IMG/VR virus record: IMGVR_UViG_3300045988_049479 | Coordinates: 117,652 to 181,651 of that record | Reading direction: 5' to 3' (one strand) | DNA from: a virus | DNA length: 64,000 nt | Shown: in pieces, positions 1 to 64,000 of the stretch | How positions within the stretch are numbered: the first letter of the stretch is position 1 | How the letters are laid out: every line of letters begins with the position of its first letter | The notes under the pieces: model-generated | The model's database searches: none | What the model was told of the DNA's origin: nothing | Seen by the model: the letters and a program-made list of their open reading frames with translations, nothing else | Translations under genes and position numbers: made by a program

Positions 1-757
1 ACCCAATGTCAGATTCTAATCCCTTAGAACAATCTGTGTATAATAAGTATAAACCATTTAAATTGATATCCTTTTTAGAGCCATTACCTAACTCAACATA
101 ATTATGAGAACACATTGTTCCTTCGCAAGCTATAGAGTTTATGCAGAGTAAATGGTCCACATATACATTCCACGACTCTAATTTAGACCCAGGTTCTGTT
201 ATCATATCATTAGTCTCTACGGTAATTATCTAGTTATTTGCGTCTATGATAGTTTTTAAAGTTTTCTAGTCTTTAGTAAACATAAACTAGTTTACAGGGG
301 TCTCCTATAATGTAGTTGCTAACTTAGACTTATCTCCAACCCAAGCTAGCTTTTGGTTTATTTGTTCAGCGGAGAAATTTAAATTTTTGTAATTTTCCAT
401 TTATTAGATTTTTAATATTGTAAAGTACAATACTTAACAATTTTAAATTATTTATTCACAAGTCCAAAATCTTTTTTGACTTTGTTTTTAATATCCATTA
501 ATTTAGTAAGATATTCTTGATAATCTGTTATGATAGAAGAATCTGTGCTAAGGTTTTTTGTATAACTATTATACGAGTTGATTAAATCAAATTCTTCATC
601 TATGGTTATAAAACTTCTAATAATAGCTCTTACGCAATCCTTATAATTAGGTTGCCCATTAAGTAAAACCTAGATGAAATTGTACTAAGTTTCAAATTTA
701 GTACTGTCTTTCTCATCTAGTATTTCAACTTCAGCCTCAACTTCTCTTATATCGTAA

Positions 758-2032
758 TTATAATAATAAGTACCGTTCCCAAGTTTTTGAATTACCTAAG
801 GACAAACGTTCATTTGTATTCTATTCGGTTCTAACATAAGGTGTTACTTTAAAATTTATAGGAAATTTGTATCTAAGCAAAGAATAATGTAATTTCTTAT
901 TCTTGCTTTTAAAATAATAGGGTTTGTTGTTATACATAAAGTGCACTCTGAAATGGCTATGATAATCAACCACCTCTATGATATGAATATACTTATTATA
1001 AAACTTAGATATATTGACTTCCTTTCCATTCCAATTTGAGAACTTCAAACCAGTCAAAGTTTCTATCTTTTTCAACAAATTCTTAGAATCACAGAATTTC
1101 ATCCAGCTGAAATAAGATCTCATTCTTCTTTCCAATTCTTCTTTATCAATCTTATTTTGCTTATATAGATTTATAAGCCTAAACATTCTCATTTTTATAG
1201 ATTTTCTTAATAGAACGTGAGTGTGATAAAATTTGTAACCTACAAAATCTACTCCTCTACTTTCTACTGGAAATATCTAGTAGTTAGGTTTTAATTCTAA
1301 ATTAAGAACTTGTTTCAAATACAGTTTTATAGATACTAATACATTTCTCAAATAATTCTTGTCATTACCAAGAATCACAATATCGTCAGCATATCGAAAG
1401 TAGTACTTACATTTTAACTCCTCTTTTATCCAGTGGTCAAAATATGTCAGATATAAATTTGCAAAGAACTATGATAGATAGTTTCCAATAGGAACTCCTT
1501 TGGCTGAATATATTATTTCCTTCAATAGACTTAACAGTTTCTTATCCTTTATTTTCTTCTACAACATCTCATACAGGATGTCATGTGTTATAGATGGATA
1601 AAATTTTCTTATATCCATTTTTAGGCAGTATTTAGTTTCATCTGAGTATTTCTACAATACCTTGAATAAATCATACTCTACCTTATGAATCCCTCTGTTT
1701 CTTATAGAGGAATATGTCTAATCTATAAAAATACTGGTCCAGATAGGTTCCATAATATTCATTATAGCATGATGAGTGATTCTATCAGGGTAATATGGAA
1801 GTCTAAAGATTAATCTTTCTTTAGGCTCATATATTATAAATGTACTATATTCAGAAGTCTAATAGATTAGCTATTTTAATTTGTCTGATAATTCCTTATT
1901 TTCTTCTAATCTATTCTTATCATGCTACTTAATACCACATCGAATTGATTTATTTCTTCTAGCCTTATCATCAGCTAATTCGATGTTTTTCAAATCATAC
2001 ACTCGTTCGTGCAAATATCCTACACGTTTCAA
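758..2032 (-). CDS. DGR-type reverse transcriptase, amber-recoded (about 10 in-frame TAG); start codon uncertain (TTG at 2032 or GTG at 2002)
   Basis: Manual minus-strand translation in a single frame from the TAA at 2036-2038 down to the TAA at 758-760. It contains an RLIFRLPYYPDRITHHA stretch, GVPIGNYLS[TAG]FFANLYLTYFD, FRYADDIVILG (YxDD) and a VDFVGYKF thumb motif. Tracker ORF 821..1192 is its C-terminal fragment; it stops at an in-frame TAG at 821-823 and the frame reads on. Confidence 0.8.
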
Positions 2033-2104
2033 TTTTTATATATTTCATCGGAAGCTTTCGAGATTTAACCTACTAACACCCTTCATTTAACACTACGTTG
2101 TCTT

Positions 2105-2119
2105 TTGCCTAGAGGCAAG
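2105..2119 (-). other. Small hairpin (ttgcc-tagag-ggcaa) between TR and RT
   Basis: Inverted repeat read directly from the sequence. Confidence 0.3.
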
Positions 2120-2173
2120 GATATTACTTAGCAAACTAAAAAAATAAAATAAATTGTTCTAAATATATAATAA

Positions 2174-2271
2174 CTCGACATTGGAATTGGCATTGCTGAC
2201 GTCATTGTTAGAATTGAAATAGCTGAGACCTGCATTGCTGCCATTATTCGCGTTGCTGCCTACTAGCAGTT
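2174..2271 (-). repeat. DGR template repeat (TR), non-coding, rich in AAT/AAC codons in the VR frame (ANNGSNAGLSYFNSNNDVSNANSNVE)
   Basis: Aligns base-for-base without indels to 2373-2470 (offset 199) and to plus-strand 28831-28923. Of 25 mismatches against VR1, 23 fall where TR has A on the minus strand. In the VR frame the TR contains stop codons, so it is not coding. Confidence 0.85.
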
Positions 2272-2345
2272 CTTTTTTGCCAATCAACGGTTTTTAGAAG
2301 TAATATCCTACGATTTATATCTAAATCGATTTTCTATATTTTATC

Positions 2346-3521
2346 TTAAGATACTCTATTTAGAGTCCTAAACCCGACATCGGAACCGGCAAGGCCGACG
2401 CCATAGTTAGAATAGAAACAGCCGAGACCCGCATCGCCGCCAAGCTTCGCGCAGCCGCCCACCCGCAGCGTGCGAAGCTCTGTAGAGGTAGCATTGCAAG
2501 AGTGGTAGTCACATATATAAGTTGTAGCTGAGGCTCCAGTACAAGAAGATGGTATAATCTCTGCTGTCTCTCCTAAGTCAAACTCTTTAATGTATCCATC
2601 TTGCGCTACCTCGTATCCTGCTATGGTCTTGCTGCCAATTACGTCAGTAAACTCTTCCTTGTTTGTGGTAGTATACACACTACTGATTTCATTTGCCGCA
2701 GTTCTTTGAATAACTACTCCATCTAGGTTTGTCCAAATATCTCCAAATGGATTATCAAAACCTCTCCATCTTGGAACTTTAAATGTCTTAGTCGCTACTG
2801 TATCTGTTTCGTTTGTTGCAGTACACTCTGGAATAACTAAATCTTTGATTCCAGTGAAGTTACCAATATCATTACAATAACCACATGGAGTAATAGGATA
2901 AGTTCCATTATATCCAGACCAACTTGTAGCAGAGTTACTCCAGTCTGTAACTCCAGGACCAAGTCCTCCTTGACGATAACCATCAGAAGTAAGTTCGGCA
3001 TTATAGGCAGCCTGGGAGTTAAAGTTAGCATATTCTATTACATAGTTCCAGTAGAATATCCATTTATAATATTCATAGCATAATAATTCAGAACCTGCAT
3101 TTGTAGCATAAGTTCTCATATTAGCTCTAGAAACATTAGTTCTAGGTTTTCCTAAATCGCTTCTAAAAGCATCTTTGGTATCAAGTTCAGTAGTTAGATA
3201 CTCATCGAATTGTGCTCTATTTCCACCACCTCTAAATGCTTCTGTAGTATTGACCACAGACACAGCTTTAGGGGTTGCTGACACAGTATTATCAACGGTA
3301 TTTCTATATGCGTCAATTAATAGTTCTGGTATTTCTACCCATGAATCATCAAGCTTTACTAGAGAAATTCTAACCCATCTTTTATTTCCATTAGAGCCTG
3401 ATTTACCATAAAATTTAGGAGTGTGGACTCTTACAGTTCCATCAGTTCCATCGAGCACAGAAGGAGTACTTCCATCTTCTTTGTAAGCCCAATCGTCCGG
3501 ATATAAATAGTAATTTACCAC
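2346..3521 (-). CDS. DGR target protein 1 (putative receptor-binding or tail-fibre protein with a C-terminal variable domain)
   Basis: Tracker ORF of 391 aa with a GTG start. It has no internal TAG although the flanking genes are TAG-rich. VR1 sits at its C-terminus. The frame stays open upstream through two TAGs to a TAA at 3729-3731, so the true start could be TTG at 3720-3722. Confidence 0.7.
   Translation of the reverse strand: MVNYYLYPDDWAYKEDGSTPSVLDGTDGTVRVHTPKFYGKSGSNGNKRWVRISLVKLDDSWVEIPELLIDAYRNTVDNTVSATPKAVSVVNTTEAFRGGGNRAQFDEYLTTELDTKDAFRSDLGKPRTNVSRANMRTYATNAGSELLCYEYYKWIFYWNYVIEYANFNSQAAYNAELTSDGYRQGGLGPGVTDWSNSATSWSGYNGTYPITPCGYCNDIGNFTGIKDLVIPECTATNETDTVATKTFKVPRWRGFDNPFGDIWTNLDGVVIQRTAANEISSVYTTTNKEEFTDVIGSKTIAGYEVAQDGYIKEFDLGETAEIIPSSCTGASATTYICDYHSCNATSTELRTLRVGGCAKLGGDAGLGCFYSNYGVGLAGSDVGFRTLNRVS
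2373..2470 (-). repeat. DGR variable repeat VR1 at the 3' end of the target gene; GC-rich; encodes ...RVGGCAKLGGDAGLGCFYSNYGVGLAGSDVGFR
   Basis: Differs from the TR almost only at TR adenines (A to G, T or C). The protein ends in a GFR motif typical of C-type-lectin-fold DGR targets. The TAA stop follows 27 nt downstream. Confidence 0.85.
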
Positions 3522-5192
3522 ACCGTTATTTGCTACACATCCTCTGTAAGCGGACTAAATAGGGAGGGATTTATGTAATAGTGGGTTTCCTATTCTAGTA
3601 AGGATAGGAGAAGATACGGTAATATCCCATTCTACTCCATAAGAGTATAAGTCTACGTTACTGCTTAACTCTGTGACTTGTTTGCTTAGACTCTATTGTT
3701 CTTTTTGTAATTCTTCCCAAGCAGTATTAAGAGCATTAAATTGTTCCTCTAACTTAGTACTAGTATCTGCCCACTATGCAGTCCCATCTTCAGAAAAGGT
3801 TAAAATCTATCCAAGTGCTCCTCCAGCAGGTATGTGTTTATTTCCAGAAGTAGTTGGGTGTACATAATTATTTGCATTATCTGCAATACCACTAAGTTTC
3901 TGTTTTTCAGTTTCTGTGTAATTAGCTTCAGAAAGTCCTTTTCCTAATTCTTTATCTACCTTACTTTCCAACTCCGTTTTAGTAGCTAAACCACTTATAT
4001 CCTAGTGTTCCTTTAAATAATTTTCATCATTCTATAACTAAGACACTTTAGTTGGAATGGCACTAGATTTTGCATATGTCTAATCTATAACATTTCCAGA
4101 GCCATCATAGGTAGCCTTTAAGTCATATACGGTTTCTCCAACCTTTATAGATTTGATAGCTGCCATATTATTGTATTATTAAAGTTTCTTCTTCTACATT
4201 ATGATCTATTCCTTCTATGGAGGCAGTTAAGTCTTCAACAGCTTTCTACAGTTCAGCCTTGGTAGCGTAGTTCTTTAATGTATCTGGGTCTATTCCAGAT
4301 CCTCCTATATTTCCTCCAACAACTTTTACTGGTTTTGCTGAGTTCTTAAACTACCCTTCAACCCAAATTGTTCCCATACTATTTAAAATATTAATTGTTC
4401 ATTTTCTCCATCTACCTGTACGTTACCAGAACCAGGCTATATTGCATCTATTTTCTTCTACAATTCGTCTACAGCAGCCTTTATTAATTCTTCCACCTCA
4501 GCTTTTGTATAGTAGCGTTCTGTCAGATATTCACTTCTGACATATCCTGTATCCTATATATCTTTTTCTCCATAAGTACAATAGTACGTATCGTTCTCTG
4601 TCTTATTATTTTCAACTAAGTCATCATAATCTGTTTGTGGAAGACATACCAATTTAGGAACCTCTTCTGTAAGAGCAACTTGCTTTCCAGATGCTAATAA
4701 TCTATTGTCTTCTGTAGTAAGTTTAACAGAACTTTCAATAGTCTGTTCAGTTGTTTCATCTTCTGAACTTTCTCCAGTTGTTCCCTATTGTACTTCTTTT
4801 TCGACAATTTTCTAAATAGTAATATCAGAAGTTTCTATAGAGGTTGATTTTAGAAGCTCTGTGCTAAATTCCTTAGAAGCGGCATCCTAATCTTCCTAAT
4901 ATTTCTTCTAGGTAACAAATATAAAATCGTCATCACCAGTTTCGGGAGAATCTCCTCTTAAACTTTCTTTTGTCACATACTCCTCTGCTATCTAATCGGA
5001 AAGGTCGGTTAATGACTATTGAGTGGCGTATGTAGATTGAGCATTTTCTTTTGTAAGAAACTTTTCATCTACCTACGAGCTAGTGTAGTATGCTTTAATA
5101 TCTTCTGTAGTAACGTAGCTTCCTAGTTTCTATAAACCAGAAACAATTTCATCAATCTATGTCTTTGAGTAATAATTAGTAGCAACCCAGGA

Positions 5193-6251
5193 CTAATACT
5201 GATGTGTAGTATGGTAATTTTGATCTAAGTACTCCTTAGTAATATAGACTTTAGCATCATTTGTTACATCATACACATAGTAATATGTGTCAGGTTCTAT
5301 AGCCTCATCTTCTACCAGTTTTAAATATTCCTCTTCAGTTAATGTAACCAGATTAGGAACATCTGACATCATGGCGAATTGGTCTTCTCCAACAAACAAT
5401 CCATCAGATTTAACATCTACTACTAGCTAATCCTTCCCTTCTACTACTGGAGACTTTATCTATCCTACAGTAATACTTTCTAGGGAACCATCTCCATCTA
5501 CCTTTAAAGTCTTATCTAGCTCATCTTGAATAGCCTATTGGTCTTCGTCATACTATTTCTTTGTAACAAAGACAAAATCATCTCCTTCCATTCCTTCTCC
5601 TCTAAGACTTTCTTTGGTAACAAATATGTCATCAGTTTCTTCCTTAGTATAATGGTTAGATAAGGCTTTAGATAACAAGGATTCTGGGTCCTCTAAATCT
5701 AGATCAGTTTTAGGGGCATAATTCTCAGTTAACTCTTCAAGAGTAGCATACTTGGAAAGGTTAGAGATTGTCTAGTCTAAATCCGTTCTAATCTGTACGA
5801 CAGTAGTATTTAGAGCTTTCTATTTCAACTATTCCTCTATCTTTTTACCCCATTCTGCTGATAAATAAAACTAATCATCATCTAGGCTGTCTTCATATAT
5901 ATAATAATATGTTTCTGCATGAAGATATGTTTTATTTTCGTCTATAGGTTTAAAATCTTCTGTGGTATTTTCAGACCATTCCTTATATTCAGCCTCTGTA
6001 CAGGTGATTATCTAAATAGATTCATAAGAAGCTTTCCAACCTTCTTTGTATTTAATCTTAGACTTATCTACTAGCATATAAATATTTCCGTTATCTATAT
6101 TTGAAACGGTCATGCCTTGATAAGCATATTTCTCCGGAATAGAATATAATTCGTCTAAATTATCGACTACTGTTCTATTATCAAGAGGTTTAGGAGTTTC
6201 TACGGTTAAAGCAACGCCTAATGTAGCATCACCTGTATATTTAAATGCCAT
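5193..6251 (-). CDS. Amber-recoded acidic structural protein; ATG at 6249-6251 overlaps the upstream stop as TAATG; 3' end not determined (frame continues below 5193 through TAG)
   Basis: Manual translation from 6251 down through tracker ORFs 6012..6251 and 5193..5399 stays in one frame, interrupted only by TAG (for example 6012, 5871, 5829, 5820, 5772, 5694, 5553, 5535, 5517, 5466, 5460, 5427, 5193). Confidence 0.5.
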
Positions 6252-7840
6252 TATTGTGATAAAGTAAAGTTAATTTGATGAGGCAATGCTGAAGAATAAG
6301 TATCCTTCTTAGTCCATACTTTATAAGGAAATCCATTTATCTATTCAGTAGAAGTTTCCCAGCCACTTAAATCAACATTTAGGTATCCTAGTCCTCCATC
6401 TACTGTAAATGAATTTAGCTAAGTATTACTTCCAGGTAATTTTATAATAGCCTTTCCACTTAATGAAAATGTAATAATTCCAGAAGATTGTCCAAATGGA
6501 ACAAGACTCTATTTGATTAAACTATCTGTATTACCAGAATACCAAGGGTAGGTAGCAGTCACCTATGCTGTAGTTGATATTGAACCAGCCTCCACCCTCT
6601 TGTCTGTAACCTCTCCCTTGTTGTTAATAAGATATTCTCCAGCAGCATAATTTACGGTACCAGAATGCACATAAACACCGATAGAATCATATGTTTCAGA
6701 TTCTACAGGAGAATCATTATAGGTAATAGTTTCTTCTCTACCAGTTTCCTCTCCAGCATCATTTTTTATAAATGTTAAAGTAGGGGTAAGTAAAGCGGAT
6801 CCTACCTCCACAATCTAAGAGGTGAAGCTATAATACAACTAAGGATAAACCAAATCTCTAACAACAGTAGGAAATAATAGAGTGTCTATAATCTCATTAA
6901 ACGGCTTTCCTTTCAATTTTTCAACTGTAGTTCCTTGAATAACAGTAGAAGTAGTATCATCTGGAAGTTCAGTTTGATAAGTAGCTATAGTTTCTAAACT
7001 TGTCTATATATTTGTGATATTCTCAGTATTAGAATCTACTTTAGAATCAGTGTTCTTCTAAGCTTCCTATACTCCCTTAACTTCTTCCTTTACCTCTGTT
7101 AGAGATGGTTCCAGGTCTTTTACATATATTCCAGGTAGAACTACTGTGGAAGGTTCTCCTTCCTCCTCTACTGGAGGAATTTCCTACTGAATCAGATGTA
7201 TTGCATTATCCTCCTACTAAGATAGAATTACTTCTAGAGTATTATCATCCTTTATTTCTATGGTTTTGGAGTTTCTTAGACTATTAGTTATCCAATTCTA
7301 GATGTTTTTGTCAACATCTATATTTTTGATAGACTCATTAATATCCTCTATTGCCTCATTAATCTAGGTTATTTTCTCAGAAAGATTGTTTATGCCAGTT
7401 CTGTTAGATTCAATTTCTTCTTCAAGTTCTTCCTTAAGTACAGTAATAGAAGTTCTGATATTACTTATATCAACTTTTATTTCCTCTATTTCTTCTGTAT
7501 TAGCTTCGTACTAACTTATAAAGAATAAAGCATAATCTAAGGCATCTTTTACAGTATTGATATTCTCTGCAACATCACTAGTATAAGTCCATTTCTATTC
7601 TATGTACTATACTAAATCTTTCTAGGCTTCTATAGTTCCTTCTATATTTCCCCAAAGAAGACTCTACTCATCAGCGATACCTAGATTCTTTCTAACCTTA
7701 GCTCTTTCTAATTCAGTTCTATATTCTCCAAGATAGTTGTTTCTTAGGAGAGGTATAGGTTCACTTTTTATTAAATGTCCTTTCTTTCCACAAGGCTTTA
7801 TATCAGCATTGCTTACCGAAGTATAAATAGGCTGTATCAT
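6251..7840 (-). CDS. Amber-recoded coiled-coil tail-fibre or needle-like structural protein (about 529 codons, about 20 in-frame TAG)
   Basis: Manual translation from ATG 7838-7840 to TAA 6251-6253 in one frame. The only internal stops are TAG. The frame is closed upstream by a TGA at 7847-7849. Heptad-like, E/K/I-rich sequence. Confidence 0.6.
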
Positions 7841-10800
7841 TATGATTCAATAATTGCTATTTAATAAATTCGTGATTATCTAATTTTACGGGTAGGTTAA
7901 TAAAACAAATTAGATTCAAAATATCCTAATAATCTGGTCTATATCCCTTTCTAACCCTTTTAAGGAAATCCTCATACCTTTTAATAGCCTTTCTTTTAAG
8001 AGCATCCACAACCTATACGTTTATGTTCATGGTGATTGTTACAGAATCCACCGCAAGTACGGAACATTGCTAACAATCTTTCAGCTTCCATGAATTGTTT
8101 AAAGCCTATTAAATAATCTATAATGTTAAGTGTCATCCAGATAAAATCTCTTGCAAATATATCTGCATCATGTTCTCTAGTTAGACACTTATTTAATAAA
8201 GAGTCAAAGAGTTTCTTACAGTAGTTAATATAACACTATTGCAGATTTCCTGTAAAGAATACATCTACCTTACATTTTTTGATAGTAGTTCCTTCTATAT
8301 TTCTCTCAAGGATTTCTTTTACAGTACATTCCTCTAGCTCTCCATCTACTTCTTTATATAGTTTCTCTCCATCAGTTATATAGATAGTTTCATAATACTC
8401 CTTGTATTCATCAGATGAATTTTCATACCATTTCATATTAGGAAGAATTATGTGGTCTACTACATAATATCCATCTTCTTTCACCTTAAATGTACAAGAG
8501 TCTAAATCCTCTGTATGGTCATTGAGAAGTACGTCTATCAAAGTAGCATCTCCTATACTAACTTTTATGATAGTATTTAGGGTAGCACTTTCACTATACT
8601 TATAAGAATCATAGGAAGTTACTACCTCTAAATCTTCATCAATATACTATCCATATTCCTTTGAAAAGTCTTCAATAGTTATTTCCCCGTTAATCTGGGT
8701 ATGTATATCAATACTAAATTCCATATTATAATAATTAAGACTCAGTAGTAGGCCATTGACCATATTGAGCAGGAGTAGAAAATGGTTTCCACTTACCTTC
8801 TTGTCGTATACGTCTAGACATAAAAACTGAACTAAATGATAAACTAATATCTTGAGGATAGTCTGTCCATGTATATGACTAACCTTCAGGAGTCGGTGGT
8901 AGACTATTTAATTTACCAGCTGGTTTCCCATTCCAATAATAATTATAGTCATATGCCTTAGTTGGAGTAACAGTCGTTGTTTCATGTCCTTCTGAATCTA
9001 CATATAGAGGATTTCCATCCTCATCTGTTTTCTGCTTATACTCAATAACTGGAGTTATTCCCTCAGTTCTAGTGTATATATTCTAGATAATAGTAGAAAC
9101 ATCGCTTGCCACAATCTCATAAATAGTAGTTCCCTGAGATTCGTCAGCTCCCTAGAAAGTAAATTTAGTTCTTTTCCAGATGTATGGATTCTCTTCAGTT
9201 GGAAGTTCAAAAGTATCAGTCCACTATTTAGTAGATAATTTTATCTCAGATTCTTCAGCAGTATCAGCAGGTAAGTAATGAATCTTAATAATAATATTAT
9301 TTACCGCTTCACTAGAACCAGAAAGATCTGACACCTATTTAAATAGTTTCTTTAAATCTTCTTCCACATTTGATTTGGAACCAGAAGCATTACTAATAAT
9401 TACTGAACCATCTGAAATAGGATAAATCTATTGCTAATCCTTATTATATACAATTGTTCCAGTTGCCATATTAATGTATTTGTCTTATTTTGTCATTATA
9501 TGGATTTCCATCATGAAGCTAAGCTAACTCTATTTCAGTTCTCTTTTCTTCTATATCCATTTGTCTATCTTTATATGTAGAATCAGATTGAGCTTTGAGC
9601 CAGTTAACTTTATATTCTAACTACATTTTCTGCTACTCTAATCCTAATCTCTATTCATCCAAACTTTCTATCTTCTACTAAGCTTTCTATAGTTCTTGCT
9701 GTAACTGCTGTGCCTATTGTGAAGTTTCTTCCAGTTTTTCCTATAGCTGCTATAGCTAATTGTTTTCTTCTTTACGAATCTATACTGCTTTCTTAACCTT
9801 ATATTTAAGGTCTGTAAGACTCTTAGCAGTTAGTGCTTCAAATATGATGTCAGGATCCATTTGCTGACTTTTAACAAACTCTGGAATAATGGCTTTAATA
9901 GTTTGTAAATCTTCCATTACTTCAGAGCTAGAAGTTATATGGATGTCATAATCAGTAACCGTAAAATATTCTGGAAGTGCTGTAAATATCTGCTAGTATT
10001 TATCTCCAAGTATAATAGTACCAGTCAATCCTTTCTTATATGTTATTTTAGCCTAGTTTAGACTATCCAATAATATCTCACAAGTGATTAGGTCCATCTA
10101 CTAGAAATAATGCTTGGTTACTATGTAAGAGTTAGTAACACCTTGCTTAATATTAGTTACAGCATCGTGAGTTTCTATTCCATTTAATCTTTCTCTAAAT
10201 ACTCCAGTTATAGATGATGTAGTTTGTTCTACTGATTGAATTGCTAATTCAATAGCCTATACAGCCTAAGCTTTTAAGGTATCATCAAATCCATTGTATA
10301 TCTAGTTAGGTGCTTGCGCTCCGTCATTTCTCTCTTCCTAAGTAGAATCAATCCACATGATACCACCCTTCTTGTATGCTAACCATTTCTACACTCTTTC
10401 TGGCCATTTTACGCCTAGGTTAGTAGGAAGCAATGACATATCCATGATTACTCCAGCAGTACCGCTGTTAGCTATCAGGTTATCCCTATAATAATTTAAC
10501 AAGTCATATCTATCCTGTAGATGTGCACACTTTAATATCAGAGAGTACGGTTGTTGAGAACGATTTAAGAAATATACCCCATTCACAGACAAAGAGCAGA
10601 AATTAGGATTATCTTTTGACCTCATAACAGTCTTGTCTAGACCTCTCAGAATATATATTTCTTCTCCAATTCTAATGGTATTGTATCTCTACATTACAAA
10701 ATCGTCATCAGTTTCTATCCACTCTACATCATAAACAGGAATTAACTAAAATCTATGAGCACTATATTCATTATCTGGATATCCAGGAATAGTTTCATGA

Positions 10801-11839
10801 TTCTAGTCTTCGTTTACTATAGTACAAGTGTCACCATAAACTCTTCTATAAACTGCAGCTGAATCATCGGCTCTCCATTCATCTTTTAGTCTTTTCAGAT
10901 CTTCTCTAGAGATTTCTTTTCCGTATTTAGCTAATATCTAGCTTTTACTCATCCATTTTCTAACTACTACTCTATACGAATTTCTAACATATGGAGATTC
11001 TGGATTCCTATCTACGAAAGTATTTAAAGGATTCAGAACTTCTATTTCTATGTTAGTTCCAGAAGATGATGATTTTACTCTGAAAAATGTATAGCCAGTA
11101 ATTAATAAATCTGTAAGTAACTATCGGAGTTTAGTTATTAAATCGGTTTCTCTAGACTGCATAATATAATGAATAATATTCTATGCAGCTATCTCATATT
11201 GAGAAATAAAAGACTAATCAATGTCTTGAATAATTTTATCTAACTAAGTCTTCACGGCTTTATCTGTAATATCTTTTCCGTCGATAAATTTCAGAATAGA
11301 ATTACTTAAATGGTCTCTAAGAAATTTAACTATTCCTTTAGTTATTTCTAACTATTTTTCTCTGGTGATATTACTAATGGTATCTGAATCCTTACAAGAA
11401 ATCTTCGGAAGGATAGGGGTTCCTAGATATTCCCCTACTAGAGCATCTACGTGCTTTTTTAGTAATGGTGTAAATTCTACAGAAGTAGGACTACCTATTC
11501 CAAAGTTTTCTTCCAGGTAACGAAACTATTCTGGGTCTCTCTTTCCGTTATAGTAATTATAGGCTTTCTATAATTCGTACTTATCATATACAAGCTCCGC
11601 AATAGCCTCGTTCGTCTTGTCTATCAGTTCTTTTTCTTTCATAACATAAATTATGCTGTTCTGGAGGAAGTTTAGTTGCATTATAGTATTTAACTCTTTG
11701 TAACTTCCTACTTCTTAATTCTTCCTTTATAAATGGGAGAAATTCTTCATCAGGTAAATCAGCTATAATGACTAAAGGCATCTCTGACCTATCAAAGTTA
11801 AACGATACCTTATAACCAACTGGATCTAGGTTCTGAATT

Positions 11840-14200
11840 TCAAGCCCACCTACGTATTCCATTTTGTACAAGTCTCTCATATAACCTAGGATCACTTGTT
11901 TCAATTCTGTATGGGTCATCGTATTCATTTTTTTGTATGTTAGTTTCAAAAGTCTTAGAAGTTGGTATAACCCCAAATCTTTTGATTCCTCTCTCGTCGT
12001 AATAATAACCATAATCTTGGAATTGTTCAACTTCTTTTTCAACAAGCACTGGCTATCTTCCTGACAATTCCTAGTCTGCCAATTCTGTCATTCCCACAGC
12101 TGCTACAATATCGAATTTACCTTTATTCTCATCATTATATCCAGTAAATTGGTCTAACATTTCTTCAAACCATATAGTATGACAGAAATCCTCAATAAAG
12201 GCTGCTGTCAAATCAGTATGTTGTTCTATAATAGTTTTGGTAGCGGGTGTTCCGTACTATTTAGTAGTTCCATTCTTGACGTCTGTTAGAGTAGCTCTAG
12301 GTCTTTTCATAAAGTAGTTTAAACAACCCTTTTCTCTAGCCCAGGTAATCATACCTACACGGGTAGCTTCTATGTTTATTCTACAATTATAGTATCTAGC
12401 TAAACACATAGCTATTTTATAGGCTTCTCTAATGTCATTAGGTCTGTCTTTATACATAGCAACATACTACGGTTCGTTTAGACCAAATGCTCTTCTTTTT
12501 ATAGTTATACAGAAATCAGAAGGATCTCTTGTTTCTTTTGAAGTTTGACTAGCTCCTATATCAATACCGTCTATTCCTGCAACATATAAATCATGCATTT
12601 CTTTGTACGCTGGAGATTCAAATTCTTCTCCCCTTTCCTCGGCTTCCTATCTAAGTTTATCCATCTACTCTTTATACAAATCAGACCATACAGGATGTTC
12701 AAGTATTTTTACTTTTCCGTTAATATTAGGAATCCATTTAAAACCATCTATATTATCCTAGGTGTGTTTATTATTTTTATAGAAATAGTCTATGTATCCA
12801 GATTCTGGTCTTGGTCCTATTTTCTTAAGTCTTATATTAGCTAACTGGTCCGCAATAAGAATCTTGTTGAACTTGTTAACACCTTCAAGATTAAATGCTT
12901 CTTCTGCATTCCAACATCGTTCAGCACACTTCTTTAGATAGTCATCTGGAACTGCTAATAAATTGTCGCGCTCTTCCTATAGATACTTCTTATATTCTAC
13001 TGTATTACATACACCTCTATGGTCCATGTATTCTGAATTTAGAGACTAGACAAAATATGGAATGAAGAACCCACTTTCAATAGTAGTCCCATCCTGGGTA
13101 TAATTATGTCTAAATGGAAGAACTTTGTAAGCTTTTGGATTATAATATATCTTCTTAAGACCTGCTAATGGAGCGCCCATATCACCACCAGTACCTCCAA
13201 ATAACATTGTTCCACGAGGTTTACCTTGAACTTCACAAAGCTCTTGTCCCTACACTACAGCAGTATCTAGTCCAGGCCAAGATCCTGCTTCATCATATAT
13301 TAATAAGTCAACACGGTCTCCACGAATATTAGATGCCTTAGCTCCGTTTATTCCAACTACTTCCGATTTAAATCCAACATCCTCAAACTGTCCGTTTACC
13401 TTAATCTGTTTACCGGACTTCTTTCTTAAGTCTTGGTCAATCAAACGTAGTTTGAAGAATCCTCCTCCTGTACAAGTATTCAAGAATGTTAAAGCATTAT
13501 CAAACTTACTAAAAGTACCTTTAAGGAAGGTATCATTAAAACAGGTAATCATTACTCTGCTTCTTCTGATTACTGAATACATTCTTGCAGATAAGGATGC
13601 ATTTATTTCAGAGAATCCAATAGAACGAGCTTTCATAAGAGCTGCGTGTTTATGCAGAACTCTAGCCATCTATAGATAATGAAAGAACATATAATGAGAT
13701 GCGAAAAATATAGGAAAGTCACTACTTGTTCCTTCTCCAGATGCCTTGTTATCATCAATAATAGGAAGCTAGTAGAAGTTTAGGAAGAAATAGTTATCTC
13801 CAGTAATTGTATAACCATTAACAGTCATTCCATATTTACATCTTCTATACTATTCCTTCCAAAACTCATTATATCTCTTACTATCTTTTAGATATGGACA
13901 ATACTTTCCAGTTTTTCTATATACTTCTCTGGTCTCAGTAAACCAATCTGGGTCGAAATCAAGACCATGTGTTTCATCTATTGGTCTATATCCAGTTATT
14001 TCATAAGATAAAGTAGGGTCAAATACCTCTATCTTATCTCCTCTTTTTACATCCCAATAATCAGCATTTTTGCCTCTTTCCTCTCTTATCTTCTATACTA
14101 GTTCTCTAGCTTCTTTGGCATCCTCTTTTTGTTCTTTCTCTCTTACCTAATCTACTATATTCTAGATTTCTTCAGGTAATATTTTTTTCTTTCTAGGCAT
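11840..14200 (-). CDS. terL: Terminase large subunit-like protein, amber-recoded (about 16 in-frame TAG)
   Basis: Tracker ORFs 13250..13669, 12257..12457 and 11840..12049 are all in the same frame (start mod 3 = 1). I checked 12050-13250 triplet by triplet and found only TAG, no TAA or TGA. An ATG at 14198-14200 begins MPRKKK... A Walker-B-like VDLLIYDEAGSWPG and a C-terminal nuclease-like segment are present. The gene ends on TGA at 11840. Confidence 0.5.
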
Positions 14201-15582
14201 AATTAAAAGTCTCCTGGGTCAAAGCCGTCTGTAGCTCCACCTCTTACAGTAGATTGTTCTGTAAGCTCTTTCTTAACCTGCTCTTCTAGTGTTACTAATT
14301 CTTCATGAACTTTATGAAGAGTAGCCATTTCTTTCATTACCTTTTCAGCTTGAAAGACGGGTTTGCCATTATTATCACGTTCATTTAAATCTACTATAGT
14401 ATCAAAATAATCAATAAACTAGTCAGCTGCTCTTTTAGCTGCTTCTAGAAGTTTTATTGATTTGTTAGAATCCTACAATGCTCGGTATTTTCTACAGGCT
14501 TCCCTGAATAACGGGTCATTAAATTCGGATTCAGATAGTCCAGAGTCACTAATAGCTTCATCATGTCTTTCATGTTCTGAATATTGGCTATAGGGACTCT
14601 TCCAATCAATAGCTAGATAAATGTAAGATAATTCTCTAGTTACTCGTTCCTTGTCAACAGATTTATCTCTCTGTATCAAAGCCTTAAACTCTTTAACTAG
14701 AAGAAGCTCTGGTTCATTTATTTCTAACTATTTAGTTAAAGTGTTATAATTAAATACATTCATACTCATCAATCATTAACATTAACATCTTTAATCTTTT
14801 TATTTCATTTTAGAACCGCATTTACTTACTTTCATTTTAGAACCACAAGCATCTTTCTTAGCATACTTTGTTCTATCTGGAACCCATTTTCCATTTTTAA
14901 AGTTTCCCTTGTGTCCTCTATTTGCCATGACCTCCTAGTCATTATATTTATTAATAGATACAGAATCTCTGGATGCTTCATCCTTTGCAGATTTCATATC
15001 CTTTTTATACTAAGCTCTTCCAGCCTTGAACTTGTCAACTTCATTAGCTTTCTTAGTAACCTTAGTTCCTTTCTATGCTTTTTGGCAAGCTTTGCAGATT
15101 CTTCCTCCCTGTTTAAAATAAACAAGTTCCTCTCCTTCTGGGCATACTCCTTTTAATTTTTTATAGTATTCTAGTTTAGCTCCAAGTCTAGCCATAACTC
15201 CGCCTTGCATCTTCTACATAAATTCTTGATACTTGGCTTTGATTCCATCTTCTCCAAGCTACTCAGCGTAAGCCTATAAATCTTGCTCTGATTGTAGTTG
15301 TATCCCTTGTGCTTGGGCATCTTGTATCAAGTATGCCATGAATGCTTTCTGTAATTCTTCCTAATTAGCCATTACTCTTCTACTTTAATTAAATCCTTTG
15401 TATTAAATACTGCTTCCTGCATTAATCCAGAATCAGTAAACCATCTACATCTTAGTCCTCGTAATCCTTGGTTATCTTTAAATAAAGCTGCTTCTCTTCT
15501 TAGAACAAGCATAACTGGAGAGTGCATTACTTTACACTACCGTAAAGTAACACAATCCCCAGGCTTAAAATAAACTTTTTCA

Positions 15583-16185
15583 TCAATTGTTTCCATGCTT
15601 CAATTCGTCTCTTCTTTCAGTTAGTTTCTCATTAACTACAGCCATGATTCTATTCTCATTAACTACTACAAATCCTAGTTTATAGAATGGAACCATACAT
15701 TCACTAGCTATTGTATAAAATACAATATCTCCAGGCTTCAAGAACTCACACTTATGTCCTACTTCTATCACAGTTCCTACCTTAATAAATTGTTGCTCTT
15801 CTTCAATTTCTCCAGTCTCATTAGATTTATAAGTAGGAGTAAATCCACCTAAATCAGTAATAAGACCGCTTTTAGTAGTTTTTATTTTTTGGAATGGGTT
15901 TTGTTCAAAGGGTTTAATTAATGCATACCCATACATCGGCATAATTTCAACTCCATTCATATCGTTAGATAATGATTTAGCGTAATCCTCTAGTGCCTGA
16001 TTATGTTTAGAGAATTTATCTTCTAACTCATCTACTGCGGTATTAAACTTCTCTTGTTTTTCTCTTAATAATGTTTGGTCTGCAGCCTCTCCATTTAAAA
16101 TAAAATGTTCTCCCGTACCTTCCATTCCAGTTAATGATAGTGCTAGTTTTTCGTTACTGTTTAATTCTGTTCTTAAAGTTTCCAT
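15583..16185 (-). CDS. Protein with C-terminal GroES/cpn10-like domain (standard code, no TAG)
   Basis: Tracker ORF of 200 aa. The C-terminal half reads ...ALIKPFE...KTTKSGLI...VGTVIEVG...KPGDIVFY...AVV, which resembles the cpn10 fold pattern. Confidence 0.4.
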   Translation of the reverse strand: METLRTELNSNEKLALSLTGMEGTGEHFILNGEAADQTLLREKQEKFNTAVDELEDKFSKHNQALEDYAKSLSNDMNGVEIMPMYGYALIKPFEQNPFQKIKTTKSGLITDLGGFTPTYKSNETGEIEEEQQFIKVGTVIEVGHKCEFLKPGDIVFYTIASECMVPFYKLGFVVVNENRIMAVVNEKLTERRDELKHGNN

Positions 16186-16193
16186 AATTCATT

Positions 16194-16577
16194 TTACCAT
16201 TTACATAAATCACAATGTTCATCTTCAATTCTTGTTTTATTCTCTAATATACAACCACATTCATCGCACACTTCCCCAACAGATGTTTGTAATTTATGGG
16301 AACAAGCGTCACAAATTTTTAATCTTTTGGTTGTCAAATCTTGATTTATTCCGAATATATTGAAATATATACTTTTCAATATTGTTAAAGGTTTAATAAA
16401 TATTGCTTTAATCCATTTCCATATCATATCTTCTTCCTCCTTCTCGTTTATATTTTGGACAGTAAGTATATAATGCTTATCTGGTTTATATAATATAGGA
16501 GTTCCATAGATTACCATTTCCCTGCTGGGCAATGTTTCTTTTCGTTTGGAATCTTCTTCTCTAGTAAACATCCACAT
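16194..16577 (-). CDS. Cys-rich zinc-ribbon protein (paralog A)
   Basis: Tracker ORF. C-terminus reads ICDACSHKLQTSVGEVCDECGCILENKTRIEDEHCDLCKW. Confidence 0.4.
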   Translation of the reverse strand: MWMFTREEDSKRKETLPSREMVIYGTPILYKPDKHYILTVQNINEKEEEDMIWKWIKAIFIKPLTILKSIYFNIFGINQDLTTKRLKICDACSHKLQTSVGEVCDECGCILENKTRIEDEHCDLCKW

Positions 16578-16726
16578 CCCTTTATATACCCTTCTTTAGG
16601 GCTTATACTTATATCATTATTCTTTGGATTTAGATACAAATGCCCATTACATAATCCATTATCTTGGTCACATATTGGACAGCGTCTACATATCTCAAAT
16701 CTTTCTTCTATTTCCTCTAGTGTCAT
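16511..16726 (-). CDS. Cys-rich zinc-ribbon protein (paralog B); overlaps paralog A by 67 nt in another frame
   Basis: Tracker ORF. C-terminus ICRRCPICDQDNGLCNGH...GCGCLLEKKIPNEKKHCPAGKW is homologous to the paralog A C-terminus. Confidence 0.4.
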   Translation of the reverse strand: MTLEEIEERFEICRRCPICDQDNGLCNGHLYLNPKNNDISISPKEGYIKGCGCLLEKKIPNEKKHCPAGKW

Positions 16727-16728
16727 AA

Positions 16729-17643
16729 TTAATATTCAATACGTTGACGTTTTCTTTTATTTTCTGCCAATATAGATTCCTTCTTATAGAAGGCTAGCAT
16801 TTTTATAACCTCATCTTTTAGATATGGCAAATGATATACTGTCATATTGTCATTATGGTCGAAATGTACCAAAACCAAATCCTCTATTTCAAACTCTGGA
16901 TTTTTCTTTTGAATCATCCAAGCATAAGTACTTAATTGTAAAGTATAGTGCCAGTAATTAACATCATCTAAATTATTTAGAGGATATTTCATCTTAACAG
17001 AAGTTTTGGTTTTAGAATTGAAGAAACTCTTAGTTTCTATTTTCTTATTGGTCTTCCAGTCTCCTATAATTATCTTATTTCCTCTTTTAACTAATAAGTC
17101 AATCTGTCCTGCTATTCTTAGCTTTCCATCATCCGATACTCTAGATATTAAATACTCAGGATATACACCATTCTCTAAGTCTAATTCATTGTGGTCTTTT
17201 ATACACTCGAACTTGCCACCTATTTGATATTTACTAAGGTCTATGTTCTGTTTCTTTTTATAGAAAGAGTTTTCCAAATCTGCATGGATTTTAGTTCCCC
17301 TCTCGCATGAGTTTCTATTCTCTAAATCCCAAGCATCTAAGATAGCTTGTTGCTCTTTATTAAACTCGTCTTCTGTAATGTTATGAAGTTCAAGTAGAAC
17401 TTTATCAAATTTCTTAGTGTTCAACAAAGACTTTTTTTCTATAGCCCAATCTTCTTTAGGTAAGAGTTTCTCTAGTGCTTTATATGCTGACCAGAACTCC
17501 TTATCAAATGGTTGGGTGAAAGAATGAATTAAAGTCGTTACAGATATAAACTTCTGTTCTGGCTTTGTAACATCATAATAAATATGAGCTTCTTCCTCAA
17601 AAGCTATGTTCCCATTTTGTTTTGTAATTTTACTTTTGTCCAT
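16729..17643 (-). CDS. PD-(D/E)XK family nuclease-like protein (standard code)
   Basis: Tracker ORF of 304 aa. The stretch GQIDLLVKRGNKIIIGDWKT fits a D...(D/E)xK nuclease core. Confidence 0.45.
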   Translation of the reverse strand: MDKSKITKQNGNIAFEEEAHIYYDVTKPEQKFISVTTLIHSFTQPFDKEFWSAYKALEKLLPKEDWAIEKKSLLNTKKFDKVLLELHNITEDEFNKEQQAILDAWDLENRNSCERGTKIHADLENSFYKKKQNIDLSKYQIGGKFECIKDHNELDLENGVYPEYLISRVSDDGKLRIAGQIDLLVKRGNKIIIGDWKTNKKIETKSFFNSKTKTSVKMKYPLNNLDDVNYWHYTLQLSTYAWMIQKKNPEFEIEDLVLVHFDHNDNMTVYHLPYLKDEVIKMLAFYKKESILAENKRKRQRIEY

Positions 17644-17757
17644 TAGTCATAATTCATTTAATCATTTATCACATTTATCTATATTTATTTGATACTTTTC
17701 AAGTATATTAATATTCTTTGTAAGATACAAATCAATAAATAATACATTATATTAAAA

Positions 17758-18099
17758 ATGTCTAACAGTAAGAAAATTACAACATTTGGGTGTCCAATTT
17801 TCAAAAATGGGTCGGGCATTCACATTAAAGAGAAGAACAGAGGCAAATTTACAGCATCTGCCAAGGCAGCAGGAGAATCTGTACAAGAACACGCTAAGCA
17901 TGTACTAAACAATCCTAACGCTACCCCTCTTTAGAAGAAGCGAGCTAATTTTGCTAGAAATGCTTCTAAATGGAAACACGAAGATGGGGCTAAGATACAT
18001 AAACCGAGTGGACATAGGTCTATTCTAGATAATGGATGGATTCCTACTACTAGATTAAAGAAGGGAACTTATGGATTTATTAAAACTAAGAAACGATGA
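17758..18099 (+). CDS. Small very basic protein (113 codons) with one in-frame TAG (17932-17934); plus-strand gene embedded in the leftward module
   Basis: Codon-by-codon manual translation from ATG 17758 to TGA 18097-18099. The tracker missed it because the TAG splits it into fragments under 60 aa. Confidence 0.45.
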
Positions 18100-18173
18100 A
18101 AAACATTATTAAGTGCATTAAAGAGATTGTATTAAGAATATATCTATATTTACTATTTATATTTAAAAAGTAA

Positions 18174-18308
18174 CATGGACTATAACAAAGCAACTTTACA
18201 CGCGGCAACAGGTCGTACTCTCTTACTTCCTGGATGGAGAGGATATTTTTATTGGGATTATTCTAAAAAGGAATTGAATTTCAGAAACGGAGATTATCAT
18301 TTAGATAA
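18174..18308 (+). CDS. Tiny ORF (44 aa) ending TAA TAA
   Basis: Manual translation; no other support. Confidence 0.2.
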
Positions 18309-18605
18309 TAAATAGCTTAGAGAAAAGGGAGTCATGGAGAGAACTGATTGGTACTATATTATATAACAAAATAGGCGAGCCTAGAGATTAGGTTCGCCTA
18401 TTTTTATTTAACATTATACTTTGTATCATAAGTACAAGTGATTCTATTTATACCATCCTCCCACCAAGGTTTATCTGATGGCTATCTAATACCACTTGGG
18501 ATGGTTATTGTAGGAGTAGAAGTTTCTACTATAGCATCTACTATTTTAAATAATGTATCCAAGTCAAATTCTGGAAATTCATTATGTAAGTTTGTCAATG
18601 TCTTT

Positions 18606-18842
18606 TTAAAGTCTATCATATCCCTCAAATGTATTATCAATTATTGCTTTTTCTAGTGTAGTGTCTTTATATAGTCCATTTTTAATTAGATTTCTAACTG
18701 AATTGTCAACTACATTCCATATATCAATCAGTAATGATTTATTCTCCGGAACACTTCTAAGTGTACTTTCTAAATATCCGGCTTTTATCATATTTATTAG
18801 TTGACCGTTAATAAAGACTTCAAATTTAAATTCTTTATCCAT
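18606..18842 (-). CDS. Hypothetical protein
   Basis: Tracker ORF of 78 aa. Confidence 0.35.
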   Translation of the reverse strand: MDKEFKFEVFINGQLINMIKAGYLESTLRSVPENKSLLIDIWNVVDNSVRNLIKNGLYKDTTLEKAIIDNTFEGYDRL

Positions 18843-19010
18843 ATATTTTAGTATATTACACTTAGTCTATTTAATTCATCTAGGTAATCTAGAAACCATT
18901 GTTCATTTTGTTTTCCTTCTTCTGCAACAATCTCAATTAAAGATTCTGCTGCTAGGAGTATAGTTTCAGATAACTCTTTTAAATTTGGCTTAGTTAGTTC
19001 ATTGTATTTA

Positions 19011-19325
19011 TCAGTCAAGTTTAACATAATCCATCCAGTCTTTTATATATGATTTACATTCCTCTAAATCTGGATAGATACTTGCTATAGTGCAACCTGT
19101 TTTTGGATTCCTAAAATGATGGAGTTTTGCTTCCTCATTTTTCTCCTCTTCTATATTTCTATTTAATGTTCTATTCCAGTAGTTGTATTTCTCATCTAGC
19201 ATTTCCTTATCACACTCCTCCAATATTTTCATATTGGGATTACTCATTATTTTGTCATACTTTCTTTTTAAATTAGAAACTTTGACAACATCATTACCAT
19301 TCAATACGACTGCACACTGTTTCAT
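19011..19325 (-). CDS. Hypothetical protein
   Basis: Tracker ORF of 104 aa. Confidence 0.4.
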   Translation of the reverse strand: MKQCAVVLNGNDVVKVSNLKRKYDKIMSNPNMKILEECDKEMLDEKYNYWNRTLNRNIEEEKNEEAKLHHFRNPKTGCTIASIYPDLEECKSYIKDWMDYVKLD

Positions 19326-19549
19326 TTCACTACTTTATAAGTACATATCTTACCTATCTGCTTTCCTTGAATACTTATTTGTGGAAGAAAGTAGCAGGCT
19401 TGATTCTCAAATTCTTGAGGTACAAATATGTAATCAAATCTACATCCAACTACCTTATCGCAAACTTTATTCCAATCATCTCCCTCTTCAATAATAAGGG
19501 TCTTAGCTCCTGTTGGAGTTACAGCATAATTCTCATTTAAATTTATCAT
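19322..19549 (-). CDS. Hypothetical small protein (start trimmed to the MINLNENY... methionine)
   Basis: The N-terminal 25 residues of tracker ORF 19322..19624 are a read-through of the tRNA gene. The first internal Met is taken as the start. Confidence 0.35.
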   Translation of the reverse strand: MINLNENYAVTPTGAKTLIIEEGDDWNKVCDKVVGCRFDYIFVPQEFENQACYFLPQISIQGKQIGKICTYKVVK

Positions 19550-19566
19550 AACTATTAATTTTGGCG

Positions 19567-19638
19567 TTGCCCTACTAGGATTCGAACCCAGACTAAATGA
19601 TTTAGAGTCATCTGTGCTGACCATTACACCATAGGGCA
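19567..19638 (-). tRNA. Amber suppressor tRNA-Gln(CUA)
   Basis: Minus-strand sequence tgcccta-tg-gtgtaatggtcagcac-a-gatga-CTCTAAA-tcatt-tagt-ctgggttcgaatcctag-tagggca-a. The 7 bp acceptor is perfect, the D and T arms are canonical, and the anticodon stem carries one G.U pair. Loop CTCTAAA gives anticodon CTA. The D-arm, variable loop and T-arm nearly match tRNA-Gln(TTG) at 34204-34275. Confidence 0.85.
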
Positions 19639-19775
19639 GTATTTATTTCTCTTTTAGAGATTTATTCTCCGCTGCCAATTTCTCTAGTTCTTTCCTTAGC
19701 TGTTCGTTTTCGTGAAATAAAGCCTACATGGTTGCATTTACATTAGCAAGGAGTATTCTTATTTGAGCTATTTGT

Positions 19776-20177
19776 TCATACATATGCTTTCAGTTGTTCT
19801 ATTTTCATAGTTACCACATTAGATAATGCCATTCTGAATTTAGTAATTCCAGCTCTTACTGATTCCAATTTTCCACTTTCCAAACATTCTTGAATTTTAT
19901 TCAGTTCGGATTCCCCTAGATATTCGCAGACATCTATAAATAAATCATCATCTAAAGATTCTAAGTATTTCTGGAATTTGCCTACTTCTTCATTAGCTAG
20001 ACAGCTTTCCTCTTTCTATCTCTCATAAGATATTAATAAGAATAAAGAATCATCTGTAGATTCCGCTTTAATGGTTAGACCATTACTTGATAGATAATAC
20101 TCCTAGTTCTTATTAATTGCATCAACGAGATTCTTAAACTCGTCCTAATTTAGTAATGTTTCTAAGTCTGTAATCAT
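19776..20177 (-). CDS. First gene of the leftward unit, small protein (133 codons) with 3 in-frame TAG
   Basis: Manual translation from ATG 20175-20177 to TGA 19776-19778. TAGs fall at 20145, 20103 and about 20010. Confidence 0.4.
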
Positions 20178-20279
20178 AATTGTTTCTTTTTTAGTTATAT
20201 ACAACAATACCTTCTGAAAAGTTAAATACAAAGTTAAAAAATTCTAATTCTAATATTATACATATTTCATTTAGTTATC

Positions 20280-20420
20280 CGCAAATGGGTACAGGTACTT
20301 TATATAAATAGCCCCCTGGGGGTTTAATAAATTCGGAATTTATATACAGGTGAAAATTACCTAGATTCCGAAAATTATATGAGAGACTGTTATGGCGGTC
20401 CACAACCCCTTTAGTCCCCC
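20280..20420. promoter_or_regulatory. Divergent intergenic control region between the leftward and rightward modules
   Basis: No ORFs. Contains the palindrome ccccctggggg and the 8-bp inverted repeat ttcggaat...attccgaa with a 25 nt spacer, plus runs of cccccc. It lies between the minus-strand start at 20177 and the plus-strand start at 20495. Confidence 0.4.
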
Positions 20421-20494
20421 CCTGTATATTGATATAAAACTAAAACAAAAACAAAAATCAATTTCCAGTATTAACATTTTAAAATTTTAAGATT

Positions 20495-20941
20495 ATGACA
20501 CTCGAAGAATTGAAAGACCAGAACGTAAGCGCAGTAGAAAGAGCTAAGGCAGTAGTATCAGCATTGGGACTGAAAGGTGACGAACGCTCAGTTGTTGTCG
20601 GCTTGTCAAAGGGCGATAAGTTTAAGTTGGTAGCAATGAACAAGGTAGATTTACCTGCAAATGCCAACCAACCAAACCAAAGCAACTTTACACCGATTAC
20701 ATTTAGCACTGACACAGGTGCAATCATTGGTGCAAAACACTTTGCGGGCGTAGAAATCGACGACGATGCTCCGGCAATCGGTTCAACTCCGTTGGAAAAT
20801 GCCGCTTTCCTTGTTTATTGCATTGACCACAATGTAACATTTAAGGTAGACAAAAAGGTAACGGAAGACATCGAAGCTACCACCGGCCGCCAAGCCTACA
20901 AGAAAAATACTTACAAGCTGGTAGTGGAAGACTATGATTAA
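20495..20941 (+). CDS. Hypothetical protein, first rightward gene; locally GC-richer
   Basis: Tracker ORF of 148 aa with an ATG start. Confidence 0.5.
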   Translation: MTLEELKDQNVSAVERAKAVVSALGLKGDERSVVVGLSKGDKFKLVAMNKVDLPANANQPNQSNFTPITFSTDTGAIIGAKHFAGVEIDDDAPAIGSTPLENAAFLVYCIDHNVTFKVDKKVTEDIEATTGRQAYKKNTYKLVVEDYD

Positions 20942-21957
20942 AAGATTGGGGAGAAATCCCCTTTCTTTTACATACAAATAATCTTTGTAGAAATGGACAT
21001 AAGAAAAAAGTTTAAGACTATAAAGTGTTTGTATAATTGGGGCATAATCTATGACCCAAAGACTAATGAAAAGTTAAATTTCAAATCCAAACGTGTTTAT
21101 TGCGTAACTTCTTGGGCTTGGATTATGACCTATCAAAAGTCAGAAGAAGATATTCCTGAGATAATTAGGATAGTCTTTGTAGATTAACTCTAAGGTACTA
21201 TGAGTTTTAAATAAAGTGCCCACATGAACCCCATCATCGGAACGTTGGTTAACGGGGAAAACAACATCACAACAAATCAAATCAAAGTTTTTGTTTAGTT
21301 TTAGGATTGTATCTGGCAGCTTGGAAAGACAAGCAAAATCTTTATACCTATCTGCTAATAGGTTTAGTGTTCAACGCGAAAATTCGGTAAAGGAAGGAGA
21401 GAAATTGTCCACTAAAAAGACCCTCAATTTCCGGACTTTTTCCGATTTTCAAAAAATCCGCCAGAGTAGGAGTTATATAGCTCACACTCTCTATGGACAT
21501 TATTTAGTATTTAGCCTATAAAAAGGCAACAAAAAGCGAGGCTACGCAGAAGAGCCTAACACCAAAAATAACTGCTACAAATTCTATGTGCATATTCGCA
21601 AACTTGAGCACTATAGGATTTAGGTTGAGCTGTAAGGATTGGTCACTTATAGCAATATTATGAGTACTGCTGATATGTCAGTGACCGTACATATCACATA
21701 TAAAATATGTTATACAATTATGTTAGAAGTTGCCAGGTCTAAGAAGCCTGATTAAAATCTCTAGATAGTAAGAGAGAACCTCATAAGGGTTCATTTTCCA
21801 TCTCGAACCTATTCGCAAGTTTATAGACTAGCTATCTATAAATTTAGTGATGGAATACCAACGAAGTTGGTGTTCCCGCTTTGCGAACGTTGATAACGTC
21901 CTCAGCATGGAAAACTGAGAAATAATCTCCTATCTTATTCTAGATATAGATAGGATT

Positions 21958-22026
21958 TCCCTACTAGTATAATGGATTGCGTCTCCTTTAAAGGAGAAGA
22001 TTCTGGTTCAAGTCCAGAGTAGGGAA
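21958..22026 (+). tRNA. tRNA-like gene (69 nt) with non-canonical anticodon arm (tctcc-TTTAAA-ggaga, 6-nt loop; anticodon would be UUA or UAA)
   Basis: Acceptor tccctac/gtaggga pairs perfectly. T-arm is tctgg-ttcaagt-ccaga. It lies inside a 1 kb ORF-free region. Confidence 0.35.
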
Positions 22027-22628
22027 CTACTAAGTTGCAGTATTCATATTATTGTCGGACCATAATGGGTATGCCCTGAGACTATGCAGTCGTTGTGAAA
22101 CAACTCAAAGTATTGTGGCACAGGAAGGTCTGGTCGTTACTCTTTGCTTATTTTATTAATTTCCATTTTGACTAAAAGGCACAGCGGTGCCTTTACTCTC
22201 AAGATAAGAACAACCTTTACGTGGTTTGAGAGATAAGTAAGCTGCTTTAGCTGAAACTAATAGTTCTAGTAACAATTAAAAATATTTACCATGAAAGAGA
22301 AAATGAAACGTATTGAGGAGTACACTAAAGCAATGAGAGAGCTACTAGATAGACTCTTGGAGCAAAACCCAGATTCAGAGAATGAAATCTATGATGAAAT
22401 ATGGGGAGCTTATGTTGCAGGCATGAAGGTGTTCTTATAACTCCTATTCTAGCTGAGAATTAAAACTAGCTGGCTTTTATCACTCTTTGTAAAAGCTCAA
22501 AAATTAAAAAGAGAAATCTAGAACGGTAAGCCCGGCTCTCTTCATCCTTTAACTGATTTAGAAGTAAAACAGAAATTAGTTGGCAGCCTGGAATAGACAG
22601 GTATTTTTAACTAAAAATTATAGAAAAA

Positions 22629-23093
22629 ATGAACACAGTAGAAATTAACAGCTTAAAGAAGTATTCAGAGTTTACAACAACATTTCGTATTCCATTCAAA
22701 AAGGCAAATGATGTAGAAGCTAAATGCTATACGCCTATGGATGTAATTGACGCTTGGAAAGAAGTATGCATACAGGCGTTAGAAATGAGAATGGAGGCGT
22801 GTCTGTCAATGTTGCTCAGGAACAGAGATCGAGTGATAGAATCCGACGAAGAATGTGTTGTTTTCAGAAAGCCCAACGGACATCTTCATTTCTTCAACCA
22901 CTCCAGCTTTCAGGCTATGGAAGCTCTAGTAGAAGCTCTTAAAGAAGAGGGTCCAATAGTACTCGACTCCCTCCAAGTAGACCAATTATTGAAGGCTTTG
23001 TACTGGATTCCAGAAAAGTTGAAAAAAGATCATCAAGAATTTGGATTTGGAGAATTAATAAGCTGTTTGACCTGCCTAGCCTACAAAGCTTAG
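22629..23093 (+). CDS. Hypothetical protein
   Basis: Tracker ORF of 154 aa. Confidence 0.45.
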   Translation: MNTVEINSLKKYSEFTTTFRIPFKKANDVEAKCYTPMDVIDAWKEVCIQALEMRMEACLSMLLRNRDRVIESDEECVVFRKPNGHLHFFNHSSFQAMEALVEALKEEGPIVLDSLQVDQLLKALYWIPEKLKKDHQEFGFGELISCLTCLAYKA

Positions 23094-23289
23094 GCTGAAT
23101 AAAAAACTCAATAACTTCCCAAGACATTGAGGGCACCAGTTTCTTATTGAAAAGCAAAACTATATCGTAAATTCGATTGATTAGTTCAAAGATGAACGAA
23201 AAGGATTTAAAGCCTTTGTCAATTGATGCCGTATAATGCTATAAATATAAGTTTTAGGTGTAAAATGCGATTAATAAAAGAAAAAGATT

Positions 23290-23883
23290 ATGGAACAGTA
23301 TTTAGATGCAAAAATTAAGAGATTTACTCAAAAGCAATTATTCAAGAAAATAACTAAAGTTAAAACTATGCTAGGTTTAGGAGGATTACATCCTGAGAAA
23401 TACCTAGAAGTTGTACCCGAACATAAAAATTGTGTCCTAGTTGACTTCAATCCAGCAGATGCATTAGTAAGAAGAAATTCTCTTATTGGAGAGTTTGATT
23501 TACTTACTAATTCTCCAGCGGAGAGAAGTCCGCTTAACTTCGTTGATTGTGATTTCTGCAAGTCTATTATAAATAATGGAGCAGATTTACTATATATTTA
23601 TACGAAGATGCAGCTTTCTCCAATTAGAAACAAGTATATCACATTTACTTTTAGTTGTAGAACTGCGGGAGACGAGAGAACAATTGAGTGGTTGGCAAAG
23701 AATTTCCCAGAACTTGATATTCCAAGAAATTACGTGTTTATAAATGATACAAGATGTAAGGAGATTGGATATCGTCAGTATGTTAAACGTATGTATGATC
23801 CAACTAGAGACAGATTCTTAGACATATACAAATACAGAGATTCTGGAGATAACATGATTACCGGACTAATTAAAATCCTCTGA
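23290..23883 (+). CDS. Hypothetical protein
   Basis: Tracker ORF of 197 aa. Confidence 0.45.
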   Translation: MEQYLDAKIKRFTQKQLFKKITKVKTMLGLGGLHPEKYLEVVPEHKNCVLVDFNPADALVRRNSLIGEFDLLTNSPAERSPLNFVDCDFCKSIINNGADLLYIYTKMQLSPIRNKYITFTFSCRTAGDERTIEWLAKNFPELDIPRNYVFINDTRCKEIGYRQYVKRMYDPTRDRFLDIYKYRDSGDNMITGLIKIL

Positions 23884-24895
23884 TGAGTCTTTGAAAATTA
23901 AGACGAAACTACCCATCTTTGGGTAGTCAGGATTAAAAAGAAAAAGAAATGAGAAAGTACAACAGATTAAATTGCGATTCAACTGTTCGCGCAAGATTTA
24001 TAGATACTTGGGGACGAGTAATAACTTTAGTCGGAACCCATGCCTTCGAATATGCCATTCACATAGAAGGAGTAAGAACAGTTACTGAAACATTTGAGAA
24101 TGGAACATTAGCAAGAAAAAGATTTAACGAATTAAAAAAGAAACCATGAGAAAGAGATTTAAGATGAGCAGAATTGCTTCATTAGACAACTATGAGTTGT
24201 CAAGAAAGATTCACGCAATGTACCTCCAAAGATTTCACGAGGAGAACATAGAAGTGATTACAGAGATTTCATCTACATTAGTAATTAAAGAACAAAAGTA
24301 TATTCGGGTATTTGGGAAGTTAATTCCTGTTTCCGAAGAAGAATTGAGAATACATAATACTTTAATATCTGTGAAATGATGGAAGATTTGTTAACAATAG
24401 TAAGATGGGCAATAACATTGCCTGTTTGGTTGCTAGAACATATACTTAAGGCTATGACCTTGATAGTTCTGGTATTGGTAATCGTCGTCATGGCGGTATT
24501 ATATCCGCTATTTCGGTCTATCTGGCGTAAGACAGGACAGTCTGTGATTTTTAAGTATGCAACAAAATGGAGAGGAAACTATCCGCTAACCAAAAAAGTA
24601 TTTGACTTATGGCAATGATGAGAAGAATTACCGAAATAAACGGTGAGATAATTGTGGTAGAAACTATGATTATCGTAGGAGAAATAGTATTAATTACAGT
24701 ACAAATAAATGGAGAACTAGTTCGCTATGAAATATTATCTGTTAGACAGTTATGGGAAGGTCGTTAGGGCCTTCTCAAGCTGGTCTGAGGCTAACAAATT
24801 TCGTATAACTAGAAATAGACCAGATTGGAGGATTGTATGACATACATCGTTGTATTTATAATATTAATCATCATGTGGAAAATGATTGAAGACGA

Positions 24896-25855
24896 ATGAA
24901 AACAGTATTAACCCATACAGGAAAAATCTATGTTGATACAGAACATAGACTAGAGTTCTTAACTGTAGGAGACTATGGTAAGGAGAACAACATCAAGGCT
25001 GATTTCTTAGGTCTAACTAAGGAAATCAATGGAGTAGAGAATACAGCAGTAGACCTAAGCAAGAAATGGGTAGCAACTATTTCAACTCAGAAAGGCTGTC
25101 CTATGCATTGTAAATTCTGTGATGTTCCCAAGTTTGGATTCTATGGAAATGCTTCTATAGAAGATATGGATAGACAAATCCGAACTATTATAGAAGGCGA
25201 AAGTGTCAGAGAAACAGACAGGTTTAATGTACACTTTGCTAGAATGGGAGAACCAACATGGAATGATAATGTATTAGCATTTGGACTTGCTCTCAGAGGT
25301 GTGGTTAAGTCTGCAGGGTTAATAGCTAAAACTGTTCATCCAGTAGTTTCCACGATGCTTCCGAAAGCAAATAATAAGCTTGGAAACTTCTTACAGGTTT
25401 GGTGTAGCATAAAAAATGAGTTCTACAATGGAGAAGCAGGCTTACAGTTTTCAATCAATTCTACAGACGATGAACAGAGAAACGAGCTGTTTGACTCTAA
25501 GAGTTTGTCACTAGCACAAATTTCTCAGTTGGCTAATGAGTTACCAATGCCAGTAGGCAGAAAGTATACTCTAAATTTTCCAGTAACCTCACAAACTATT
25601 CTCGATGCGAAGGAATTGTCAAAGCTATTTGATAGGGAGAAATTTATTGTTAAAATCACTCCTATACATGAAACAGCTTCTGCTATAGAGAATGGTTTCC
25701 AGGTAACTGGATACTCTGATTATGACGTTTATCGTCGCTTTGAACAACCTTTATTGAAAGAAGGTTGGGATGTTATAGTGTTTGTTCCATCTAAGGAGGA
25801 AGATTCTGACCGAATTACTTGTGGGAACGCACTAATCTCTGAAGAAAAGATTTAA
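24896..25855 (+). CDS. Radical SAM domain protein
   Basis: Tracker ORF of 319 aa. GCPMHCKFCDV gives a CxxxCxxC iron-sulfur cluster motif. Confidence 0.5.
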   Translation: MKTVLTHTGKIYVDTEHRLEFLTVGDYGKENNIKADFLGLTKEINGVENTAVDLSKKWVATISTQKGCPMHCKFCDVPKFGFYGNASIEDMDRQIRTIIEGESVRETDRFNVHFARMGEPTWNDNVLAFGLALRGVVKSAGLIAKTVHPVVSTMLPKANNKLGNFLQVWCSIKNEFYNGEAGLQFSINSTDDEQRNELFDSKSLSLAQISQLANELPMPVGRKYTLNFPVTSQTILDAKELSKLFDREKFIVKITPIHETASAIENGFQVTGYSDYDVYRRFEQPLLKEGWDVIVFVPSKEEDSDRITCGNALISEEKI

Positions 25856-25907
25856 CAATTCTTAACTAAGGAGAACGTAGTTCGCTGTATATAATAGCGA
25901 ACACGAT

Positions 25908-25981
25908 GTCCCGTTAGCTCAGTTGGATAGAGCAACAGCCTTCTAAGCTGTGGGTCGTAGGTTCGAATCCTACACGGGATA
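25908..25981 (+). tRNA. tRNA-Arg(TCT)
   Basis: Hand-folded cloverleaf. Anticodon arm acagc-CTTCTAA-gctgt; T-arm gtagg-ttcgaat-cctac. Confidence 0.8.
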
Positions 25982-26221
25982 CTAACAATTAAAAAACAAA
26001 ACTATGATACTATTTATTTATATCTTAGGAGTACTAATGGCATGGTTTCTAATGTATTTAGAAGAGAAATATCGTTATAAGAAGGAAAAGAACTATAAAT
26101 TTACTTTAGGTAATCTGTTATCAAGCATATTCTTTTCTTTATTTTCATGGATTGTAGTAGCAGCGTGCCTAATATCCTTGTCGGATAAAATAATCTTAGT
26201 AGATAAACCCGACTAATTAAT

Positions 26222-26295
26222 GACTCCGTAGCTCAGTTGGTTAGAGCACGATACTTTTAATATCGGGGTCCCGAGTTCGAATCTCGGCGGAGTCA
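26222..26295 (+). tRNA. tRNA-Lys(TTT)
   Basis: Acceptor gactccg/cggagtc; anticodon loop CTTTTAA. Confidence 0.8.
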
Positions 26296-26349
26296 CTCTT
26301 TTTCTTTTATTCCGCTAGTAAACATTTGTTGTGAAACACGTGTTTGCAT

Positions 26350-26422
26350 CTGGGTATAGTCGAGTTGGTAAGATGCTACATTTGGGATGTAGAGACCGCA
26401 GGTTCGAGTCCTGCTATCCAGA
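26350..26422 (+). tRNA. tRNA-Pro(TGG)
   Basis: Acceptor ctgggta/tatccag; anticodon arm ctaca-TTTGGGA-tgtag. Confidence 0.7.
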
Positions 26423-26627
26423 CAAGAAGTAATCAACATTCACTATTAGTACAGCAATTAGGACTGTAGGGTGCCTTTTAGATGAATCCCTGATTACTCC
26501 GATTAACAGAGGCAATGTCCTTAATATCGTTACCACGCACTGCGGCTATTAGCTGTTAGATGATTTGGGGTGCCAAATGGAAGAACGGTAACAGCTATGT
26601 TAATTAGAACGAATCTGTTAATTGTAT

Positions 26628-26710
26628 GGGAGTGCGCCAACGTTGGAGAGTTGGGCTTGACTGTAAATCAAGTGCCTATGGCTTAGAAGGTTCGAATCCT
26701 TCCACTCCCA
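26628..26710 (+). tRNA. tRNA-Tyr(GTA), type II
   Basis: Acceptor gggagtg/cactccc; loop CTGTAAA; long variable arm. Confidence 0.75.
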
Positions 26711-27332
26711 CAAATTTAATGAATATGTTAATAGGATTTTTAGTATTTATTACTCTAGAAATAGCTATAATAGCTACTATAGGGTTTACTTATTTTCACG
26801 AAGATGATAAGAATTTCAAGAATTATCGCAAAGGAAAGAATAGCTGATTTGTTAGACTTAAATTTCGTGTCTAAGATAGAATTAAGACAGGGAAAACAAG
26901 GATTTAATAATCCTGCTATTTGTAGAGTAGAAATCTATTTACTACTTGAAAACGACAAAGAGTACTTTAACTCCAAAATGACTGATATTATGTCATGGGC
27001 ACAAAAGAACAAATGTAACATTGCTTTTACTACTGCTAGTATGGCTCTCAAAGACGGATTTATTAAAGAATCTGCTTTTGATGACTTTAACTATCCAGTT
27101 CCTAAAAAGTATAAGGCATTATGTGATATTTATTCAGCAAGTTACTTTAATCTATTTAATAGAAGAAAGCTATAATGGAAGACAAGTACGAAGGATTATC
27201 TGATGAAGAACTTAAAGAGATTTTCGAAGATATGGAAGCAGACTATTGGATAGACTACTATCAGTCTCTTTGCGAATGAAACGCAGCAGTTGGCTTTCGG
27301 AATCTCTGTCTTAACAAAATGAGTCCGTAATT

Positions 27333-27416
27333 GGGATTGTAACCGGTAATTGGTAGCCGCGCAGACTGTAAATCTGCTCTCTTTTGAGACTGGAGGTTCG
27401 AGTCCTCCCAATCCCA
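27333..27416 (+). tRNA. tRNA-Tyr(GTA), second copy, type II
   Basis: Acceptor gggattg/caatccc; anticodon arm gcaga-CTGTAAA-tctgc; 14-nt variable arm. Confidence 0.7.
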
Positions 27417-28378
27417 CACATTTTAATTAATTAGATTATGACAAAAGAAGAAGCAATTAGAGCTATGTCTGAAGGAAAGAAAGTAAGGCATAGATACTTT
27501 AGTAAAGACGAATGGGTAACTATAAATTCCAGCGGACTATATGAGTTCGAGGATGGTGTAAAAGTTGATTCATCGTTATTTTGGATGGACAGACAGGATT
27601 CCTACTGGAATGATGGATGGAGCTTAGTTTAACTTTAAATAAGAATAAAATGACAACGTATGAGTACGGAAAAGGATACTTGCCAGAAATCTGGTACTAG
27701 TGTAATATTCCAAAAAGAAATTACGCAGTGTAGGGAATGTCCTCATTGTAGAATCGCTCCTGACCCAGACCCTGATGACTGGTTCAATGACGATGATGAA
27801 AAAGCGCTTTGTAAAGAAGCAGGTAATAAACTAATTGAGGGAATGTTAAGACCTTACGAAAGGGTATTAATTCCGGATTGGTGTCCATTAAAAACTAATA
27901 AACAAAAATGAATAGAATTAAGACAAAAGCCTATCTTGAGGTAACTTTAGAGCAGGCACGCGAATGGTATGAAAGCGGTAATGAAGACTTGAAGAAATTA
28001 GCTCTTACTGCATTTAGTGAGGAAATGCTAATTCCTTCCTTTAAAGAGATAGTAGAGTCTGAAGAAGATTATGGTTTTTGGAATACATTAGTATGTCCTC
28101 CAAGCATGACAGAACAACTCAGTTCTCTAGCTAGTTTACAAATAGTTGCTAACTATCTAAATAAAGGATGGATCAAAACAGAAGGTAATACTGGCTATTT
28201 TCTTGGAAAAGGTTCTTCTCTGTCTGGAAAGACGGAAACTGATATAAAAGGAGTGTACGTCGCCATGCATCAAGATGTAAAGTATCCAGGTGTTGTTTAT
28301 TTCAGAACTGTAGCTGATGCACAGAAAGCAGTAAAGATTCTTGGTAAAAAGTTATTGCCATTACTTAAATAATTTGAT

Positions 28379-28452
28379 GGTGTTATTAGTTCAGTTGGCA
28401 GAACGCTACATTGTGGCTGTAGAGGTCAGCGGTTCGAGTCCGCTATAACACC
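28379..28452 (+). tRNA. tRNA-His(GTG) with G-1
   Basis: Anticodon arm ctaca-TTGTGGC-tgtag; acceptor gtgttat/ataacac with an extra 5' G. Confidence 0.75.
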
Positions 28453-28482
28453 CTAATCATGTTTTATTAAATATTATAACGA

Positions 28483-29043
28483 ATGAAAAAGACAATTGAA
28501 ATTGAATGTCCAGATGGTTATAAACCCATCTATAATGCCGAAACTGGCAATGTTGAAATCGTTCCAGAAAACATTATGGGACGGATAAGAACCTATGAGG
28601 ATGCTGTAAACTATCTAGGGTGTGTTACTAGAGATACTATTTACTATAATAGATCTGTAAATTCTCTAGCTAAGTTGCAGACAGTCTTGGATGCGCTAAA
28701 TGAAGGTCACAAGTTCAATCTGTTAACTGGTACTATATGGTATCCCTGGGTTCGCTTCTTTAGAATGAAATCAGTTCCGAAGGATGCAGAGGTCATTGGT
28801 CACTTCCGTTATCAGGGCGAGAAATTCGCGTTGGTGGGCGGCTACGCGGATCTTGGCGGCGGTGCGGGTCTCGGCTATTTCTTTTCTCACCTTGGCGTCG
28901 GCGATGCCGATTCCGGTGTCGGGATGCTAGCGTGCAAATCTGAAGAAATTGCAAAATATGTGTCAACTCAGTTTGGAAAGCTAGTGTTTGATGCTTGTTT
29001 TGCAAGACATTTTGAAGGTAGAGAATTTGAATGGCTTGACTAA
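28483..29043 (+). CDS. DGR target protein 2 (remote, opposite strand from the RT/TR); carries VR2 about 40 codons before its C-terminus
   Basis: Tracker ORF of 186 aa. The stretch ALVGGYADLGGGAGLGYFFSHLGVGDADSGVGM is encoded by the GC-rich 28831-28923. Confidence 0.7.
   Translation: MKKTIEIECPDGYKPIYNAETGNVEIVPENIMGRIRTYEDAVNYLGCVTRDTIYYNRSVNSLAKLQTVLDALNEGHKFNLLTGTIWYPWVRFFRMKSVPKDAEVIGHFRYQGEKFALVGGYADLGGGAGLGYFFSHLGVGDADSGVGMLACKSEEIAKYVSTQFGKLVFDACFARHFEGREFEWLD
28831..28923 (+). repeat. DGR variable repeat VR2
   Basis: A 31-codon gap-free alignment to the TR and VR1. Every mismatch against the TR inside the repeat falls at a TR adenine; one c-to-t lies at the 5' edge. Confidence 0.8.
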
Positions 29044-29522
29044 TGAAAAAGTTCCTTGTATTTATGCTTGCTATGCTCTGGATGAGCGTAGCAGCTTTTT
29101 CTCAGATAACTATATCACAAGAAGACTATGATAAGTTGCCAAGCGATACTAGAACTCAAATTGAGAAGATAACAACAGAGAAAGCTATAAAGGGTGAAAT
29201 CAAAGAAGTATCTGAATATGCAAGTCTCGGAAAAGAGATTGGAGTTGCAGTAAATGAGACACTAAAGGCAGTTGAAGATTCGGCTATAAGAATATCTGAA
29301 TCTAATCTAGGACAAACAGCGATAACTATTGTAGTATGGAAATTACTATATAAGGAGATAGCTGGAGTCGTAATAGGTATACTACTGTTAGGAATATCTC
29401 TATTTTTACTAATAACTGGAAGAGGAAAACTATCTAAAGACGATGAAGATGCTGGCGGATGGATAAGTGTAGTCGGTGGCGCAGTATTCTTTATTTCTTC
29501 TATGATTTGTGTATTTGGCTGA
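29043..29522 (+). CDS. Membrane protein (signal peptide plus C-terminal transmembrane helices)
   Basis: Tracker ORF of 159 aa. N-terminus MKKFLVFMLAMLWMSVAAFS. Its start overlaps the stop of target 2. Confidence 0.45.
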   Translation: MKKFLVFMLAMLWMSVAAFSQITISQEDYDKLPSDTRTQIEKITTEKAIKGEIKEVSEYASLGKEIGVAVNETLKAVEDSAIRISESNLGQTAITIVVWKLLYKEIAGVVIGILLLGISLFLLITGRGKLSKDDEDAGGWISVVGGAVFFISSMICVFG

Positions 29523-30078
29523 GGAGCAGTCCAGGCTATAGGCTGGTGTATTCTAGCTATATTCTGTGTATTATTGCTTCTTGGATGTATATTAGACTAA
29601 CTAATTGGTTAGCCCTCTGGAAGGGTGGCAGAGTCAGGTTTAATGTAATCGTAAAGATGAAAATCTAATACAAATTTTGTAAAAATGAACGCTTGGGAAA
29701 GTTAGTATAAATCTCATCAAGGAAATTTAGGACTAGGAAGAGCTATAGCATACTATACTGCTCATTGCATTCCGGTCCTAATTCCCTTGAATGATACATA
29801 GAAATATGACATTGTAGTAGATAAAGAGGGTTTGAAGAGAGTATCAGTTAAAACTACTCAACATTAGGTAAAGAGTGGAAATTATGAAGTCTTGTTGAAG
29901 AATTGCGGAGGTTCATCTGGAGATTCTAAGATTAGACATTTTGATAATTCTACTTGTGATGTAGTATTTGTAGTAGTTATAACTGGGGACATGTATGAGA
30001 TTCCCTCAAGTGAAATAAATGTTAAAGGAGCCTTGACATTAACCAGTGATTGGGATAAATATAAGGTTTCATTATAAT

Positions 30079-30170
30079 GGAGGTATAAGCCTAATTGCTA
30101 AGGCAGCAGTCTTGAAAACTGCCAGTAATCGTGTAACAGCGATGTGTGGGTTGGAGTCCCACTGCCTCCT
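30079..30170 (+). tRNA. tRNA-Ser(TGA), type II
   Basis: Acceptor ggaggta/tgcctcc; anticodon arm gcagt-CTTGAAA-actgc; long variable arm. Confidence 0.7.
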
Positions 30171-30176
30171 CAATCT

Positions 30177-30249
30177 ATAGGATTAGTGTTAATGGTTAGC
30201 ACGTCAGTCTCCAAAACTGAAAGTAAGAGTTCGACCCTTTTATCCTATG
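30177..30249 (+). tRNA. tRNA-Trp(CCA)
   Basis: Acceptor ataggat/atcctat; anticodon arm tcagt-CTCCAAA-actga; weak T-stem. Confidence 0.55.
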
Positions 30250-30272
30250 CAAATATCAATAACTAAAAACTT

Positions 30273-30491
30273 ATGAAGAGAATTAGATTAATTTGTATGA
30301 TGGCTGTTGTAGCAATAGTTACGGCAGTCTGTTGTTCGTTTACTTCTAGGGAAGACCGAAATCATTTTTCGGTTGAAAAGGTATATACCGACCCTAATAG
30401 TCACATGAATGTCTATAGAGTTTCCGTTCCTGGGAGAGTGTATTACGTACTTCATAATACGACTCAAGGAGGGTTATGTAAATTACTATGA
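30273..30491 (+). CDS. Small lipoprotein-like protein
   Basis: Tracker ORF of 72 aa with a signal peptide and a Cys after it. Confidence 0.3.
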   Translation: MKRIRLICMMAVVAIVTAVCCSFTSREDRNHFSVEKVYTDPNSHMNVYRVSVPGRVYYVLHNTTQGGLCKLL

Positions 30492-31015
30492 GCGAAACTT
30501 ATTATCTCTTAGCAGCCATTTCGTATGGCATTTTTATTGTTCAGTTCATACTCTCTTGGTTTGGTGGCGACACTGACTTAGATGTAGATTTAGATGGAGA
30601 ATTGGACATGGATGTGAGTGATATTGTCTCTTTTAAAGGACTAGTACATTTTGTAATGGGAGCAAGTGGATGGCTTTGTATTAAGCATTCCGTTTCTCAT
30701 TCTATAGAATGGTACGATTATTTAATCGCACTAATATGCGGTATTCTTTTTGTGGTTATACTTTACTACTTATATAAACTTTGTTTAAAACTCCAACATC
30801 AAGTTATTCCTGAAAAGGGTGAAGCCTTAATCGGGAGAATTGGAACAATCACTATTCCTAATGATATTTCTGGTGGTAGTTCTGTTATCTTAGTTGAGAT
30901 AAATGGAATGCTTCAAGAATTGTCAGCTTATGCTGAAGAAGAGCATAAGACGTATAAAAACGGGGACAAAGTGAGAATTTCAAAATTTGAGAATGGAAAG
31001 TATTATTTTAACTAA
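30488..31015 (+). CDS. NfeD-like membrane protein (flotillin partner, C-terminal OB-fold)
   Basis: Tracker ORF of 175 aa. N-terminal transmembrane helices are followed by GEALIGRIGTITIPNDISGGSSVILVEINGMLQELSAYAEEE...GDKVRISKF. It sits directly upstream of the flotillin gene. Confidence 0.55.
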   Translation: MSETYYLLAAISYGIFIVQFILSWFGGDTDLDVDLDGELDMDVSDIVSFKGLVHFVMGASGWLCIKHSVSHSIEWYDYLIALICGILFVVILYYLYKLCLKLQHQVIPEKGEALIGRIGTITIPNDISGGSSVILVEINGMLQELSAYAEEEHKTYKNGDKVRISKFENGKYYFN

Positions 31016-31030
31016 AAAGAATTTTTAAAG

Positions 31031-40458: not shown

Positions 40459-40533
40459 GCAGGTGTGGTGTTAATGGATTGAGCACGCCAGACTTCCAAT
40501 CTGGAGGGGAGAGTTCGAGTCTCTCTACCTGCA
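40459..40533 (+). tRNA. tRNA-Gly(TCC)
   Basis: Acceptor gcaggtg/tacctgc; anticodon arm ccaga-CTTCCAA-tctgg. Confidence 0.75.
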
Positions 40534-40538
40534 CATTT

Positions 40539-40610
40539 GTGGGTATAGCACAATGGTTAGTGCATCGGCTTGCCATGCCGAGGATGTGAGTTCGATTCTC
40601 ATTATCCACT
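40539..40610 (+). tRNA. tRNA-Gly(GCC)
   Basis: Acceptor gtgggta/tatccac; anticodon arm tcggc-TTGCCAT-gccga. Confidence 0.75.
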
Positions 40611-40614
40611 CTTT

Positions 40615-40696
40615 TCCGATTTAGCTCAGTATGGTAGAGCGCCCATACCAATAAAGCATTAGTGGGAGGTCAGAGGTTCAAATCCTTTAATCGGAA
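40615..40696 (+). tRNA. tRNA-like gene (82 nt) with good acceptor, D and T arms but an unresolvable anticodon arm (gcccataccaataaagcattagtgggag)
   Basis: Acceptor tccgatt/aatcgga pairs perfectly. D-arm gctc-agtatggta-gagc. T-arm agagg-ttcaaat-ccttt. I could not fold the middle segment into a 5-bp stem with a 7-nt loop. Confidence 0.35.
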
Positions 40697-40782
40697 CGAC
40701 GAAACAAGGCTCCACAGCAGTTACAAGTTGTAACTGGTCTTATCTCCGAATAGCTAGTCTTACGGGGTGGAGAAGTAGTCAC

Positions 40783-40857
40783 CTCGGTGTACCAGAGTGG
40801 TTTAATGGCTCAGACTGCAAATCTGCTGATTCGTCAGTTCGAATCTGACCACCGAGT
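40783..40857 (+). tRNA. tRNA-Cys-like (GCA), second copy with a weaker anticodon stem
   Basis: Acceptor ctcggtg/caccgag pairs perfectly. T-arm gtcag-ttcgaat-ctgac. Loop CTGCAAA with only a 4-bp stem. Confidence 0.5.
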
Positions 40858-40992
40858 CTCGACGTGCAAGTCTTTTAACTACAAATAGTTAACGTGTCTG
40901 GTTACGTTATCACCCAGTCGTCACCTACGGTTAGAAGGCGTCCCTTATCGTGAAAGGCATCCCTGAGTAGCGGATGTAAATTAGCTACTAAT

Positions 40993-41073
40993 ATCGTGGA
41001 GTAGAGAAGTTGGTCATCTCGCTAGGCTCATAACCTAGAAATCGTCATAAACGGTTCGAATCCTACCTCCGCA
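40993..41073 (+). pseudogene. Degenerate tRNA-like element; CAT anticodon arm (ctagg-CTCATAA-cctag) intact but T-stem and acceptor do not pair
   Basis: The D-stem gaga/tctc and the anticodon arm are fine. The 5' T-stem reads aacgg against cctac, and no complementary acceptor could be found. Confidence 0.3.
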
Positions 41074-41316
41074 ACTAAACTCCTTTTGTGGCTCTGTTAT
41101 TAGATTAATTATTAACAATTTTAAACTTTAATGTTATGAAGAAAGTAATTAATGTTGTAAAGAAAGCTGCTAAATGGTATTTTGAACAGAGTTCTAAGAA
41201 CTACACTTGGTTAGTGTCTGGAACAATACCTCCTCCATACAGAGGACAAGAGTAAAAATATCATTAAAAGGTAAGTACCAATGGGGTACTTACAGATGTC
41301 TGGGAGGAAATAATAT

Positions 41317-41401
41317 GTATGGTTAGCCAAGTGGCCGACGGCAGCGGGCTGTTAACCCGCCGTGAGAAATCCCATCGCAGGTTCGAATCCTGCACCATAC
41401 G
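41317..41401 (+). tRNA. Type II-sized tRNA (85 nt) with anticodon GTT (Asn codons) and a 16-nt unpaired variable region; atypical
   Basis: Acceptor gtatggt/accatac pairs perfectly. Anticodon arm gcggg-CTGTTAA-cccgc pairs perfectly. T-arm gcagg-ttcgaat-cctgc. Confidence 0.5.
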
Positions 41402-41561
41402 CCTTTTTGCTGAACCCTCCTTAGTTTTTAACTAAGCAATAGTAATCCAGCAAACTCTAGACCGATGTGAGGAAGAGAGTCGTCTAGACGGTAGCTAGCA
41501 CTGTAGTACGCAATGGTGGAATAGAAACGGCTAGCATCCACCAATTTTTAATTAATTAGAT

Positions 41562-41927
41562 ATGATAGTACAACCTATTGGAAAGTTTAAACTTACTTAT
41601 GCAAATGGTATAAGTCAAGTTAAGCTGTTAATAACTCAGGAAGACTACAAGTCTATTGTCAAACCTATATTAGATAATATAGCTGAGTTAGAGGCACAGC
41701 GAAGTGGGATTAATAAAAAGAGTAAAAGGTATAAGGAAATTTCGGAAAAGCTTAGAGAACTGAAAAAACCTATATCGGAACTTGGAGAGTTTTTTACAAG
41801 CACGTCTCCTCTTGGATTAGCACTATGGAGTAGTCGCTTCCCAAACTTGATACTTCCGCCTCAACAAGGCGGTGGACATTTTGTTAGATTTGAAAAACTA
41901 GATTTGTATGAAGATAAGGAAGGTTAA
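41562..41927 (+). CDS. Hypothetical protein
   Basis: Tracker ORF of 121 aa. Confidence 0.4.
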   Translation: MIVQPIGKFKLTYANGISQVKLLITQEDYKSIVKPILDNIAELEAQRSGINKKSKRYKEISEKLRELKKPISELGEFFTSTSPLGLALWSSRFPNLILPPQQGGGHFVRFEKLDLYEDKEG

Positions 41928-42626
41928 CTCTACTATCAAAAGACGAGTTCTTAGGGAAGTGTCTAGAGAGTGTAGAAAGAGGAATATGATGGACAAGAAA
42001 GGTGAAATTCCAAATGATATTAAGGACATATGGGAAGCGATTAAAGTATTAACAAAGAGAAATAAACAATTTGCTGTTAGATATGCATCAATGTGATTAT
42101 TGTTGTTGGTATAATCCTGCCAGTGGGTGCTGTGATTGTCCATACGTAATGAGACGGAAAGCGTGTGAGAAGGCTCGTAAACAGAAAGAAGAAAATGAAA
42201 AGCCTAGAAAGTTATAGCATATTTACTAAGCCTAAACTATCTAATCCTGTATCATGGGAGGATATGAAAGAATTTAATACCCATATGAAGGAAGTAGTTA
42301 GAGACTATAAGATTAGGCAAGCTAAAGCTAGAGAAAGCGCTAAGAAAGTAATTATTAAGTAAATACTAACCTGGCAAGGTAAAAATCCAGTCGGGGTCTG
42401 TTAGCATTTATGCTAATAAGTCGAAGCCAGTCCCTGCGTAGTTATAATAGGCAAGCTGAACTTGAGAATTGTTAAACGGATGGTTGCCGTTAAAAGATAT
42501 ATAGTTACAAACTTATGTATCCAGAATATAACTAACTAAAGACTTATCTGGTGATGTTAGGTTATGGAATCCTAACAGTGGAAATTTATGAGTTATGTCA
42601 CCAATTAAAAAGAAAATCTCAAACAT

Positions 42627-42699
42627 GGGCCGTTAGCTCAAATGGCTAGAGCGCTGGTTTTGCACACCGGAAGATAGGGTTCGAGTCCCTGCGTGTCCA
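42627..42699 (+). tRNA. tRNA-Ala(TGC)-like with G3.U70 but mismatched acceptor base pairs 5 to 7 (possibly decayed)
   Basis: Anticodon arm ctggt-TTTGCAC-accgg; T-arm taggg-ttcgagt-ccctg; acceptor gggccgt versus cgtgtcc. Confidence 0.4.
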
Positions 42700-42906
42700 C
42701 AACAAAATTAAATAATTATGAAAGTATACGTAGTCGTAGTGAACCATCATCCAGCTAATGCGCCTCAGAACTATAAAACTGAGTGTCAGATATTTCTGGA
42801 TAAAAAGGAAGCCGAAGGCTATAAGAAAGCCAAGGAAGAAGAATATCCCATACGTTGGGGAGGTGAATACAATCATTGTGAAATATTTAAAAAACATTTG
42901 TAATAT

Positions 42907-42978
42907 CGCGGGGTGTTAGCAGAGGTAGCTAGTCAGGCTCATAACCTGAAGGTCGAGGGTTCGAGTCCCTCTCCCGCT
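42907..42978 (+). tRNA. tRNA-Met(CAT), initiator-like (position 1-72 mismatch)
   Basis: Anticodon arm tcagg-CTCATAA-cctga; T-arm gaggg-ttcgagt-ccctc; acceptor cgcgggg/tcccgct with a C1 x U72 mismatch. Confidence 0.55.
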
Positions 42979-43012
42979 ACTAGTAATTAATTAGATACTT
43001 AATTTTTAGATT

Positions 43013-43438
43013 ATGAATTACGAAAATCTTACCAAAGAAACTCTCCCTGTAGAGTTTCAAAACAGAATCGAACGATTTAATCGTCTATTCTCAGCTGCAA
43101 CCGACCATTCCTTCGAAGAGGATGACTTGTTTGAGTATGAAATGTTATGTATAAAGCAGGCTCTTTCATTCTCGGAATTTTTCCAAGATTTCGGTGATGA
43201 ACAGTATCAAGACTTCTTGAAGCAATATGAGAGCTTATACGACTTAGTTGATGCTATTAAGGACAAACTTCAGTTCTTTGATAACGGACATACTGGAAAC
43301 TCTATGAGCATGAGTTGGCTTTTATTCCGAACTTATCGAGAAAGACCGGAATTAGTTCCGTATATGCACGGATGCTTGGCTCAGCTCGTTGGGGATGAAG
43401 GCTATTATGATGACCGTTCAGATGTTCCAGAACTATGA
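43013..43438 (+). CDS. Hypothetical acidic protein
   Basis: Tracker ORF of 141 aa. Confidence 0.4.
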   Translation: MNYENLTKETLPVEFQNRIERFNRLFSAATDHSFEEDDLFEYEMLCIKQALSFSEFFQDFGDEQYQDFLKQYESLYDLVDAIKDKLQFFDNGHTGNSMSMSWLLFRTYRERPELVPYMHGCLAQLVGDEGYYDDRSDVPEL

Positions 43439-43731
43439 GCGTAATACAACAGGTCTACTTAGCCGAATCAGGTAGTTCTATTTACATAAAGGGAATTAAA
43501 CCTGATAAAGAGAATGAATATTCTGGTGAGATTACTCTAAACGGTAATCCCACTAGATTAGAAAGAAAAGAACGTTACCATATAAGTAACGGTATGCTTG
43601 TTACAGATAGTTATCATATCCCTATGGAGTTCATTATTAGCTTCTTGCAGGCTAACGGATGTGTTCAAGAAGGAGAAGATGGCAAGTCGTATGTTGTTTT
43701 AAGAGAAGTAGAATTTAAATTGAATAACTAA
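43435..43731 (+). CDS. Hypothetical protein
   Basis: Tracker ORF of 98 aa. Confidence 0.35.
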   Translation: MSVIQQVYLAESGSSIYIKGIKPDKENEYSGEITLNGNPTRLERKERYHISNGMLVTDSYHIPMEFIISFLQANGCVQEGEDGKSYVVLREVEFKLNN

Positions 43732-44312
43732 TGTTATCAGTATTATATAGCGAATATAAGCTGTGGGGTTGTCCTAATTGTGGGTGCGATTCCGTTATAA
43801 GTAGTGGAGTTTCTGGAGGAGGTCTAACATCTGGAACTTGTAGACATTGCAAGTTAAAATTTGAAGTTAGAAGCGAAAATCCAATGGGAATAGTCAAATA
43901 TGGCGGCCATCCAGAAAATCCCTCAGACCCGAAATCTAAATGGGTTATGGAAAGCGCAATCAAAATTGAACATCCTAGAAAAGGTATTCCTGCATGGAAT
44001 TGGGAACCAGTTGACGAACGTCCAGAAGAAGGAGAATATTGGAACTCTCGCGGTCCTGGCTATCCAGATGTTTCTGGCTTTGTAAAGACTAAAGCTGCTG
44101 GTGAGCGTATTCTAGCTATGGTGCATGAAGTGTTAGGAACTGACAAGTGTAAGACTTATCTAGATTTCAGACCAAGTGAACCAACGTGGATTCAATTCAA
44201 ATTTCATAAAGACGAGTTTGATATAGAGAAACTAGATTCTCTTACTCGTGATAGTGGAATAATTACTAAAGACATAATCAAACAATGTATTTATGGCAAA
44301 AGTAGTAAATAG
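43731..44312 (+). CDS. Zinc-ribbon containing hypothetical protein
   Basis: Tracker ORF of 193 aa with CPNCGC...CRHC. Confidence 0.4.
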   Translation: MLSVLYSEYKLWGCPNCGCDSVISSGVSGGGLTSGTCRHCKLKFEVRSENPMGIVKYGGHPENPSDPKSKWVMESAIKIEHPRKGIPAWNWEPVDERPEEGEYWNSRGPGYPDVSGFVKTKAAGERILAMVHEVLGTDKCKTYLDFRPSEPTWIQFKFHKDEFDIEKLDSLTRDSGIITKDIIKQCIYGKSSK

Positions 44313-44584
44313 GGCCTCTGATATAATCCAACTTAAAGACCTAAAGGATGGAGAATTTGCAGAAGTGATAGAATGGTTTGAGGATGGAACAGTATCTAAC
44401 GGAGATATAATTCAAAGATGTGGACTTGCACTATTTATATTAGGAAGTTGTTCTTACTATCCTGAGATATTTAGTAAGGGTGCTAGAGACTATACTAATA
44501 CTAAGTTACGAACACTACCTGAGGGTACAACTATAATGTTATAATTTCTTTTTCCAGTTTTCTAATTAAAGATAAACTGGGTAT

Positions 44585-45158
44585 GGGCCTACTTGGATTT
44601 GACAGGCGATTACAAATTATAAGGACGTGTAGAGCGCAATCTCTTTAAACGAAGGAAAAACAATAAATGCTACTTATAGCGAAGTAAGAATGGCAGCCTA
44701 AGCTGCTGGCTTGTTGGTAGACACTATTAACTAAGTCGGGTTACAGGAGAGACCTAGAAACAGAAGAGGTTGAGTATATTGATATAATGGAGAGCTAGGC
44801 TCTAATCCTAGTAATATACTCTTAATCGGAACACTCTAAGAGTTAGTAAGACTGAATCTCCTATGTCATAAAACAGATGGAAGATGTGTTCCATGAGATG
44901 TGACGAATCTCTAAAGTATCATCCCGTTCTCCAACGTAAAATGGAGTGGTGGAGCGACCGTTCGGTCAAGCCCAGTTTGGTAGTTTGTGAACAACTAAGT
45001 CGTAGCCTTACGAGGAGACGTAATTGGTGAATTAACACTCGGCTTCTTAGTAAAACTACCTACATGCTGAACTCAACAGCTGATGTAATAAAAATGAGAC
45101 GCACGTTATCCTTGTAACGAGGGTTGTTTGGACACGGGTTCGACTCCCGTTAGGTCCA
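44585..45158 (+). ncRNA. ssrA: tmRNA (ssrA)-like RNA with G3.U70 acceptor; putative tag ORF at 44636-44701 ends TAA
   Basis: The 5' end gggccta-cttggatttgacaggcg matches the conserved tmRNA 5' pattern (GGGG..UGGAUUCGAC.GG). The 3' end ggacacgggttcgactcccgt-taggtcc-a forms a T-arm plus an acceptor complementary to the 5' end. There is no ORF of 60 aa or more in the 1 kb region. A frame GCA...ATG GCA GCC TAA follows a UAGAGC resume-like context and gives AISLNEGKTINATYSEVRMAA. Confidence 0.55.
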
Positions 45159-45247
45159 CATTCTTTGTAGCAATTCCTGGCACGGGAGGTATCCTGATAT
45201 AAAGATACTTACAAATGTGCATTTTGCACGGTGGTACAAAGAGAAAT

Positions 45248-45321
45248 AGGGCTATAGCTCAACTGGTTAGAGCACCACACTGATAATGTGGAGGTTATCA
45301 GTTCAAGTCTGATTAGCCCTA
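45248..45321 (+). tRNA. tRNA-Ile(GAT)
   Basis: Acceptor agggcta/tagccct; anticodon arm ccaca-CTGATAA-tgtgg. Confidence 0.8.
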
Positions 45322-45388
45322 CAAAACCGCCAGCTCACGCGGTATATAAGAAAGGATTGCCGGACTCGCAGGTGTAACGAGATAAATA

Positions 45389-45461
45389 CCTGCATTTTCG
45401 AGGCTGTGGTGTAATGGCTTGCATATCACACTGTCACTGTGAAGGTTGGGGTTCGAATCCC
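45389..45461 (+). tRNA. tRNA-Asp(GTC)
   Basis: Acceptor cgaggct/agtctcg; anticodon arm tcaca-CTGTCAC-tgtga. Confidence 0.7.
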
Positions 45462-45468
45462 CCAGTCT

Positions 45469-45541
45469 CGGCATTTATTCCCCTGTAGTTTAGTTGGTTA
45501 GAACACGTGATTTGTAATCTCGAGACCTCGGTTCGAATCCG
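45469..45541 (+). tRNA. tRNA-Thr(TGT)
   Basis: Acceptor tcccctg/tggggga; anticodon loop TTTGTAA; T-arm ctcgg-ttcgaat-ccgag. Confidence 0.65.
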
Positions 45542-45578
45542 AGTGGGGGATCTTAACCATTAAATTAGATTAATTTTT

Positions 45579-46253
45579 ATGACTAGATTGGAAAAGTATT
45601 TAGTAGCAACTGCTACTGAGATTATCGAAGCGGAAACAACTGTTTCTCGCTACTTTGTCATTGGAAACGTCAAAGTTAGAGTATCAGACCATTTAAGTAA
45701 AATGAGTGATGCAGACTTACAAGTGATTATTCCATTGAACGGAGGGACTAAGTATATAGTTACTGTTAAAGACAGTCCTGGAAAATTTCTTGTGTGGAAT
45801 GCAACTCAAATAAAAGACTTTATTCCTTCATTGCAGATTATTAAGGGCTTGAAGGAAGGAGTGCAACTTAAGCCAAAACCTAAAGACTCTGCAGTTCAGA
45901 AGATTCAGCTAGCATTAAATAATAGTAATACCGATGGAGGTTCGTTAACGTTTGATGGTACTATTATTGAGTCTAGATTGAAAGAAAAGCAACTTACTTC
46001 CAAACAGCGGGAAGTTTTCAGGAGAACTAAATCTACTTGGGACATTTCTCAGATTGGAACATTACCCAGTATGATTAAAGTAGATTTGGGATTGTCAAAT
46101 GGTTCTGTAAACGAAGATGTGCAGATATTTCTAACTTGTACATCTTTAACCTACAAAGAAATTCTGAACATTTATAAAATAATAGTTGTTGATAACCATA
46201 TGGTTCCAACTATTAAACTGTTGCAAGAAGCTTATAGCTTGATTGTGCAGTAG
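45579..46253 (+). CDS. Hypothetical protein
   Basis: Tracker ORF of 224 aa. Confidence 0.45.
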   Translation: MTRLEKYLVATATEIIEAETTVSRYFVIGNVKVRVSDHLSKMSDADLQVIIPLNGGTKYIVTVKDSPGKFLVWNATQIKDFIPSLQIIKGLKEGVQLKPKPKDSAVQKIQLALNNSNTDGGSLTFDGTIIESRLKEKQLTSKQREVFRRTKSTWDISQIGTLPSMIKVDLGLSNGSVNEDVQIFLTCTSLTYKEILNIYKIIVVDNHMVPTIKLLQEAYSLIVQ

Positions 46254-46256
46254 GAT

Positions 46257-46328
46257 AGCGCCATCATCTAATGGTTAGGATTCAGGCTTTTCACGCCTGC
46301 CATACGGGTTCGAATCCCGTTGGCGTTA
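46257..46328 (+). tRNA. tRNA-Glu(TTC)
   Basis: Anticodon arm caggc-TTTTCAC-gcctg; T-arm acggg-ttcgaat-cccgt. Confidence 0.75.
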
Positions 46329-46385
46329 CTATGTACCCCAGCAGCGGAAGTTGTTGGGGTATTTTTTGTTTAATATAATTAATAA

Positions 46386-46706
46386 TTGATGAGAAAAACA
46401 TTTGAGTTTGTAAAGGTTGGAGGAGTCTGGTTCTATTGGTGGCCAGATTACGACGGAACACCAGAGGAACTAGCAATGGTTGGTGGTGCAGATGAACTTC
46501 TTGATTCTCTAGATAATAAGTTTGTTAGATTGAAGATGGTTGACCCAGCTGCAGCTAAGATAACGTTGTCTAAAATTGAGGAGGATGAATGTGGAGCAAC
46601 TTACTTATGCAAAAGTAAGAATTACAATGACAGGGTATGGATTTGTGCTGTAACTCTATCAGTATTCGGGGAATATCCTCAAAATATTTACCTAAAAGAT
46701 ATGTAA
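46386..46706 (+). CDS. Hypothetical protein
   Basis: Tracker ORF of 106 aa. Confidence 0.4.
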   Translation: MMRKTFEFVKVGGVWFYWWPDYDGTPEELAMVGGADELLDSLDNKFVRLKMVDPAAAKITLSKIEEDECGATYLCKSKNYNDRVWICAVTLSVFGEYPQNIYLKDM

Positions 46707-46709
46707 AAA

Positions 46710-47135
46710 ATGAAAACGTTAAATGAGATTTTAGACAATTACAAAGACTATGCCGTAGTTCTCGATGACCGTTTCGGTTCTAGATTAGCAAAGTTTTTAA
46801 CAGAAGAGCAGTTAGAAAAAATAGGCTTCAAGTACGATGGTGATGAGCCTTATCCAGAGCCTAAGGAATGGACTAGAGAGAATATCCTAGAGCAACTTAA
46901 GTCTGATGTAGAGTTTGGTTTTGAGAAGGCTTTAGACCAGAGAGGCATTTCAGCTAGCCTAATGTTCTACGTGGTACTAAGATGGAATCAAGTTCTAGAA
47001 GAGGGCTTAGAGAATTATCCTGAAGAGAATTATGCTATGTATGGGTTGCCTTTGTTTAAGGCTACTGCTGTAAAGTACGGATGGGAGAATCCTATAGGCG
47101 ACGATAATGGGGACGAAGAGTTCTACAATGAGTAG
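46710..47135 (+). CDS. Hypothetical acidic protein
   Basis: Tracker ORF of 141 aa. Confidence 0.4.
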   Translation: MKTLNEILDNYKDYAVVLDDRFGSRLAKFLTEEQLEKIGFKYDGDEPYPEPKEWTRENILEQLKSDVEFGFEKALDQRGISASLMFYVVLRWNQVLEEGLENYPEENYAMYGLPLFKATAVKYGWENPIGDDNGDEEFYNE

Positions 47136-47323
47136 CGCTATGAAGGAATCTTCTATACTTAAAGCAATTTCTGACGCTATTGAAGAATACGAGGAAAATC
47201 AACAAAGACGAATAGACCTGTTAGAGAGTAAAATTCTGCTATTTGAGAGAGAAAGGGAGGCTTTTATTCGGCATTTGAGAGAAGGAAACATTCAATTATT
47301 AAAGGATTATCTAGGAATTAAAG

Positions 47324-47647
47324 ATGAGTAAGTACTATTTAATTAAGGAATGTAATAATATTCCTTTTATCTTAGGACAGTTCGATAGTATTGAAGAGGC
47401 TGAGGCCGCTCTTCCTTCTACAAATAAGAAGGGAGCTAAGCACTTTGTCGTTTGTTCTACAGAGCAATTAAAGTCAGCAAGGGCGGCTATATCCTACTTA
47501 CAAGAAGAACTTAGAAAGAGTCGAGAGGAGGTACGGCAATGGAGGGATTTAGAACTTAAAACAAGGCTAGATTTCTCAAACCAAATCTGTGAATTATCGA
47601 AGATAGCTAATCTAACTGTAGAGGACCTAACTAAAGTATTGTTATGA
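47324..47647 (+). CDS. Hypothetical protein
   Basis: Tracker ORF of 107 aa. Confidence 0.35.
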   Translation: MSKYYLIKECNNIPFILGQFDSIEEAEAALPSTNKKGAKHFVVCSTEQLKSARAAISYLQEELRKSREEVRQWRDLELKTRLDFSNQICELSKIANLTVEDLTKVLL

Positions 47648-48100
47648 TAGTAAGTTCTCCTTTTGATAAAGATTTGCTTGGACATGAGATAAGGGGTGTA
47701 AATACATCTTACTACGGACTTTCTGCATTGCAGGCTGTAATAAATCATGACGGAATCCGTCAAGATATTGCAAAATATATGTATAGAGACTGCATTGTAG
47801 ATGGAGGACGAAAAGGAGTAATCATAGGATTTGAGGATAATAATCAATTCTTTGATTACTACTATATAGTCTATGTACCAGAGCTAAATACTACTGTATA
47901 TCAATTAGCTAATGATGCGAGATTTATTAATTCAATTGAGATATGAAAGTATATTATATTTCAATTCCCACGGCATATGACGGGCAAGTCCCTATAAACT
48001 ATGAGAAGATCTCTCCTCTTTTTCTAGAGAAGAAAGACGCTATAGAATGGGCGGTAACTCAAAATTACTGGGATATTAGATTAATAGAAGAAGAAGTTTT

Positions 48101-48595
48101 ATGAAAAAGAAAGTTTTAATTATCCTTATGATTAGTATTGTATTCGGATTTGCAACTGGTTATTCTTTGCATCATCTGATACATTTCAATCAGAAACAGG
48201 AGGAAATGGTATTGCTGCCAGAGCATCCATTCTACTTATTGGATGAAGTAAACGAAGAAGTATTGTACAATACTTTGAAGCATTACGATTTTCCAAATCC
48301 AGCAATTATAACAGCTCAGGCTGTTCTGGAATCTGGCAATTTTAAATCGAAACTTTGTAAGGACAATAACAATCTGTTCGGATTGTATAATTCCAGAACA
48401 ATGTCTTACTTCAAGTTCGATAGTTGGATAAGCTGTGTATTCGCTTATAAGCAATTTATCCTTAGTAAGTATAACCCAGAAGAGGATTATTACAAATTCC
48501 TAGACAGAATTGGCTACGCTGAGGATTCCTTGTATGAAAGTAAAGTTAAGGAATTGGAATTAGATATACTTAATAAATATGGAAGCTCAAATTGA
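48101..48595 (+). CDS. Membrane-anchored peptidoglycan hydrolase (GH73-like N-acetylglucosaminidase)
   Basis: N-terminal transmembrane segment. AQAVLESGNFKS...NNLFGLYN resembles the FlgJ/AcmA glucosaminidase motifs (AQAxLESGWG ... NNLFGIK). Confidence 0.5.
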   Translation: MKKKVLIILMISIVFGFATGYSLHHLIHFNQKQEEMVLLPEHPFYLLDEVNEEVLYNTLKHYDFPNPAIITAQAVLESGNFKSKLCKDNNNLFGLYNSRTMSYFKFDSWISCVFAYKQFILSKYNPEEDYYKFLDRIGYAEDSLYESKVKELELDILNKYGSSN

Positions 48596-48926
48596 AGAAG
48601 CTATCAAATTTAGAAAGAAAGCCAATTTCAAGATATTAACTAGATTGAGTCAAATCATTGACCAATATCCTTATCTAAGATTTCACCAAATTCTTATGAT
48701 ATATAAGATTAGTGAGCTGGGAGTGGATAAGTTCAATGAGGAGAGTGTAGAAACTTTGAAGAAGCTAGAGCATGAAATGGTGGAAAAAGGAATTAGTAAG
48801 ATTACTAGTAATAGTTCTGATGGGAACAATACTATTAGTAACTAGGGAAGTAATGGGTTTTGAGACCGCAGTTATGACTGGTCTAACTATTATATTATGC
48901 AATCAAATATTTAACGAATAAAGATT

Positions 48927-50942
48927 ATGAATTTTAAAGATTTCAAGAAAGATGTAGAGTCTGCTTTCAATGCTATGATTGCAGATAATTTATTTGTAGT
49001 TAATGTAGACAAAGACCTTTTGTGGATGAGTTATCTTCTCTCCTTTGAGGACGAAACAATTCGGCAAGATCACAATTGTAATGCTTGTAAGTCTTTCATA
49101 CGTCACTATGGTAAGGTAGTCGCTATAGACCCTCAAACCTACAAGGTGAAAACCTTCTGGGATGATGTTCACACTCCTGGCTATGAAAAGACCGCATCTG
49201 ATTTAGCTAAGCTCGTTAAGGAAGCCGGAATAGGAGATATATTCATTCAGGATGTTAATGAGTTTCACGGTTGTGACCATAATGTGCAACTTCTTCCTGA
49301 TGGAACTACTAGAACTTGGACTCACTTGTACGTGACTATTCCTAACAAGTTTAAATTCAACAAGAGAGTACATCATTTCGATTCTGCCGCAGGTTATCGC
49401 GGAGATGTTAGAGCTAGAGCTGGTGTCTTTGAACGTTCTCTTTCCGAGCTTAAACTAAGTGCGGTAGAAACCGTAATTGAGTTGATAGAGGATAATAATC
49501 TCTATCGCGGAGAAGAGTTCCTAAAGACTCTGCAAGAGTTCAGAAGAACTATGCTTGAGGCCGATAATCTCTCACCAGAGGTTCGCACTAACTATTGTTG
49601 GTTTAACTTCAAATCTCCAATAGCTAAGATTAGAAATACAGCTATGGGAACTCTACTGATTGACTTAAGTAATGGTGTGGACCTGGAAAGAGCTGTTAAG
49701 TCTTATGAGAACATTATGGCTCCATCTAACTATAAGAGACCTACTGCTCTTATTACTAAGAAACAAATTGAGGCTGCTCAGAAGAAGGTTGAAGAACTTG
49801 GGTTAACTGATGCCCTTCCTCGCCGTCATGCTCGTGTAGAAGATATTTCTGTAAACGACGTTCTGTTCGTAAATAGAGATACTCGTGCACGTATGAAAGG
49901 AGGTATATTTGACTCTTTAAAAGAGACCTCAACGGTTAATCCTAAAGAGTATACCAAAGCTACTGAAATCTCAATTTCGGAGTTTGTAACTAATGTATTG
50001 CCGCACTCTAAGGATGTGCAAATTCTTGTTGAGAATAAGCATATTCCTAATTTTGTTACCCTAACTGCTCCAGAGAACCCTGATGCAGGTCAGCTGTTCA
50101 AATGGAAGAATAACTTCGCTTGGGTGTATAATGGCTCTATGGCGGATTCATTTAAGGAGAAAGTGAAAGCAGCAGGTGGTAACGTAAATGGATTCCTAAG
50201 GTGTTCTCTACACTGGTTTAACTATGATGACCTTGACCTCCATGTAACAGAACCTGGTGGTAATGAAATCTATTACGGACACAAGAGAGGATTAACTGGT
50301 GGTACACTAGATGTAGATATGAACGCTGGTTCTGGTAAAACCAGAGATGCAGTTGAGAATATTATCTGGACTGACCAATCTAGACTCAGAGCAGGTCAAT
50401 ATGTAGTGAGAGTGCATAACTTCTGCAAAAGAGAGCATATAGACTTTGGATTCGAGGTAGAAATCGAAATCAATGGAGAGCTTCATAAGTTCAACTATGA
50501 TAAGATGGTGCCAGACAGAGAATATATTACGGTAGCAACTATCAAGGTAGATTCTATTGGTAATATAACCCTAAGTCCGGTAATTGCCGAAGGTGCAACC
50601 TCATATAAGTCTATGAACGAGTGGGGCATTGATACTATGCGTTTCCAAACTGTTTCTTGCATCATGTATTCTCCAAATTATTGGGAAGGTAATGAAATAG
50701 GAAACAAGCACCTATTCTTCATGATTGATGGATGTAAAAATCCTGACCCAGTTCGAGGATTCTTCAATGAATATCTGAGACCCGATCTCGAAAAAGATCA
50801 TAAGAGAGTATTCGAAGCTATTGGCTCTAGAGCTAAAGCAGAATACAACGATAACCAGTTGAGTGGACTAGGATTCTCTAGTACGTCTCACGACGAGGTT
50901 GTAGTTAAAGTTGATAATAAACCATTTAAAATTAAATTCTAA
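48927..50942 (+). CDS. Large hypothetical protein
   Basis: Tracker ORF of 671 aa with no TAG. Confidence 0.5.
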   Translation: MNFKDFKKDVESAFNAMIADNLFVVNVDKDLLWMSYLLSFEDETIRQDHNCNACKSFIRHYGKVVAIDPQTYKVKTFWDDVHTPGYEKTASDLAKLVKEAGIGDIFIQDVNEFHGCDHNVQLLPDGTTRTWTHLYVTIPNKFKFNKRVHHFDSAAGYRGDVRARAGVFERSLSELKLSAVETVIELIEDNNLYRGEEFLKTLQEFRRTMLEADNLSPEVRTNYCWFNFKSPIAKIRNTAMGTLLIDLSNGVDLERAVKSYENIMAPSNYKRPTALITKKQIEAAQKKVEELGLTDALPRRHARVEDISVNDVLFVNRDTRARMKGGIFDSLKETSTVNPKEYTKATEISISEFVTNVLPHSKDVQILVENKHIPNFVTLTAPENPDAGQLFKWKNNFAWVYNGSMADSFKEKVKAAGGNVNGFLRCSLHWFNYDDLDLHVTEPGGNEIYYGHKRGLTGGTLDVDMNAGSGKTRDAVENIIWTDQSRLRAGQYVVRVHNFCKREHIDFGFEVEIEINGELHKFNYDKMVPDREYITVATIKVDSIGNITLSPVIAEGATSYKSMNEWGIDTMRFQTVSCIMYSPNYWEGNEIGNKHLFFMIDGCKNPDPVRGFFNEYLRPDLEKDHKRVFEAIGSRAKAEYNDNQLSGLGFSSTSHDEVVVKVDNKPFKIKF

Positions 50943-50944
50943 TT

Positions 50945-51319
50945 ATGTACAAACAAGCGTCTAAAATGAAGTTGCGCTTTGCAACTAGTAAAGGTAATTT
51001 GAGTGTGGAAGATTTGTGGGACCTAAGTCTGCCTGCATTGGACAGACTGGCAGTGTCCTATGACGAAGAATTAGCCAAGAGTCCTAGAAAATCTTTCATA
51101 ACTAATGATACTCCTAGCAATAGCGAACTGGAGTTAAAGTTCAACATTGTGAAAGATGTTATCACTGATAAGCTGAAAGACAAGGCCGCTAGAGAAGCAG
51201 CTAAAGATAAGGCAGCTGAGAAGGCACGCCTGACTGAACTGCTGGCTAAGAAACAGTCCGAGAAAATGGAAAGTATGTCCGAAGATGAAATCAGACAACG
51301 ACTTGCAGAACTCGGATAA
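50945..51319 (+). CDS. Hypothetical protein
   Basis: Tracker ORF of 124 aa. Confidence 0.4.
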   Translation: MYKQASKMKLRFATSKGNLSVEDLWDLSLPALDRLAVSYDEELAKSPRKSFITNDTPSNSELELKFNIVKDVITDKLKDKAAREAAKDKAAEKARLTELLAKKQSEKMESMSEDEIRQRLAELG

Positions 51320-51685
51320 TTGTGTCGTATTGAAAACAGTTAGTCCACAAATCTTAGATAAACTAAGAGAAAGTGGATTGACTGTTTGTACGTGTTGTGA
51401 ATTTCCTGGTACAGCCTGGTTAGTATTCAGACCAAATATGCCTACATCGGATATTCACGGTGAGGGGTATGACTTCGAAGAGATAGGACTTTTTGGAACA
51501 GAGGCCGTTCTCAAATACTTCGAAGCTAACACTCCGAATTATGTAGATTGCGGAACTGATGTCGATAAATTTATTAACATTTGTTTGCAGTTTAAATAAG
51601 TTAACGGTTTTTAACTTTGAATTTAACACTTGTACTGTTATTATAGTAAGTTGATTAGCGGTACGTGAGTATAGCTAATCACTAT

Positions 51686-51771
51686 GCCCGAATGGTGGAA
51701 TTGGTAGACACGTCAGATTTAAGCTCTGATGCCCAGTAATGGGCGTGTGGGTTCGAGTCCCACTTCGGGTA
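51686..51771 (+). tRNA. tRNA-Leu(TAA), type II
   Basis: Acceptor gcccgaa/ttcgggt; anticodon arm tcaga-TTTAAGC-tctga; long variable arm. Confidence 0.75.
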
Positions 51772-51962
51772 CTAATTTAATATCAATAATATGGAAAGAT
51801 ATATAGAAGAACTTATTGAAATATATAGAAAAAATACTCTAAAGTCAGATGAAGAATTAGAATCTCTGAAGAGTTTACTTAGAAATGTTCATCGTGATGG
51901 ATTTATAGCAGGAGAAGAATCAATAATTAATGTTGTGGATAAACTAACAAAACGTAACTAAT

Positions 51963-52874
51963 ATGAACAGTGTATTTTTTGGAAATGAAGGGTTGACTTC
52001 TACGTCAGCAAACTTCTATGCGAACATCGCACAAGAAATGATTCAAGCAGCACAGGAACGCTTGAATAATGTGAAATTCTTTCAAGTATCTGTAGCCTCT
52101 ATCGGTGGAGGAGAAAAGCAGTTAATGACAGTAGGACAAAAGTCCCTTGACTTTATAAAAGATGATTTGGAAAAGGTCGCTGCCATGAATAGTTTTTGTG
52201 CTTGGGTACGAGAAGCTATCAAAGAGAAAGAAGGAATGATTGGCAAAGTATCTGCTACTATGCTTGATGATTGGGCAGAAAGTCAGGGAATAGGACTGCC
52301 AGAGCAGCCTAAGTATCCAGAAGCTCTACCTTCTCCGACTGAAGAGACTATCATAAAGTCGTGGGATATTAACAAGAGAAATAAATTCCTAAGATTAGAG
52401 GCGTTTGCTTCTACCTATGGAAAGTATATTCATCCAAAAGGAGCCTTTAGTAAGGCACGAAAAGAAGTTCATGCAGCTGAGAATTGTCCTATCTATAAGG
52501 AAGGCTCTGGAAGAGATTTAATTCTCTACTACCAAGACCCTACCATCGAAGTAGAAAAAGTGGACAATATGTTCATGTCTCTTCAAGATACCTATCGTTC
52601 TTACGAGAAGGAGTTAAATGCTCTTAAAGCTGAGCTTAAGGAGGAGGTTAATAAACTTTCTAACACTCAAGAACAAGAGTATCGTGAGAAAATGGCTGAA
52701 TTTAAAGCAAACTACGACAAATATACCTCCGAATTAGGAGAGTTGAGAAGTCGTTTCAATAGTTGGAAAACTTCTGAAATGGAACGTATTTCCAAACTAA
52801 AAATCGCTTTGCCTAAGAATCTTTTAGATATTTTCGAAGAGATTAGGAGACAAGGCGACTCTTCCTCTAAGTAA
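51963..52874 (+). CDS. Hypothetical protein
   Basis: Tracker ORF of 303 aa. Confidence 0.45.
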   Translation: MNSVFFGNEGLTSTSANFYANIAQEMIQAAQERLNNVKFFQVSVASIGGGEKQLMTVGQKSLDFIKDDLEKVAAMNSFCAWVREAIKEKEGMIGKVSATMLDDWAESQGIGLPEQPKYPEALPSPTEETIIKSWDINKRNKFLRLEAFASTYGKYIHPKGAFSKARKEVHAAENCPIYKEGSGRDLILYYQDPTIEVEKVDNMFMSLQDTYRSYEKELNALKAELKEEVNKLSNTQEQEYREKMAEFKANYDKYTSELGELRSRFNSWKTSEMERISKLKIALPKNLLDIFEEIRRQGDSSSK

Positions 52875-52924
52875 TTAGAGGACTTCCGTAGGAAGCTAAC
52901 ATAACATACTTAACAGGAATAATT

Positions 52925-53206
52925 ATGAACAGTATATTTTTAAATCCGCATGGATTTAATCTTTATTCGCTGGCTACACAAAAATTTACAACCCACTCTC
53001 TAATTGAGAGTCTTTGTCTTAGTCTTTGTTAGTGTAGCTAGGTCTTTGACTACGGCTTCATCTTTGCCTGCGCGTTAGCTTCCTACATAGCTCGTCAACC
53101 ACGTGTTGAAGGAGTTACGGAATCCCTTCGGGATTCTAGCCTTTTGCTTCAGTTACAAGTAATCTTTAAACTTGGTGACTATTATCCCAAATTCTCAACA
53201 AGATGA
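52925..53206 (+). CDS. Small hydrophobic protein (93 codons) with two in-frame TAG (53030, 53039); shares the MNS(V/I)F N-terminus with the preceding gene
   Basis: Codon-by-codon manual translation from ATG to TGA. Confidence 0.35.
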
Positions 53207-53266
53207 AGAGGGAGGTTGACCAACCTAATAATGGTACAAGCTCTTCGGAGTGATAGGAGTGGGGAA

Positions 53267-53307
53267 AGTATCTGGTGAAGCACAGATACTGGAACCACTC
53301 TTTTTTT
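53267..53307 (+). terminator. Rho-independent terminator candidate (agtatctg-gtgaagca-cagatact followed by T7)
   Basis: An 8-bp perfect stem followed within 10 nt by tttttttt. Confidence 0.4.
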
Positions 53308-53347
53308 GATAGATAAAATGATTATTAACTAATTTAAATTAAGAAAA

Positions 53348-53521
53348 ATGAAGAAAGTACTATTGCTTTTCGGAATGGTTGCACTGATGTCTGCTTGTGC
53401 AGGTAATACAAAAACTCAGGCTCCAGAAAACGATTCTATCGCAATCGTTAAAGAAGTTGCTGACACAATGAGTGTAGACACTCTAGGTGTGGATAGTCTT
53501 GTAATTGATAGTATTCAGTAA
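53348..53521 (+). CDS. Small lipoprotein (57 aa; lipobox LMSAC)
   Basis: ATG at 53348 begins MKKVLLLFGMVALMSACAGN... and runs to the TAA at 53519. Confidence 0.35.
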   Translation: MKKVLLLFGMVALMSACAGNTKTQAPENDSIAIVKEVADTMSVDTLGVDSLVIDSIQ

Positions 53522-54569
53522 TATGGATTTTATCGCAACCAGAGTCAATGAACTCTTAAGTAGGGTATCTCCTATTAAGCGATGGCTTATTTCTGATGTT
53601 GCGAATGAATATTATCGAGCAGGATATCAAGATGGTCAGAAACTAGTCTACAGAAATGTGTTAAAGGGAAGCGCATTGAGAGAGTTTATCGAAATTCTAA
53701 ATCATTGCGGAATTAAACTTAGTTACAACTTACGTAAGGGTGGGCTACTGGTCAGTGTAAGAACTGATAAGTTGTCCAACTTACAGAATCTTGTTAATTG
53801 TTACAAAAATGAGCAAAACAAAGAGAACAGTCCTGACAAGGGATGATTGTCCCCCATTGGAGGAACAATACAAAAGCATTATGGAGAACTTTGATTTTGA
53901 TAAGGTTCTGGAGTATATGCAGTGGAACAAGAGTCATAGAGAGTATGATGACGAGGGTCGCTGTATAGGCAAAAGTACATGGAAAATGTATGTAGGTCCG
54001 AACGAACACAGAGTTCCCACTCTTTACGAACTATCCAGAAATGCTAGTATACTACTAAGAGAAGTAATGAAGCTGTACAATGACAACAAAAGTCCTTATC
54101 TTTCTATAGCTACTGGACCATTCAAGGTTATTTGCAGATATGGGATGCTGGAACTTATAGCTTGCCTAGAAACTTGGAGTTATGATTGAATTTAATCAGA
54201 TTTTTTGTGAGGATTTGAAAGATGATTTCGAGGAAGCTGGTAGGCATGAGAGAAATTTCGAGTTAGACGAGTTTATTCAGAAGGATTTAAGTAGAGCATT
54301 TGCGTTTGGTTATTGTCATTTAGACTGGATAAAGGAGAAAATGTGGTTTCCTGTTCCTATTAGGAAGGCTTTACGGCATTTAGGAGACGACCTAGAAGAT
54401 TTTGCTCCTCAGCTTAAATGGCTTAACGAAAAATATGGTGCTATAGGAAAGAGAGTTAGAATTGTTGATTACGCAAACTATATTTTAGATAATATATTTT
54501 GTGACAATCAAGACGATTTGCTAAAGATAGCAATATTACTCGGAACTAACATGAGAGTAAATACTGCTG

Positions 54570-55013
54570 ATGAGCAGGCTAGAAGTGTTCACTGATGGAG
54601 CTTTTAGCTCGTCTAGAGACACAGGAGGAGTAGGAGTTGTATTCGTAATTGATGGGGAAAAAGCCTATGAATTTAGTAAGATGATTCCTAATACTACTAA
54701 TAATAAATGTGAGTTGTTAGCAGTAATTTATGCTCTAAATGCAGTAAGTCGTAAAATCGAATCTCTGACTATTTACTCAGATTCTCAGTACGTCATAGGA
54801 TGTGCTACTAAAGGATGGAAAAGAAAGAAGAATGTAGAGTTATGGAATTTATACGACAAGGTCTTAAATAAGGCAAAGCAATTTTGTCCTAATATAGATT
54901 TTTGTTGGGTGAAAGGACATACTTCAAGTTCAGACTTCTTTTCTCAGATGAATAATCTCGCAGATAAATTAGCAGTTGAAGCAAGTCAGGAATATGAAAC
55001 TAAGAAAGAATAA
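54570..55013 (+). CDS. rnhA: RNase H (type I)
   Basis: The motifs EVFTDGA, CELLAVIYAL, IYSDSQYV and ADKLA are spaced as the D-E-D-D residues of RNase HI. Confidence 0.6.
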   Translation: MSRLEVFTDGAFSSSRDTGGVGVVFVIDGEKAYEFSKMIPNTTNNKCELLAVIYALNAVSRKIESLTIYSDSQYVIGCATKGWKRKKNVELWNLYDKVLNKAKQFCPNIDFCWVKGHTSSSDFFSQMNNLADKLAVEASQEYETKKE

Positions 55014-55426
55014 GAATAAGAAACTTATCAAAGAAGCTATGAAGTTTTATCCATTCGATTATGGATTTGTTCTCTCTTTAGAGAAACAAGCCCTAATTAG
55101 AATGTATGAATACTTTAAGGTATCTAGAATTGCGGAAGGCAATGAACGTGTCGAAAAAGAGCTAAATCTAGCACTAAAGCTATTAGATATTGTGCTAGAA
55201 ATAGATTCTGCGTATCACCATGACTTTAGACCTGGGTCAAAGGGATTTGTAGATAGACACATAAATACTAAAAATTGGAATCGATTCCACCCTAAGGCTG
55301 CTGATCTCGATTGGAATACCCCAATCCTTAAAGATTATCTGAGAAGAGAAAAGGCCTGGTACTTATACAACAAACTAAAGTTTGAACGTATGAGGTCTTG
55401 GTGGGATTAATTTAATTAATAGAATT

Positions 55427-56443
55427 ATGAAGAAAATTTTTAGTATTATTTGTTTGTGTTTAATGTGCGTGTTTGCTAGCGCACAAGTTGTTGAAACTGG
55501 AAGTTTGAAAGATAACTGGTATGTTTCTGGTAATGTAGGTACTACAATTTGGGACAACTCAAGAAGTTGGGCTGAACCTCATGATGTATTAGTAAATATT
55601 GCGGTGGGTAAAGAAATTACTCCTATCTTCGGACTAGAGTTAGATATGATGGCAGGTATGAATCAAGGCAGTAAAACGTTCTTCGATTCCCATAACCTTA
55701 CAGCTAATGTAACTACTAATCTAACTAATCTTATTTGTGGATACGAAGGCTCTAGACGTTTATTTGAGCCTGTATTACTGATAGGTGCTGGTTGGTATCA
55801 TACTTATGGTGATGTTTATAATAATGTATCTGCAAGAGGTGCAATTAGATGCAACTTTAATATTACTGATAGTTGGGCACTAAATGTTACTCCAGAGTAT
55901 ATACTACTTCCAAAGACTACTCCTCTAAATCATGAAGTAAATGTTTATGTAGGAGCTACTTACCGATTTAAGTCTAATAAAGGAAACTTTCCTATGATGA
56001 AACTATATAGTGACGCTGAAGTAGAAAGTCTTAATGCTGCCATTAACGAGTTGAGGGCTAAGAATAGCGAATTGGAATCTCGTAAACCAGTAGAAATAAT
56101 TAAGACTGATACTATAGTAGTTACTAAAGTAGAACTTCTTACACCTAAAATTCAGTTTTTACAGAACTCTTCTGAAATCTCTACAACTTCTAATGTTGCA
56201 GTATCGGAGTTAGCAGCTTATATTTCAAATAGTGGTAAGTCATATATGATTGAGGGATATGCTTCTGAAGAAGGTCCAGTAGATTTTAATGACAACTTAG
56301 CTGTAGCTAGAGCAGAATCTATGAAGAAGGCCCTTATCAGTTATGGCGCTCCAGAGGATAAGCTTATAGTTAAAGGCTGCGGAAGCACTACTGAGTTTGG
56401 AGATAGAGAATTTAACAGAATCGTAATCGTAACAGAACAATGA
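55427..56443 (+). CDS. OmpA-family outer-membrane protein (signal peptide, beta-barrel-like N-domain, OmpA-like C-domain)
   Basis: Signal peptide MKKIFSIICLCLMCVFASA. The C-terminus YASEEGPVDFNDNLAVARAESMKKALISYG resembles the OmpA peptidoglycan-binding domain. Confidence 0.5.
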   Translation: MKKIFSIICLCLMCVFASAQVVETGSLKDNWYVSGNVGTTIWDNSRSWAEPHDVLVNIAVGKEITPIFGLELDMMAGMNQGSKTFFDSHNLTANVTTNLTNLICGYEGSRRLFEPVLLIGAGWYHTYGDVYNNVSARGAIRCNFNITDSWALNVTPEYILLPKTTPLNHEVNVYVGATYRFKSNKGNFPMMKLYSDAEVESLNAAINELRAKNSELESRKPVEIIKTDTIVVTKVELLTPKIQFLQNSSEISTTSNVAVSELAAYISNSGKSYMIEGYASEEGPVDFNDNLAVARAESMKKALISYGAPEDKLIVKGCGSTTEFGDREFNRIVIVTEQ

Positions 56444-57505
56444 AATACAAGAAAAAAGTAAAATGGTTAAAGGATAAACAGGCATGGTGGGATAAGCAGG
56501 GAAAAGATTTCCAAGCTGCAACCACTAGACCTGGTTCCGTTAAAACTCGATAATCTATGTTAGCTATTATACTAGCAATAGTCTTGATAATCGCCTTTAT
56601 TTATTACGACCCATATGTAGATATTACAGAGGATAATGTCTTATTATGGTATAATGGTAAGGGATATAGGGAATACATTATTCTGTGGTCCAGAAATACT
56701 AATTAAGTATGGACGTAAAGATTATGTTGATAAGTGATTGTATAGGAGTTGTGCTCTATGCGCTCCTATACTATACACTTTATCATACCTATGAACTAGA
56801 TTATTTAGGTTCTGGAAGGTGGAGAAGGTGGAGAAGAATATCTGTGCCTGGTTGGGCTGTAGTTATAGCCCTAGTGAGCCTATGTCTTCCTCCTGTAGCT
56901 GTCTCGCTTTCTATAGTAAGCTGGATTATATATATGCTTAAGTTTCTCGGCGATAAATATTACGAGGTAGACGTTTCTTTTATTAAGTTTTTATCAAACT
57001 CAATACATGACACGAATATTTAAACATCTAATTAGGATTATTAAGCATAAATACTGGGTAGCACACTATTGTTTCCAGTTAGGTCTTTATTGGCAGGGAA
57101 TAGTACATGACTGGTCTAAGTTTAGCTATACTGAATTTAGTAGGTCAATAAAGTACTGGGACGATGCTATTAGTCCTCTAGCTAATGAGAAAAACATACA
57201 CGGATATTCTGAAACCTTCCTACATCATCGAGGAAGAAATCCACATCACTATGAATATTGGGTTCATAGTTTAGATGAAGGAGGAGTTCCAGCGAAAATG
57301 CCAAGAAAATATGCTTTGGAATTAGTCTGTGATTATCTGGCTGCTGGGAGAACCTATAATAAAGATTTTACCTATGGGAGTGAGTACAACTGGTGGATTA
57401 AATTTCTAAGTTCACCTAGAGCTATACACCCCGAAACCAAGGACTTCGTAACTAAATGCTTTAGGCATTTGAGTGCCGGAGGTAATATTAAATATTTATT
57501 GAAAA

Positions 57506-58330
57506 TTGACTATGAGTAAGATAATAGGGCAAGACAAGTTAATTAAGGAAGTTAATAGAATATTTCAGGTATTTGTAAATAGTAATTGCAAGATAAGATC
57601 GCACTTTATTCTTACAGGTGAGAGTGGGTCTGGTAAGAGCTTTACTATTAAACAGTTATGTGATATGAATGAACTTAACTTTCTAGAAGTTAATGCAGCT
57701 CAAATAACTAAAGAGGGTATTTCTGGAAATAGTTTAAGCAAAATTCTATCTCCGCTTGTTAACTATAGTCACACACCTATCGTAGTCTTCGTAGACGAGT
57801 TTGATAAACTTTTCATCAACGGAAACACTAATAGCCAACTAGCTAATGAATCTACTGCCAGTGTACAGAACGAGTTTCTCAAACTTTTAGAGTCTGATAC
57901 TACTAGTGTTTTTGGCGATTATGGGAAGTACATATCAGTCCCTATTGATAATGTACTATTTGTGTTTGCCGGAGCGTTCAATAATGAGCCTCACATTACA
58001 TTAGATAGACTAAGAGACTTTGGAGTTAAAACAGAGTTTCTTGGAAGAGTAGGATTAATCTACAATACTAAACCTCTCACTCTAGAGGATTTGTATTCTA
58101 TCTTGGAGTGTTCAGACTTGTTACAGAATTATCTTGACTTATTCTTTAATGTGAATAGAGAACAAGTCATTAGTGATTTGAAAGGGTATCTTGAAAGCTC
58201 TTTTCGCAATAATACTCTTGGAGCAAGAACAATTAATACTCTTATTCACCAATACTTTATCAAAGGTGGAAAACTCGAAACTGAAGAAGTAAAAGAAATA
58301 ACTTTTAACAAAAAATTAGAATGGAAATAA
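57506..58330 (+). CDS. AAA+ ATPase (ClpX/MoxR-like)
   Basis: Walker A GESGSGKS; Walker B VVFVDEFDK. Confidence 0.5.
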   Translation: MTMSKIIGQDKLIKEVNRIFQVFVNSNCKIRSHFILTGESGSGKSFTIKQLCDMNELNFLEVNAAQITKEGISGNSLSKILSPLVNYSHTPIVVFVDEFDKLFINGNTNSQLANESTASVQNEFLKLLESDTTSVFGDYGKYISVPIDNVLFVFAGAFNNEPHITLDRLRDFGVKTEFLGRVGLIYNTKPLTLEDLYSILECSDLLQNYLDLFFNVNREQVISDLKGYLESSFRNNTLGARTINTLIHQYFIKGGKLETEEVKEITFNKKLEWK

Positions 58331-59871
58331 TTAATGCTACAGATGGTTACAAATTGGGCCATCACAGAATGTACCCCGAAGGTACTGAACAAGTTTATAG
58401 TAACTGGACTCCTAGAAGTAATAAATACTTCCCAGAAGCAACCGAAGGTTCAGTAGTATTTGGTATTCAATACCTAATCAAAGAATATCTCATTAAACAG
58501 TTTGAGAAAAACTTCTTTAATTTACCAAAGAAGGAAGCTGTGGAGATGTTCTATCGTAGAGTAAACAACTTTGTTGGTATTGAATCCGTTGGGTACAGAC
58601 ATATTGAAGCTTTATATGACCTTGGGTATCTACCAATTCGCATAAAGGCTCTTCCTGAAGGTTCTGTGTGCCCTATTCGGGTTCCCATGATGACCATTAC
58701 AAATACCCTACCCGAGTTCTTTTGGTTAACTAACTACTTAGAGACTATTATCAGCTGTACCTTGTGGATGCCATGCACATCTGCTACTAGAGCTAGGCTT
58801 TATAAGAAAGAGCTACATCGTCATGCTTGCAAGACTGGTTTTCCAACAGATGTAAATCTTGGTTTTTGTTGTCATGATTTCTCAATGCGAGGTATGGCGG
58901 GAATGGAAGCTGCAATCATATCTGGTATGGCGCATATGACTTCTTTTGTGGGAAGTGAGACTATTCCAGCTATTGCTGCCCTGGAAGAATATTATGGAGC
59001 TAATTCAGACGAGGAATTGATTGCTGCTACAGTTCCAGCAACAGAACACTCTGTAATGTGTGCTGGAGGGGAGGAAGATGAGCTGGGCACTTTCAAACGT
59101 CTAATTAATGATTTGTATCCTTCTGGGTTTGTTTCTATTGTATCTGATACTTGGGATTTCTGGAATGTAATTGAAAATTTCTTACCCAAGCTGAAGAAAG
59201 ACATTATGGCTCGTGATGGTAGAGTAGTAATCCGTCCTGATAGTGGAGACCCAGTAGATATAATCTGCGGGTTGAGAACTAATCCTCACTTCAATACCAG
59301 AATGAAAGAAGGTAAGTATTATTGCTGCTATGCTCCGTTTAACGACGATGCAGAGTATGTTGAAGTGTCCGAAGGTCAATATTATGGGGCATATTATATG
59401 CTTGGTAAAATCTTCGGATGGAATACTACTTCAAAGGATTACCGCTATCCTAGCACTAAGGTTGGTCTGCTTTATGGAGATTCTATTACTCTAGAACGTC
59501 AAAAGCAAATCTACTTGAGATTAGAAAACGCTCATATGGCGGCTTGTAATCTCGTTCTTGGAGTAGGTTCATATTCCTATCAGTATGCAAGTAGAGATAG
59601 TCTTGGGTTTGCTATTAAGGCTACTGCTTGCGTAGTAAATGGCGAGTTGAAAGAAATCTTCAAACATCCTAAAACTGATGATGGTACTAAGAACTCTTTG
59701 AAAGGTTTGATTGCTGTCTATAAAGGTCTGGATGGGAAGTATACTGCTACCGACCAGGTCTCAATCGAGGAAGAAAAAGAGGGATGCTTAGAGACTGTCT
59801 TTGAAGATGGTATCTTGAAGAAAGAATATTCTCTTGAAGAAATCAGACAAAGAATTGACCATGGACTTTAA
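58321..59871 (+). CDS. nadV: Nicotinamide phosphoribosyltransferase (NAMPT/NadV)
   Basis: The stretches ATDGYKLGHHRMYPEGTEQVY, IKALPEGSVCPIRVPMMTITNTLPEFFWLTNYLETI, HDFSMRG, VSDTWD and IRPDSGDP match conserved NAMPT blocks. Confidence 0.75.
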   Translation: MEIINATDGYKLGHHRMYPEGTEQVYSNWTPRSNKYFPEATEGSVVFGIQYLIKEYLIKQFEKNFFNLPKKEAVEMFYRRVNNFVGIESVGYRHIEALYDLGYLPIRIKALPEGSVCPIRVPMMTITNTLPEFFWLTNYLETIISCTLWMPCTSATRARLYKKELHRHACKTGFPTDVNLGFCCHDFSMRGMAGMEAAIISGMAHMTSFVGSETIPAIAALEEYYGANSDEELIAATVPATEHSVMCAGGEEDELGTFKRLINDLYPSGFVSIVSDTWDFWNVIENFLPKLKKDIMARDGRVVIRPDSGDPVDIICGLRTNPHFNTRMKEGKYYCCYAPFNDDAEYVEVSEGQYYGAYYMLGKIFGWNTTSKDYRYPSTKVGLLYGDSITLERQKQIYLRLENAHMAACNLVLGVGSYSYQYASRDSLGFAIKATACVVNGELKEIFKHPKTDDGTKNSLKGLIAVYKGLDGKYTATDQVSIEEEKEGCLETVFEDGILKKEYSLEEIRQRIDHGL

Positions 59872-60298
59872 TCATCCTTTTGGGAAAGAAGCTTGCAAGA
59901 AACGACTATTAGAAGAGTATCATAAATACAGAAAGCTAATAGTCGCTTTCGATTTTGATAATACTATTTTCGATTACCATAATACTGGCGGAGATTATAG
60001 TTGCGTTATAGAACTACTTAAAGAATGCTCACTTCTAGGTTTTGAAATGATTTTATTCACCACTGATGAAGATGATTATAAAATTATGGCAAAGCAGACA
60101 ATTTGTATGCGATTAGGAATAGCAAATATTACTTCTAATACTTTATCTGCTCCAAACATTAGTAGTTCTATATTCTCTAAATCTAAGAAACCTTATTACA
60201 ATATCCTCCTAGATGATAGGGCAGGTCTAGAAGAAAGTTATGAAATCTTAAAATATGTAGTAGATGAAATTAAACTTAATCAACAAGGAAATCAGTGA
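59834..60298 (+). CDS. HAD-like hydrolase (tentative)
   Basis: VAFDFDNTIFDY resembles HAD motif I. Confidence 0.3.
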   Translation: MKKSDKELTMDFNHPFGKEACKKRLLEEYHKYRKLIVAFDFDNTIFDYHNTGGDYSCVIELLKECSLLGFEMILFTTDEDDYKIMAKQTICMRLGIANITSNTLSAPNISSSIFSKSKKPYYNILLDDRAGLEESYEILKYVVDEIKLNQQGNQ

Positions 60299-61073
60299 AA
60301 TTAAGTACGATGTTACTAGATTTCCTGATGGAGAGCCTCAGTTTTTCCTTACTGAGGAATTAAACAGAAAGGAATCTATTGATGTCATTTGTAGAATATC
60401 TAATACTGAGGATTTATTCCTCTTAATGCAAGTAGGAGATATTTTAGATAGACAAGAAGTAGAATGGGATTTACACATTACTTATTTAATGTCTATGCGT
60501 ATGGATAGAGTAATGAGTTTTAATCGTCCATTCTCCTTGAAAGTAGTATGTAATATGTTAAATAGCTTAGGCTATAGAAACATATATGTCCTTGAGGCAC
60601 ATTCTAGTAGAACTTTTCATCTTCTTGGTGACAGATGTTTACCTTGGGAATTTGGACACTACTCTTGGATTCCAGCCCAAAGTAATATCGTGTTCCCAGA
60701 CCATGGGGCGAAGGACAGATATGGAAGTAACTATTCTCACTATGGTTATTTAGTCTTCAAAAAGGAAAGAAATCTAGAGACTGGAAGAATTGAGTCCTTT
60801 GAAATAGAGGAGTCTAAGAATTGCTACTATTCTACATTTGTGTTCATTGATGACTTGTGTGATGCTGGAGGAACTTTCCTAGGAGAGCTTAAGGTTCTCA
60901 AAGAGAGATATCCAAATAGCAAGTTTATCATAATCGTATGTCATGCAGTTAATGATAAAGGCCTGGTTAATATGTGTAATAATTTTGACCAGGTTATTGT
61001 ATCTAATTCTCATAGGGATATTAATTATCGTCCCAGCAACGAGAACTTAACTGTAATAGACGTTTGTAAATAA
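60264..61073 (+). CDS. Ribose-phosphate pyrophosphokinase (PRPP synthetase)-like protein
   Basis: An FPDGE stretch near the N-terminus and a PRPP-binding-like VFIDDLCDAGGTF. Confidence 0.5.
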   Translation: MKLNLINKEISEIKYDVTRFPDGEPQFFLTEELNRKESIDVICRISNTEDLFLLMQVGDILDRQEVEWDLHITYLMSMRMDRVMSFNRPFSLKVVCNMLNSLGYRNIYVLEAHSSRTFHLLGDRCLPWEFGHYSWIPAQSNIVFPDHGAKDRYGSNYSHYGYLVFKKERNLETGRIESFEIEESKNCYYSTFVFIDDLCDAGGTFLGELKVLKERYPNSKFIIIVCHAVNDKGLVNMCNNFDQVIVSNSHRDINYRPSNENLTVIDVCK

Positions 61074-62009
61074 CAAAATAAAATGGTAATTGAAGGTCCT
61101 TTTTACAGACTTACTCCCATTAGTGAATCTTCTCCGAGGTTTGACTTGGAATTGTTGTATGATATTGGTGGGAAAAATCCGAGAAAAGAATTTAAAGTGG
61201 AGGGCTATGGCTATCCCCTAGAAGCTGCTATAGAGCGATGTCGCCATTATGCAGTAAGAAAAAAGTTCGGAAAAGATGAAGTTATAACTTTAGGTAGGTA
61301 CTTAGATGAGTTTAAAAAGGCAAAGGAGGAAATTAAACTCGAAGTCTCAGGAGATTCAGGAGATTCTAGCGGAGAGGCTGAATAAGCTTTGTAGATTCTT
61401 AGATGAGGAATATGACGTTAATTGTGGAGGGTGTTGCTATATAGCATACTGTCTAGCCAGGCTACTAAGTAGAGATAAATTCAAGTTCAAAGTCATTATT
61501 TACGAGGATTATGAACTAGAAGAAAAGTTTAGCGAAGTAGCGAGAAGTCATTATCATTATGCGATTTCTATTGGAAAGTACACCATAAACGCAGCAGATT
61601 GTGATGATGACGATAGCTTTTGCAGAAATGTGTATACTGGTGTAAAAGCTTCCGAACTACTATCTCACTATCAGAAATGTAGCTGGAATGACTGTTATAA
61701 TACTCAAAAGAATCAATTCATTTTTAAGACTATAAAGGTATTTTATGACGACCTCACGGAGGACTTACGAGAAGGATAAACAGATTGTGCATACGCATGA
61801 TAAGTTTATCTACTGTAGTTCAGTATATCAAATATGGAGCTGGGGAGCTGCTCTAATGGAAGAAAAATACTACTCTTCTAATAAACCCATTGTATTGAAA
61901 AAGAATCAACTATGCTGTAAGAGGAAGAAATACTCTCTGCATAGGTTCTTTGAATTACAATTTGCTCCCGAAGAATATTTAATTAATAACGGTTTTAAAA
62001 TTGTAGAAA

Positions 62010-62594
62010 ATGAAACAGGATGTGATTGAGTACATGGTAGACTCATTTGTAGACTTTAAGGGTGAAGAACGTAAAATTGTAGCTTGTGCTTTAAGTCAGG
62101 CTGCTGAAGTAAGTGAGGATGATTGTGTCTTAGCAGTAGGTTGGGTGGCTCCCGATGAATACATATGCACAAATGATCCGGACTATACTAGAATCTGTAG
62201 AGTAGTAACCGTTGGTATTGCAGTATGTAATCCTAGTGATACCTTCGATTTGGCTAAGGGACAGAAGAAGGCTTACGATAAGGCTCTTCATGATCCAAAG
62301 TGTCCAGCTATTTATACTACATCTAGAGGTGTAGCAGGTAAAGTGCTGGTAAAAGCATTCTTGGAACAGGAGCTTACTTTCTTGAAAGAAAATCCAGAGC
62401 GTATCATTAAGGGATATAACCAAATGAAAGCTCGGTTTGAAAGAAAAGAAGCCCTCAAAAATGAAATCAAAAATCTCTCTGATAAAGAGAAGCAAGCTTT
62501 GAATCTAGCTAAAGAAGGTATAGATGTAGTTAAATGCGCTGAACTGGTAACTAAAGCCAAAGCAATAGGCGTTGATCTGAATGAACAGGACTAA
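62010..62594 (+). CDS. Hypothetical protein
   Basis: Tracker ORF of 194 aa. Confidence 0.4.
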   Translation: MKQDVIEYMVDSFVDFKGEERKIVACALSQAAEVSEDDCVLAVGWVAPDEYICTNDPDYTRICRVVTVGIAVCNPSDTFDLAKGQKKAYDKALHDPKCPAIYTTSRGVAGKVLVKAFLEQELTFLKENPERIIKGYNQMKARFERKEALKNEIKNLSDKEKQALNLAKEGIDVVKCAELVTKAKAIGVDLNEQD

Positions 62595-63673
62595 GTTTTG
62601 CTATATCTTAATAGCCTTGATGGGATTGTTAATTATTTATTTGCTAATACCTAAGAAGGAAACCACAGTTTCTCCACCTAATGTGCAGGAAATAGTAAGG
62701 GATTCTATAATTAGAGATAGCATCTATATAGTTAACGATTCCATCGTGGAGAAAATTAAGTATATAGACAAAGAGTATGATGAGAAAGTATCTACTATTA
62801 TGTCTAGTTCTGATAGCATCAATTTGTGCTTTTTCTCAGAATACATCGACCGTTACAATAACCAGCGAGCAACTAAAAACAACTAATCTGATATTTGCTG
62901 AGCATCAGAAGTTGTCTGAAACTGTTCCGTTATTGAATAAGCGAATAACTAATCTAGAACTAATAAATAAGAGTTGGGAAAAAACGGATTCTCTTCGTAG
63001 AGTTCAGTTACTGTATTATGGAAACATAATTGAAGATAAAAATAGATCTATTGAAGGTCTTAATAAGTCTTTAAAAAAGAAGCAGAATGTCATTAAATAT
63101 GGCGCTGCTGGTTCATGTGTATTAATATTATTATGCCTATTACTGAAGTAATGTTTAAGGACAAAGATGGTTTTCACTACAAACATCCTGAACGTAGCTG
63201 CACTAGGTGTAAGAATTACCCTTGCTTGCCTAACATGGATAAGCTGCAAGGAGACTTCGCTTCTTATGGTTGTAGGAAGTTCGAGGATATTAATACATTT
63301 GAAGTGTGGAAACCAAAGAAGTAACTTACCATGTCAAATTTGTTGCTGAATGTGAGGACGGGATGGGATACGCTAATTATGTCTTTGAAAGGCTAGAATA
63401 TGATAATCTAGATTACAAGGATATAATGTGTGTTCGATTCCCGAATTGGAACCAGTGTTCTATGAAATTAGGAGATGTCGGCTATGTTTCACTAAGATAC
63501 GTAGAAGAAGGCATCGATAAATGGTACGATGGTAAAGATTTTGTTCCATACAAGGATAGTAATATAATTTTCTTGAAATTTATTCATGAAAAGCCTATCA
63601 TTGAAGATGGACAAATATTATTAGATTAACATTAAAAAGGAGATAAACTATGAAGTATTTTTAAAGAATAATT

Positions 63674-64000
63674 TATGACTGTATTAGGAGATAAGCTGAG
63701 AGAGGCTTTGAGCGATAAAACAAACGACGTTAATAGCTATGTATGGAAAGGACCTAAGGTAAATGGGGTCCAGGAGGAAATTAAATTGGTAGACGCAGGT
63801 TATGACCAGCTGAGACGATTCTACAATCATTGTGAACAAATGTTGTACAACTCTGATACCAAGAATCCGGGTCGTGTAACATTACTCGGAATTGTGTCCG
63901 ACCAAATACAAAGATGTCGTGCAGAGCTTCTTATTAGATGGCTTAGAGCTGAAAAGCAATACACAAACACACGTTGTTTGGAAGACTTGAAAGCTGTTAT
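63674..64000 (+). CDS. Hypothetical protein, 3' end beyond window
   Basis: An ATG at 63674 opens a frame that stays open to the window end. Confidence 0.35.

Follow-up and report, generated by a model that had tools for sequence, protein, structure and literature searches.

Introduction

Most diversity-generating retroelements (DGRs), although not all, come with an accessory gene (Avd or HRDC), and the Bordetella system cannot do without Avd. DGRs that lack Avd form a recognised lineage (PMC7290462). In Bordetella, the layout of the DGR RNA holds the template in position, primes the synthesis of cDNA in cis, and brings the polymerase to a stop (Handa et al., bioRxiv 10.1101/2023.10.23.563531). 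Published work already covers DGRs in crAss-like phages (2020), reverse transcriptase (RT) genes with amber recoding in the Zeta group (2025), and remote non-structural targets (Quimbyvirus, 2021). In the part of the 2025 survey that is cited here, RT genes interrupted by amber codons are described in seven Zeta crAss-like phage genomes, while additional pairs of template repeat (TR) and variable repeat (VR) are reported in Lera and ct1yV3 only, both of which have AVD.

Against this background, we describe a locus in a 64,000-nucleotide stretch of viral DNA, the whole of which is referred to as the window. It is very probably an active or very recently active Avd-less DGR of a ~190-kb crAss-like gut phage in which TAG is recoded to Gln, with one template serving two targets. 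A sequence-only reading of this DNA had already described a complete DGR, comprising a TAG-recoded RT, a TR, a VR at the end of a putative receptor-binding gene, and no avd, and this central interpretation is supported. The cassette in itself adds little, as DGRs that retarget tail fibers are textbook knowledge and are catalogued in crAss-like phages, including amber-recoded ones. What is new here is VR2, in a second target, a 186-aa standard-code gene: besides the tail protein, a phage lineage that is very abundant in the gut hypermutates a small protein, the fold of which matches nothing solved.

Results and Discussion

The Phage and Its Genetic Code

The window contains 28 tRNAs, a CUA suppressor, and amber-recoded genes, as well as PHROG matches to terminase and portal. 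Its relatives at the DNA level are mostly crAss-like phages, the closest being cr7_1, a member of the Suoliviridae, and related contigs are 180–192 kb long. The phage probably belongs to the Crassvirales, and we infer that it falls in the "Zeta" group. The recoding itself is established from ORF statistics, from a Gln-like tRNA-CUA, and from the alignment of TAG codons with CAG, CAA, or GAG in relatives. The tRNA in question is as follows:

19566–19638, minus strand: suppressor tRNA with anticodon CUA (ARAGORN and Rfam tRNA matches)

Its closest resemblance is to the tRNA-Gln(UUG) that the phage itself encodes, and it is needed for the translation of both the RT and the first target protein.

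The Template Repeat and the Tail Protein Target

The repeats of the cassette and the gene that contains the first variable copy are the following:

2172–2269, minus strand: TR, 98 nt, non-coding in function
2371–2468, minus strand: variable repeat 1 (VR1), codons 567–599 of target 1
2346–4166, minus strand: target gene 1, a tail protein (putative fiber/receptor-binding protein), 606 aa with TAG read through

A repeat search recovers TR and VR1 as a single 98-nt direct repeat, 76% identical, with a start-to-start spacing of 199. The sequence-only reading also gave 199 nt as the spacing and put the length of the repeats at 96 nt, while placing them at 2174–2271 and 2373–2470, intervals that span 98 nt. 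On the minus strand, TR and VR1 differ at 24 positions, and at 22 of these the TR has adenine (A>G in 15 cases, A>T in 5, and A>C in 2); the remaining two mismatches are both T>G and each adjoin a mutated adenine. Given 30 adenines in the 98 nt of the TR, the binomial probability of at least 22 out of 24 mismatches falling on adenine is 6.8e-10. The adenine bias proposed earlier is thus borne out, although the tally of 25 mismatches with 23 at adenine was slightly off, as the intervals used there give 26 and 24.

The 30 adenines of the TR include those of 10 AAY codons in the VR frame, in agreement with the description of this repeat as rich in AAT and AAC. The same description had the TR containing stops in that frame, which is incorrect: there are none internally, and a 42-codon ORF spans the TR, which encodes the template peptide LLVGSNANNGSNAGLSYFNSNNDVSNANSNVE. 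Eighteen codons are variable, corresponding to about 10^16 possible proteins, and adenine changes in the TR cannot yield any stop codon. The GC content of VR1 is 64%, compared to 45% for the TR. The homology between TR and VR stops 2–4 nt past the last variable adenine, with no extended IMH evident, and its end has the form GTCG(G/A)G plus 2 nt, where G in the VR versus A in the TR is fixed in 54 of 54 VRs. A search downstream of VR1 and VR2 for a DNA hairpin or cruciform of the kind found in BPP-1 gave only stems of ~5 bp, with z-scores of −0.7 to −1.6, not beyond those of shuffled sequences.

Target 1 lies at the end of a TAG-recoded late module with terminase, portal, and tail genes. It contains eight in-frame TAG codons, read as Gln, and matches the PHROG "tail protein" family phrog_5302 (1.9e-83) over residues 136–602. 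That a VR lies at the 3′ end of a gene for a tail or receptor-binding protein is among the points borne out. The 391-aa ORF that had been taken for the target, however, comprises only what follows the final in-frame TAG, and VR1 is followed by seven further codons rather than forming the last 32. We note that an exact look-up of this 391-aa standard-code ORF returned no record, that a profile search of target 1 against the PDB gave no match, and that neither an FGE nor a lectin domain was found in it in Pfam or NCBIfam. For the C-terminal 321 aa, AlphaFold2 was given an alignment of 34 sequences, and the resulting model, with a pLDDT of 47.8, was not used; the C-type-lectin fold suggested in the sequence-only reading was not confirmed. 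Target 1 may act in receptor binding.

The Reverse Transcriptase

The RT gene lies downstream of the TR:

758–2032, minus strand: DGR RT gene, from TTG at 2032 to TAA at 758, 424 codons

Nine in-frame TAG codons are read as Gln, among them the Q of PIGNYLSQ, and at these positions relatives have CAG, CAA, or GAG; the TTG start aligns with the ATG (MKRIG...) of relatives. Were the TAG at 821–823 a terminator, the protein would have a length of 403 aa. The protein carries PIGNYLSQ, a motif of the (I/L)GxxxSQ type, and YADD as its YxDD box, and matches Pfam RVT_1 (2e-18) and phrog_1423 (1.6e-112). Its best PDB match is the Bordetella phage bRT (8ub7, E = 7e-45, bRT residues 42–324), compared to 1e-15 for group II and retron RTs, such that the earlier assignment to the DGR type holds, with the protein at full length once TAG is read as Gln. 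Beyond the matched region there is an extra C-terminal extension of ~95 aa, with no relative in either the PDB or Pfam.

The family matches leave some room for an enzyme of the group II intron, retron, or defense type, in which case the adenine-biased repeats would be coincidental: the only NCBIfam matches are to group II RT/maturase, retron, and Drt3a families, all of them weak, and the RVT_1 core is common to all prokaryotic RTs. However, all three fall well short of the curated thresholds (112.7 against 300 bits for group II TIGR04416, 70 against 235 for the retron family, and 61 against 200 for Drt3a), so that the possibility of a group II or retron RT, raised in the sequence-only reading as one that would refute it, did not hold up. 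The bRT match is better by 30 orders of magnitude, and a scan of the window with Rfam, at gathering thresholds, detects neither a group II intron nor a retron RNA. In addition, the adenine bias is not confined to this locus: of the 74 related RT loci amenable to scanning, 71 have a VR-TR pair upstream of the RT with mostly adenine-specific mismatches. We consider the probability of an RT of one of these other types to be negligible. The readings of the locus as a group II intron, a retron, or a relic DGR were rejected on the score cut-offs, the bRT match, and the VR variation presented below.

In the window, which covers 64 kb of the ~190-kb genome, Avd was not found: no ORF fits the gap of ~100 nt between VR1 and TR, and the ORF at 448–837 has no Pfam or NCBIfam match. 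The absence of avd between VR and TR was thus described correctly, and no Avd-like ORF lies beside the parts either.

A Second, Remote Variable Repeat

An adenine-masked scan of the window recovers TR, VR1, and one additional copy, VR2, as the only copies of the repeat:

28483–29043, plus strand: target gene 2, encoding a 186-aa protein, without TAG, in a standard-code, tRNA-rich plus-strand block
28828–28925, plus strand: variable repeat 2 (VR2), codons 116–148 of target 2, with 38 codons beyond

VR2 is located 26.5 kb away from the TR, on the opposite strand, and is read in the same frame as VR1. It lies outside the coordinates to which the entry in the sequence-only reading referred. VR2 differs from the TR at 28 positions, 24 of which are adenines, and the other four are fixed differences at the repeat boundaries; at non-adenine positions, the window's copy agrees with the TR at 64 of 68.

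Target 2 is non-structural-looking. Within one 90% cluster there are 3514 distinct target 2 sequences, and variation in the protein alignment is confined to the VR positions, with 12 variable residues. The structure model is confident, with a pLDDT of 89, and a comparison of this model with solved structures yielded no match and no detectable lectin fold. The ORFs around the gene have no Pfam or NCBIfam match, and the neighbors are uninformative.

Variation Across Related Genomes

The comparison of related genomes was based on 61 IMG/VR loci on about 30 contigs, mostly from a single IMG/VR dataset (3300045988), and activity is inferred from differences between assembled genomes. Across 27 related contigs, the TR is almost invariant, with 1.5% of the adenine sites and 0.05% of the other sites varying. 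When compared to the TR, the 24 related VR1 copies differ at 72.5% of the adenine sites and at 0.74% of the others, and the 30 related VR2 copies differ at 74.1% of the adenine sites and elsewhere only at the fixed boundary positions. The copies of each repeat are all different, such that all 54 VR copies are unique, and their flanks are conserved. The divergence at VR adenine sites is close to the 75% expected under full randomization. Six adenine sites, however, are G in at least 90% of the VRs, which needs strong selection (Ser to Gly) as an explanation. In these assembled genomes, then, the variation has the pattern anticipated for a DGR, with a conserved TR and VRs randomized at adenine sites only.

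We also considered that the element could be a fossil, which once diversified VR1 and VR2 and is now dead, with the variation between genomes being old. In line with this, the exact VR2 protein variant of the window recurs on 13 contigs that derive from several metagenome records of the human gut, which indicates that homing is not frequent enough for every sampled population to differ. Metagenomes with this phage include ERR414372, ERR209570, ERR011296, and the NIEL14 samples. In addition, a few relatives have TR copies with VR-like changes (loci L016, L027, and L035), as if the constraint were relaxing, and the cited part of the 2025 survey describes some crAss-like groups in which only DGR fragments are kept. 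On the other hand, the RT of the window is full length and retains all catalytic motifs when TAG is read as Gln, and the TR and spacer RNA are nearly invariant over ~27 genomes while the adjoining RT coding sequence gains synonymous changes. The uniqueness of 54 out of 54 VR copies, with non-adenine sites untouched, would also be unexpected for old, drifting variation. We therefore regard a dead element as improbable, and favor one that is active or was so very recently.

A separate question is whether VR1 could be the sole true target, with VR2 merely resembling the TR, as a paralogous motif that the small-protein family has kept from its ancestor. Distant relatives of target 2 (25–45% identical) also bear a GGxAxxGxxxGLxxFxS...VG motif at the place of VR2, which makes this segment part of the family fold, and VR2 is internal rather than C-terminal, with its four fixed boundary differences from the TR. 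However, such a motif would not account for the near-complete agreement with the TR at non-adenine positions in the window, nor for 30 genomes that vary at 74% of the adenine sites and at no internal non-adenine site. Furthermore, there is a sister clade whose TR is different and whose remote VRs are present in target 2 homologues and in a paralogue. These small-protein VRs match that clade's own TR, which requires ongoing copying from the TR. A motif of this kind is thus more improbable still than a fossil element, and we treat VR2 as a second target of the same template.

RNA Elements Around the Template Repeat

The sequences flanking the TR contain the following elements:

2033–2171, minus strand: spacer (Sp), the proposed 3′ part of the DGR RNA, between TR and RT, 139 nt
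2298–2309, minus strand: upstream duplex strand AGGAUAUUACUU, forming a 12-bp perfect duplex with spacer positions 2118–2129 and thereby bracketing the TR
2105–2118, minus strand: stem-loop UUGCC-UCUA-GGCAA, in the spacer
2097–2105, minus strand: A-rich run, in the spacer
2050–2081, minus strand: second helix-hairpin element, in the spacer

The two strands of the upstream duplex are complementary at 12 out of 12 positions, a length reached in none of 1000 shuffles, and related DGRs have ~14 different duplex sequences with complementarity kept at the same position. The stem-loop and the A-rich run are present in 62 of the 74 related loci. For 23 diverse spacers, RNAalifold predicts a further helix of seven pairs, six of which show compensatory changes, and the conservation of the spacer exceeds that of the RT coding sequence that follows it. 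The global fold of the 316-nt RNA of the TR region is not more stable than those of shuffled sequences (z = +1.16); the support for the RNA thus comes from local covarying elements, and we limit our claims to these. Inspection by eye identified no TR:spacer template-primer duplex like that of BPP-1, and the AT-only inverted repeat 2033–2045/2161–2173 may be due to chance. By analogy, we propose that the 2298–2309 duplex could correspond to the "cPRT Stop" duplex that avd and Sp form in the DGR RNA of Bordetella. The conservation with covariation of the duplex, stem-loop, and A-rich run in a clade lacking Avd bears on how cDNA synthesis is primed and stopped without this protein.

Proposed Mechanism and Implications

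Taken together, these elements suggest the following scheme. The DGR RNA would begin ~40 nt upstream of the TR and run through it and the spacer of 139 nt, with the upstream segment pairing with the spacer over 12 bp, and with a short stem-loop and an adenosine run adjoining this duplex, in a layout like that of the Bordetella phage DGR RNA. Since the RT gene contains nine TAG codons, the enzyme would be made only once the amber-suppressor tRNA-Gln is active; as the RT and target 1 need amber suppression, unlike target 2, synthesis of the RT is probably restricted to the late phase of infection. The RT would then copy the TR into cDNA, misincorporating opposite adenines, and this cDNA would replace the homologous ~95 nt in VR1, at the C-terminal tip of the tail protein, and would also replace VR2 in trans, 26.5 kb away on the other strand. 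In this way, up to 18 codons (about 10^16 proteins) could be randomized without ever creating a stop codon. Priming in cis is suggested by the RNA layout; however, as no Avd was found here, and Avd is essential in the Bordetella system, the priming mechanism may also be different from that of Bordetella.

Homologues of target 2 are targeted in two or more DGR clades that differ in their templates, and the protein is conserved in synteny, which suggests a selected function beyond receptor binding. A more far-reaching interpretation, which we put forward tentatively and with some doubt, is that target 2 and its paralogues are an unrecognised class of DGR target: a small scaffold that is neither lectin nor Ig, outside the virion module and in standard code, which crAss-like phages diversify for a job other than adsorption. 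A single variable cassette would then be displayed on two unrelated scaffolds from one template, with an Avd-less RT with a conserved C-terminal extension using a Bordetella-like cis-priming RNA. An example of such a job would be to bind a variable host component of the defense or surface type, either within the infected cell or on it. With its 186 aa and confident model, target 2 is a tractable candidate. We note as well that both this RT and the remote target escape standard DGR finders, which look close to the RT and apply the standard code.

Comparison with Known Systems

When compared to the Bordetella phage BPP-1 DGR (bRT-Avd, Mtd), the locus has an RT that is homologous over the whole length of bRT, adenine-specific mutagenesis, and an AAY-rich template, and likewise a segment upstream of the TR that pairs with the spacer, with a short stem-loop and adenosines coming next, in the manner of the "cPRT Stop" (10.1101/2023.10.23.563531). 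It differs from BPP-1 in that no Avd was found, in the ~95-aa C-terminal extension of the RT, in having no evident extended IMH or convincing downstream hairpin, in having two targets, one of them remote, and in the recoded genetic code that the RT and target 1 use.

The DGR of crAssphage LMMB (PMC7290462), which is a relative of the window's RT at the DNA level (66% identity), has the same order of target gene, VR, TR, and RT at the end of the structural module and also lacks avd, with a lineage-3-like RT and a 3′ (IMH) region shorter than that of classical CLec3 VRs. LMMB itself, however, belongs to the Alpha crAss-like phages; its 98-kb genome follows the standard code and has no tRNAs, and there is a single target. 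The Zeta phages, of which 43 genomes are published, share with the phage described here, according to the cited part of the 2025 survey, contigs of ~180–190 kb with numerous tRNAs, among them a CUA suppressor, and with amber recoding, the order of tail-fiber gene with VR, TR, and RT, the absence of AVD in most genomes, and a GxxxSQ RT with a long, variable C-terminus. In contrast to the two targets found here, a single tail-fiber target is reported for those genomes, and that part of the survey mentions neither a remote VR in a 186-aa protein nor conserved spacer RNA elements.

Two-target DGRs have been described in other gut phages. The tentaclin systems (Int J Mol Sci 2023, PMC10743442) come from gut virome phages and likewise have one TR that serves two functionally different targets, but tentaclins consist of an N-terminal C-lectin domain followed by Ig domains, whereas target 2 is a 186-aa protein with no Ig domain and with its VR in the C-terminal half. 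The DGR of Quimbyvirus ("Quimbyviridae"; Benler et al. 2021, PMC8008677) also belongs to a gut Bacteroidetes phage and has two targets, one of which is beside the tail genes and the other distal, on the opposite strand, and presumably non-structural. Both of its targets are reported to be C-type-lectin proteins, with the second among defense-related genes, whereas the second target here is without a detectable lectin fold and has uninformative neighbors. Finally, the Quimbyvirus RT needs frameshifts, whereas that of the window needs amber suppression.

Template Repeat, VR1, and the Tail-Protein Target

A repeat search recovered one 98-nt direct repeat (2172–2269 and 2371–2468, 76% identity, start-to-start distance 199), bearing out the location at which a sequence-only reading had placed the repeats of a diversity-generating retroelement (DGR), at a length of 98 nt rather than the 96 nt proposed there. 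On the minus strand, the downstream copy (the template repeat, TR) and the upstream copy (the variable repeat VR1) differ at 24 positions, 22 of them TR adenines (15 A>G, 5 A>T, and 2 A>C; P = 6.8e-10 for at least 22 of 24 on A, given 30 A per 98 nt of TR), and the remaining two are T>G changes, each adjoining a mutated adenine. The adenine bias claimed earlier stands, while the accompanying count (25 mismatches, 23 at adenines) does not, as the coordinates used in that reading give 26, with 24 at adenines. The TR had also been said to contain stops in the VR frame, but it has none, since a 42-codon ORF spans it; its computed capacity is ∼10^16 proteins, with a stop codon unreachable in either genetic code. 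The VR1-bearing gene, earlier taken to be a 391-aa ORF, is replaced by a longer model:

2346–4166, minus strand: target 1, VR1-bearing gene, 606 aa, 8 in-frame TAG

Target 1, a tail protein (phrog_5302 "tail protein", 1.9e-83, residues 136–602), occupies the late module's distal end. Neither a model, with a pLDDT of 47.8, nor a profile search of target 1 against the PDB, which gave no match, confirmed a C-type-lectin tip; a 2025 survey of Zeta crAss-like phages assigns the tail-target tip a C-type-lectin domain, based on AlphaFold3 models.

A Second Variable Repeat in a Remote Small Protein

Scanning the whole window with the TR, its adenine positions masked, returned exactly three copies, namely the TR, VR1, and a third copy, VR2:

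28828–28925, plus strand: VR2, third repeat copy, in the same reading frame as VR1
28483–29043, plus strand: target 2, 186-aa ORF, VR2 as codons 116–148, no TAG

VR2 differs from the TR at 28 positions, 24 of them adenines; the remaining four lie at the repeat's two ends and are fixed. Target 2 is surrounded by tRNA genes in a standard-code block. In profile–profile comparison, the sole part common to both targets is a 39-column VR module (probability 96%), so that one variable cassette sits inside two otherwise unrelated proteins. Across 30 target-2 homologues, variation is confined to ∼12 VR positions, and the window's exact protein falls in a 90%-identity cluster of 3514 distinct members. 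The identical protein also occurs on 13 contigs drawn from several human-gut metagenome records, and homing is therefore not constant. We note that one homologue, P0065, has a 6-aa insertion (GGGAVR) at the VR start that resembles a partial duplication of the repeat 5′ end.

The order 83-aa ORF, 154-aa ORF, target 2, 159-aa membrane protein is shared by the related contigs that we examined. Just upstream of target 2, the 154-aa ORF (27908–28372, plus strand) has no VR; it shows weak paralogy to the target-2 family's N-terminal half (hhalign probability 87.6%). The downstream ORF (29043–29522, plus strand) overlaps the target-2 stop codon (ATGA), and shows by eye a signal-peptide-like hydrophobic start and a hydrophobic stretch near the C-terminus; nearly all of the related contigs examined have a homologue of it after target 2. 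The search for defence or anti-defence signatures was negative. Farther along the early standard-code block, the 652-aa product of 31031–32989 (plus strand) contains an SPFH/Band 7 domain (Pfam 2e-17).

Variation across Related Genomes

Searching IMG/VR with the adenine-masked 61-nt repeat core yielded 61 loci on ∼30 contigs of 94–270 kb, typically with one VR1+TR pair and one separate VR2. Relative to the window TR, the share of adenine sites that differ is 1.5% in other TRs (n = 27), 72.5% in VR1 (n = 24), and 74.1% in VR2 (n = 30). For the remaining sites it is 0.05% in the TRs and 0.74% in VR1, where 10 of the 12 non-adenine differences lie at a single T/G position near the 5′ boundary; VR2 shows no internal non-adenine difference. 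The 54 VR sequences are all distinct and their flanking DNA is conserved. Divergence at VR adenine sites is near the 75% expected under random replacement of each adenine, with a skewed substitution spectrum (69% A>G); at six adenine sites, 90% or more of the VRs carry G, through AGC(Ser)-to-GGC(Gly) and similar replacements that we attribute to selection on the scaffold. In three related loci (L016, L027, and L035), the TR copy carries VR-like substitutions over part of its length, keeping 24, 26, and 28 of 30 adenines; this could reflect gene conversion from VR to TR, homing into the TR, or chimeric assembly of repeats that lie 200 nt apart.

We fetched 80 loci with RTs 52–98% identical, of which 74 were scannable. 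A VR–TR pair with mostly adenine-specific mismatches lies upstream of the RT in 71 of these 74, with a TR-to-RT spacer of 96–176 nt, and the templates encode a similar peptide, LLVGSNANNGSNAGLSYFNSNN.VSNAN.NV. In one recoded locus (L114, RT ∼60% identical), a TGG (Trp) of the VR corresponds to an in-frame TAG in the TR, such that adenine mutagenesis of the template switches a codon between a reassigned stop and Trp.

For a sister clade that uses the standard code and has a different TR (RT 71% identical), a search with the clade's own adenine-masked TR gave remote VRs in target-2 homologues (60–65% identical) and in a second paralogue (∼41–44% identical). Genomes of this clade (L147, L156, L158, L159, and others) have up to three targets each, a tail protein and two paralogous small proteins with 64% and 44% identity to target 2, the latter two lying 4.8 kb apart in L147. 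Since these small-protein VRs match their own TR, small-protein VRs track the TR of their clade, which excludes VR2 being a mere family motif.

The Reverse Transcriptase and Its Genetic Code

758–2032, minus strand: reverse transcriptase (RT) gene, TTG at 2032 to TAA at 758, 424 aa with TAG as Gln
19566–19638, minus strand: tRNA with anticodon CUA (ARAGORN, Rfam), upstream of the recoded late genes

The RT matches Pfam RVT_1 (2e-18) and phrog_1423 (1.6e-112), and its best solved-structure match is the Bordetella phage DGR RT (bRT; 8ub7, E 7e-45, bRT residues 42–324). Group II and retron RT structures reach only ∼1e-15, NCBIfam scores fall far short of their cutoffs (group II, 112.7 versus 300; retron, 70 versus 235; Drt3a, 61 versus 200), and an intron or retron RNA was not detected by Rfam within the window. 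The bRT-like core is followed by a ∼95-aa C-terminal extension (residues ∼329–424; 758–1050, minus strand), kept in several crAss-like DGR clades and missing from 316–345-aa relatives, for which no PDB or Pfam relative was found. Its sequence runs NWNGKEVN...FRVHFMYNNKPYYFKSKNKKL...FPINFKV, and its final 21 codons come after a TAG, with an 80-nt overlap with the next ORF (448–837).

The window has a GC content of 35.7%. Removing TAG as a stop nearly doubles long-ORF length, mainly in the minus-strand block 1–15,400, which holds terminase, portal, and tail genes (PHROG) with up to 32 in-frame TAG per gene; plus-strand genes from ∼22 kb on mostly have none. From sequence, we conclude that TAG is read as Gln, because the CUA suppressor tRNA has its nearest relative within the window in the tRNA-Gln(UUG) of the phage itself, the RT's TAG positions correspond to CAG, CAA, or GAG in related genomes, and the Q of the RT motif PIGNYLSQ is encoded by one of the nine TAG codons. 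The TTG start of the RT aligns with the ATG of relatives starting MKRIG.

Several other RNA features were observed in the window. Of the 28 tRNA genes called by ARAGORN, 27 lie on the plus strand (21958–51772), among them a tRNA-Tyr with the unusual anticodon AUA (40615–40697, plus strand). A RAGATH-14 RNA (RF03145, 21725–21931, plus strand, 156.6 bits) is immediately followed by an odd tRNA-like gene (21958–22027, plus strand) to which ARAGORN assigns a two-base anticodon, "ta". An Rfam tmRNA match (RF00023, 44585–45161, plus strand; 63.1 bits against a gathering threshold of 47) spans 577 nt for a 374-position model, without an ARAGORN call, and could represent a tmRNA-like gene of the phage that carries an insertion.

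RNA Elements around the Template

The 139-nt spacer between TR and RT (2033–2171, minus strand) shows stronger conservation than the adjoining RT coding sequence on its 3′ side. A 12-nt segment at 2298–2309, 29–40 nt upstream of the TR, is the perfect complement of spacer positions 2118–2129, a duplex length equaled in 0 of 1000 shuffles. Two elements follow:

2105–2118, minus strand: stem-loop UUGCC-UCUA-GGCAA, directly 3′ of the spacer strand of the duplex
2097–2105, minus strand: A-rich run, after the stem-loop

The same stem-loop and A-run occur in 62 of the 74 related loci, where the segment just 5′ of the stem-loop complements a segment upstream of the locus's own TR. About 14 unrelated duplex sequences of 7–12 nt occupy this position, most with shuffle P ≤0.03, and one variant retains pairing through a G-U pair. 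Farther 3′, RNAalifold on 23 diverse spacers yields a helix enclosing a hairpin (window 2050–2081), with compensatory changes in 6 of 7 pairs. We also observed a 10-nt direct repeat, GTAGGATATT (minus strand), on both sides of the TR–spacer unit (2014–2023 and 2302–2311), and an AT-only 13-nt inverted repeat (2033–2045 and 2161–2173) connecting the 3′ flank of the TR with the stretch that immediately precedes the RT start.

This layout of duplex, stem-loop, and A-run matches that of the Bordetella DGR RNA, for which a cryo-EM study (10.1101/2023.10.23.563531) describes an 11-bp duplex between a TR-upstream segment and the spacer that, with a short stem-loop and two A-minor adenosines, forms a "cPRT Stop" required for cis-primed reverse transcription. 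The DGR survey in the same study covers DGRs with the accessory protein Avd, whereas the elements described here occur in a clade without detectable Avd.

Proposed Mechanism

Our analyses demonstrate the element's parts and its adenine specificity; they also show that TAG is recoded, that the TR is invariant and both VRs are hypervariable, and that the RNA elements covary. In the cycle that we propose, the TR-containing RNA would fold through the upstream:spacer duplex and stem-loop, and the RT would prime on this RNA, copy the TR, and misincorporate opposite adenines, after which the cDNA would replace VR1 in cis and VR2 in trans. Because its gene contains nine TAG codons, production of the RT would have to await active suppression late in infection; packaging of the newly made VR alleles would follow, and they would take effect in the next round of infection. 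TR–VR homology stops 2–4 nt past the last variable adenine, and DNA hairpins downstream of the VRs are unconvincing.

Comparison with Known Systems

DGRs of crAss-like phages with the order target–VR–TR–RT and no avd were described in 2020 (PMC7290462), and the 2025 Zeta crAss-like survey reports DGRs in 18 of 43 genomes, with RT genes amber-interrupted in seven. The Quimbyvirus DGR has a distal, opposite-strand, presumably non-structural second target (PMC8008677), and two-target DGRs with tentaclins are known (PMC10743442). In light of these systems, the DGR as first reported is not new in kind. In the literature examined, we found no remote small-protein DGR target in crAss-like phages, no account of such a target lacking a detectable lectin or Ig fold, and no cPRT-Stop-like RNA conserved in an Avd-less clade.

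Follow-up and report, generated by a model that had tools for sequence, protein, structure and literature searches.

A TAG-recoded late gene block carries the reverse transcriptase of an Avd-less DGR, most likely as a passenger, in a probable crAss-like phage

Does the recoding of stop codons in a DGR reverse transcriptase (RT) serve to control mutagenic homing, or does the RT share a decoding requirement with all genes around it? This question is raised by a 64,000-nt stretch of viral DNA (IMG/VR record IMGVR_UViG_3300045988_049479, positions 117,652 to 181,651; here called the window), in which the RT frame of a DGR is interrupted by amber codons, one of them in a catalytic motif. The original prediction was that hypermutation is gated by expression of a suppressor tRNA. 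Our analysis leads to a less specific reading, to which we assign a probability of roughly 85%: the locus is an Avd-less DGR in a crAss-like phage with a late block in genetic code 15, and the RT is a passenger of this block that has no dedicated control.

The RT coding sequence is located on the minus strand at 758–2032 and specifies 424 amino acids if TAG is read as Gln. It starts with a TTG codon at 2032; at the aligned start position TTG is found 44 times, ATG 31 times and GTG four times among 80 related loci. The frame is limited by an upstream TAA (2036–2038) and the terminal TAA (758–760), and the 424 sense codons in between include neither TAA nor TGA; at the trinucleotide frequencies of the window a run of 425 codons free of both has a probability of about 1.5e-9. 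The product matched Pfam RVT_1 (2e-18) and PHROG 1423 ‘Reverse transcriptase’ (1.6e-112), and its best match among solved structures was the RT of the Bordetella phage DGR (8ub7, 7e-45). Group II and retron RT structures followed far behind at 1e-15 or weaker, and the scores against the NCBIfam models for group II, retron and Drt3a RTs were all far under the cut-offs. Both elements of the DGR-RT criterion, (I/L/V)GxxxSQ and YxDD, are present: the former in PIGNYLSQ (residues 181–188, 1492–1469), the Q of which is a TAG, the latter as the YADD catalytic box (residues 214–217, 1393–1382). The assumption that the frame from 2032 to 758 is open only when TAG is translated is thus borne out by the lack of other in-frame stops and by the profile and structure matches. 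In three relatives (L004, L026 and L039) the RT frames are shortened at the C-terminus.

The number of in-frame TAG codons had been estimated as about ten; the exact count is nine. They are located at 1925–1927, 1871–1873, 1859–1861, 1718–1720, 1652–1654, 1559–1561, 1469–1471, 1277–1279 and 821–823 and correspond to residues 36, 54, 58, 105, 127, 158, 188, 252 and 404, respectively. The codon at 1277–1279 had previously been placed at about 1262, while all other positions had been given correctly. Because seven of the nine TAGs are N-terminal to the YADD box, no RT product can be formed without TAG readthrough, in agreement with the proposed dependence of RT translation on suppression. The last TAG (821–823) precedes the TAA stop by 20 sense codons. 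Its column is occupied by AAG in TAG-free relatives, whose RTs run on to 413–419 residues, and by this alignment it is a readthrough codon and not the true stop.

Two of the nine positions are particularly informative as to the amino acid inserted. The TAG at 1469–1471, in the context GVPIGNYLS[TAG]FFANLY, aligned to the Gln of bRT GIPIGSLTSQLFANVY and hence occupies the conserved SQ position, exactly as had been predicted; in the window and 80 related loci this column contains 42 CAA, 23 CAG and 16 TAG codons and no other codon, and it is Q in 39 of 39 TAG-free homologues. The TAG at 1277–1279 corresponds to a second invariant Gln, that of the ‘YQI’ element in KPNY[Q]IFPV (bRT counterpart HWQVAPV), with 55 CAA, 17 CAG, 8 TAG and a single CGA in the same set of loci. 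These are the only two invariant-Gln columns in the 39 TAG-free homologues, bRT 8ub7 also has Gln at each of them, and the probability that nine randomly placed TAGs hit both of them is about 4e-4. Within the close clade, nine polymorphic TAG columns occur in more than one genome, and six of these alternate with CAA or CAG only, apart from a single CGA. A BLOSUM62 vote over all TAG columns, taken from the TAG-free homologues, placed Lys above Gln; it was rejected as a composition artefact, the variable surface columns of the RT containing 12% Lys versus 2.3% Gln. With this vote set aside, the assignment is based on the two invariant columns together with the codon substitutions among close relatives. 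The alignments used were made at codon level from raw DNA loci, with bRT added; they replaced a first alignment of 120 database homologues, which was dropped as potentially circular since these proteins had possibly been translated with code 15 already. The comparisons indicate that TAG encodes Gln in the late genes of the window, as originally assumed. In crAss-like phages, including one of the Zeta group, the same assignment was proven by MS/MS (PMC9523058; PMC10136315).

A suppressor tRNA with a CUA anticodon and Gln-like features, for which positions 19567–19638 had been indicated, was indeed found on the minus strand at 19566–19638 (ARAGORN; Rfam tRNA, 66.3 bits). It is the sole minus-strand tRNA among the 28 tRNAs of the window and heads the minus-strand gene block, with the TAG-rich genes about 4 kb further downstream. 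Its closest paralogue is the canonical phage tRNA-Gln(UUG), encoded outside the DGR on the plus strand (34204–34276), with 78% identity as compared to 69% for the next-best tRNA, and U1-A72, G2-C71 and A73 are common to both molecules. The tRNA(CUA) is therefore predicted to be charged with Gln. The label ‘tRNA-Pyl’ given by ARAGORN derives from the anticodon alone and was rejected. Neither a theta/HDV-like ribozyme nor any other Rfam family was detected beside the tRNA at the gathering threshold. A scan of the 15–21 kb region for sigma-70 promoters and terminators yielded 27 sites versus 28.5 expected and thus carries no information on how the tRNA is transcribed; the promoters of crAss-like phages and Bacteroidota are of other types.

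The recoding is not peculiar to the RT gene. The entire late or structural block on the minus strand (1–15384), which comprises the genes for the terminase large subunit, the portal and tail proteins together with the DGR, is affected: all 13 of its 13 code-15 ORFs contain TAG, 133 TAG codons versus 105 CAA and CAG codons were counted among 4,798 codons, and no more than 2,985 nt of the block fall into ORFs of at least 80 residues if the standard code is applied. The genes directly downstream of the suppressor tRNA (15583–19325, minus strand), which include one for a PD-(D/E)XK nuclease, are different in that the well-supported ORFs are free of TAG and only three short ORFs have one TAG each. 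The large plus-strand genes are without any TAG, for example a gene of 652 residues with 46 CAA or CAG codons, and TAG is the stop codon of just 6 of the 55 standard-code ORFs on this strand, five of which have a backup TAA or TGA within 2–8 codons. Recoding is confined to the late and structural genes, and the plus-strand genes use the standard code. TAG is the most frequent Gln codon of the RT because the RT is situated inside this recoded block. It accounts for 9 of the 11 Gln codons versus 55% in the other late genes, an excess that is not significant (Fisher p = 0.12 for the share of Gln codons, p = 0.53 per codon), though a weak RT-specific bias could be hidden there.

The same picture emerges from the relatives. 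Across 44 related loci the RT and the adjacent target gene are correlated in their TAG density (Spearman rho 0.71), and the RT and its neighbours are either recoded together or TAG-free together; in sister phages with about 71% RT identity the RT and the neighbouring genes are all free of TAG. One relative (L047) is an exception, with eight TAGs in the RT and none in the target gene, and we attribute this mismatch to a putative swap of the tail fibre. The individual TAG positions of the RT are gained and lost even among close relatives. In one group (L005) the two invariant Gln, both TAG in the window, are encoded by CAA, and the CAA of the window at column 292 corresponds to a TAG.

The remaining parts of the cassette are arranged in the order tail-protein target with VR, TR, structured spacer and RT, all on the minus strand. 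The target gene (2346–4166, stop codon at 2346–2348) codes for a tail protein of 606 residues (PHROG 5302 ‘tail protein’, 1.9e-83) with eight in-frame TAGs of its own, and the VR (2373–2468) is located inside its last 41 codons. The TR (2174–2269), a 96-nt element with 30 adenines that is rich in AAY codons when read in the VR frame, sits 103 nt downstream of the VR. VR and TR differ at 24 of the 96 positions, 22 of them TR adenines and two being T-to-G changes; in most related loci the mismatches are at A only. The homology between the two repeats stops at GTCG(A/G)GTT, where no obvious GC-rich IMH is present. The spacer between TR and RT (2033–2173) features a conserved hairpin (2118–2105, TTGCC-TCTA-GGCAA), an AAAAGAyAACGTAG stretch and a second helix (2081–2050). 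It is kept in loci with as little as about 57% RT identity, and 12 pairs, five of them with compensatory changes, were predicted by RNAalifold. By analogy to the Sp region of BPP-1, the spacer probably functions as the 3' part of the DGR RNA. Searches of Pfam, PHROGs and NCBIfam with the small neighbouring ORFs at 448–843 and 1–400 gave no match to Avd or a four-helix bundle, though a very divergent Avd may have escaped them. Avd is a typical but not a universal accessory protein of DGRs. The C-terminal 301 residues of the target had no Pfam or PDB sequence match; for the DGR tail fibres of Zeta phages a C-terminal CLec domain has been reported from AlphaFold3 models (PMC12386605).

Evidence as to the activity of such cassettes comes from a comparison of VRs. 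An identical TR is present in 14 IMG/VR loci; the comparison covered the window and those 13 loci whose VR has the full length of 96 nt. These 14 genomes have 14 distinct VRs on one identical TR, with polymorphism at 25 of 30 A sites versus 7 of 66 non-A sites, and the DGR thus looks active in lineages with a TAG-bearing RT. Two sister groups with TAG-free RTs have 8 distinct VRs in 9 genomes and 4 in 4, and 22 of 28 and 20 of 31 A sites are polymorphic, respectively, versus 3 of 65 and 2 of 63 non-A sites. The TAG-free sisters diversify equally, from which it follows that the recoding is dispensable for the DGR.

We propose that full-length RT would be made only when the tRNA-Gln(CUA) of the phage out-competes release factor 1, and that DGR activity would accordingly depend on the suppressor in the very same way as the genes for terminase, portal and tail. 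The RT would thus travel as a passenger with the code switch of the whole block, and mutagenic homing would not be under dedicated control. The gene layout, taken together with the published recoding hypothesis, suggests that suppression, and hence RT synthesis, may be confined to late infection, and literature on the hosts of crAss-like phages suggests a host with the standard code.

The main alternative is the gate in its strict, DGR-specific sense, namely that the TAGs of the RT were selected to hold mutagenic retrohoming off until the suppressor tRNA has accumulated, either to confine hypermutation to a defined period late in infection or to limit the dosage or toxicity of the RT. We consider this unlikely. 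It is true that the seven TAGs ahead of YADD preclude an active RT without suppression, that TAG makes up most of the RT Gln codons and both invariant Gln of the catalytic core, that the weak TTG start points to low expression, and that in L047 a recoded RT stands beside a TAG-free target gene. However, the TAG density of the RT is no different from that of its late-block neighbours, the TAG positions are not conserved, not even at the two invariant columns, RT recoding follows the recoding of the neighbours, and VRs are diversified equally by TAG-free sister RTs. Moreover, the RT is already part of the late transcription block, directly downstream of a tail gene. Of the original claim of suppressor gating, the need for readthrough therefore stands, whereas a gate specific for the DGR is not supported, since the whole late block is recoded and the RT is not enriched in TAG. 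Equally unlikely is the more elaborate version, in which the TAGs, including those at both invariant Gln, and the weak TTG form a selected lock that provides a low RT dose and a short late window for retrohoming; if this were true, the TAG-free sister DGRs would differ measurably in the rate or timing of diversification.

A second alternative, in which no gate exists and TAG is an ordinary sense codon throughout infection, decoded as Gln by the host or by another resident element, appears very unlikely. A matching suppressor tRNA is present in only about 40% of TAG-recoded phage genomes, and other routes of readthrough are possible (PMC10136315). The present phage, however, encodes its own tRNA(CUA), and the standard code was reported for the hosts of recoded crAss-like phages (PMC10136315). 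The absence of in-frame TAG from the large plus-strand ORFs and the backup stops behind some TAG stops also argue against it, as this pattern would not be expected unless TAG acts as a stop for part of the cycle. A decaying RT pseudogene, with TR/VR differences left over from earlier activity, is hardly credible: the standard code does break the gene into fragments and some relatives have shortened frames, but every interruption is a TAG located at a Gln or polar column, 424 codons have remained free of TAA and TGA against the odds given above, the catalytic motifs are intact, and 14 different VRs, differing at A sites, occur on an identical TR.

The terminase large subunit encoded in the window has 26–29% identity to terminases of crAss-like phages and 42–45% to those of two unannotated gut phage records, the portal protein matches a PHROG portal family, and near-identical RTs are found on contigs of 183–193 kb; a megablast of positions 1–20000 against 50,697 phage records gave no match. 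These identities and the shared genome features described below suggest that the window probably derives from a gut crAss-like phage of about 185–190 kb that belongs to the Zeta group (proposed Echekviridae), a group typified by a Crassvirales-like TerL and portal, genomes of about 155–190 kb and a large block of tRNAs. In accordance with the window, descriptions of code-15 crAss-like and Lak phages (Yutin 2021; Borges 2022; Peters 2022, PMC9523058; PMC10136315) include TAG as Gln in the structural or late block only, a phage-encoded tRNA(CUA), and the standard code for early and replication genes. Switches between codes are known among closely related Zeta lineages (PMC9523058; PMC10136315). 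There is no difference in kind between the window and the known code-15 phages, nor does the locus reveal a new regulatory principle: the dependency extends to every late gene, as it follows from the established hypothesis of a late-gene timing controlled by recoding, late-gene recoding and its proposed timing role having been described before (PMC10136315).

What the locus does provide is an example of a DGR that works normally inside a code-15 gene block. Gene calling with the standard code shatters the RT and the late block, so that DGR finders miss such cassettes, a consequence for annotation that is already in the literature. The recoded and TAG-free sister DGRs, with nearly the same TR and target, represent a natural experiment, and their comparison could test suppressor dependence against the timing and amount of diversification of the receptor-binding protein.

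The DGR of Bordetella phage BPP-1 (mtd-avd-TR-brt) shares with the window a homologous RT (8ub7, E = 7e-45) with SQ and YxDD motifs, adenine-specific TR-to-VR differences, a tail receptor-binding protein with a C-terminal VR and a position within the late tail-gene region. Unlike BPP-1, the window has no detected Avd, an RT with a C-terminal extension of about 100 residues and a TTG start, nine sense TAGs that require a suppressor tRNA, and no evident GC-rich IMH at the end of the VR. Quimbyvirus (Benler et al. 2021, PMC8008677) is another gut phage with a DGR RT that needs non-standard decoding and with active adenine mutagenesis; its RT is encoded in three overlapping frames joined by two programmed frameshifts and is thus a gene-specific case, whereas stop reassignment in the window extends over a block of the genome. 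The closest precedent is found in the Zeta crAss-like phages, for which amber suppression in seven DGR RT genes with a GxxxSQ motif, in cassettes mostly without Avd, was published in 2025 (PMC12386605); the impression that no recoding-dependent DGR RT had been highlighted before was therefore mistaken. These phages resemble the window in their genomes of about 176–189 kb with many tRNAs, a tRNA(CUA) and amber recoding, in the order of tail fibre with VR, TR and RT mostly without Avd, and in RTs with a preserved GxxxSQ and long, variable C-termini. That study treats the ambers as an obstacle to annotation, and neither maps them to motif positions nor discusses the timing of DGR activity. The longest RT it describes has 414 residues, as compared to the 424 residues of the RT in the window.

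The DGR reverse transcriptase (RT) is encoded on the minus strand at 2032..758 by 424 codons, in which TAG is the sole in-frame interruption. The frame is delimited by a TAA just upstream (2036-2038) and by its terminal TAA (758-760), and the codon walk of 2032..758 revealed neither TAA nor TGA in between; the window trinucleotide frequencies give a probability of P ≈ 1.5e-9 for 425 codons free of both. The original prediction of a frame that is continuous if TAG is translated was therefore confirmed, but its count of about ten TAGs had to be corrected to nine (low coordinates 1925, 1871, 1859, 1718, 1652, 1559, 1469, 1277 and 821); the codon placed at about 1262 is located at 1277-1279, and the other coordinates matched. 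The start codon is TTG at 2032. Because a start codon recurs at the aligned position across 80 related IMG/VR loci (TTG in 44, ATG in 31, GTG in 4), the N-terminus can be considered as fixed. With TAG read as Gln, the RT matched Pfam RVT_1 (2e-18) and PHROG 1423 'Reverse transcriptase' (1.6e-112), and the best structure match was 8ub7, the solved BPP-1 DGR RT (bRT; E=7e-45), with group II intron and retron RT structures trailing at 1e-15 or weaker. Seven of the nine TAGs precede the YADD motif (aa 214-217), and termination at any of those seven would therefore yield an inactive fragment. Past the bRT-alignable region the RT carries a C-terminal extension of ≈100 aa (aa 330-424; window 758-1040, minus strand) whose length differs from relative to relative (RT frames range from 316 to 424 aa). 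One might speculate that this extension replaces Avd in an Avd-less cassette.

The meaning of TAG was deduced from a codon-level alignment of the 80 related loci together with the window (81 sequences). Raw DNA loci were used because database proteins may themselves be code-15 translations. Exactly two columns are invariant for Gln among the 39 TAG-free RT homologues, and the window RT has TAG at both of them (P ≈ 4e-4 for nine randomly placed TAGs). At the SQ column, 42 sequences have CAA, 23 CAG and 16 TAG, and no other codon occurs; at the second column the numbers are 55 CAA, 17 CAG, 8 TAG and a single CGA. The bRT alignment pairs PIGNYLS[TAG] (RT aa 181-188) with PIGSLTSQ, and KPNY[TAG]IFPV with -HWQVAPV. 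Both approaches thus bear out that TAG encodes Gln and that the TAG at 1469 in the SQ motif occupies a Gln column. Nine polymorphic TAG columns occur in more than one genome of the close clade (≥86% identity); at six of them TAG alternates solely with CAA or CAG, save one CGA. At the last TAG of the RT (aa 404), TAG-free relatives have AAG and their frames run on past this column; the codon is therefore read through and not a true stop. Two single contigs (L015 and L003) have a TAG at alignment columns 312 and 345, where TGG (Trp) is found in 79/81 and 49/81 sequences; these are either assembly errors or G-to-A variants by which a conserved Trp would become Gln. In crAss-like phages, one of them of the Zeta group, translation of TAG as Gln has been directly demonstrated by metaproteomics (PMC9523058; PMC10136315).

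The target gene (4166..2346, minus strand; 606 aa, 8 TAGs) is located directly upstream of the RT gene and matched PHROG 5302 'tail protein' (1.9e-83). Its last 41 codons contain the 96-nt VR (2468..2373, minus), and the 96-nt TR (2269..2174, minus) is found in the intergenic region between target gene and RT. Of the 24 mismatches between TR and VR, 22 fall at TR adenines and two are T-to-G; AAY codons are abundant in the TR when read in the VR frame. The T-to-G mismatches are at VR 2464 and 2445 (TR 2265 and 2246); the first, TR position 5, recurs in five identical-TR relatives (L019, L020, L022, L023, L032), so inheritance or selection, not random noise, explains it. No Avd-like protein was detected by Pfam, PHROGs and NCBIfam profile searches. 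In the 141-nt spacer between TR and RT (2033..2173, minus), a hairpin at 2118..2105 is followed by a second helix at 2081..2050; across loci L001-L051 of the related set the strongly conserved order is hairpin TTGCC-NCTN-GGCAA, AAAAGAyAACGTAG, second helix. Both elements are kept down to ≈57% RT identity, and compensatory changes are present at 5 of 12 predicted pairs. By analogy to the Sp region of BPP-1, the spacer probably serves as the functional 3' portion of this DGR's RNA.

The window and 13 related loci share the same TR, yet all 14 VRs are distinct, with polymorphism at 25 of 30 A sites versus 7 of 66 non-A sites. Since every RT of these genomes bears TAGs (3-9 each), the VR diversity implies that TAG-containing RTs are translated into active enzyme. 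In two TAG-free sister groups, 8/9 and 4/4 VRs are distinct, and the polymorphic sites comprise 22/28 and 20/31 A sites but only 3/65 and 2/63 non-A sites. Judged from these substitution patterns, the DGR is active in both recoded and TAG-free lineages.

A tRNA with the anticodon CUA was detected on the minus strand by ARAGORN (19566-19638) and Rfam (19567-19638); the ARAGORN label 'Pyl' reflects the anticodon alone. Among the 27 other tRNAs of the window its nearest relative is the phage tRNA-Gln(UUG) (78% identity; runner-up 69%), with which it shares the D-arm, the T-arm, U1-A72, G2-C71 and A73. It is the sole minus-strand tRNA of the 28 and heads the minus-strand gene block; the others are spread through the plus-strand block (21958-51772). 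About 4 kb separate the suppressor from the TAG-rich genes downstream of it, and the intervening genes are essentially TAG-free: between 15.6 and 19.6 kb on the minus strand, well-supported ORFs contain no TAG and three short ORFs one each. Below 15.4 kb, all 13 code-15 ORFs on the minus strand contain TAG, and the 4,798 codons of this late block include 133 TAG compared to 76 CAA and 29 CAG; under the standard code, ORFs of ≥80 aa cover just 2,985 nt. No TAG occurs in any large plus-strand gene, including those for an SPFH protein, a NAMPT-like enzyme, an AAA ATPase and an OmpA-like protein. Only 6 of 55 plus-strand ORFs end with TAG under the standard code (22629-48845), and five of the six have a backup TAA or TGA within 2-8 codons, which would keep C-terminal extensions short in the presence of an active suppressor.

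Full-length RT synthesis is predicted to require the phage tRNA-Gln(CUA), and this part of the original prediction stands. A gate specific to diversification is not supported: the RT shows neither enrichment nor conservation of TAG, and it shares its dependence on the suppressor with the terminase, portal and tail genes. Of the Gln codons, TAG accounts for 9/11 in the RT and for 124/227 in the remaining late genes (Fisher p=0.12), and per codon the RT has, if anything, slightly fewer TAGs (p=0.53). TAG densities of the RT and the adjacent target gene are correlated across 44 loci (rho=0.71, p=5e-8). Recoded relatives have TAGs in all neighbouring genes, and relatives whose RT is ≈71% identical have practically no TAG in the RT, the target or 9 kb of neighbouring genes, in agreement with the code switching of Zeta phages across short phylogenetic distances (PMC10136315). 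TAG positions also shift among relatives: both invariant Gln columns, TAG in the window, are CAA in a group around L005, and column 292 is TAG in that group and CAA in the window. For DGR function, suppressor dependence of the RT is dispensable in the sister phages. Selection of the RT TAGs as a lock that limits the dose or sets the timing of retrohoming appears improbable. A tie to the late phase would be expected from how the genes are arranged and from the published proposal that late-gene translation is timed by recoding (PMC10136315; PMC9523058). The reading best borne out by these data is that an ordinary, active, Avd-less tail-fibre DGR sits within a code-15 late gene block and that its RT would be made via tRNA-Gln(CUA), as for the neighbouring late genes. 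In L047 (IMGVR_UViG_3300001528_000192, locus 1689-5254) the RT has 8 TAGs and its other neighbours are recoded, while the 597-codon target gene has no TAG among 24 Gln codons, which suggests recent acquisition of the tail-fibre gene from a standard-code phage.

The window belongs to a crAss-like phage. TerL (14200..11840, minus) is 26-29% identical to crAss-like terminases and 42-45% identical to two gut phage entries that lack annotation, the portal protein matched PHROG portal families, and near-identical RTs are found on contigs of 183-193 kb. Taken with a tRNA(CUA), recoded amber codons and a DGR that lacks Avd and has a GxxxSQ RT, the TerL, portal, contig-length and tRNA features fit the description of the Zeta crAss-like phages (PMC12386605), and membership in this group is probable. 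Code-15 recoding of crAss-like late genes, its experimental validation and the presence of DGRs in crAss-like phages are already published, and amber-suppressed DGR RT genes were described from Zeta crAss-like phages in 2025 (PMC12386605). The DGR RT of Quimbyvirus (PMC8008677) likewise needs non-standard decoding, but through two frameshifts, a different case from TAG recoding. Added here are the mapping of TAGs onto both invariant Gln residues of the RT, the population evidence for functional recoded RTs and the identification of matched recoded and TAG-free sister DGRs.

The TAG-free plus block also encodes host-like auxiliary proteins (31031-32989, 55427-56443, 58321-59871, 24896-25855), namely SPFH/Band-7, an OmpA-like beta-barrel, a nicotinamide/nicotinate phosphoribosyltransferase and a weak radical-SAM match. 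A tmRNA match (RF00023; 44585-45161, plus; 63.1 bits, full model) received no ARAGORN call; at 577 nt versus 374 model positions it may be interrupted or contain a large insertion. A full-length RAGATH-14 RNA (RF03145; 156.6 bits) lies on the plus strand in the region 21725-22027, followed after 26 nt by a tRNA-like gene (21958-22027, plus) that ARAGORN reports as 'tRNA-???' and that scores 49.6 bits with the Rfam tRNA model (cloverleaf fold z=-3.1). Its anticodon loop has 6 nt (TCTCC-TTTAAA-GGAGA), and the anticodon could be UAA or UUA, depending on loop register.

Follow-up and report, generated by a model that had tools for sequence, protein, structure and literature searches.

The leftward gene set and its phage lineage

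The window, a 64,000-nt stretch of virus DNA with a GC content of 35.7% and 28 tRNA genes, matches a 192,268-bp human-gut contig at 100% identity and covers about one-third of that genome; the contigs carrying the window and its relatives are 180–196 kb long. From the left edge of the window to position 15,596, every minus-strand gene contains in-frame TAG codons (Table 1). The original prediction had placed the amber-recoded module between about 15,400 and 758; recoding in that interval stands, but the limits do not, the block running off the left edge and reaching up to 15,596. For the truncated gene at the left edge, the homolog in one relative (L015) is 888 aa long. Just past the position of this edge, the relatives encode a protein of ~2,170 aa. 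Loci for the crAss-type MCP, IHF and giant RNAP with its DxDxD motif would fall outside the window.

The block encodes the large terminase subunit (TerL), the portal, a tail protein and the reverse transcriptase (RT) of a diversity-generating retroelement (DGR). The RT gene ends on TAA and probably begins at TTG. The template repeat (TR) and the variable repeat (VR) are 76% identical, and 22 of the 24 mismatches fall where the coding strand of the TR has an adenine, so that an RT, a TR/VR pair with adenine-biased differences and a VR at the 3' end of the target are all present. For the 529-aa protein previously taken for a fibre, searches returned only coiled-coil noise bearing on that identity. 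The plus strand carries tRNAs and genes for NAD salvage, an ATPase and membrane proteins, with replication genes absent; the labels ‘early’ and ‘late’ as used here are deduced from gene content.

Table 1. Features of the window discussed in the text, with counts of in-frame TAG codons.
Feature	Position	Strand	In-frame TAG	Evidence and remarks
N-terminal part of a recoded gene	1..400	-	4	Runs off the left edge
129-aa protein	448..837	-	3	phrog_11557, no assigned function
DGR reverse transcriptase	758..2032	-	9 in 424-425 codons	phrog_1423, 4e-107; RVT_1, 2e-18
DGR template repeat (TR)	2172..2269	-		TR/VR comparison
Tail protein and DGR target	2346..4166	-	8	phrog_5302, 3.5e-82
DGR variable repeat (VR)	2371-2468	-		Inside 2346..4166, at 3' end of target gene
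69-aa gene	4168..4377	-	2	
622-aa structural-block protein	4383..6251	-	23	No assigned function
529-aa protein	6251..7840	-	19	‘Fibre’ of the original prediction; TAA stop overlaps ATG of next gene
255-aa protein	7996..8763	-	2	
244-aa protein	8735..9469	-	7	
Portal	9471..11681	-	32 (4.3% of codons)	phrog_6547; PDB 7QOG
Large terminase subunit (TerL)	11840..14200	-	16 in 786 codons	phrog_6681, 5e-60; TGA stop
188-aa protein	14203..14769	-	3	
190-aa protein	14800..15372	-	7	
74-aa gene	15372..15596	-	1	First recoded gene of the block
200-aa, 127-aa zinc-ribbon and 304-aa PD-(D/E)XK nuclease genes	15583..17643	-	0	Three TAG-free genes
Amber suppressor tRNA, anticodon CUA	19566..19638	-		ARAGORN and Rfam
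133-aa gene	19776..20177	-	3	Head of the leftward set, upstream of the suppressor tRNA
RAGATH-14 RNA	21725-21931	+		
Second tRNA of a suppressor family	21958-22027	+		26 nt after RAGATH-14
PDDEXK_5 endonuclease	29685..30077	+	3	Within otherwise standard-code block
tRNA-Gln(UUG)	34204..34276	+		Closest paralog of the suppressor
GIY-YIG homing endonuclease	36793..37437	+	3	Within otherwise standard-code block

We infer from shared genome features that the source is a Zeta-type crAss-like phage of the human gut. The best annotated tblastn matches of TerL (24–29% identity, E down to 1e-40) are to Crassvirales (Suoliviridae and others), Azobacteroides phage ProJPt-Bp1 and Flavobacterium phages, with 26–29% identity to classified Crassvirales. 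The portal matches the crAss001 portal gp20 (E = 4.8e-11), that is, a crAss-type portal is present. The PD-(D/E)XK nuclease (16729–17643), which adjoins TerL and is syntenic in the relatives, matches PF12705 above the curated cutoff (7.6e-06). The hallmarks of the Zeta group are a genome of 145–192 kb, many tRNAs with suppressors among them, and a wealth of introns, inteins and homing endonucleases; the phage fits in the size of its contig, its tRNA complement including a suppressor, and its homing-endonuclease genes. Thus, of the two kinships suggested originally, the crAss-like one is supported by the portal match, with the best TerL matches pointing the same way, and the Lak-like one falls away with a contig of only 192 kb. 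A Bacteroidota host, as named with the original prediction, is a candidate only; an OmpA-like gene turned up solely on phage-like contigs that had been binned in MAGs labelled ‘Bacteroides sp.’ and ‘Clostridium sp.’. One TerL homolog (P0003) contains an intein.

Amber codons in the leftward block

Eleven genes of the late block contain 129 in-frame TAG among 4,710 codons (0.8–4.3% per gene), have no in-frame TAA or TGA and terminate without exception at TAA or TGA, as expected from the original claim that the late module reads TAG as sense and stops at TAA or TGA. Because TAG makes up only 27% of the out-of-frame stop triplets in the same genes, finding nothing but TAG among the 129 in-frame stop triplets has a probability of ~3e-73. 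The codon counts reported initially were accurate to within one or two (about 20 given for the 529-aa protein, about 16 for TerL and about 10 for the RT), and the TAATG stop/start overlap at 6249–6253 is present.

As a non-circular test of recoding, we used ORF coverage instead of TAG counts, comparing translation tables 11 and 15 as had been suggested. When TAG was treated as sense, the minus-strand coverage of positions 1–15,600 rose from 0.229 to 0.892 and the median ORF from 72 to 294 aa; over the first 20 kb, coverage on both strands rose from 0.30 to 0.91. The plus-strand coverage of positions 20,400–64,000, RNA genes included, is nearly the same under either code (0.821 versus 0.836). 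The first TAG lies at codons 4–80 in every recoded gene, and therefore none of these genes would yield a useful product under the standard code. No bias was detected in the nucleotide that follows TAG.

Comparison with homologs, the other check proposed at the outset, supports the predicted glutamine at TAG for the block of this crAss-like phage that holds the packaging, tail and DGR genes. In a codon alignment of TerL with four recoded relatives, TAG and CAA/CAG replace each other in both directions. Across 12 genes aligned with recoded relatives, TAG in the window is paired with TAG 189 times and with Gln 105 times. Gln makes up 38% of the 280 non-TAG partners, as against 44% for the window's own CAA/CAG columns. 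In a standard-code relative (MT835470.1), Q occupies 21 of the 60 TAG columns (35%), against a background of ~4.5%. In other crAss-like phages, Gln at TAG has been shown by metaproteomics (Peters et al. 2022, PMC9523058).

A suppressor tRNA(CUA) that the phage itself encodes apparently decodes the in-frame TAG codons. Its gene, located ~4 kb upstream of the block and on the same strand as it, is conserved in the relatives, where it keeps a syntenic place upstream of TerL. Among six distinct orthologs, its cloverleaf is 100% paired, with seven compensatory pairs, and the CUCUAAA loop is invariant. Judging by its 78% identity to the phage tRNA-Gln(UUG), compared with 69% for the next best tRNA, it is a diverged copy of that tRNA. 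We found no release factor, aminoacyl-tRNA synthetase or release factor 1 antagonist among the proteins scanned, with two-thirds of the genome lying outside the window.

Code partition and the predicted translational gate

The three genes at 15583–17643 lack TAG in the window, as the original prediction stated, and in all five recoded relatives, at 47–98% identity, whereas the structural genes are TAG-rich in the same five genomes. Given their 21 CAA/CAG codons and the TAG share of the block, the chance of finding no TAG is ~5e-8. Because these genes are TAG-free in every recoded relative, the code partition is under selection; purifying selection, and not drift, accounts for the absence of TAG. 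The long ORFs (671, 652, 516 and 470 aa) are TAG-free as well. Nearly all plus-strand genes shun TAG, and they do so in the relatives too; the original statement that most early genes are TAG-free holds, with the two plus-strand homing-endonuclease genes as exceptions.

We consider it very likely that the leftward set is written in code 15 (TAG = Gln), that its TAG codons are decoded by the phage tRNA(CUA), and that the difference in code gates virion and late functions. Under this model, the host would use the standard code and its GlnRS would charge the suppressor tRNA, which would decode the in-frame TAG codons. The TAG-free genes would be translated from the start of infection. Full-length protein from the TAG-containing genes would appear only once enough suppressor has built up to prevail over release factor 1, and in this way the code difference would hold back virion and late functions at translation. 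Since the last TAG-free gene upstream shares its final 14 nt with the first recoded gene, the gate probably operates within one transcript. We infer both the timing of expression and the identity of the charging enzyme from sequence. The suppressor tRNA itself is part of the leftward set and lies downstream of a gene that contains TAG codons (19776..20177), which fits poorly with a simple scheme in which the suppressor is made early.

This placement of the suppressor outside the presumed early block would be compatible with a uniform code 15, in which TAG is read as Gln throughout the infection, either because the suppressor is made immediately or because the host also reads TAG as sense, with no gate, and in which TAG is missing elsewhere through codon bias, gene age or horizontal origin. 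Such a reading is also compatible with the TAG codons in the two plus-strand endonuclease genes and with the fact that a public gene caller applied code 15 to the entire contig without evident harm. Furthermore, no plus-strand gene strictly requires TAG as a stop: all six TAG-ending ORFs on that strand have a TAA or TGA 3–9 codons further on, and this spacing is the same as after TGA-ending ORFs, so that TAG is not proven to be a stop anywhere in the window. However, the ~9,400 plus-strand codons include 277 CAA/CAG and the ORFs do not become longer with TAG as sense, whereas TAG accounts for 55% of the Gln codons in the late block; a uniform code also sits badly with the conserved TAG-free state of the three same-strand neighbour genes. 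In addition, the hosts of recoded phages examined so far translate by the standard code (Borges et al., bioRxiv 10.1101/2021.08.26.457843). We therefore regard a uniform code as quite improbable and favor the gate.

That TAG specifies another amino acid (Glu, Lys, Tyr, Leu, Trp or pyrrolysine) is less probable still, and very much so. ARAGORN does name the tRNA(CUA) ‘Pyl’, but this is its default label; the tRNA has a normal cloverleaf that is not of the Pyl type, it is a tRNA-Gln paralog, and no Pyl genes were seen. Some TAG columns are paired with Thr, Lys or Glu in the relatives (30, 25 and 25 times, respectively), but Gln is by far the most frequent non-TAG partner (105 of 280, 38%), and its summed BLOSUM62 score at TAG columns is the best, at about twice that of the runner-up (507 versus 265 for E). 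Moreover, TAG and CAG are one transition apart, and the late genes are short of CAG codons. Finally, it is scarcely credible that the TAGs are real stops, produced by pseudogenization, by assembly or sequencing artefacts, or passed by rare read-through, as the 23% ORF coverage of the block under code 11 could suggest, given that frames stay free of TAA/TGA for up to 786 codons, that full-length domain matches run across the TAGs, that many independent assemblies repeat this architecture with TAG positions that are in part different, and that any portal product would require efficient read-through at each of its 32 TAG codons.

A possible structured RNA module and relation to known recoded phages

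On the opposite strand, close to the tRNA(CUA), a RAGATH-14 RNA precedes a second tRNA of a suppressor family. Strains differ in the anticodon of this second tRNA, some having CUA (amber) and others UUA (ochre/amber), and in the relatives the UUA-anticodon tRNA adjoins the RAGATH-14 RNA. In the window, the anticodon loop has only 6 nt (UUUAAA), and a 1-nt deletion may have produced it. We know of no cleavage activity of RAGATH-14. It is conceivable, although we consider it unlikely, that the tRNA(CUA), at the head of the late strand, and the opposite-strand RAGATH-14/second tRNA pair act together, as an RNA module conserved where the gene sets diverge (~20–22 kb), to control the code switch, with RAGATH-14 processing or regulating the suppressor tRNA; if so, strain-level changes in the second suppressor would tune the timing or strength of TAG, and possibly TAA, read-through. 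Theta (HDV-like) ribozymes likewise couple a structured RNA to suppressor-type tRNAs in recoded gut phages (PMC10879173), but RAGATH-14 is a different RNA, ~190 nt long and located 5' of the tRNA, whereas the theta ribozymes are 3'. No HDV-like match was found beside the tRNA(CUA). The phage also carries a tmRNA-like gene. This gene, the UUA variants and the coupling of RAGATH-14 to the second tRNA may merit a short follow-up by RNA specialists.

The overall pattern has been published for Zeta crAss-like phages (PMC7886860, PMC12386605), a group defined by Yutin et al. 2021 (PMC7886860). The Zeta genomes ctoVY1, cthgQ11 and 3717_85572 (PMC12386605, Table 1) are 182–189 kb long, with ~35% GC and 24–27 tRNAs, and possess a suppressor tRNA with anticodon CTA, signature structural genes that contain amber codons, mobile endonucleases and a DGR with amber codons in the RT gene itself (RT ~414 aa); elsewhere in these genomes, TAG is soon followed by another stop (PMC12386605). 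The phage described here resembles them in size (192 kb), GC content (35.7%), tRNA number (28), the tRNA(CUA), the recoded TerL, portal and RT genes, the DGR and the homing endonucleases. The Zeta table (PMC12386605) includes no UUA-anticodon tRNA, unlike the relatives of the window, which have one beside RAGATH-14.

The ‘code switch’ model was proposed for crAss-like phages, ~105 kb in size, that recode TAG (Borges et al., bioRxiv 10.1101/2021.08.26.457843), with which the present phage shares standard-code non-structural genes (DNA-replication genes in those phages), structural genes with TAG as Gln, a suppressor tRNA, and no dedicated aminoacyl-tRNA synthetase or release factor found. Those phages also have TAG in lysis genes, which were not identified in the window. 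Unlike them, the present phage has a genome about twice as large and a TerL only distantly similar to those of classified Crassvirales, and its suppressor lies within the same-strand set of the recoded genes, followed by the conserved TAG-free island. Lak megaphages, which infect Prevotella, likewise use TAG as sense in late or structural genes and carry suppressor tRNAs, but their genomes are larger than 540 kb, RF2 being encoded in some; here, the TerL matches and the portal are crAss-like and no release factor was seen in the window. In phAss-1/‘Phassvirus’ (PMC10607447), ~28% of ORFs, mostly virion genes, are broken by TAG read as Gln; tRNA-Sup-CTA is encoded several times, the tRNA set is large and a dedicated aminoacyl-tRNA synthetase is lacking; however, this is an unrelated lineage with a 136-kb genome and predicted Bacillota hosts.

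To conclude, amber recoding in this phage is confirmed, as a phenomenon already known in its group. The recoded block has to be annotated with table 15 because table 11 fragments the TerL, portal, tail, RT and DGR-target genes, which leaves the phage unclassifiable. The window adds another clean case of two genetic codes in one phage genome, with a sharp code boundary inside overlapping genes that is conserved in five recoded relatives. This boundary introduces no new principle and fits the published idea that recoding may serve as a translational gate on late proteins.

Extent and meaning of the amber recoding

The GC-skew sign of the window (G+C = 35.7%) flips near 20 kb, with minus-strand genes to the left of this point and plus-strand genes to the right. 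Stop-to-stop ORFs of 100 aa or longer account for 30% of the 1-20 kb region under table 11 and for 91% with TAG read as sense, and the rest of the window shifts far less. Because the lack of TAG in ORFs defined with code 11 holds by construction, coverage is the test that matters. When ATG-started ORFs with a minimum length of 50 aa were chosen greedily in a strand-aware manner, coverage of the minus strand at 1-15,600 rose from 0.229 to 0.892 once TAG was treated as sense, with an increase in median ORF length from 72 to 294 aa and in the longest ORF from 257 to 786 aa; for the plus strand at 20,400-64,000, with RNA genes counted in, the change was from 0.821 to 0.836.

In-frame TAG occurs 129 times in the 4,710 codons of the 11 minus-strand genes at 448-15,372 (0.8-4.3% per gene); TAA or TGA appears in frame only as the terminator of each gene. 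TAG accounts for 27% of the out-of-frame stop triplets in these genes, so the probability of an in-frame set consisting entirely of TAG is about 3e-73. The first TAG occurs at codons 4-80 in every late gene. The original prediction, which placed TAG-recoded late genes at 2346-15400, thus stands with respect to the recoding itself, and its limits do not: the block is wider, taking in a partial ORF at the left edge, two small genes (4168-4377 and 15372-15596) and a gene at 19776-20177. In close relatives, recoded genes continue past the left edge of the window and include one for a protein of ~2,170 aa with 38 TAG. The predicted TAG counts were correct within one or two (16 in the 786 codons of the large terminase subunit, TerL; 19 in 529 for gene 6251-7840; 9 in about 424 for the reverse transcriptase, RT), and the TAATG overlap proposed at 6249-6253 is present. 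For gene 6251-7840, described as a fibre, PHROGs, Pfam and PDB yielded weak coiled-coil matches only.

Full-length TerL homologs in the databases have Gln at most TAG columns, but we set this observation aside as circular, because the DNA of these homologs contains TAG that was translated with code 15. Thus, a codon-level comparison and a standard-code relative were used instead. In a codon alignment of the window's TerL with four relatives, TAG and CAA/CAG swap in both directions. Across 12 genes and six related loci, the partners of the window TAG codons were TAG (189), Gln codons (105), Thr (30), Lys (25) and Glu (25). Gln is the top non-TAG partner, with a share of 38%, compared to 44% at the window's own CAA/CAG columns and 1-4% at columns of other residues; the summed BLOSUM62 score at TAG columns is 507 for Gln versus 265 for Glu. 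The relative MT835470.1 (25-50% protein identity) uses the standard code, with a table 11 coverage of 0.93 and orthologs lacking TAG, and has Gln at 21 of 60 TAG columns. Furthermore, TAG makes up 55% of the late-block Gln codons, and CAG is depleted. These comparisons argue that TAG means Gln in the late block; in crAss-like phages, this assignment has been shown by metaproteomics (PMC9523058).

Several smaller ORFs were also noted. Two plus-strand ORFs within the minus-strand region (17758-18099 and 18175-18366) carry one TAG each, and the former would encode 58 aa under code 11 and 113 aa, with a basic tail, under code 15. A TAG-free, 98-aa minus-strand ORF at 11584-11880, overlapping the 3' end of TerL and the 5' end of the portal gene, is a candidate gene, and its counterpart is called as a gene in relatives too (87-98 aa).

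Features of the window, with positions, strands and supporting matches
Feature	Position	Strand	Evidence or remarks
Recoded partial ORF off the left edge		-	4 TAG
Reverse transcriptase	758-2032	-	phrog_1423, 4e-107; RVT_1, 2e-18
Template repeat (TR)	2172-2269	-	
Tail protein, DGR target	2346-4166	-	phrog_5302, 3.5e-82
Variable repeat (VR)	2371-2468	-	3' end of tail gene 2346-4166 (protein C-terminus)
Small recoded gene	4168-4377	-	
Portal	9471-11681	-	phrog_6547; crAss001 portal gp20, PDB 7QOG, E 4.8e-11
Large terminase	11840-14200	-	phrog_6681, 5e-60
Small recoded gene	15372-15596	-	First of recoded block
Three TAG-free genes	15583-17643	-	200-aa protein; zinc-ribbon DUF6171-like; PD-(D/E)XK nuclease (PF12705, above curated cutoff)
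tRNA, anticodon CUA	19566-19638	-	73 nt; ARAGORN and Rfam
Recoded gene	19776-20177	-	3 TAG
RAGATH-14 RNA	21725-21931	+	Rfam RF03145, 156.6 bits (gathering score 149.1)
PDDEXK_5 endonuclease	29685-30077	+	3 in-frame TAG, spanned by Pfam domain
SPFH/Band-7 protein	31031-32986	+	
GIY-YIG/NUMOD1 endonuclease	36793-37437	+	3 in-frame TAG, spanned by Pfam domain
tmRNA-like gene	44585-45161	+	Rfam RF00023, 63.1 bits (gathering score 47); missed by ARAGORN
OmpA-like outer-membrane protein	55427-56440	+	
NAD-salvage genes	58321-61070	+	Nicotinamide phosphoribosyltransferase (phrog_448, 2e-182); ribose-phosphate pyrophosphokinase-like (phrog_619)

Partition of the code between genes

As originally noted, the three genes at 15583-17643 lack TAG. 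They contain 21 CAA/CAG codons, and at the TAG share of the recoded block, the chance of finding no TAG among these would be about 5e-8. Their orthologs are TAG-free in 5 of 5 recoded relatives (47-98% identity), and the structural genes are TAG-rich in all five. Gene by gene, the code partition is conserved, which indicates that it is under selection. The first recoded gene and the last TAG-free gene share 14 nt, from which we infer that the two code classes are probably co-transcribed and that the difference between them would take effect during translation. In the 14-22.7 kb region, promoter-like sites were as numerous as expected from shuffling, and no decisive result came from the Bacteroidota-type TAnnTTTG motif. 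No difference in the +4 base was seen between sense TAG and CAA/CAG (p = 0.42), and TAG lies slightly closer to the 5' end than CAA/CAG, a weak effect (KS p = 0.04).

The plus-strand block, with genes for NAMPT-like, PRPP-synthetase-like, SPFH and OmpA-like proteins, AAA ATPases, tRNAs and a tmRNA-like RNA, is presumably expressed early. Within it, the two homing-endonuclease-type genes (PDDEXK_5 and GIY-YIG/NUMOD1) break the code partition of their standard-code neighbours. In plus-strand ORFs ending on TAG, the next TAA or TGA follows at a median of 6 codons, equal to the value for TGA-ending ORFs; this backup-stop spacing is neutral as to TAG termination in plus-strand ORFs.

Suppressor-family tRNAs and associated RNA genes

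The amber suppressor tRNA(CUA) stands apart from the roughly 27 tRNA genes arrayed on the plus strand. Among the tRNAs of the window, it most resembles tRNA-Gln(UUG) at 34204-34276, a paralog with 78% identity (69% for the runner-up tRNA); the two have in common the D arm, U1-A72, G2-C71 and the A discriminator. In relatives, the orthologs of tRNA(CUA) are located upstream of TerL and on the same strand as TerL. The cloverleaf of six distinct sequences is paired throughout (100%), with compensatory changes at 7 pairs, and the CUCUAAA anticodon loop is invariant. These sequence features indicate that tRNA(CUA) is an intact suppressor tRNA derived from a tRNA-Gln. A gene starts 17 nt past it, and no match to a theta or HDV-like ribozyme next to it was obtained with Rfam at E<=1. 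Among the scanned proteins of the window, which represents one third of the genome, none was recognized as a release factor, an aminoacyl-tRNA synthetase or the like.

The tRNA array (25908-51772, plus strand) is interspersed with small ORFs and holds two tRNA-Tyr(GUA), three tRNA(CAU) and two tRNA-Cys genes, an odd call of tRNA-Tyr(AUA) at 40615-40697, and an extra tRNA at 42627-42699 that was found by Rfam only.

The RAGATH-14 RNA is followed, 26 nt on, by a second, suppressor-family tRNA-like gene (unit 21725-22027) with a 6-nt anticodon loop, UUUAAA, that results from a 1-nt deletion; this loop recurs in assemblies from three samples and thus is not an assembly error. The unit is kept in 15 IMG/VR relatives (L017-L031), where ten tRNAs have the anticodon UUA (ochre type) and four have CUA, all in a normal 7-nt loop, and the tRNA of the remaining locus is degenerate. 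In another related locus, L003, the corresponding position is taken by a tRNA(CUA) of greater divergence without detectable RAGATH-14, and locus L005 has a RAGATH-1 hammerhead ribozyme (654-740, minus strand) near the same divergent junction. ORF coverage with TAA as sense was uninformative in the relatives with the UUA tRNA, as TAA is the predominant true stop and the ORFs simply merge. No paper mentioning RAGATH-14 was found in the searched literature.

Viral lineage and proposed control of late gene expression

Over 20.4 kb, the window shows 100% identity to a human-gut contig of 192,268 bp (ENA ERZ919607 k127_81310), and TerL relatives with 73-91% identity reside on contigs of 180-196 kb. 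The recoding had originally been compared with both crAss-like and Lak-like phages, and Lak-like membership fails on the size of this contig. A megablast search of 1-20 kb against GenBank phages gave no match. The Zeta crAss-like group, as defined by Yutin et al. 2021 (PMC7886860), comprises phages with 145-192 kb genomes that encode numerous tRNAs, suppressors among them, are rich in introns and inteins, and reassign TAG or TGA, mostly in late genes. The Zeta genomes described in PMC12386605 (182-189 kb, about 35% GC) have 24-27 tRNAs, a CTA suppressor, amber suppression and a diversity-generating retroelement (DGR) whose RT holds amber codons, a combination of features that matches that of the window. 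Thus, the recoding is correctly recognized here and already known. Among the relatives, one TerL homolog (P0003; 1,131 aa) contains an intein and has Hom_end and LAGLIDADG domains, and locus L006 carries extra GIY-YIG, LAGLIDADG and HNH genes upstream of TerL.

The region 758-4166 on the minus strand holds a complete DGR, with the RT, a TR and a VR within the tail protein. The two repeats are 76% identical, and of their 24 mismatches, 22 coincide with TR adenines (coding strand). The DGR RT, with its in-frame TAG codons, itself requires amber suppression.

Under the regulatory model of Borges et al., tRNA(CUA) would decode the in-frame TAG codons in a host that would use the standard code and whose GlnRS would charge the suppressor. 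As it builds up, the suppressor would compete with RF1 and could thereby gate the synthesis of virion, packaging and DGR proteins. However, two points are awkward for a simple scheme in which the suppressor is made early: tRNA(CUA) belongs to the leftward gene set, behind a gene with 3 TAG, and the window offers no proof that TAG terminates. The OmpA-like gene did not lead to a host assignment, as its matches were restricted to phage-like contigs placed in MAG bins whose labels conflict.

The tmRNA-like gene has an insertion of 253 nt in addition to its tRNA-like domain, and a plausible frame for the tag, ATYSEVRMAA, with UAA as the stop. This RNA could matter for ribosome rescue where host TAG stops are read through.

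What the first reader, a model, noticed from the sequence alone, without database searches (positions are those of the whole stretch)
6251..7840. Example recoded gene: 529-codon coiled-coil fibre-like protein with about 20 amber codons and a TAATG overlap with the next gene
Manual translation gives one uninterrupted frame from ATG (7838-7840) to TAA (6251-6253) if TAG is read as Gln. Many TAGs fall in heptad-like contexts such as IEA[Q]KDLV[Q]YIE[Q]KW, EA[Q]KNTD and ITNI[Q]TSLE. Ordinary CAA/CAG codons are also used, so TAG is an extra Gln codon, not a replacement. The terminal TAA overlaps the ATG of the downstream gene.
Basis: seen in the sequence. Interest (0 to 1): 0.55.

Follow-up and report, generated by a model that had tools for sequence, protein, structure and literature searches.

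The report
Amber-recoded phage fibre gene (known kind)
This is a real 529-residue fibre-like virion gene of a large crAss-like gut phage in which 19 TAG "stop" codons are read as glutamine with the help of a phage-encoded suppressor tRNA, a phenomenon that is already well described for this phage group, so the finding is correct but ordinary.

Summary
Window 6251-7840 (minus strand) runs ATG to TAA over 529 sense codons, with 19 in-frame TAG, no TGA and no internal TAA. The stop overlaps the next gene's ATG (TAATG). The frame is not chance: 0 of 20,000 shuffles lack TAA/TGA, and dN/dS against homologs is 0.07-0.20.

TAG most likely encodes Gln. In 32 distinct homologous genes, Gln is the most enriched residue opposite TAG (6.1x), and the invariant Q444 is TAG, CAA or CAG in all 14 homologs tabulated. 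A tRNA with anticodon CUA (19566-19638) is most similar to the phage's own tRNA-Gln.

Recoding covers the whole late block (758-15372: TerL, portal, fibres, DGR tail protein, RT). The 22 clean-frame plus-strand genes sampled use no TAG for Gln, and four plus-strand genes apparently stop at TAG.

The protein has a conserved N-terminus, an Ile-rich heptad shaft and two Ig-like beta-sandwiches at the C-terminus. Its fold matches crAss-like tail and tail-fibre proteins. No public source read names it.

Genome features match amber-recoded, DGR-bearing "Zeta" crAss-like phages described in 2021-2025 papers, and proteomics has already shown TAG=Gln in a crAss-like tail fibre. Verdict: already known, low interest.

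The parts
6251..7840 (-). Amber-recoded gene for a 529-aa fibre-like virion protein. ATG at 7840-7838, TAA at 6253-6251, 19 in-frame TAG.
   Evidence: translation and codon counts. (shuffle test). (dN/dS 0.07-0.20). (297 homologs at E<=0.001; the 120 best listed are mostly full length).
7496..7840 (-). Residues 1-115: conserved N-terminal region, including the invariant R50-x-NLGI-x-D motif. AF2 confidence in the monomer is low. Inferred to be the virion or adaptor attachment region.
   Evidence: Column conservation 0.64-0.83. Invariant columns. pLDDT mostly below 55 for residues 1-100. A weak phrog_788 'tail protein' hit over residues 35-189 in 19 of 37 members.
6971..7495 (-). Residues 116-290: variable shaft. 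Two heptad-repeat helices (116-187 and 244-285) flank a small beta insertion (194-240).
   Evidence: AF2 secondary structure. Heptad scores. Ile-dominated a/d core with one register skip. Lowest conservation and most indels.
6254..6970 (-). Residues 291-529: conserved C-terminal all-beta region, likely two tandem Ig-like beta-sandwiches. This is the distal (binding) end.
6249..6253 (-). TAATG stop/start overlap between the target and the next fibre-like gene. Inferred translational coupling.
   Evidence: Sequence context. The downstream protein starts MAFKYTG. The homolog of the downstream gene follows within 0-9 nt of the target match in all ten loci where it was found.
4383..6251 (-). Downstream co-oriented gene: 622 aa, 23 in-frame TAG, internally repetitive and acidic. 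No family assignment.
   Evidence: Conserved synteny.
758..15372 (-). Amber-recoded late block to which the target belongs. Gene order: g14800, g14203, TerL (11840-14200), portal (9471-11681), g8735, g7996, target, g4383, DGR-targeted tail protein (2346-4166), RT (758-2035).
   Evidence: In-frame TAG counts of 2-32 per gene. PHROG hits to TerL, portal, tail protein and RT. In total 123 TAG versus 100 CAA/CAG. Synteny in related loci.
19566..19638 (-). Phage-encoded suppressor tRNA with anticodon CUA (reads UAG). It is on the same strand as the recoded block and upstream of it.
   Evidence: ARAGORN. Rfam tRNA, 66.3 bits. It is 78% identical to the window's tRNA-Gln(UUG), with a near-identical D-arm (one substitution) and U1-A72; the next best tRNA is 69%.
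34204..34276 (+). Phage tRNA-Gln(UUG), the closest relative of the suppressor tRNA within the window. Used here as comparison evidence.

Best explanation
The window is part of a ~180-190 kb crAss-like gut phage of the 'Zeta' type that uses two genetic codes. Its early and middle genes (plus strand, beyond 20 kb) are written in the standard code. Its late block (minus strand, 758-15372) uses TAG as a glutamine codon.

The gene at 6251-7840 is one late gene of that block. Shown: it is a conserved, purifying-selected ORF whose 19 TAGs correspond to Gln in homologs, and the phage carries a Gln-like tRNA(CUA). Inferred: early in infection host RF1 terminates at codon 59, so no fibre is made. Once the phage suppressor tRNA has accumulated and been charged by host GlnRS, ribosomes read through all 19 TAGs and make the full 529-aa protein. 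The TAATG overlap then passes ribosomes to the next fibre gene. With 19 sites, 90% read-through per site would give only about 13% full-length product. TAG decoding must therefore become nearly complete late in infection.

The product is most likely a trimeric fibre subunit. It has a conserved N-terminus that docks on the virion or on another fibre protein, an Ile-core coiled-coil shaft of variable length, and two Ig-like beta-sandwich domains at the distal end that bind a surface ligand or the next fibre component. The neighbouring DGR-diversified tail protein is the more likely primary host-range determinant.
For: - **Frame and selection.**
- **TAG=Gln.** Across 32 distinct homologous genes, 67 columns contain TAG. 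In these, Gln is enriched 6.1x over background, against 2.2x for E and K. Gln is the commonest majority residue (16 columns). CAA is the top codon opposite the window's TAGs (99, plus 11 CAG). The invariant Q444 is TAG or CAA/CAG in all 14 homologs tabulated. TAG count and CAA+CAG count tend to trade off between homologs, from 19/7 to 1/43.
- **Suppressor tRNA.**
- **Dual code.** The late block has 123 TAG versus 100 CAA/CAG. The 22 TAG-free plus-strand genes used as the early set have 139 CAA/CAG Gln codons. In four plus-strand genes the only TAG lies 2-8 codons before the next TAA/TGA, so TAG is probably their true stop.
- **Late-module context and synteny.**
- **Fibre architecture.**. Ile at both a and d positions favours trimers; this rests on established coiled-coil knowledge, not a test here.
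- **Fold.** Similar to crAss-like tail and tail-fibre proteins and to Ig-like adhesion domains.
- **Rate of change.** The target diverges faster (41-50% identity) than TerL or portal (50-78%) in the same loci.
- **Literature.** Late-gene TAG-to-Gln recoding with suppressor tRNAs in Zeta crAss-like phages (PMC7886860; PMC12386605). A timing model (bioRxiv 10.1101/2021.08.26.457843). Peptide proof of TAG=Gln in a crAss-like tail fibre (PMC9523058).
Against: - There is no direct expression or peptide evidence for this gene.
- The timing model is inferred from gene layout. The promoter/terminator scan around the tRNA was uninformative.
- No release factor, RF1 antagonist or GlnRS was found among the ten large plus-strand proteins scanned, so how RF1 competition is overcome at 19 sites is unexplained.
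- Tail versus head fibre is not resolved. In crAss001 the gene right after portal is a head fibre, and Ig-like domains also decorate capsids.
- Trimer state was not modelled.
- The C-terminal region is conserved rather than hypervariable. This argues against it being the main specificity determinant.
- Membership of the Zeta group rests on matching features, not on a phylogeny.
Confidence: 0.85

Rival explanations
1. The protein is a head (capsid) fibre or decoration protein rather than a tail fibre. The recoding mechanism would be the same, but the location on the virion would differ.
For: In crAss001 the gene immediately after portal (gp21) is a trimeric head fibre. The C-terminal Ig-like domains are typical of capsid decoration proteins too. 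One weak BFVD hit is a capsid-decorating protein (E 0.02). The conserved C-terminus fits a generic adhesin.
Against: The strongest fold matches are annotated tail protein or tail fibre in crAss-like phages (E 9e-16 to 4e-7). phrog_788 'tail protein' is hit by 19 of 37 family members. The gene sits in a run with another fibre-like gene and the DGR-targeted tail protein.
Confidence: 0.2
2. TAG is decoded as an amino acid other than glutamine, for example Glu, Lys, Tyr, Trp, Leu or Ser.
For: E and K are also enriched (2.2x) in TAG columns and are the majority residue in 14 and 9 of those columns. ARAGORN labels the tRNA 'Pyl' by anticodon only.
Against: Gln enrichment is about three times higher than that of any other residue. 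Q is invariant at position 444, where TAG alternates only with CAA/CAG in the homologs tabulated. The suppressor tRNA is closest to tRNA-Gln and keeps U35. E and K are single-base neighbours of TAG (GAG, AAG) and common Gln substitutes. Proteomics in related phages found Gln.
Confidence: 0.03
3. The region is not a functional gene. It could be a decayed pseudogene or a chance open frame, or the TAGs could be true stops giving only short peptides.
For: Under the standard code the frame breaks into fragments of 83 aa or less. The 120 best homologs listed and the 70 cluster members read carry no source name.
Against: The probability of no TAA/TGA in the frame is about 1e-15. dN/dS is 0.07-0.20 over the alignable non-TAG codons of the whole length. 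Hundreds of homologs exist, mostly full length, in strictly conserved synteny. The C-terminal domain, downstream of 13 TAGs, folds confidently.
Confidence: 0.01
4. The host itself uses code 15, so no phage-controlled code switch is involved.
For: None from this window beyond the use of TAG as sense.
Against: The 22 clean-frame plus-strand genes sampled from the same genome contain no TAG, and four plus-strand genes seem to terminate at TAG. The phage brings its own tRNA(CUA). Published host predictions for matching Zeta phages are standard-code genera, mostly Bacteroidales, and recoded phages are reported to infect standard-code hosts.
Confidence: 0.03

Closest known systems
[quoted passage not shown] 2022, PMC9523058; Yutin et al. 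2021, PMC7886860; Borges et al., bioRxiv 10.1101/2021.08.26.457843)
   Same: In-frame TAG read as Gln. Recoding is confined to the structural/late module. A phage-encoded tRNA(CUA) is present. Standard-code gene calling shatters a fibre gene into fragments.
   Different: This is a different protein family (no sequence match tested or found). No peptide evidence exists for this particular gene.
Zeta crAss-like phages with amber suppression and DGRs (proposed Echekviridae; ctHMy13, ctoVY1, cthgQ11, 3717_85572 in Table 1 of PMC12386605)
   Same: Relatives' contigs are 178-193 kb, compared with 176-189 kb in the paper. The window has 28 tRNAs, compared with 23-27. A CTA suppressor, amber recoding, a DGR with a tail-fibre target and amber codons inside the RT gene are all shared.
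   Different: Those genomes were not available for direct comparison. A megablast of 4000-16000 against the GenBank phage collection found nothing. Identity with any named isolate is therefore unproven.
Tail protein of uncultured phage cr11_1 (UniProt A0A7M1RZ01) and related crAss-like tail or tail-fibre predictions (cr125_1, cr271_1, crAssphage ctbg_1)
   Same: Foldseek E 9e-16 to 4e-7 over about 260-530 alignment columns. The phage order and the type of virion module are shared.
   Different: Sequence identity is only 14-19%. Their 'tail' labels are computational annotations. TM-scores are low (0.22-0.35), so only part of the fold is shared.
crAss001 fibres gp21 (head fibre trimer) and gp22 (trimeric tail fibre) encoded just after portal (PMC10172136)
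   Same: The position just downstream of the portal gene. Inferred trimeric fibre architecture with a short N-terminal docking segment.
   Different: No detectable sequence or fold match to solved crAss001 chains. gp21 is much smaller (its C-terminal domain ends at residue 97). Two other genes lie between portal and the target here.

Membership tests
Code-15 (TAG to Gln) recoded phage late gene | Multiple in-frame TAG in a conserved ORF that ends only at TAA or TGA | tested here: met
   There are 19 TAG, 0 TGA and a terminal TAA. Chance P is about 1e-15. dN/dS is 0.07-0.20.
Code-15 (TAG to Gln) recoded phage late gene | TAG positions correspond to Gln codons in homologs | tested here: met
   Gln is enriched 6.1x in 67 TAG columns of 32 genes. 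Q444 is TAG or CAA/CAG in all 14 homologs tabulated.
Code-15 (TAG to Gln) recoded phage late gene | Phage-encoded suppressor tRNA with anticodon CUA of Gln type | tested here: met
   tRNA(CUA) at 19566-19638. It is 78% identical to the window's tRNA-Gln(UUG). Charging with Gln was not tested.
Code-15 (TAG to Gln) recoded phage late gene | Recoding restricted to the structural/late module, with early genes in the standard code | tested here: met
   In the late block TAG makes up 38-75% of Gln codons per gene. The 22 TAG-free plus-strand genes sampled have 139 CAA/CAG. Four plus-strand genes probably end in TAG.
Code-15 (TAG to Gln) recoded phage late gene | Peptides showing Gln at TAG positions | not testable with these tools
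   This has been shown only for other crAss-like phages (PMC9523058).
Zeta crAss-like phages (proposed Echekviridae) | TerL branches with Crassvirales as a deep group | tested here: inconclusive
   The best annotated TerL matches listed are crAss-like phages at 26-29% identity. Two unannotated faecal contigs reach 42-45%. No phylogeny was built.
Zeta crAss-like phages (proposed Echekviridae) | Genome of 145-192 kb with a large tRNA block | tested here: met
   Close relatives (96% identity in the target) lie on 187-193 kb viral contigs. The window holds 28 tRNA genes.
Zeta crAss-like phages (proposed Echekviridae) | crAss-type signature genes (MCP, IHF, giant RNAP with DxDxD) | not tested
   These were not searched for. 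The window does not include the rest of the structural block.
Phage tail fibre protein | Encoded in the tail/fibre part of the structural module | tested here: met
   The gene lies between portal and a DGR-targeted tail protein (phrog_5302, E 2e-83), in conserved synteny.
Phage tail fibre protein | Fibrous, oligomeric (usually trimeric) shaft with a distal binding domain | tested here: inconclusive
   Heptad helices with an Ile-rich core and C-terminal Ig-like sandwiches were found. The oligomer was not modelled.
Phage tail fibre protein | Homology to characterised tail fibres | tested here: inconclusive
   Foldseek matches are to computationally annotated crAss-like tail proteins. There is no Pfam, PHROG or PDB sequence match beyond coiled-coil noise, and no solved homolog.
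Phage tail fibre protein | Located on the tail of the virion | not testable with these tools
   This needs cryo-EM, immuno-EM or virion proteomics.

The most novel reading that the evidence does not exclude
This family (no name on any member read; its two largest 90% clusters hold 805 and 1,061 sequences) could be a so-far undescribed fibre component specific to Zeta crAss-like phages. Its very high amber load (19 sites, 73% of its Gln codons) may act as a steep translational gate. Full-length yield scales as the 19th power of read-through efficiency, so the gate could work only if the phage also neutralises host RF1 by a mechanism not yet identified.
Probability: 0.15. Interest if true: 0.45.

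Novelty: already known. Interest (0 to 1): 0.15.

Why it matters
The case confirms that standard-code gene calling would destroy this whole late module. The largest fragment of this gene would be 83 aa. It also gives a clean, well-controlled example of TAG=Gln with the matching suppressor tRNA in the same window.

It adds no new principle. Dual-code Zeta crAss-like phages, their CTA suppressors, their amber-containing DGR reverse transcriptases and a proteomically verified amber-recoded tail fibre are all published.

The modest added value is a domain-level description of an abundant, unnamed fibre-protein family. A second point is quantitative: 19 consecutive read-throughs require near-complete reassignment late in infection.

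Tried and rejected
**Searches that gave no useful homology**
- Megablast of 4000-16000 against GenBank phages found no match.
- Pfam, PHROG and PDB sequence searches of the protein and of its family profile gave only coiled-coil-type noise: Baculo_PEP_C, haemagglutinin HA2, tape-measure and similar.
- Pfam on the neighbouring genes found nothing.

**Mechanism leads that led nowhere**
- The promoter/terminator scan around the suppressor tRNA and the strand switch was no better than shuffles.
- The base after TAG does not differ from the base after CAA/CAG (p=0.28).
- The target is not significantly more TAG-rich than its neighbours (Fisher p=0.06).
- Ten large plus-strand proteins were scanned for release factors or aminoacyl-tRNA synthetases. 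None was found; the hits were SPFH, NAPRTase, AAA and OmpA.
- tRNA scans of nine related loci found none, because those loci do not reach the tRNA region.

**Other**
- The phAss-1 group of amber-recoded gut phages was considered and rejected as a different, tape-measure-bearing lineage.
- The first structure job was lost on the server and had to be rerun.
- The Q-substituted window sequence was not accepted by the structure tool, so the 99%-identical P0001 was modelled instead.

Full report
**1. Observation**

Translating window 6251-7840 on the minus strand gives ATG, 528 further sense positions and a terminal TAA. A codon count shows 19 in-frame TAG, no TGA, no internal TAA, five CAA and two CAG. 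The frame opens only two codons upstream of the ATG.

The stop context is CAATAATGGCA. The TAA therefore shares its last A with the ATG of the next minus-strand gene (4383-6251; product begins MAFKYTG).

The frame is not chance. None of 20,000 shuffles lacks TAA/TGA (mean 33, minimum 14). The analytic probability is 1.8e-15. The other five frames carry 20-47 TAA+TGA. Under the standard code the gene would break into fragments of at most 83 aa.

**2. Context**

The window is phage DNA with a strand switch near 20 kb (GC skew).

- Allowing TAG as sense raises coverage by ORFs of at least 100 aa from 56% to 81%.
- The minus-strand genes from 15372 down to 758 contain 2-32 in-frame TAG each.
- With TAG read as Q they include TerL (phrog_6681, 1e-61), portal (phrog_6547, 3e-47), a tail protein (phrog_5302, 2e-83) and a reverse transcriptase (phrog_1423, 4.5e-89).
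- The minus-strand genes at 15583-17643 have no TAG. Neither do the 22 plus-strand genes with a clean frame that were used as the early set. A few shorter plus-strand ORFs from the greedy call do carry 2-5 internal TAG and were not examined.
- In four plus-strand genes the only TAG lies 2-8 codons before the next TAA/TGA, so TAG is probably their real stop.
- Late-block Gln codons are TAG 123, CAA 71, CAG 29. The early set has TAG 0, CAA 77, CAG 62.
- ARAGORN finds 28 tRNAs. One has anticodon CUA at 19566-19638 on the minus strand, upstream of the recoded block (Rfam tRNA, 66.3 bits).

**3. Which amino acid**

The database holds 297 homologs at E<=0.001, and the 120 best listed are mostly full length. 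Their published translations already assume Q, so I fetched homolog DNA (40 loci) and compared codons directly.

- Across 32 distinct genes, TAG counts range from 1 to 21 and tend to fall as CAA+CAG rise. The window gene has 19/7 and L032 has 1/43.
- In the 67 alignment columns with at least one TAG, Gln is enriched 6.1-fold over background. E and K are enriched 2.2-fold; both are single-base neighbours of TAG through GAG and AAG, and common Gln substitutes.
- Gln is the commonest majority residue in these columns. CAA is the commonest codon opposite the window's TAGs (99, plus 11 CAG).
- The invariant Q444 is TAG, CAA or CAG in every one of the 14 homologs tabulated.
- The suppressor tRNA is 78% identical to the phage's own tRNA-Gln(UUG). 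It has a near-identical D-arm (one substitution), U1-A72 and a retained U35. The next best tRNA is 69% identical.
- dN/dS against six homologs is 0.07-0.20 over the alignable non-TAG codons of the whole length, so the frame is translated through the TAGs.

**4. The protein**

No Pfam, PHROG or PDB sequence match rises above coiled-coil noise. The exception is a weak phrog_788 'tail protein' hit, found in 19 of 37 family members. None of the 120 best homologs listed, nor any of the 70 cluster members read, carries a name. The two biggest 90% clusters have 805 and 1,061 sequences, on contigs of 180-193 kb.

Conservation is high in residues 1-110 and 300-529. It is low, with indels, in residues 120-290.

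An AF2 model of the 99%-identical P0001 was built from 37 homologs. It has mean pLDDT 73 and shows:

- an N-terminus of low confidence;
- long helices at 116-172, 176-187 and 244-285, around a small beta insertion;
- a confident (pLDDT above 90) all-beta region at 330-529.

The helices carry a heptad pattern with an Ile-dominated a/d core and one register skip. From established coiled-coil knowledge this favours trimers, but the oligomer was not modelled.

Synteny is conserved in the eleven related loci inspected, with the distal genes missing where the retrieved locus ends or diverges: g14800, g14203, TerL, portal, (g8735), g7996, target, g4383, DGR tail protein, RT. The target diverges faster (41-50% identity) than TerL or portal (50-78%) in the same loci. 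In crAss001 the genes just after portal are a head fibre (gp21) and a trimeric tail fibre (gp22). Tail versus head placement therefore remains open, with tail favoured.

**5. Mechanism**

Shown:
- a conserved ORF with TAG corresponding to Gln;
- a Gln-like tRNA(CUA) in the same genome;
- recoding limited to the late block;
- a TAATG overlap with the next gene.

Inferred:
- Host RF1 stops translation at codon 59 until the suppressor tRNA accumulates, which delays fibre synthesis. This is the published timing model.
- With 19 sites, read-through must be almost complete, because 0.9^19 is about 0.13.
- How RF1 is out-competed is unknown. No release factor or aminoacyl-tRNA synthetase was seen in ten large plus-strand proteins.
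- There is no special +4 context at the TAGs.

**6. Comparison with what is known**

Yutin et al. 2021 described Zeta crAss-like phages of 145-192 kb. These have many tRNAs, including suppressors, and TAG-to-Gln or TGA-to-Trp recoding mostly in late genes. Borges et al. proposed the late-gene and lysis timing model. Peters et al. 2022 showed peptides with Gln at TAG in an amber-recoded crAss-like tail fibre protein.

Babkin et al. 2025 catalogued 43 Zeta genomes. Rows 13-16 of their Table 1 (176-189 kb, 23-27 tRNAs, CTA suppressor, amber suppression, DGR present) match this window. They also note amber codons inside DGR RT genes.

I could not align the window to those genomes, because they are not in the collections searched. 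TerL's best annotated relatives listed are crAss-like phages at 26-29% identity. Lineage membership is therefore probable but not proven.

**7. Verdict**

The thing itself is an instance of an already described phenomenon, in an already described phage group, and close copies are abundant in public data. Novelty: already known. Interest: low.

The only open points are the unnamed fibre family's exact place on the virion, and how 19 consecutive amber codons are read efficiently against RF1.

Noticed in passing
window 758-4166 (TR 2172-2269; VR 2371-2468; RT 758-2035; tail protein 2346-4166; all minus strand): A complete diversity-generating retroelement. A 98-nt template repeat lies between the RT and the tail-protein gene, and a variable repeat lies at the 3' end of the tail-protein gene. 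Of 24 core mismatches, 22 are at template adenines (15 A>G, 5 A>T, 2 A>C). The RT gene itself holds 6-9 in-frame TAG. This matches what PMC12386605 reports for Zeta crAss-like phages.
   Followed up: partly
window 21725-21931 (+): A full-length RAGATH-14 RNA (Rfam RF03145, 156.6 bits against a gathering score of 149.1). It has an insertion of about 36 nt relative to the consensus. It lies in the intergenic region at the strand switch, 27 nt upstream of an odd tRNA-like gene.
   Followed up: no
window 21958-22027 (+): A tRNA-like gene (Rfam tRNA, 49.6 bits) whose anticodon stem closes a 6-nt loop, UUUAAA. ARAGORN could not assign an anticodon. It could be read as UAA (Leu) or as UUA (which would pair with the ochre codon UAA). 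This is unresolved.
   Followed up: partly
window 22629-23102, 43731-44321, 45579-46271, 46710-47162 (+): In each of these plus-strand genes the only TAG lies 2-8 codons before the next TAA/TGA. TAG is probably their real stop, backed up by a nearby second stop. Late in infection these would be read through by a few residues.
   Followed up: no
window 21958-51772 (+): An array of 27 tRNA genes interspersed with small ORFs. It includes three tRNA-Met, three tRNA-Tyr (one with anticodon ATA), two tRNA-Cys and a tRNA-Gln(UUG).
   Followed up: no
window 4383-6251 (-): The downstream fibre-like gene (622 aa, 23 TAG) is internally repetitive. It has a direct repeat with 651-nt spacing and recurring motifs of the DDF(V/I)FVT..KY.EDQ and TYYY.Y type. 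It has no family match.
   Followed up: no
window 7996-8763 (-): The conserved 255-aa upstream neighbour ends in a Cys/His-rich tail (…CGGFCNNHHEHKRIGCGCS). It has no family match. It is more conserved across loci (63-99% identity) than the target.
   Followed up: no
late block 758-15372 versus plus-strand genes: With TAG counted as Gln, late proteins are 5.0% Gln, against 2.6% in the early set. Many TAG columns align with E or K in homologs. This suggests that TAG codons also arise by GAG/AAG-to-TAG changes at tolerant surface positions, not only by replacing CAA/CAG.
   Followed up: partly
L029 2701-5224, L030 3578-6714, L033 3298-5978: In some related loci the TerL match spans much more DNA than the 2.36-kb gene, or the continuous frame is short (204-208 aa). 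This suggests inteins or introns in TerL, as reported for Zeta phages.
   Followed up: no
window 31031-32989, 55427-56443, 58321-59871 (+): The standard-code region encodes an SPFH/Band-7 protein with a Gln-rich tail (46 Gln codons), an OmpA-like outer-membrane protein and a nicotinamide/nicotinate phosphoribosyltransferase.
   Followed up: no

Follow-up and report, generated by a model that had tools for sequence, protein, structure and literature searches.

A probable glutamine-type amber-suppressor tRNA gene beside a putative origin in a large tRNA-rich phage with TAG-recoded late genes

A tRNA gene with the anticodon CUA lies on the minus strand of the window, the whole 64-kb stretch of phage DNA that we analysed (Table 1). 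ARAGORN called it at 19566-19638 (anticodon cta), while the Rfam model RF00005 matched 19567-19638 over all its positions (1-71/71) with 66.3 bits, compared to a gathering score of 29. The tRNA-Gln(ttg) of the same window received an identical 66.3 bits. Reading the sequence gave an acceptor stem of UGCCCUA/UAGGGCA, the D arm GUGU-AAUGGUCA-GCAC, a 5-bp anticodon stem (GAUGA/UCAUU), a 4-nt variable loop (UAGU), and the T arm CUGGG-UUCGAAU-CCUAG. The discriminator is the A at 19567, and CCA is not encoded in the gene. The 7-nt anticodon loop, C32-U33-C34-U35-A36-A37-A38, has both the U33 and the purine at position 37 that are looked for in an amber suppressor.

Table 1. Features at and around the CUA tRNA gene, in window coordinates
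Feature	Position	Strand	Basis and remarks
Amber-suppressor tRNA, Gln type	19567..19638	-	ARAGORN and Rfam RF00005; 72 nt including discriminator A73
Anticodon loop CUCUAAA	19601..19607	-	Anticodon CUA at 19605-19603; read from sequence
Small recoded ORF	19643..19783	-	46 aa with a single in-frame TAG; 4 nt separate the end of its stop codon from the CUA tRNA
First leftward ORF past divergent region	19776..20177	-	133 aa, 3 in-frame TAG
Divergent intergenic region	20178..20494	.	ORF map; coincides with cumulative GC-skew minimum
Small TAG-free ORF	19322..19549	-	In-frame ATG at 19549, 17 nt past the CUA tRNA; conserved in 30 related loci
Two opposite-strand genes	17758-18099, 18175-18366	+	Protein-level conservation
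TAG-recoded late block	758..15596	-	Codon counts, PHROG matches, TAG vs CAA/CAG in relatives
TerL	11840-14200	-	In late block; PHROG terminase match phrog_6681; 16 in-frame TAG
Portal	9471-11681	-	In late block; phrog_6547; 32 in-frame TAG
RAGATH-14 RNA	21725-21931		26 nt ahead of second suppressor-type tRNA
Second suppressor-type tRNA	21958..22027	+	ARAGORN "anticodon ta"; Rfam 49.6 bits
Paralogous tRNA-Gln(UUG)	34204..34275	+	Rightward tRNA-rich region; ARAGORN, Rfam, alignment

Since MFE folding of the single sequence returned a rod-like structure and no cloverleaf, as is usual for tRNAs, we relied on covariance and covariation tests. Across 12 Gln-family sequences, 98% of the cells in the cloverleaf were paired and both sides had changed in 16 of 21 pairs, the D stem being invariant because our search pattern fixed it. 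This covariation was reached by none of 500 shuffles, and no slid register came near. A sequence-only reading made earlier had proposed a clean minus-strand cloverleaf with the loop CTCTAAA; the tRNA call with its CUA anticodon, the covariance score, and the covariation all agree with it.

The tRNA sits about 0.6 kb to the left of the divergent intergenic region, on the strand of the late genes; the same reading had placed it just downstream of that region. GC skew has opposite signs at 18-20 kb and 20-22 kb of the window, and we regard the divergent region as a putative replication origin and control region. Both ORFs between this region and the tRNA are recoded. In relatives, the TAGs of the first align to TAG (67) or CAA (17), and the TAG of the second aligns to CAG (17), TAG (8), or CAA (3). 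The sequence-only reading had put the tRNA after one small TAG-containing gene and upstream of all the TAG-rich structural genes, which with two recoded ORFs ahead of it is not supported as worded. It was right that an ORF call at 19322..19624 had swallowed the tRNA: that longer call starts inside the tRNA and is an artefact. Five small ORFs, two plus-strand genes, and four TAG-free leftward genes, with about 4 kb of TAG-free genes among them, separate the tRNA from the TAG-rich block. At the protein level, the plus-strand pair is conserved as far as distant relatives, and more strongly than in the antisense frame.

We compared the locus among related contigs, which are 183-193 kb long. Of 27 distinct flank contexts, 23 had the tRNA identical at 73/73 positions, even though identity in the 400-nt flanks fell as low as 84-90%. 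Because the tRNA is invariant while its flanks diverge, the alignments indicate strong purifying selection. The tRNA precedes the portal gene by 7.7-9.4 kb in 28 close relatives. Among relatives whose portal is 55-81% identical, no such tRNA occurred in the upstream flank examined (at most 10 kb, and less for several short contigs), except for contig L052, whose upstream flank holds a variant with a long variable arm.

The source is a crAss-like gut phage of about 185-190 kb, and its size and features are consistent with the Zeta group. Matches found with tblastn were 26-29% identical to crAss-like phages and 42-45% identical to two uncultured gut phages. Megablast of positions 17000-23000 against phage GenBank gave no match, so the phage is absent from that collection and was placed by protein searches and IMG/VR. 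The window carries 29 tRNAs by ARAGORN and Rfam.

We determined how TAG is used in these genes. Besides TerL and portal, the late block holds an ORF of the terminase small-subunit region, tail/fibre-like proteins, and a reverse-transcriptase ORF. Its Gln codons comprise 124 TAG, 73 CAA, and 30 CAG, a TAG share of 55%, while 22 long rightward genes have no TAG among 181 Gln codons. In four rightward ORFs, a TAG stands 3-9 codons ahead of the next stop, which fits TAG still terminating translation in these ORFs. The coverage by ORFs of 100 aa or longer rose from 0.57 (code 11) to 0.83 once TAG was read as sense. The conserved leftward genes contain 129 in-frame TAG sites, 124 of them in the late block; 103 of the 129 are variable in relatives, and Gln was the commonest alternative at 83. 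Non-TAG codons opposite the window's TAGs were CAA or CAG in 36/40 cases at HSP identities of at least 97%, 318/336 at 90-97%, and 681/939 at 70-90%, giving these codons a 73-95% share of replacements wherever identity to relatives was 70% or more. A change from TAG to CAA takes two mutations. The nucleotide at +4 of in-frame TAGs showed no significant bias relative to CAA/CAG (p = 0.21) or to all codons (p = 0.16). The codon counts, ORF coverage, and alignments indicate that the leftward late genes use TAG as a Gln codon and that recoding is confined to the late/structural module. For annotation, the leftward third of the window needs TAG as Gln, as otherwise the terminase, portal, and tail genes fragment.

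To characterize identity, we scanned a single genome per species, 185,579 in all, for the D-arm and loop pattern GGTGTAATGGTYAGCAC-N6-YTYTRA. Among sense anticodons, the signature matched only tRNA-Gln (UUG/CUG). It also matched CUA and UUA suppressors that lie in stretches of low GC; for most of these stretches, ORF coverage increases with TAG as sense. All Gln-type CUA tRNAs that we collected have C32, A37, and A or C at position 38, while the UUG tRNAs have UUUUGAU-type loops. Judged against the E. coli GlnRS identity set (summarised in PMC9976931), the GlnRS elements, among them those that the sequence-only reading had singled out for checking, gave a mixed answer: U1-A72 (U at 19638, A at 19568), G2-C71, G10-C25, U35, and A37 are present; the determinants G36 and G73 are absent, replaced by A36 and A73; and position 3-70 is C-G where the E. 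coli set has G3-C70. C3-G70 occurs in 9 of the 12 family members, and C3-G70 with A73 also occurs in bacterial tRNA-Gln(UUG) genes having the same D arm, from a Prevotellaceae MAG and two rumen MAGs. A73 is common to the CUA tRNA and the window's own tRNA-Gln(UUG). A36 is unavoidable in any CUA anticodon and is tolerated in supE. Together, the tRNA calls and two independent lines on identity, the Gln-only D-arm signature and the exchange of TAG with CAA/CAG, make it very likely that the gene encodes a functional phage amber suppressor of glutamine identity, tRNA-Gln(CUA), as the earlier reading had held.

A second suppressor-type locus lies on the other side of the divergent region, just behind a RAGATH-14 RNA, which none of the papers searched mentions. 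In about 30 related contigs, the orthologue of this tRNA has a 7-nt loop that carries CUA or UUA as its anticodon. In the window, the anticodon loop (UUUAAA) has only 6 nt, so this copy is probably impaired. In one related contig (L224), the second locus is degraded while the Gln-type CUA tRNA is intact. Since relatives carry this second tRNA, the Gln-type CUA tRNA may not be the only TAG decoder in the clade.

Two other explanations of the CUA tRNA itself have to be considered. One is that it inserts an amino acid other than Gln: pyrrolysine, or Glu, Lys, Tyr, Trp, Ser, or Leu. ARAGORN labels the gene "tRNA-Pyl", but this is simply the name that it gives CUA by default. tRNA-Pyl has a small D loop without G18G19, a 3-nt variable loop, a 6-bp anticodon stem, and a non-canonical T loop; the D loop within AAUGGUCA, which has G18G19, the 4-nt variable loop, the 5-bp anticodon stem, the UUCGAAU T loop, and the codon evidence led us to reject pyrrolysine. 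Glu comes second among the alternatives at TAG sites, occurring at 17 and ranking top at 6, but Gln, the two-step CAA included, dominates the replacements, the D-arm signature is confined to tRNA-Gln among sense anticodons, and in a crAss-like phage of 191 kb that has annotated suppressor tRNAs, mass spectrometry has demonstrated Gln where TAG is encoded (Peters et al. 2022; PMC9523058). A non-Gln identity is thus highly improbable. We found no aminoacyl-tRNA synthetase or release factor by Pfam in ten of the window's larger rightward ORFs, including the four longest. The other explanation makes the CUA tRNA a non-functional or auxiliary relic, with TAG decoded mainly by the second locus or by a host factor. 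A second suppressor-type tRNA, with CUA or UUA as its anticodon, is indeed present in relatives, and in many recoded phages no suppressor tRNA can be detected (PMC7886860; 10.1101/2021.08.26.457843). However, a relic would hardly be perfectly conserved between flanks that diverge by 10-16% or keep a full Rfam score, and it is the second locus that has the short loop in the window and is degraded in L224. We therefore consider a relic very unlikely indeed and retain a functional tRNA-Gln(CUA).

How the tRNA arose and how it is transcribed each bear on a further alternative. The sequence-only reading took the gene for a copy of the tRNA-Gln(UUG). These genes are paralogues: they are identical at 57/73 positions, the best match among the window's 28 other tRNAs (next best 51), with identical D stems, a near-identical variable loop and T arm, and the shared A73. 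The differences comprise C20/U in the D loop, position 26, one variable-loop base, and two T-arm bases, together with three stem pairs and four loop positions in the anticodon arm. In the acceptor stem, only pairs 3-70 and 4-69 are flipped, not a whole GGG/CCC block as had been described. What did not hold up is the UUG gene as the nearest relative. Of the ~20 distinct Gln-type CUA tRNAs in IMG/VR, others of this type are nearest to the window's CUA tRNA: it differs from those of other recoded phage contigs at 10-13 of 65 non-loop positions, compared to 14 for its own UUG tRNA, and outside the anticodon arm at 5-8 of 55 positions, compared to 9. The closer ones include those of another group of contigs, of 170-188 kb, which differ by compensatory stem changes. 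The C3-G70/C4-G69 acceptor is the majority form in the Gln family (9/12), including the Prevotellaceae tRNA-Gln, and the UUG copy is the odd one out, so the direction of the swap was probably the reverse of that first proposed. Given these nearest relatives and the common form of the acceptor, the suppressor lineage appears to be older than the phage species.

A recent duplication within the genome, with the acceptor swapped and the anticodon arm rebuilt, is accordingly quite improbable, even though the nearest tRNAs to the UUG copy outside its own species cluster belong to the CUA lineage (7-9 differences in 55 positions), and although 72 nt is too short for a firm order of events. There is a precedent for such a step: an alpha-group crAss-like phage has converted tRNA-Gln(TTG) to tRNA-Sup(TTA) by point mutation, with no recoding yet (PMC7886860). 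As in that phage, the suppressor described here derives from a tRNA-Gln carried by phages; unlike it, the CUA tRNA differs from the resident tRNA-Gln at 16/73 positions and the genome is heavily recoded. We also looked in IMG/VR for a tRNA-Gln(CUG) that shares the anticodon stem of the suppressor, GATGACTCTGAATCATT; the 8 matches were not tRNAs, and we found no evidence for a recent one-step change from CUG to CUA. We favor descent from an older Gln-derived CUA lineage common to many TAG-recoded gut phages; the gene is not evidently a recent copy of the UUG tRNA. As to transcription, the tRNA might head one long leftward late transcript that includes the TAG-rich structural genes. It lies on their strand next to the divergent region, its spacing to the neighboring ORFs is tight on both sides (4 nt upstream and 17 nt downstream), and its position is kept in the 28 relatives. 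But the two conserved plus-strand genes and the ~4 kb of TAG-free genes intervene before the structural block, and the relatives with 55-81% portal identity, the L052 variant aside, lack such a tRNA in the upstream flank examined. A single unit therefore looks unlikely, though somewhat less so than the recent duplication. Scans around the tRNA for sigma-70-like sites, for Bacteroidetes-type promoters (TTTG...TANNTTTG), and for terminators gave no counts above those expected from shuffling, and thus point neither way on transcription units.

A broader, quite speculative possibility, which we think improbable, is that the tRNA is half of a conserved origin-adjacent code-switch module straddling the GC-skew switch. 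The leftward half would be the Gln-type CUA tRNA between recoded ORFs, and the rightward half the second suppressor tRNA, fused behind RAGATH-14, whose anticodon toggles between CUA and UUA among close relatives and which is decaying in the window. Timing would come from replication-driven gene dosage and RNA processing and not from a dedicated late promoter. In some relatives, the CUA tRNA bears an additional variable arm with a 7-nt loop that resembles the anticodon loop of a CUG (Gln) tRNA; within such a module, this arm might reinforce GlnRS recognition.

A working model for tRNA-Gln(CUA) is that it would be transcribed from a short leftward gene cluster beside the divergent origin-like region, cut out by the host's RNase P and 3′ processing enzymes, and given CCA by a host enzyme. 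Host glutaminyl-tRNA synthetase would charge it, presumably tolerating the CUA anticodon because U35 and the acceptor and D-arm elements are kept. The charged tRNA would then compete with host release factor 1 at UAG, so that terminase, portal, tail, and other late proteins could be completed only after the tRNA accumulates.

Several known systems offer parallels. E. coli supE (glnV) is a one-base mutant of the cellular tRNA-Gln(CUG), a weak suppressor that is charged by GlnRS despite lacking G36. The phage tRNA resembles supE (tRNA-Gln2, CUA) in keeping a tRNA-Gln body with U35, U1-A72, G2-C71, and G10, but it has a distinct anticodon stem, C32/A38, C3-G70, and A73, and it would be the main decoder of Gln in late genes, where TAG is 55% of Gln codons. 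In Jade phages, a "code change module" of suppressor tRNA, TrpRS, and RF1 is found upstream of the cassette for lysis and reassigns TGA to Trp (10.1101/2021.08.26.457843). That module likewise places a suppressor tRNA ahead of recoded late genes and is a proposed timer of late expression; in contrast, no synthetase or release factor was found among the ten larger rightward ORFs tested here, and the ORFs directly upstream of the tRNA are themselves recoded. The closest parallel is with code 15 crAss-like phages, in which suppressor tRNAs and late-gene TAG-to-Gln recoding were described by Yutin et al. 2021 (PMC7886860) and in a preprint by Borges et al. (10.1101/2021.08.26.457843), with mass-spectrometric proof in PMC9523058. 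As in those phages, a CUA tRNA accompanies TAG as Gln mainly in late structural genes, early genes are compatible with the standard code, the genome is large and tRNA-rich (145-192 kb), and charging is presumed to be by host GlnRS. We see no essential difference. The details that go beyond those reports are the Gln-type tRNA lineage across many phages, its fixed position beside the GC-skew switch, the two recoded ORFs upstream, and the second suppressor locus beside RAGATH-14.

As suppressor tRNAs and TAG-to-Gln recoding in crAss-like phages are already published, the locus reveals no new principle. It agrees with the model, already in print, that a phage's late genes stay shut until one of its own tRNAs brings about a switch of code, and it offers a clean, well-conserved example in which TAG is the majority Gln codon of the late genes. 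To that model it makes modest additions: the Gln-type CUA tRNAs appear to form one widespread phage lineage, and this clade has a second, variable suppressor locus.

The canonical tRNA encoded at 19567-19638 is conserved, has a Gln-type body and bears the anticodon CUA; only in late genes is TAG used as Gln. ARAGORN called 28 tRNAs in the window, and the sole one on the minus strand (19566-19638) carried the anticodon cta. The Rfam tRNA model matched 19567-19638 over its full length with 66.3 bits, the same score as that of the window's tRNA-Gln(UUG). Read from the sequence, the RNA is a standard class-I cloverleaf. Single-sequence MFE folding, which often misses the cloverleaf for tRNAs, did not return it here. 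In an alignment of 12 Gln-family sequences, the cloverleaf was 98% paired, 16 of its 21 pairs had changed on both sides, and none of 500 shuffles and slid registers came near the observed covariation. Tool call, covariance score and covariation all agree with the minus-strand cloverleaf and CUCUAAA loop proposed in the sequence-only reading. The ORF call that this reading said had swallowed the tRNA (19322-19624) does overlap it and is an artefact; the ORF's in-frame ATG (19549) lies 17 nt past the tRNA, which itself begins 4 nt after the stop codon of the upstream ORF.

Features of the window, with the leftward order counted from the divergent region
Feature	Coordinates	Strand	Details
ORF, 1st leftward	20177-19776	-	3 TAG
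ORF, 2nd leftward	19783-19643	-	1 TAG
CUA tRNA, 3rd leftward	19567-19638	-	
 acceptor stem		-	UGCCCUA/UAGGGCA
 D arm		-	G18G19 dinucleotide present
 anticodon stem		-	5 bp, GAUGA/UCAUU
 anticodon loop		-	CUCUAAA
 variable loop		-	4 nt
 T loop		-	UUCGAAU
 3′ end		-	discriminator A; CCA not encoded
Five small ORFs, 4th leftward	down to 18404	-	0-1 TAG
Two opposite-strand genes, 5th leftward	17758-18099, 18175-18366	+	
PD-(D/E)XK nuclease, two small Cys-rich ORFs, GroES-like ORF, 6th leftward		-	all TAG-free
TAG-rich block, 7th leftward	15596 downwards	-	
Reverse-transcriptase ORF	758-1762	-	Pfam RVT_1, E = 1e-16; 6 in-frame TAGs
RAGATH-14 RNA and second suppressor-type tRNA	21725-22027	+	tRNA at 21958-22027
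Rightward ORFs with TAG just before TAA/TGA	22629-23102, 43731-44321, 45579-46271, 46710-47162	+	
tRNA-Gln(UUG)	34204-34275	+	
83-nt tRNA called 'Tyr'	40615-40697	+	anticodon ata; intron or miscall possible
tRNA by Rfam alone	42627-42699	+	39.5 bits; missed by ARAGORN
Rfam tmRNA (RF00023)	44585-45161	+	63.1 bits; 577 nt vs 374-position model; no ARAGORN call; may be a phage tmRNA with insertions

With TAG read as sense, the coverage given by ORFs of 100 aa or more was 0.83, up from 0.57. Leftward ORFs between 1 and 15596 contain many in-frame TAGs, with 16 in the terminase large subunit and 32 in the portal. To avoid circularity, we replaced TAG by X in queries and subjects alike, compared the leftward proteins of the window with ORFs of related loci by alignment, and then read the codons that faced each other. 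Where a window TAG faced a non-TAG codon, that codon was CAA or CAG at 36 of 40 TAGs in HSPs of at least 97% identity, at 318 of 336 in HSPs of 90-97% and at 681 of 939 in HSPs of 70-90%. Among the replacements, CAA, two mutations from TAG, was at least as frequent as CAG, and the picture was the same when subject TAGs were followed to the window's codons. Counted per site, 26 of 129 TAG sites were invariant and 103 variable; the commonest alternative at the variable sites was Gln (83 of 103), followed by Glu (6). TAG makes up 124 of 227 Gln codons (55%) in the late block and none of the 181 Gln codons in 22 long rightward genes. In four rightward ORFs, a TAG stands 3-9 codons ahead of the next TAA or TGA, which suggests that TAG still operates as a stop in early genes; the nearby TAA or TGA would be a back-up stop once the suppressor is present. 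The reverse-transcriptase ORF inside the recoded block adjoins tail-fibre-like genes and may be a diversity-generating retroelement or retron-like element.

The best match to the CUA tRNA within the window was tRNA-Gln(UUG), which agrees with it at 57 of 73 positions, against 51 for the runner-up. We scanned one genome per species, 185,579 species in all, for the D arm common to both tRNAs together with a Y-U-Y-U-R-A loop, and the only sense anticodons returned belonged to tRNA-Gln (UUG or CUG). The same scan matched CUA and UUA tRNAs on low-GC, TAG-recoded-looking contigs, several of which are evidently phage contigs binned into MAGs. These Gln-only sense matches and the CAA/CAG replacements in relatives support Gln as the identity of the recoded codon. 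Of the identity elements for E. coli GlnRS (PMC9976931), the tRNA has U1-A72, G2-C71, G10-C25, U35 and A37, and lacks G3-C70 (it has C-G), G36 (by necessity an A) and G73 (it has A). Since C3-G70 and A73 likewise occur in recovered Prevotellaceae and rumen-MAG tRNA-Gln(UUG) genes, they may be the host-type state.

The CUA and UUG tRNAs of the window are clearly related, with D arm, variable loop, T arm and A73 in common, and the likeness of the arms had led the sequence-only reading to propose that the suppressor is a retargeted duplicate of this tRNA-Gln(UUG). The two are paralogues, yet the CUA tRNAs of other phages are closer: the nearest non-self CUA tRNAs differ from the window's at 10-13 of 65 non-loop positions (5-8 of 55 outside the anticodon arm), versus 14 (9 of 55) for its own UUG tRNA. 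The supposed GGG/CCC acceptor swap holds for pairs 3-70 and 4-69 and not for the whole run, and it is the suppressor that agrees with most of the family (9 of 12 members), with the UUG copy as the outlier. The pattern scan of IMG/VR returned about 20 distinct Gln-type CUA tRNAs across many viral contigs; one group, from a separate set of 170-188 kb contigs, has compensatory changes in three stems relative to the window's. A search of IMG/VR for a tRNA-Gln(CUG) sharing the anticodon stem of the suppressor found none. CUCUAAA is reportedly a favourable loop for amber suppression, from work by Yarus and by Kleina and Miller. All CUA members have C32, A37 and either A or C at position 38, and UUG members mostly have U32, a pattern that fits the 'extended anticodon' idea, in which the arm co-varies with the anticodon (PMC11231383). 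We read the CUA tRNA as probably part of an old Gln-derived suppressor lineage common to recoded gut phages, rather than a copy made recently within this genome, within the limited resolution that 72 nt allow.

The exact 53-nt core of the tRNA is present in 28 IMG/VR contigs, mostly of 178-193 kb. In 23 of 27 distinct flank contexts the tRNA was identical at 73/73 positions, with three others at 72/73 and one at 71/73, and the 400-nt flanks fall to ~84% identity upstream and ~90% downstream. The distance from the tRNA to the portal start downstream of it is 7.7-9.4 kb in 28 of 31 close relatives; in two of the remaining three contigs, the tRNA is found outside the fetched flank. Portal-anchored relatives range from 96% down to 55% identity. 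The leftward ORFs include the terminase large subunit (phrog_6681, E = 1e-61) and the portal (phrog_6547). Tblastn placed the terminase at 42-45% identity to two uncultured human-gut phages and at 26-29% to many crAss-like phages. Judged by its features, the phage is consistent with the crAss-like Zeta-type group (PMC7886860). Contigs of this phage or close relatives are also filed in bacterial MAGs under bacterial names: DXLM01000001.1 (L095/L098, 186 kb, 'Bacteroides sp.') is this phage, and contigs from a 'Clostridium sp.' MAG (L101, 153 kb) and an 'Acholeplasmataceae' MAG (L104) are the phage or close relatives. Several small MAG contigs matching the Gln D-arm pattern carry a tRNA-Gln that we take to be human-type, which would mean eukaryotic contamination.

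The CUA tRNA is near the head of the leftward side, just past the divergent region and after a small TAG-containing gene, as had been noted. It is not upstream of all TAG-carrying leftward genes: the TAGs of both preceding ORFs align to TAG, CAG or CAA in relatives, and these are therefore genuine recoded genes. Because a tRNA needs no translation, it could be freed from its transcript even when the ORFs on that transcript require it. Co-transcription with the structural genes, also proposed earlier, is opposed by the opposite-strand and TAG-free genes that intervene; the former show protein conservation to distant relatives, with the antisense frame less conserved. Promoter and terminator scans of the region were uninformative. 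More likely, the tRNA belongs to a short leftward unit adjoining a putative origin. Cumulative GC skew reaches its minimum at ~20 kb, in the intergenic region between the divergent genes (20178-20494), which is ~0.6 kb away from the CUA tRNA, and the skew changes sign within ~18000-22000, which suggests a bidirectional replication origin at 20178-20494 flanked by two suppressor loci.

At the second of these loci, a RAGATH-14 RNA (RF03145, 156.6 bits) is followed after 26 nt by a suppressor-type tRNA. The same order was found in 8 of 8 relatives checked (L001, L002, L003, L005, L008, L010, L015 and L016), and we found no mention of RAGATH-14 in the literature searched. Anticodons at this locus in about 30 IMG/VR contigs were nonsense only (UUA in 12, CUA in ~18). 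The tRNA is degraded in contig L224; in the window its anticodon loop is UUUAAA, only 6 nt long and lacking one C that the UUA relatives have. A suppressor with anticodon UUA sits oddly with TAA as the main stop codon of a genome. In the relatives L003 (11261-11330 and 12240-12308) and L016 (5596-5669), the second suppressor tRNA is closely followed by hammerhead (RAGATH-1) and Pistol ribozymes; none reached threshold in the window.

Gln-type CUA tRNAs of 88-90 nt occur in related viral contigs of 80-195 kb (L052 at 103-192, L133, L140, L163, L164 and L237-L246). They carry a 16-nt variable-region insertion, absent from the window's tRNA, with a 3-bp stem (GCC/GGC covarying with UCC/GGA) and a 7-nt loop, YUCUGMA (CUCUGAA or UUCUGCA), that resembles the Gln (CUG) anticodon loop. 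The insertion may serve as a decoy arm for GlnRS or be left over from recombination; a literature search not targeted at the arm found no description of it.

The CUA tRNA is predicted to be processed and given its CCA by the host, and to be charged by host GlnRS. It would then compete with RF1, and hence late proteins would be made only after it accumulates. Among ten larger rightward ORFs, including the four longest, we found no aaRS or release factor. This regulatory model corresponds to the timing role proposed by Borges et al. (10.1101/2021.08.26.457843), who generalised the recoding pattern. Yutin et al. (PMC7886860) described for crAss-like phages, above all those of the beta and zeta groups, suppressor tRNAs and the reassignment of TAG or TGA in late genes, as well as conversion of tRNA-Gln to a suppressor, and Peters et al. 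(PMC9523058) established TAG as Q by mass spectrometry in a 191-kb crAss-like phage whose annotation includes suppressor tRNAs. Because these studies describe such tRNAs and recoding, the CUA tRNA is an already known feature, correctly identified, and the most interesting leads are the second suppressor locus and the extra variable arm, both outside the CUA tRNA itself.
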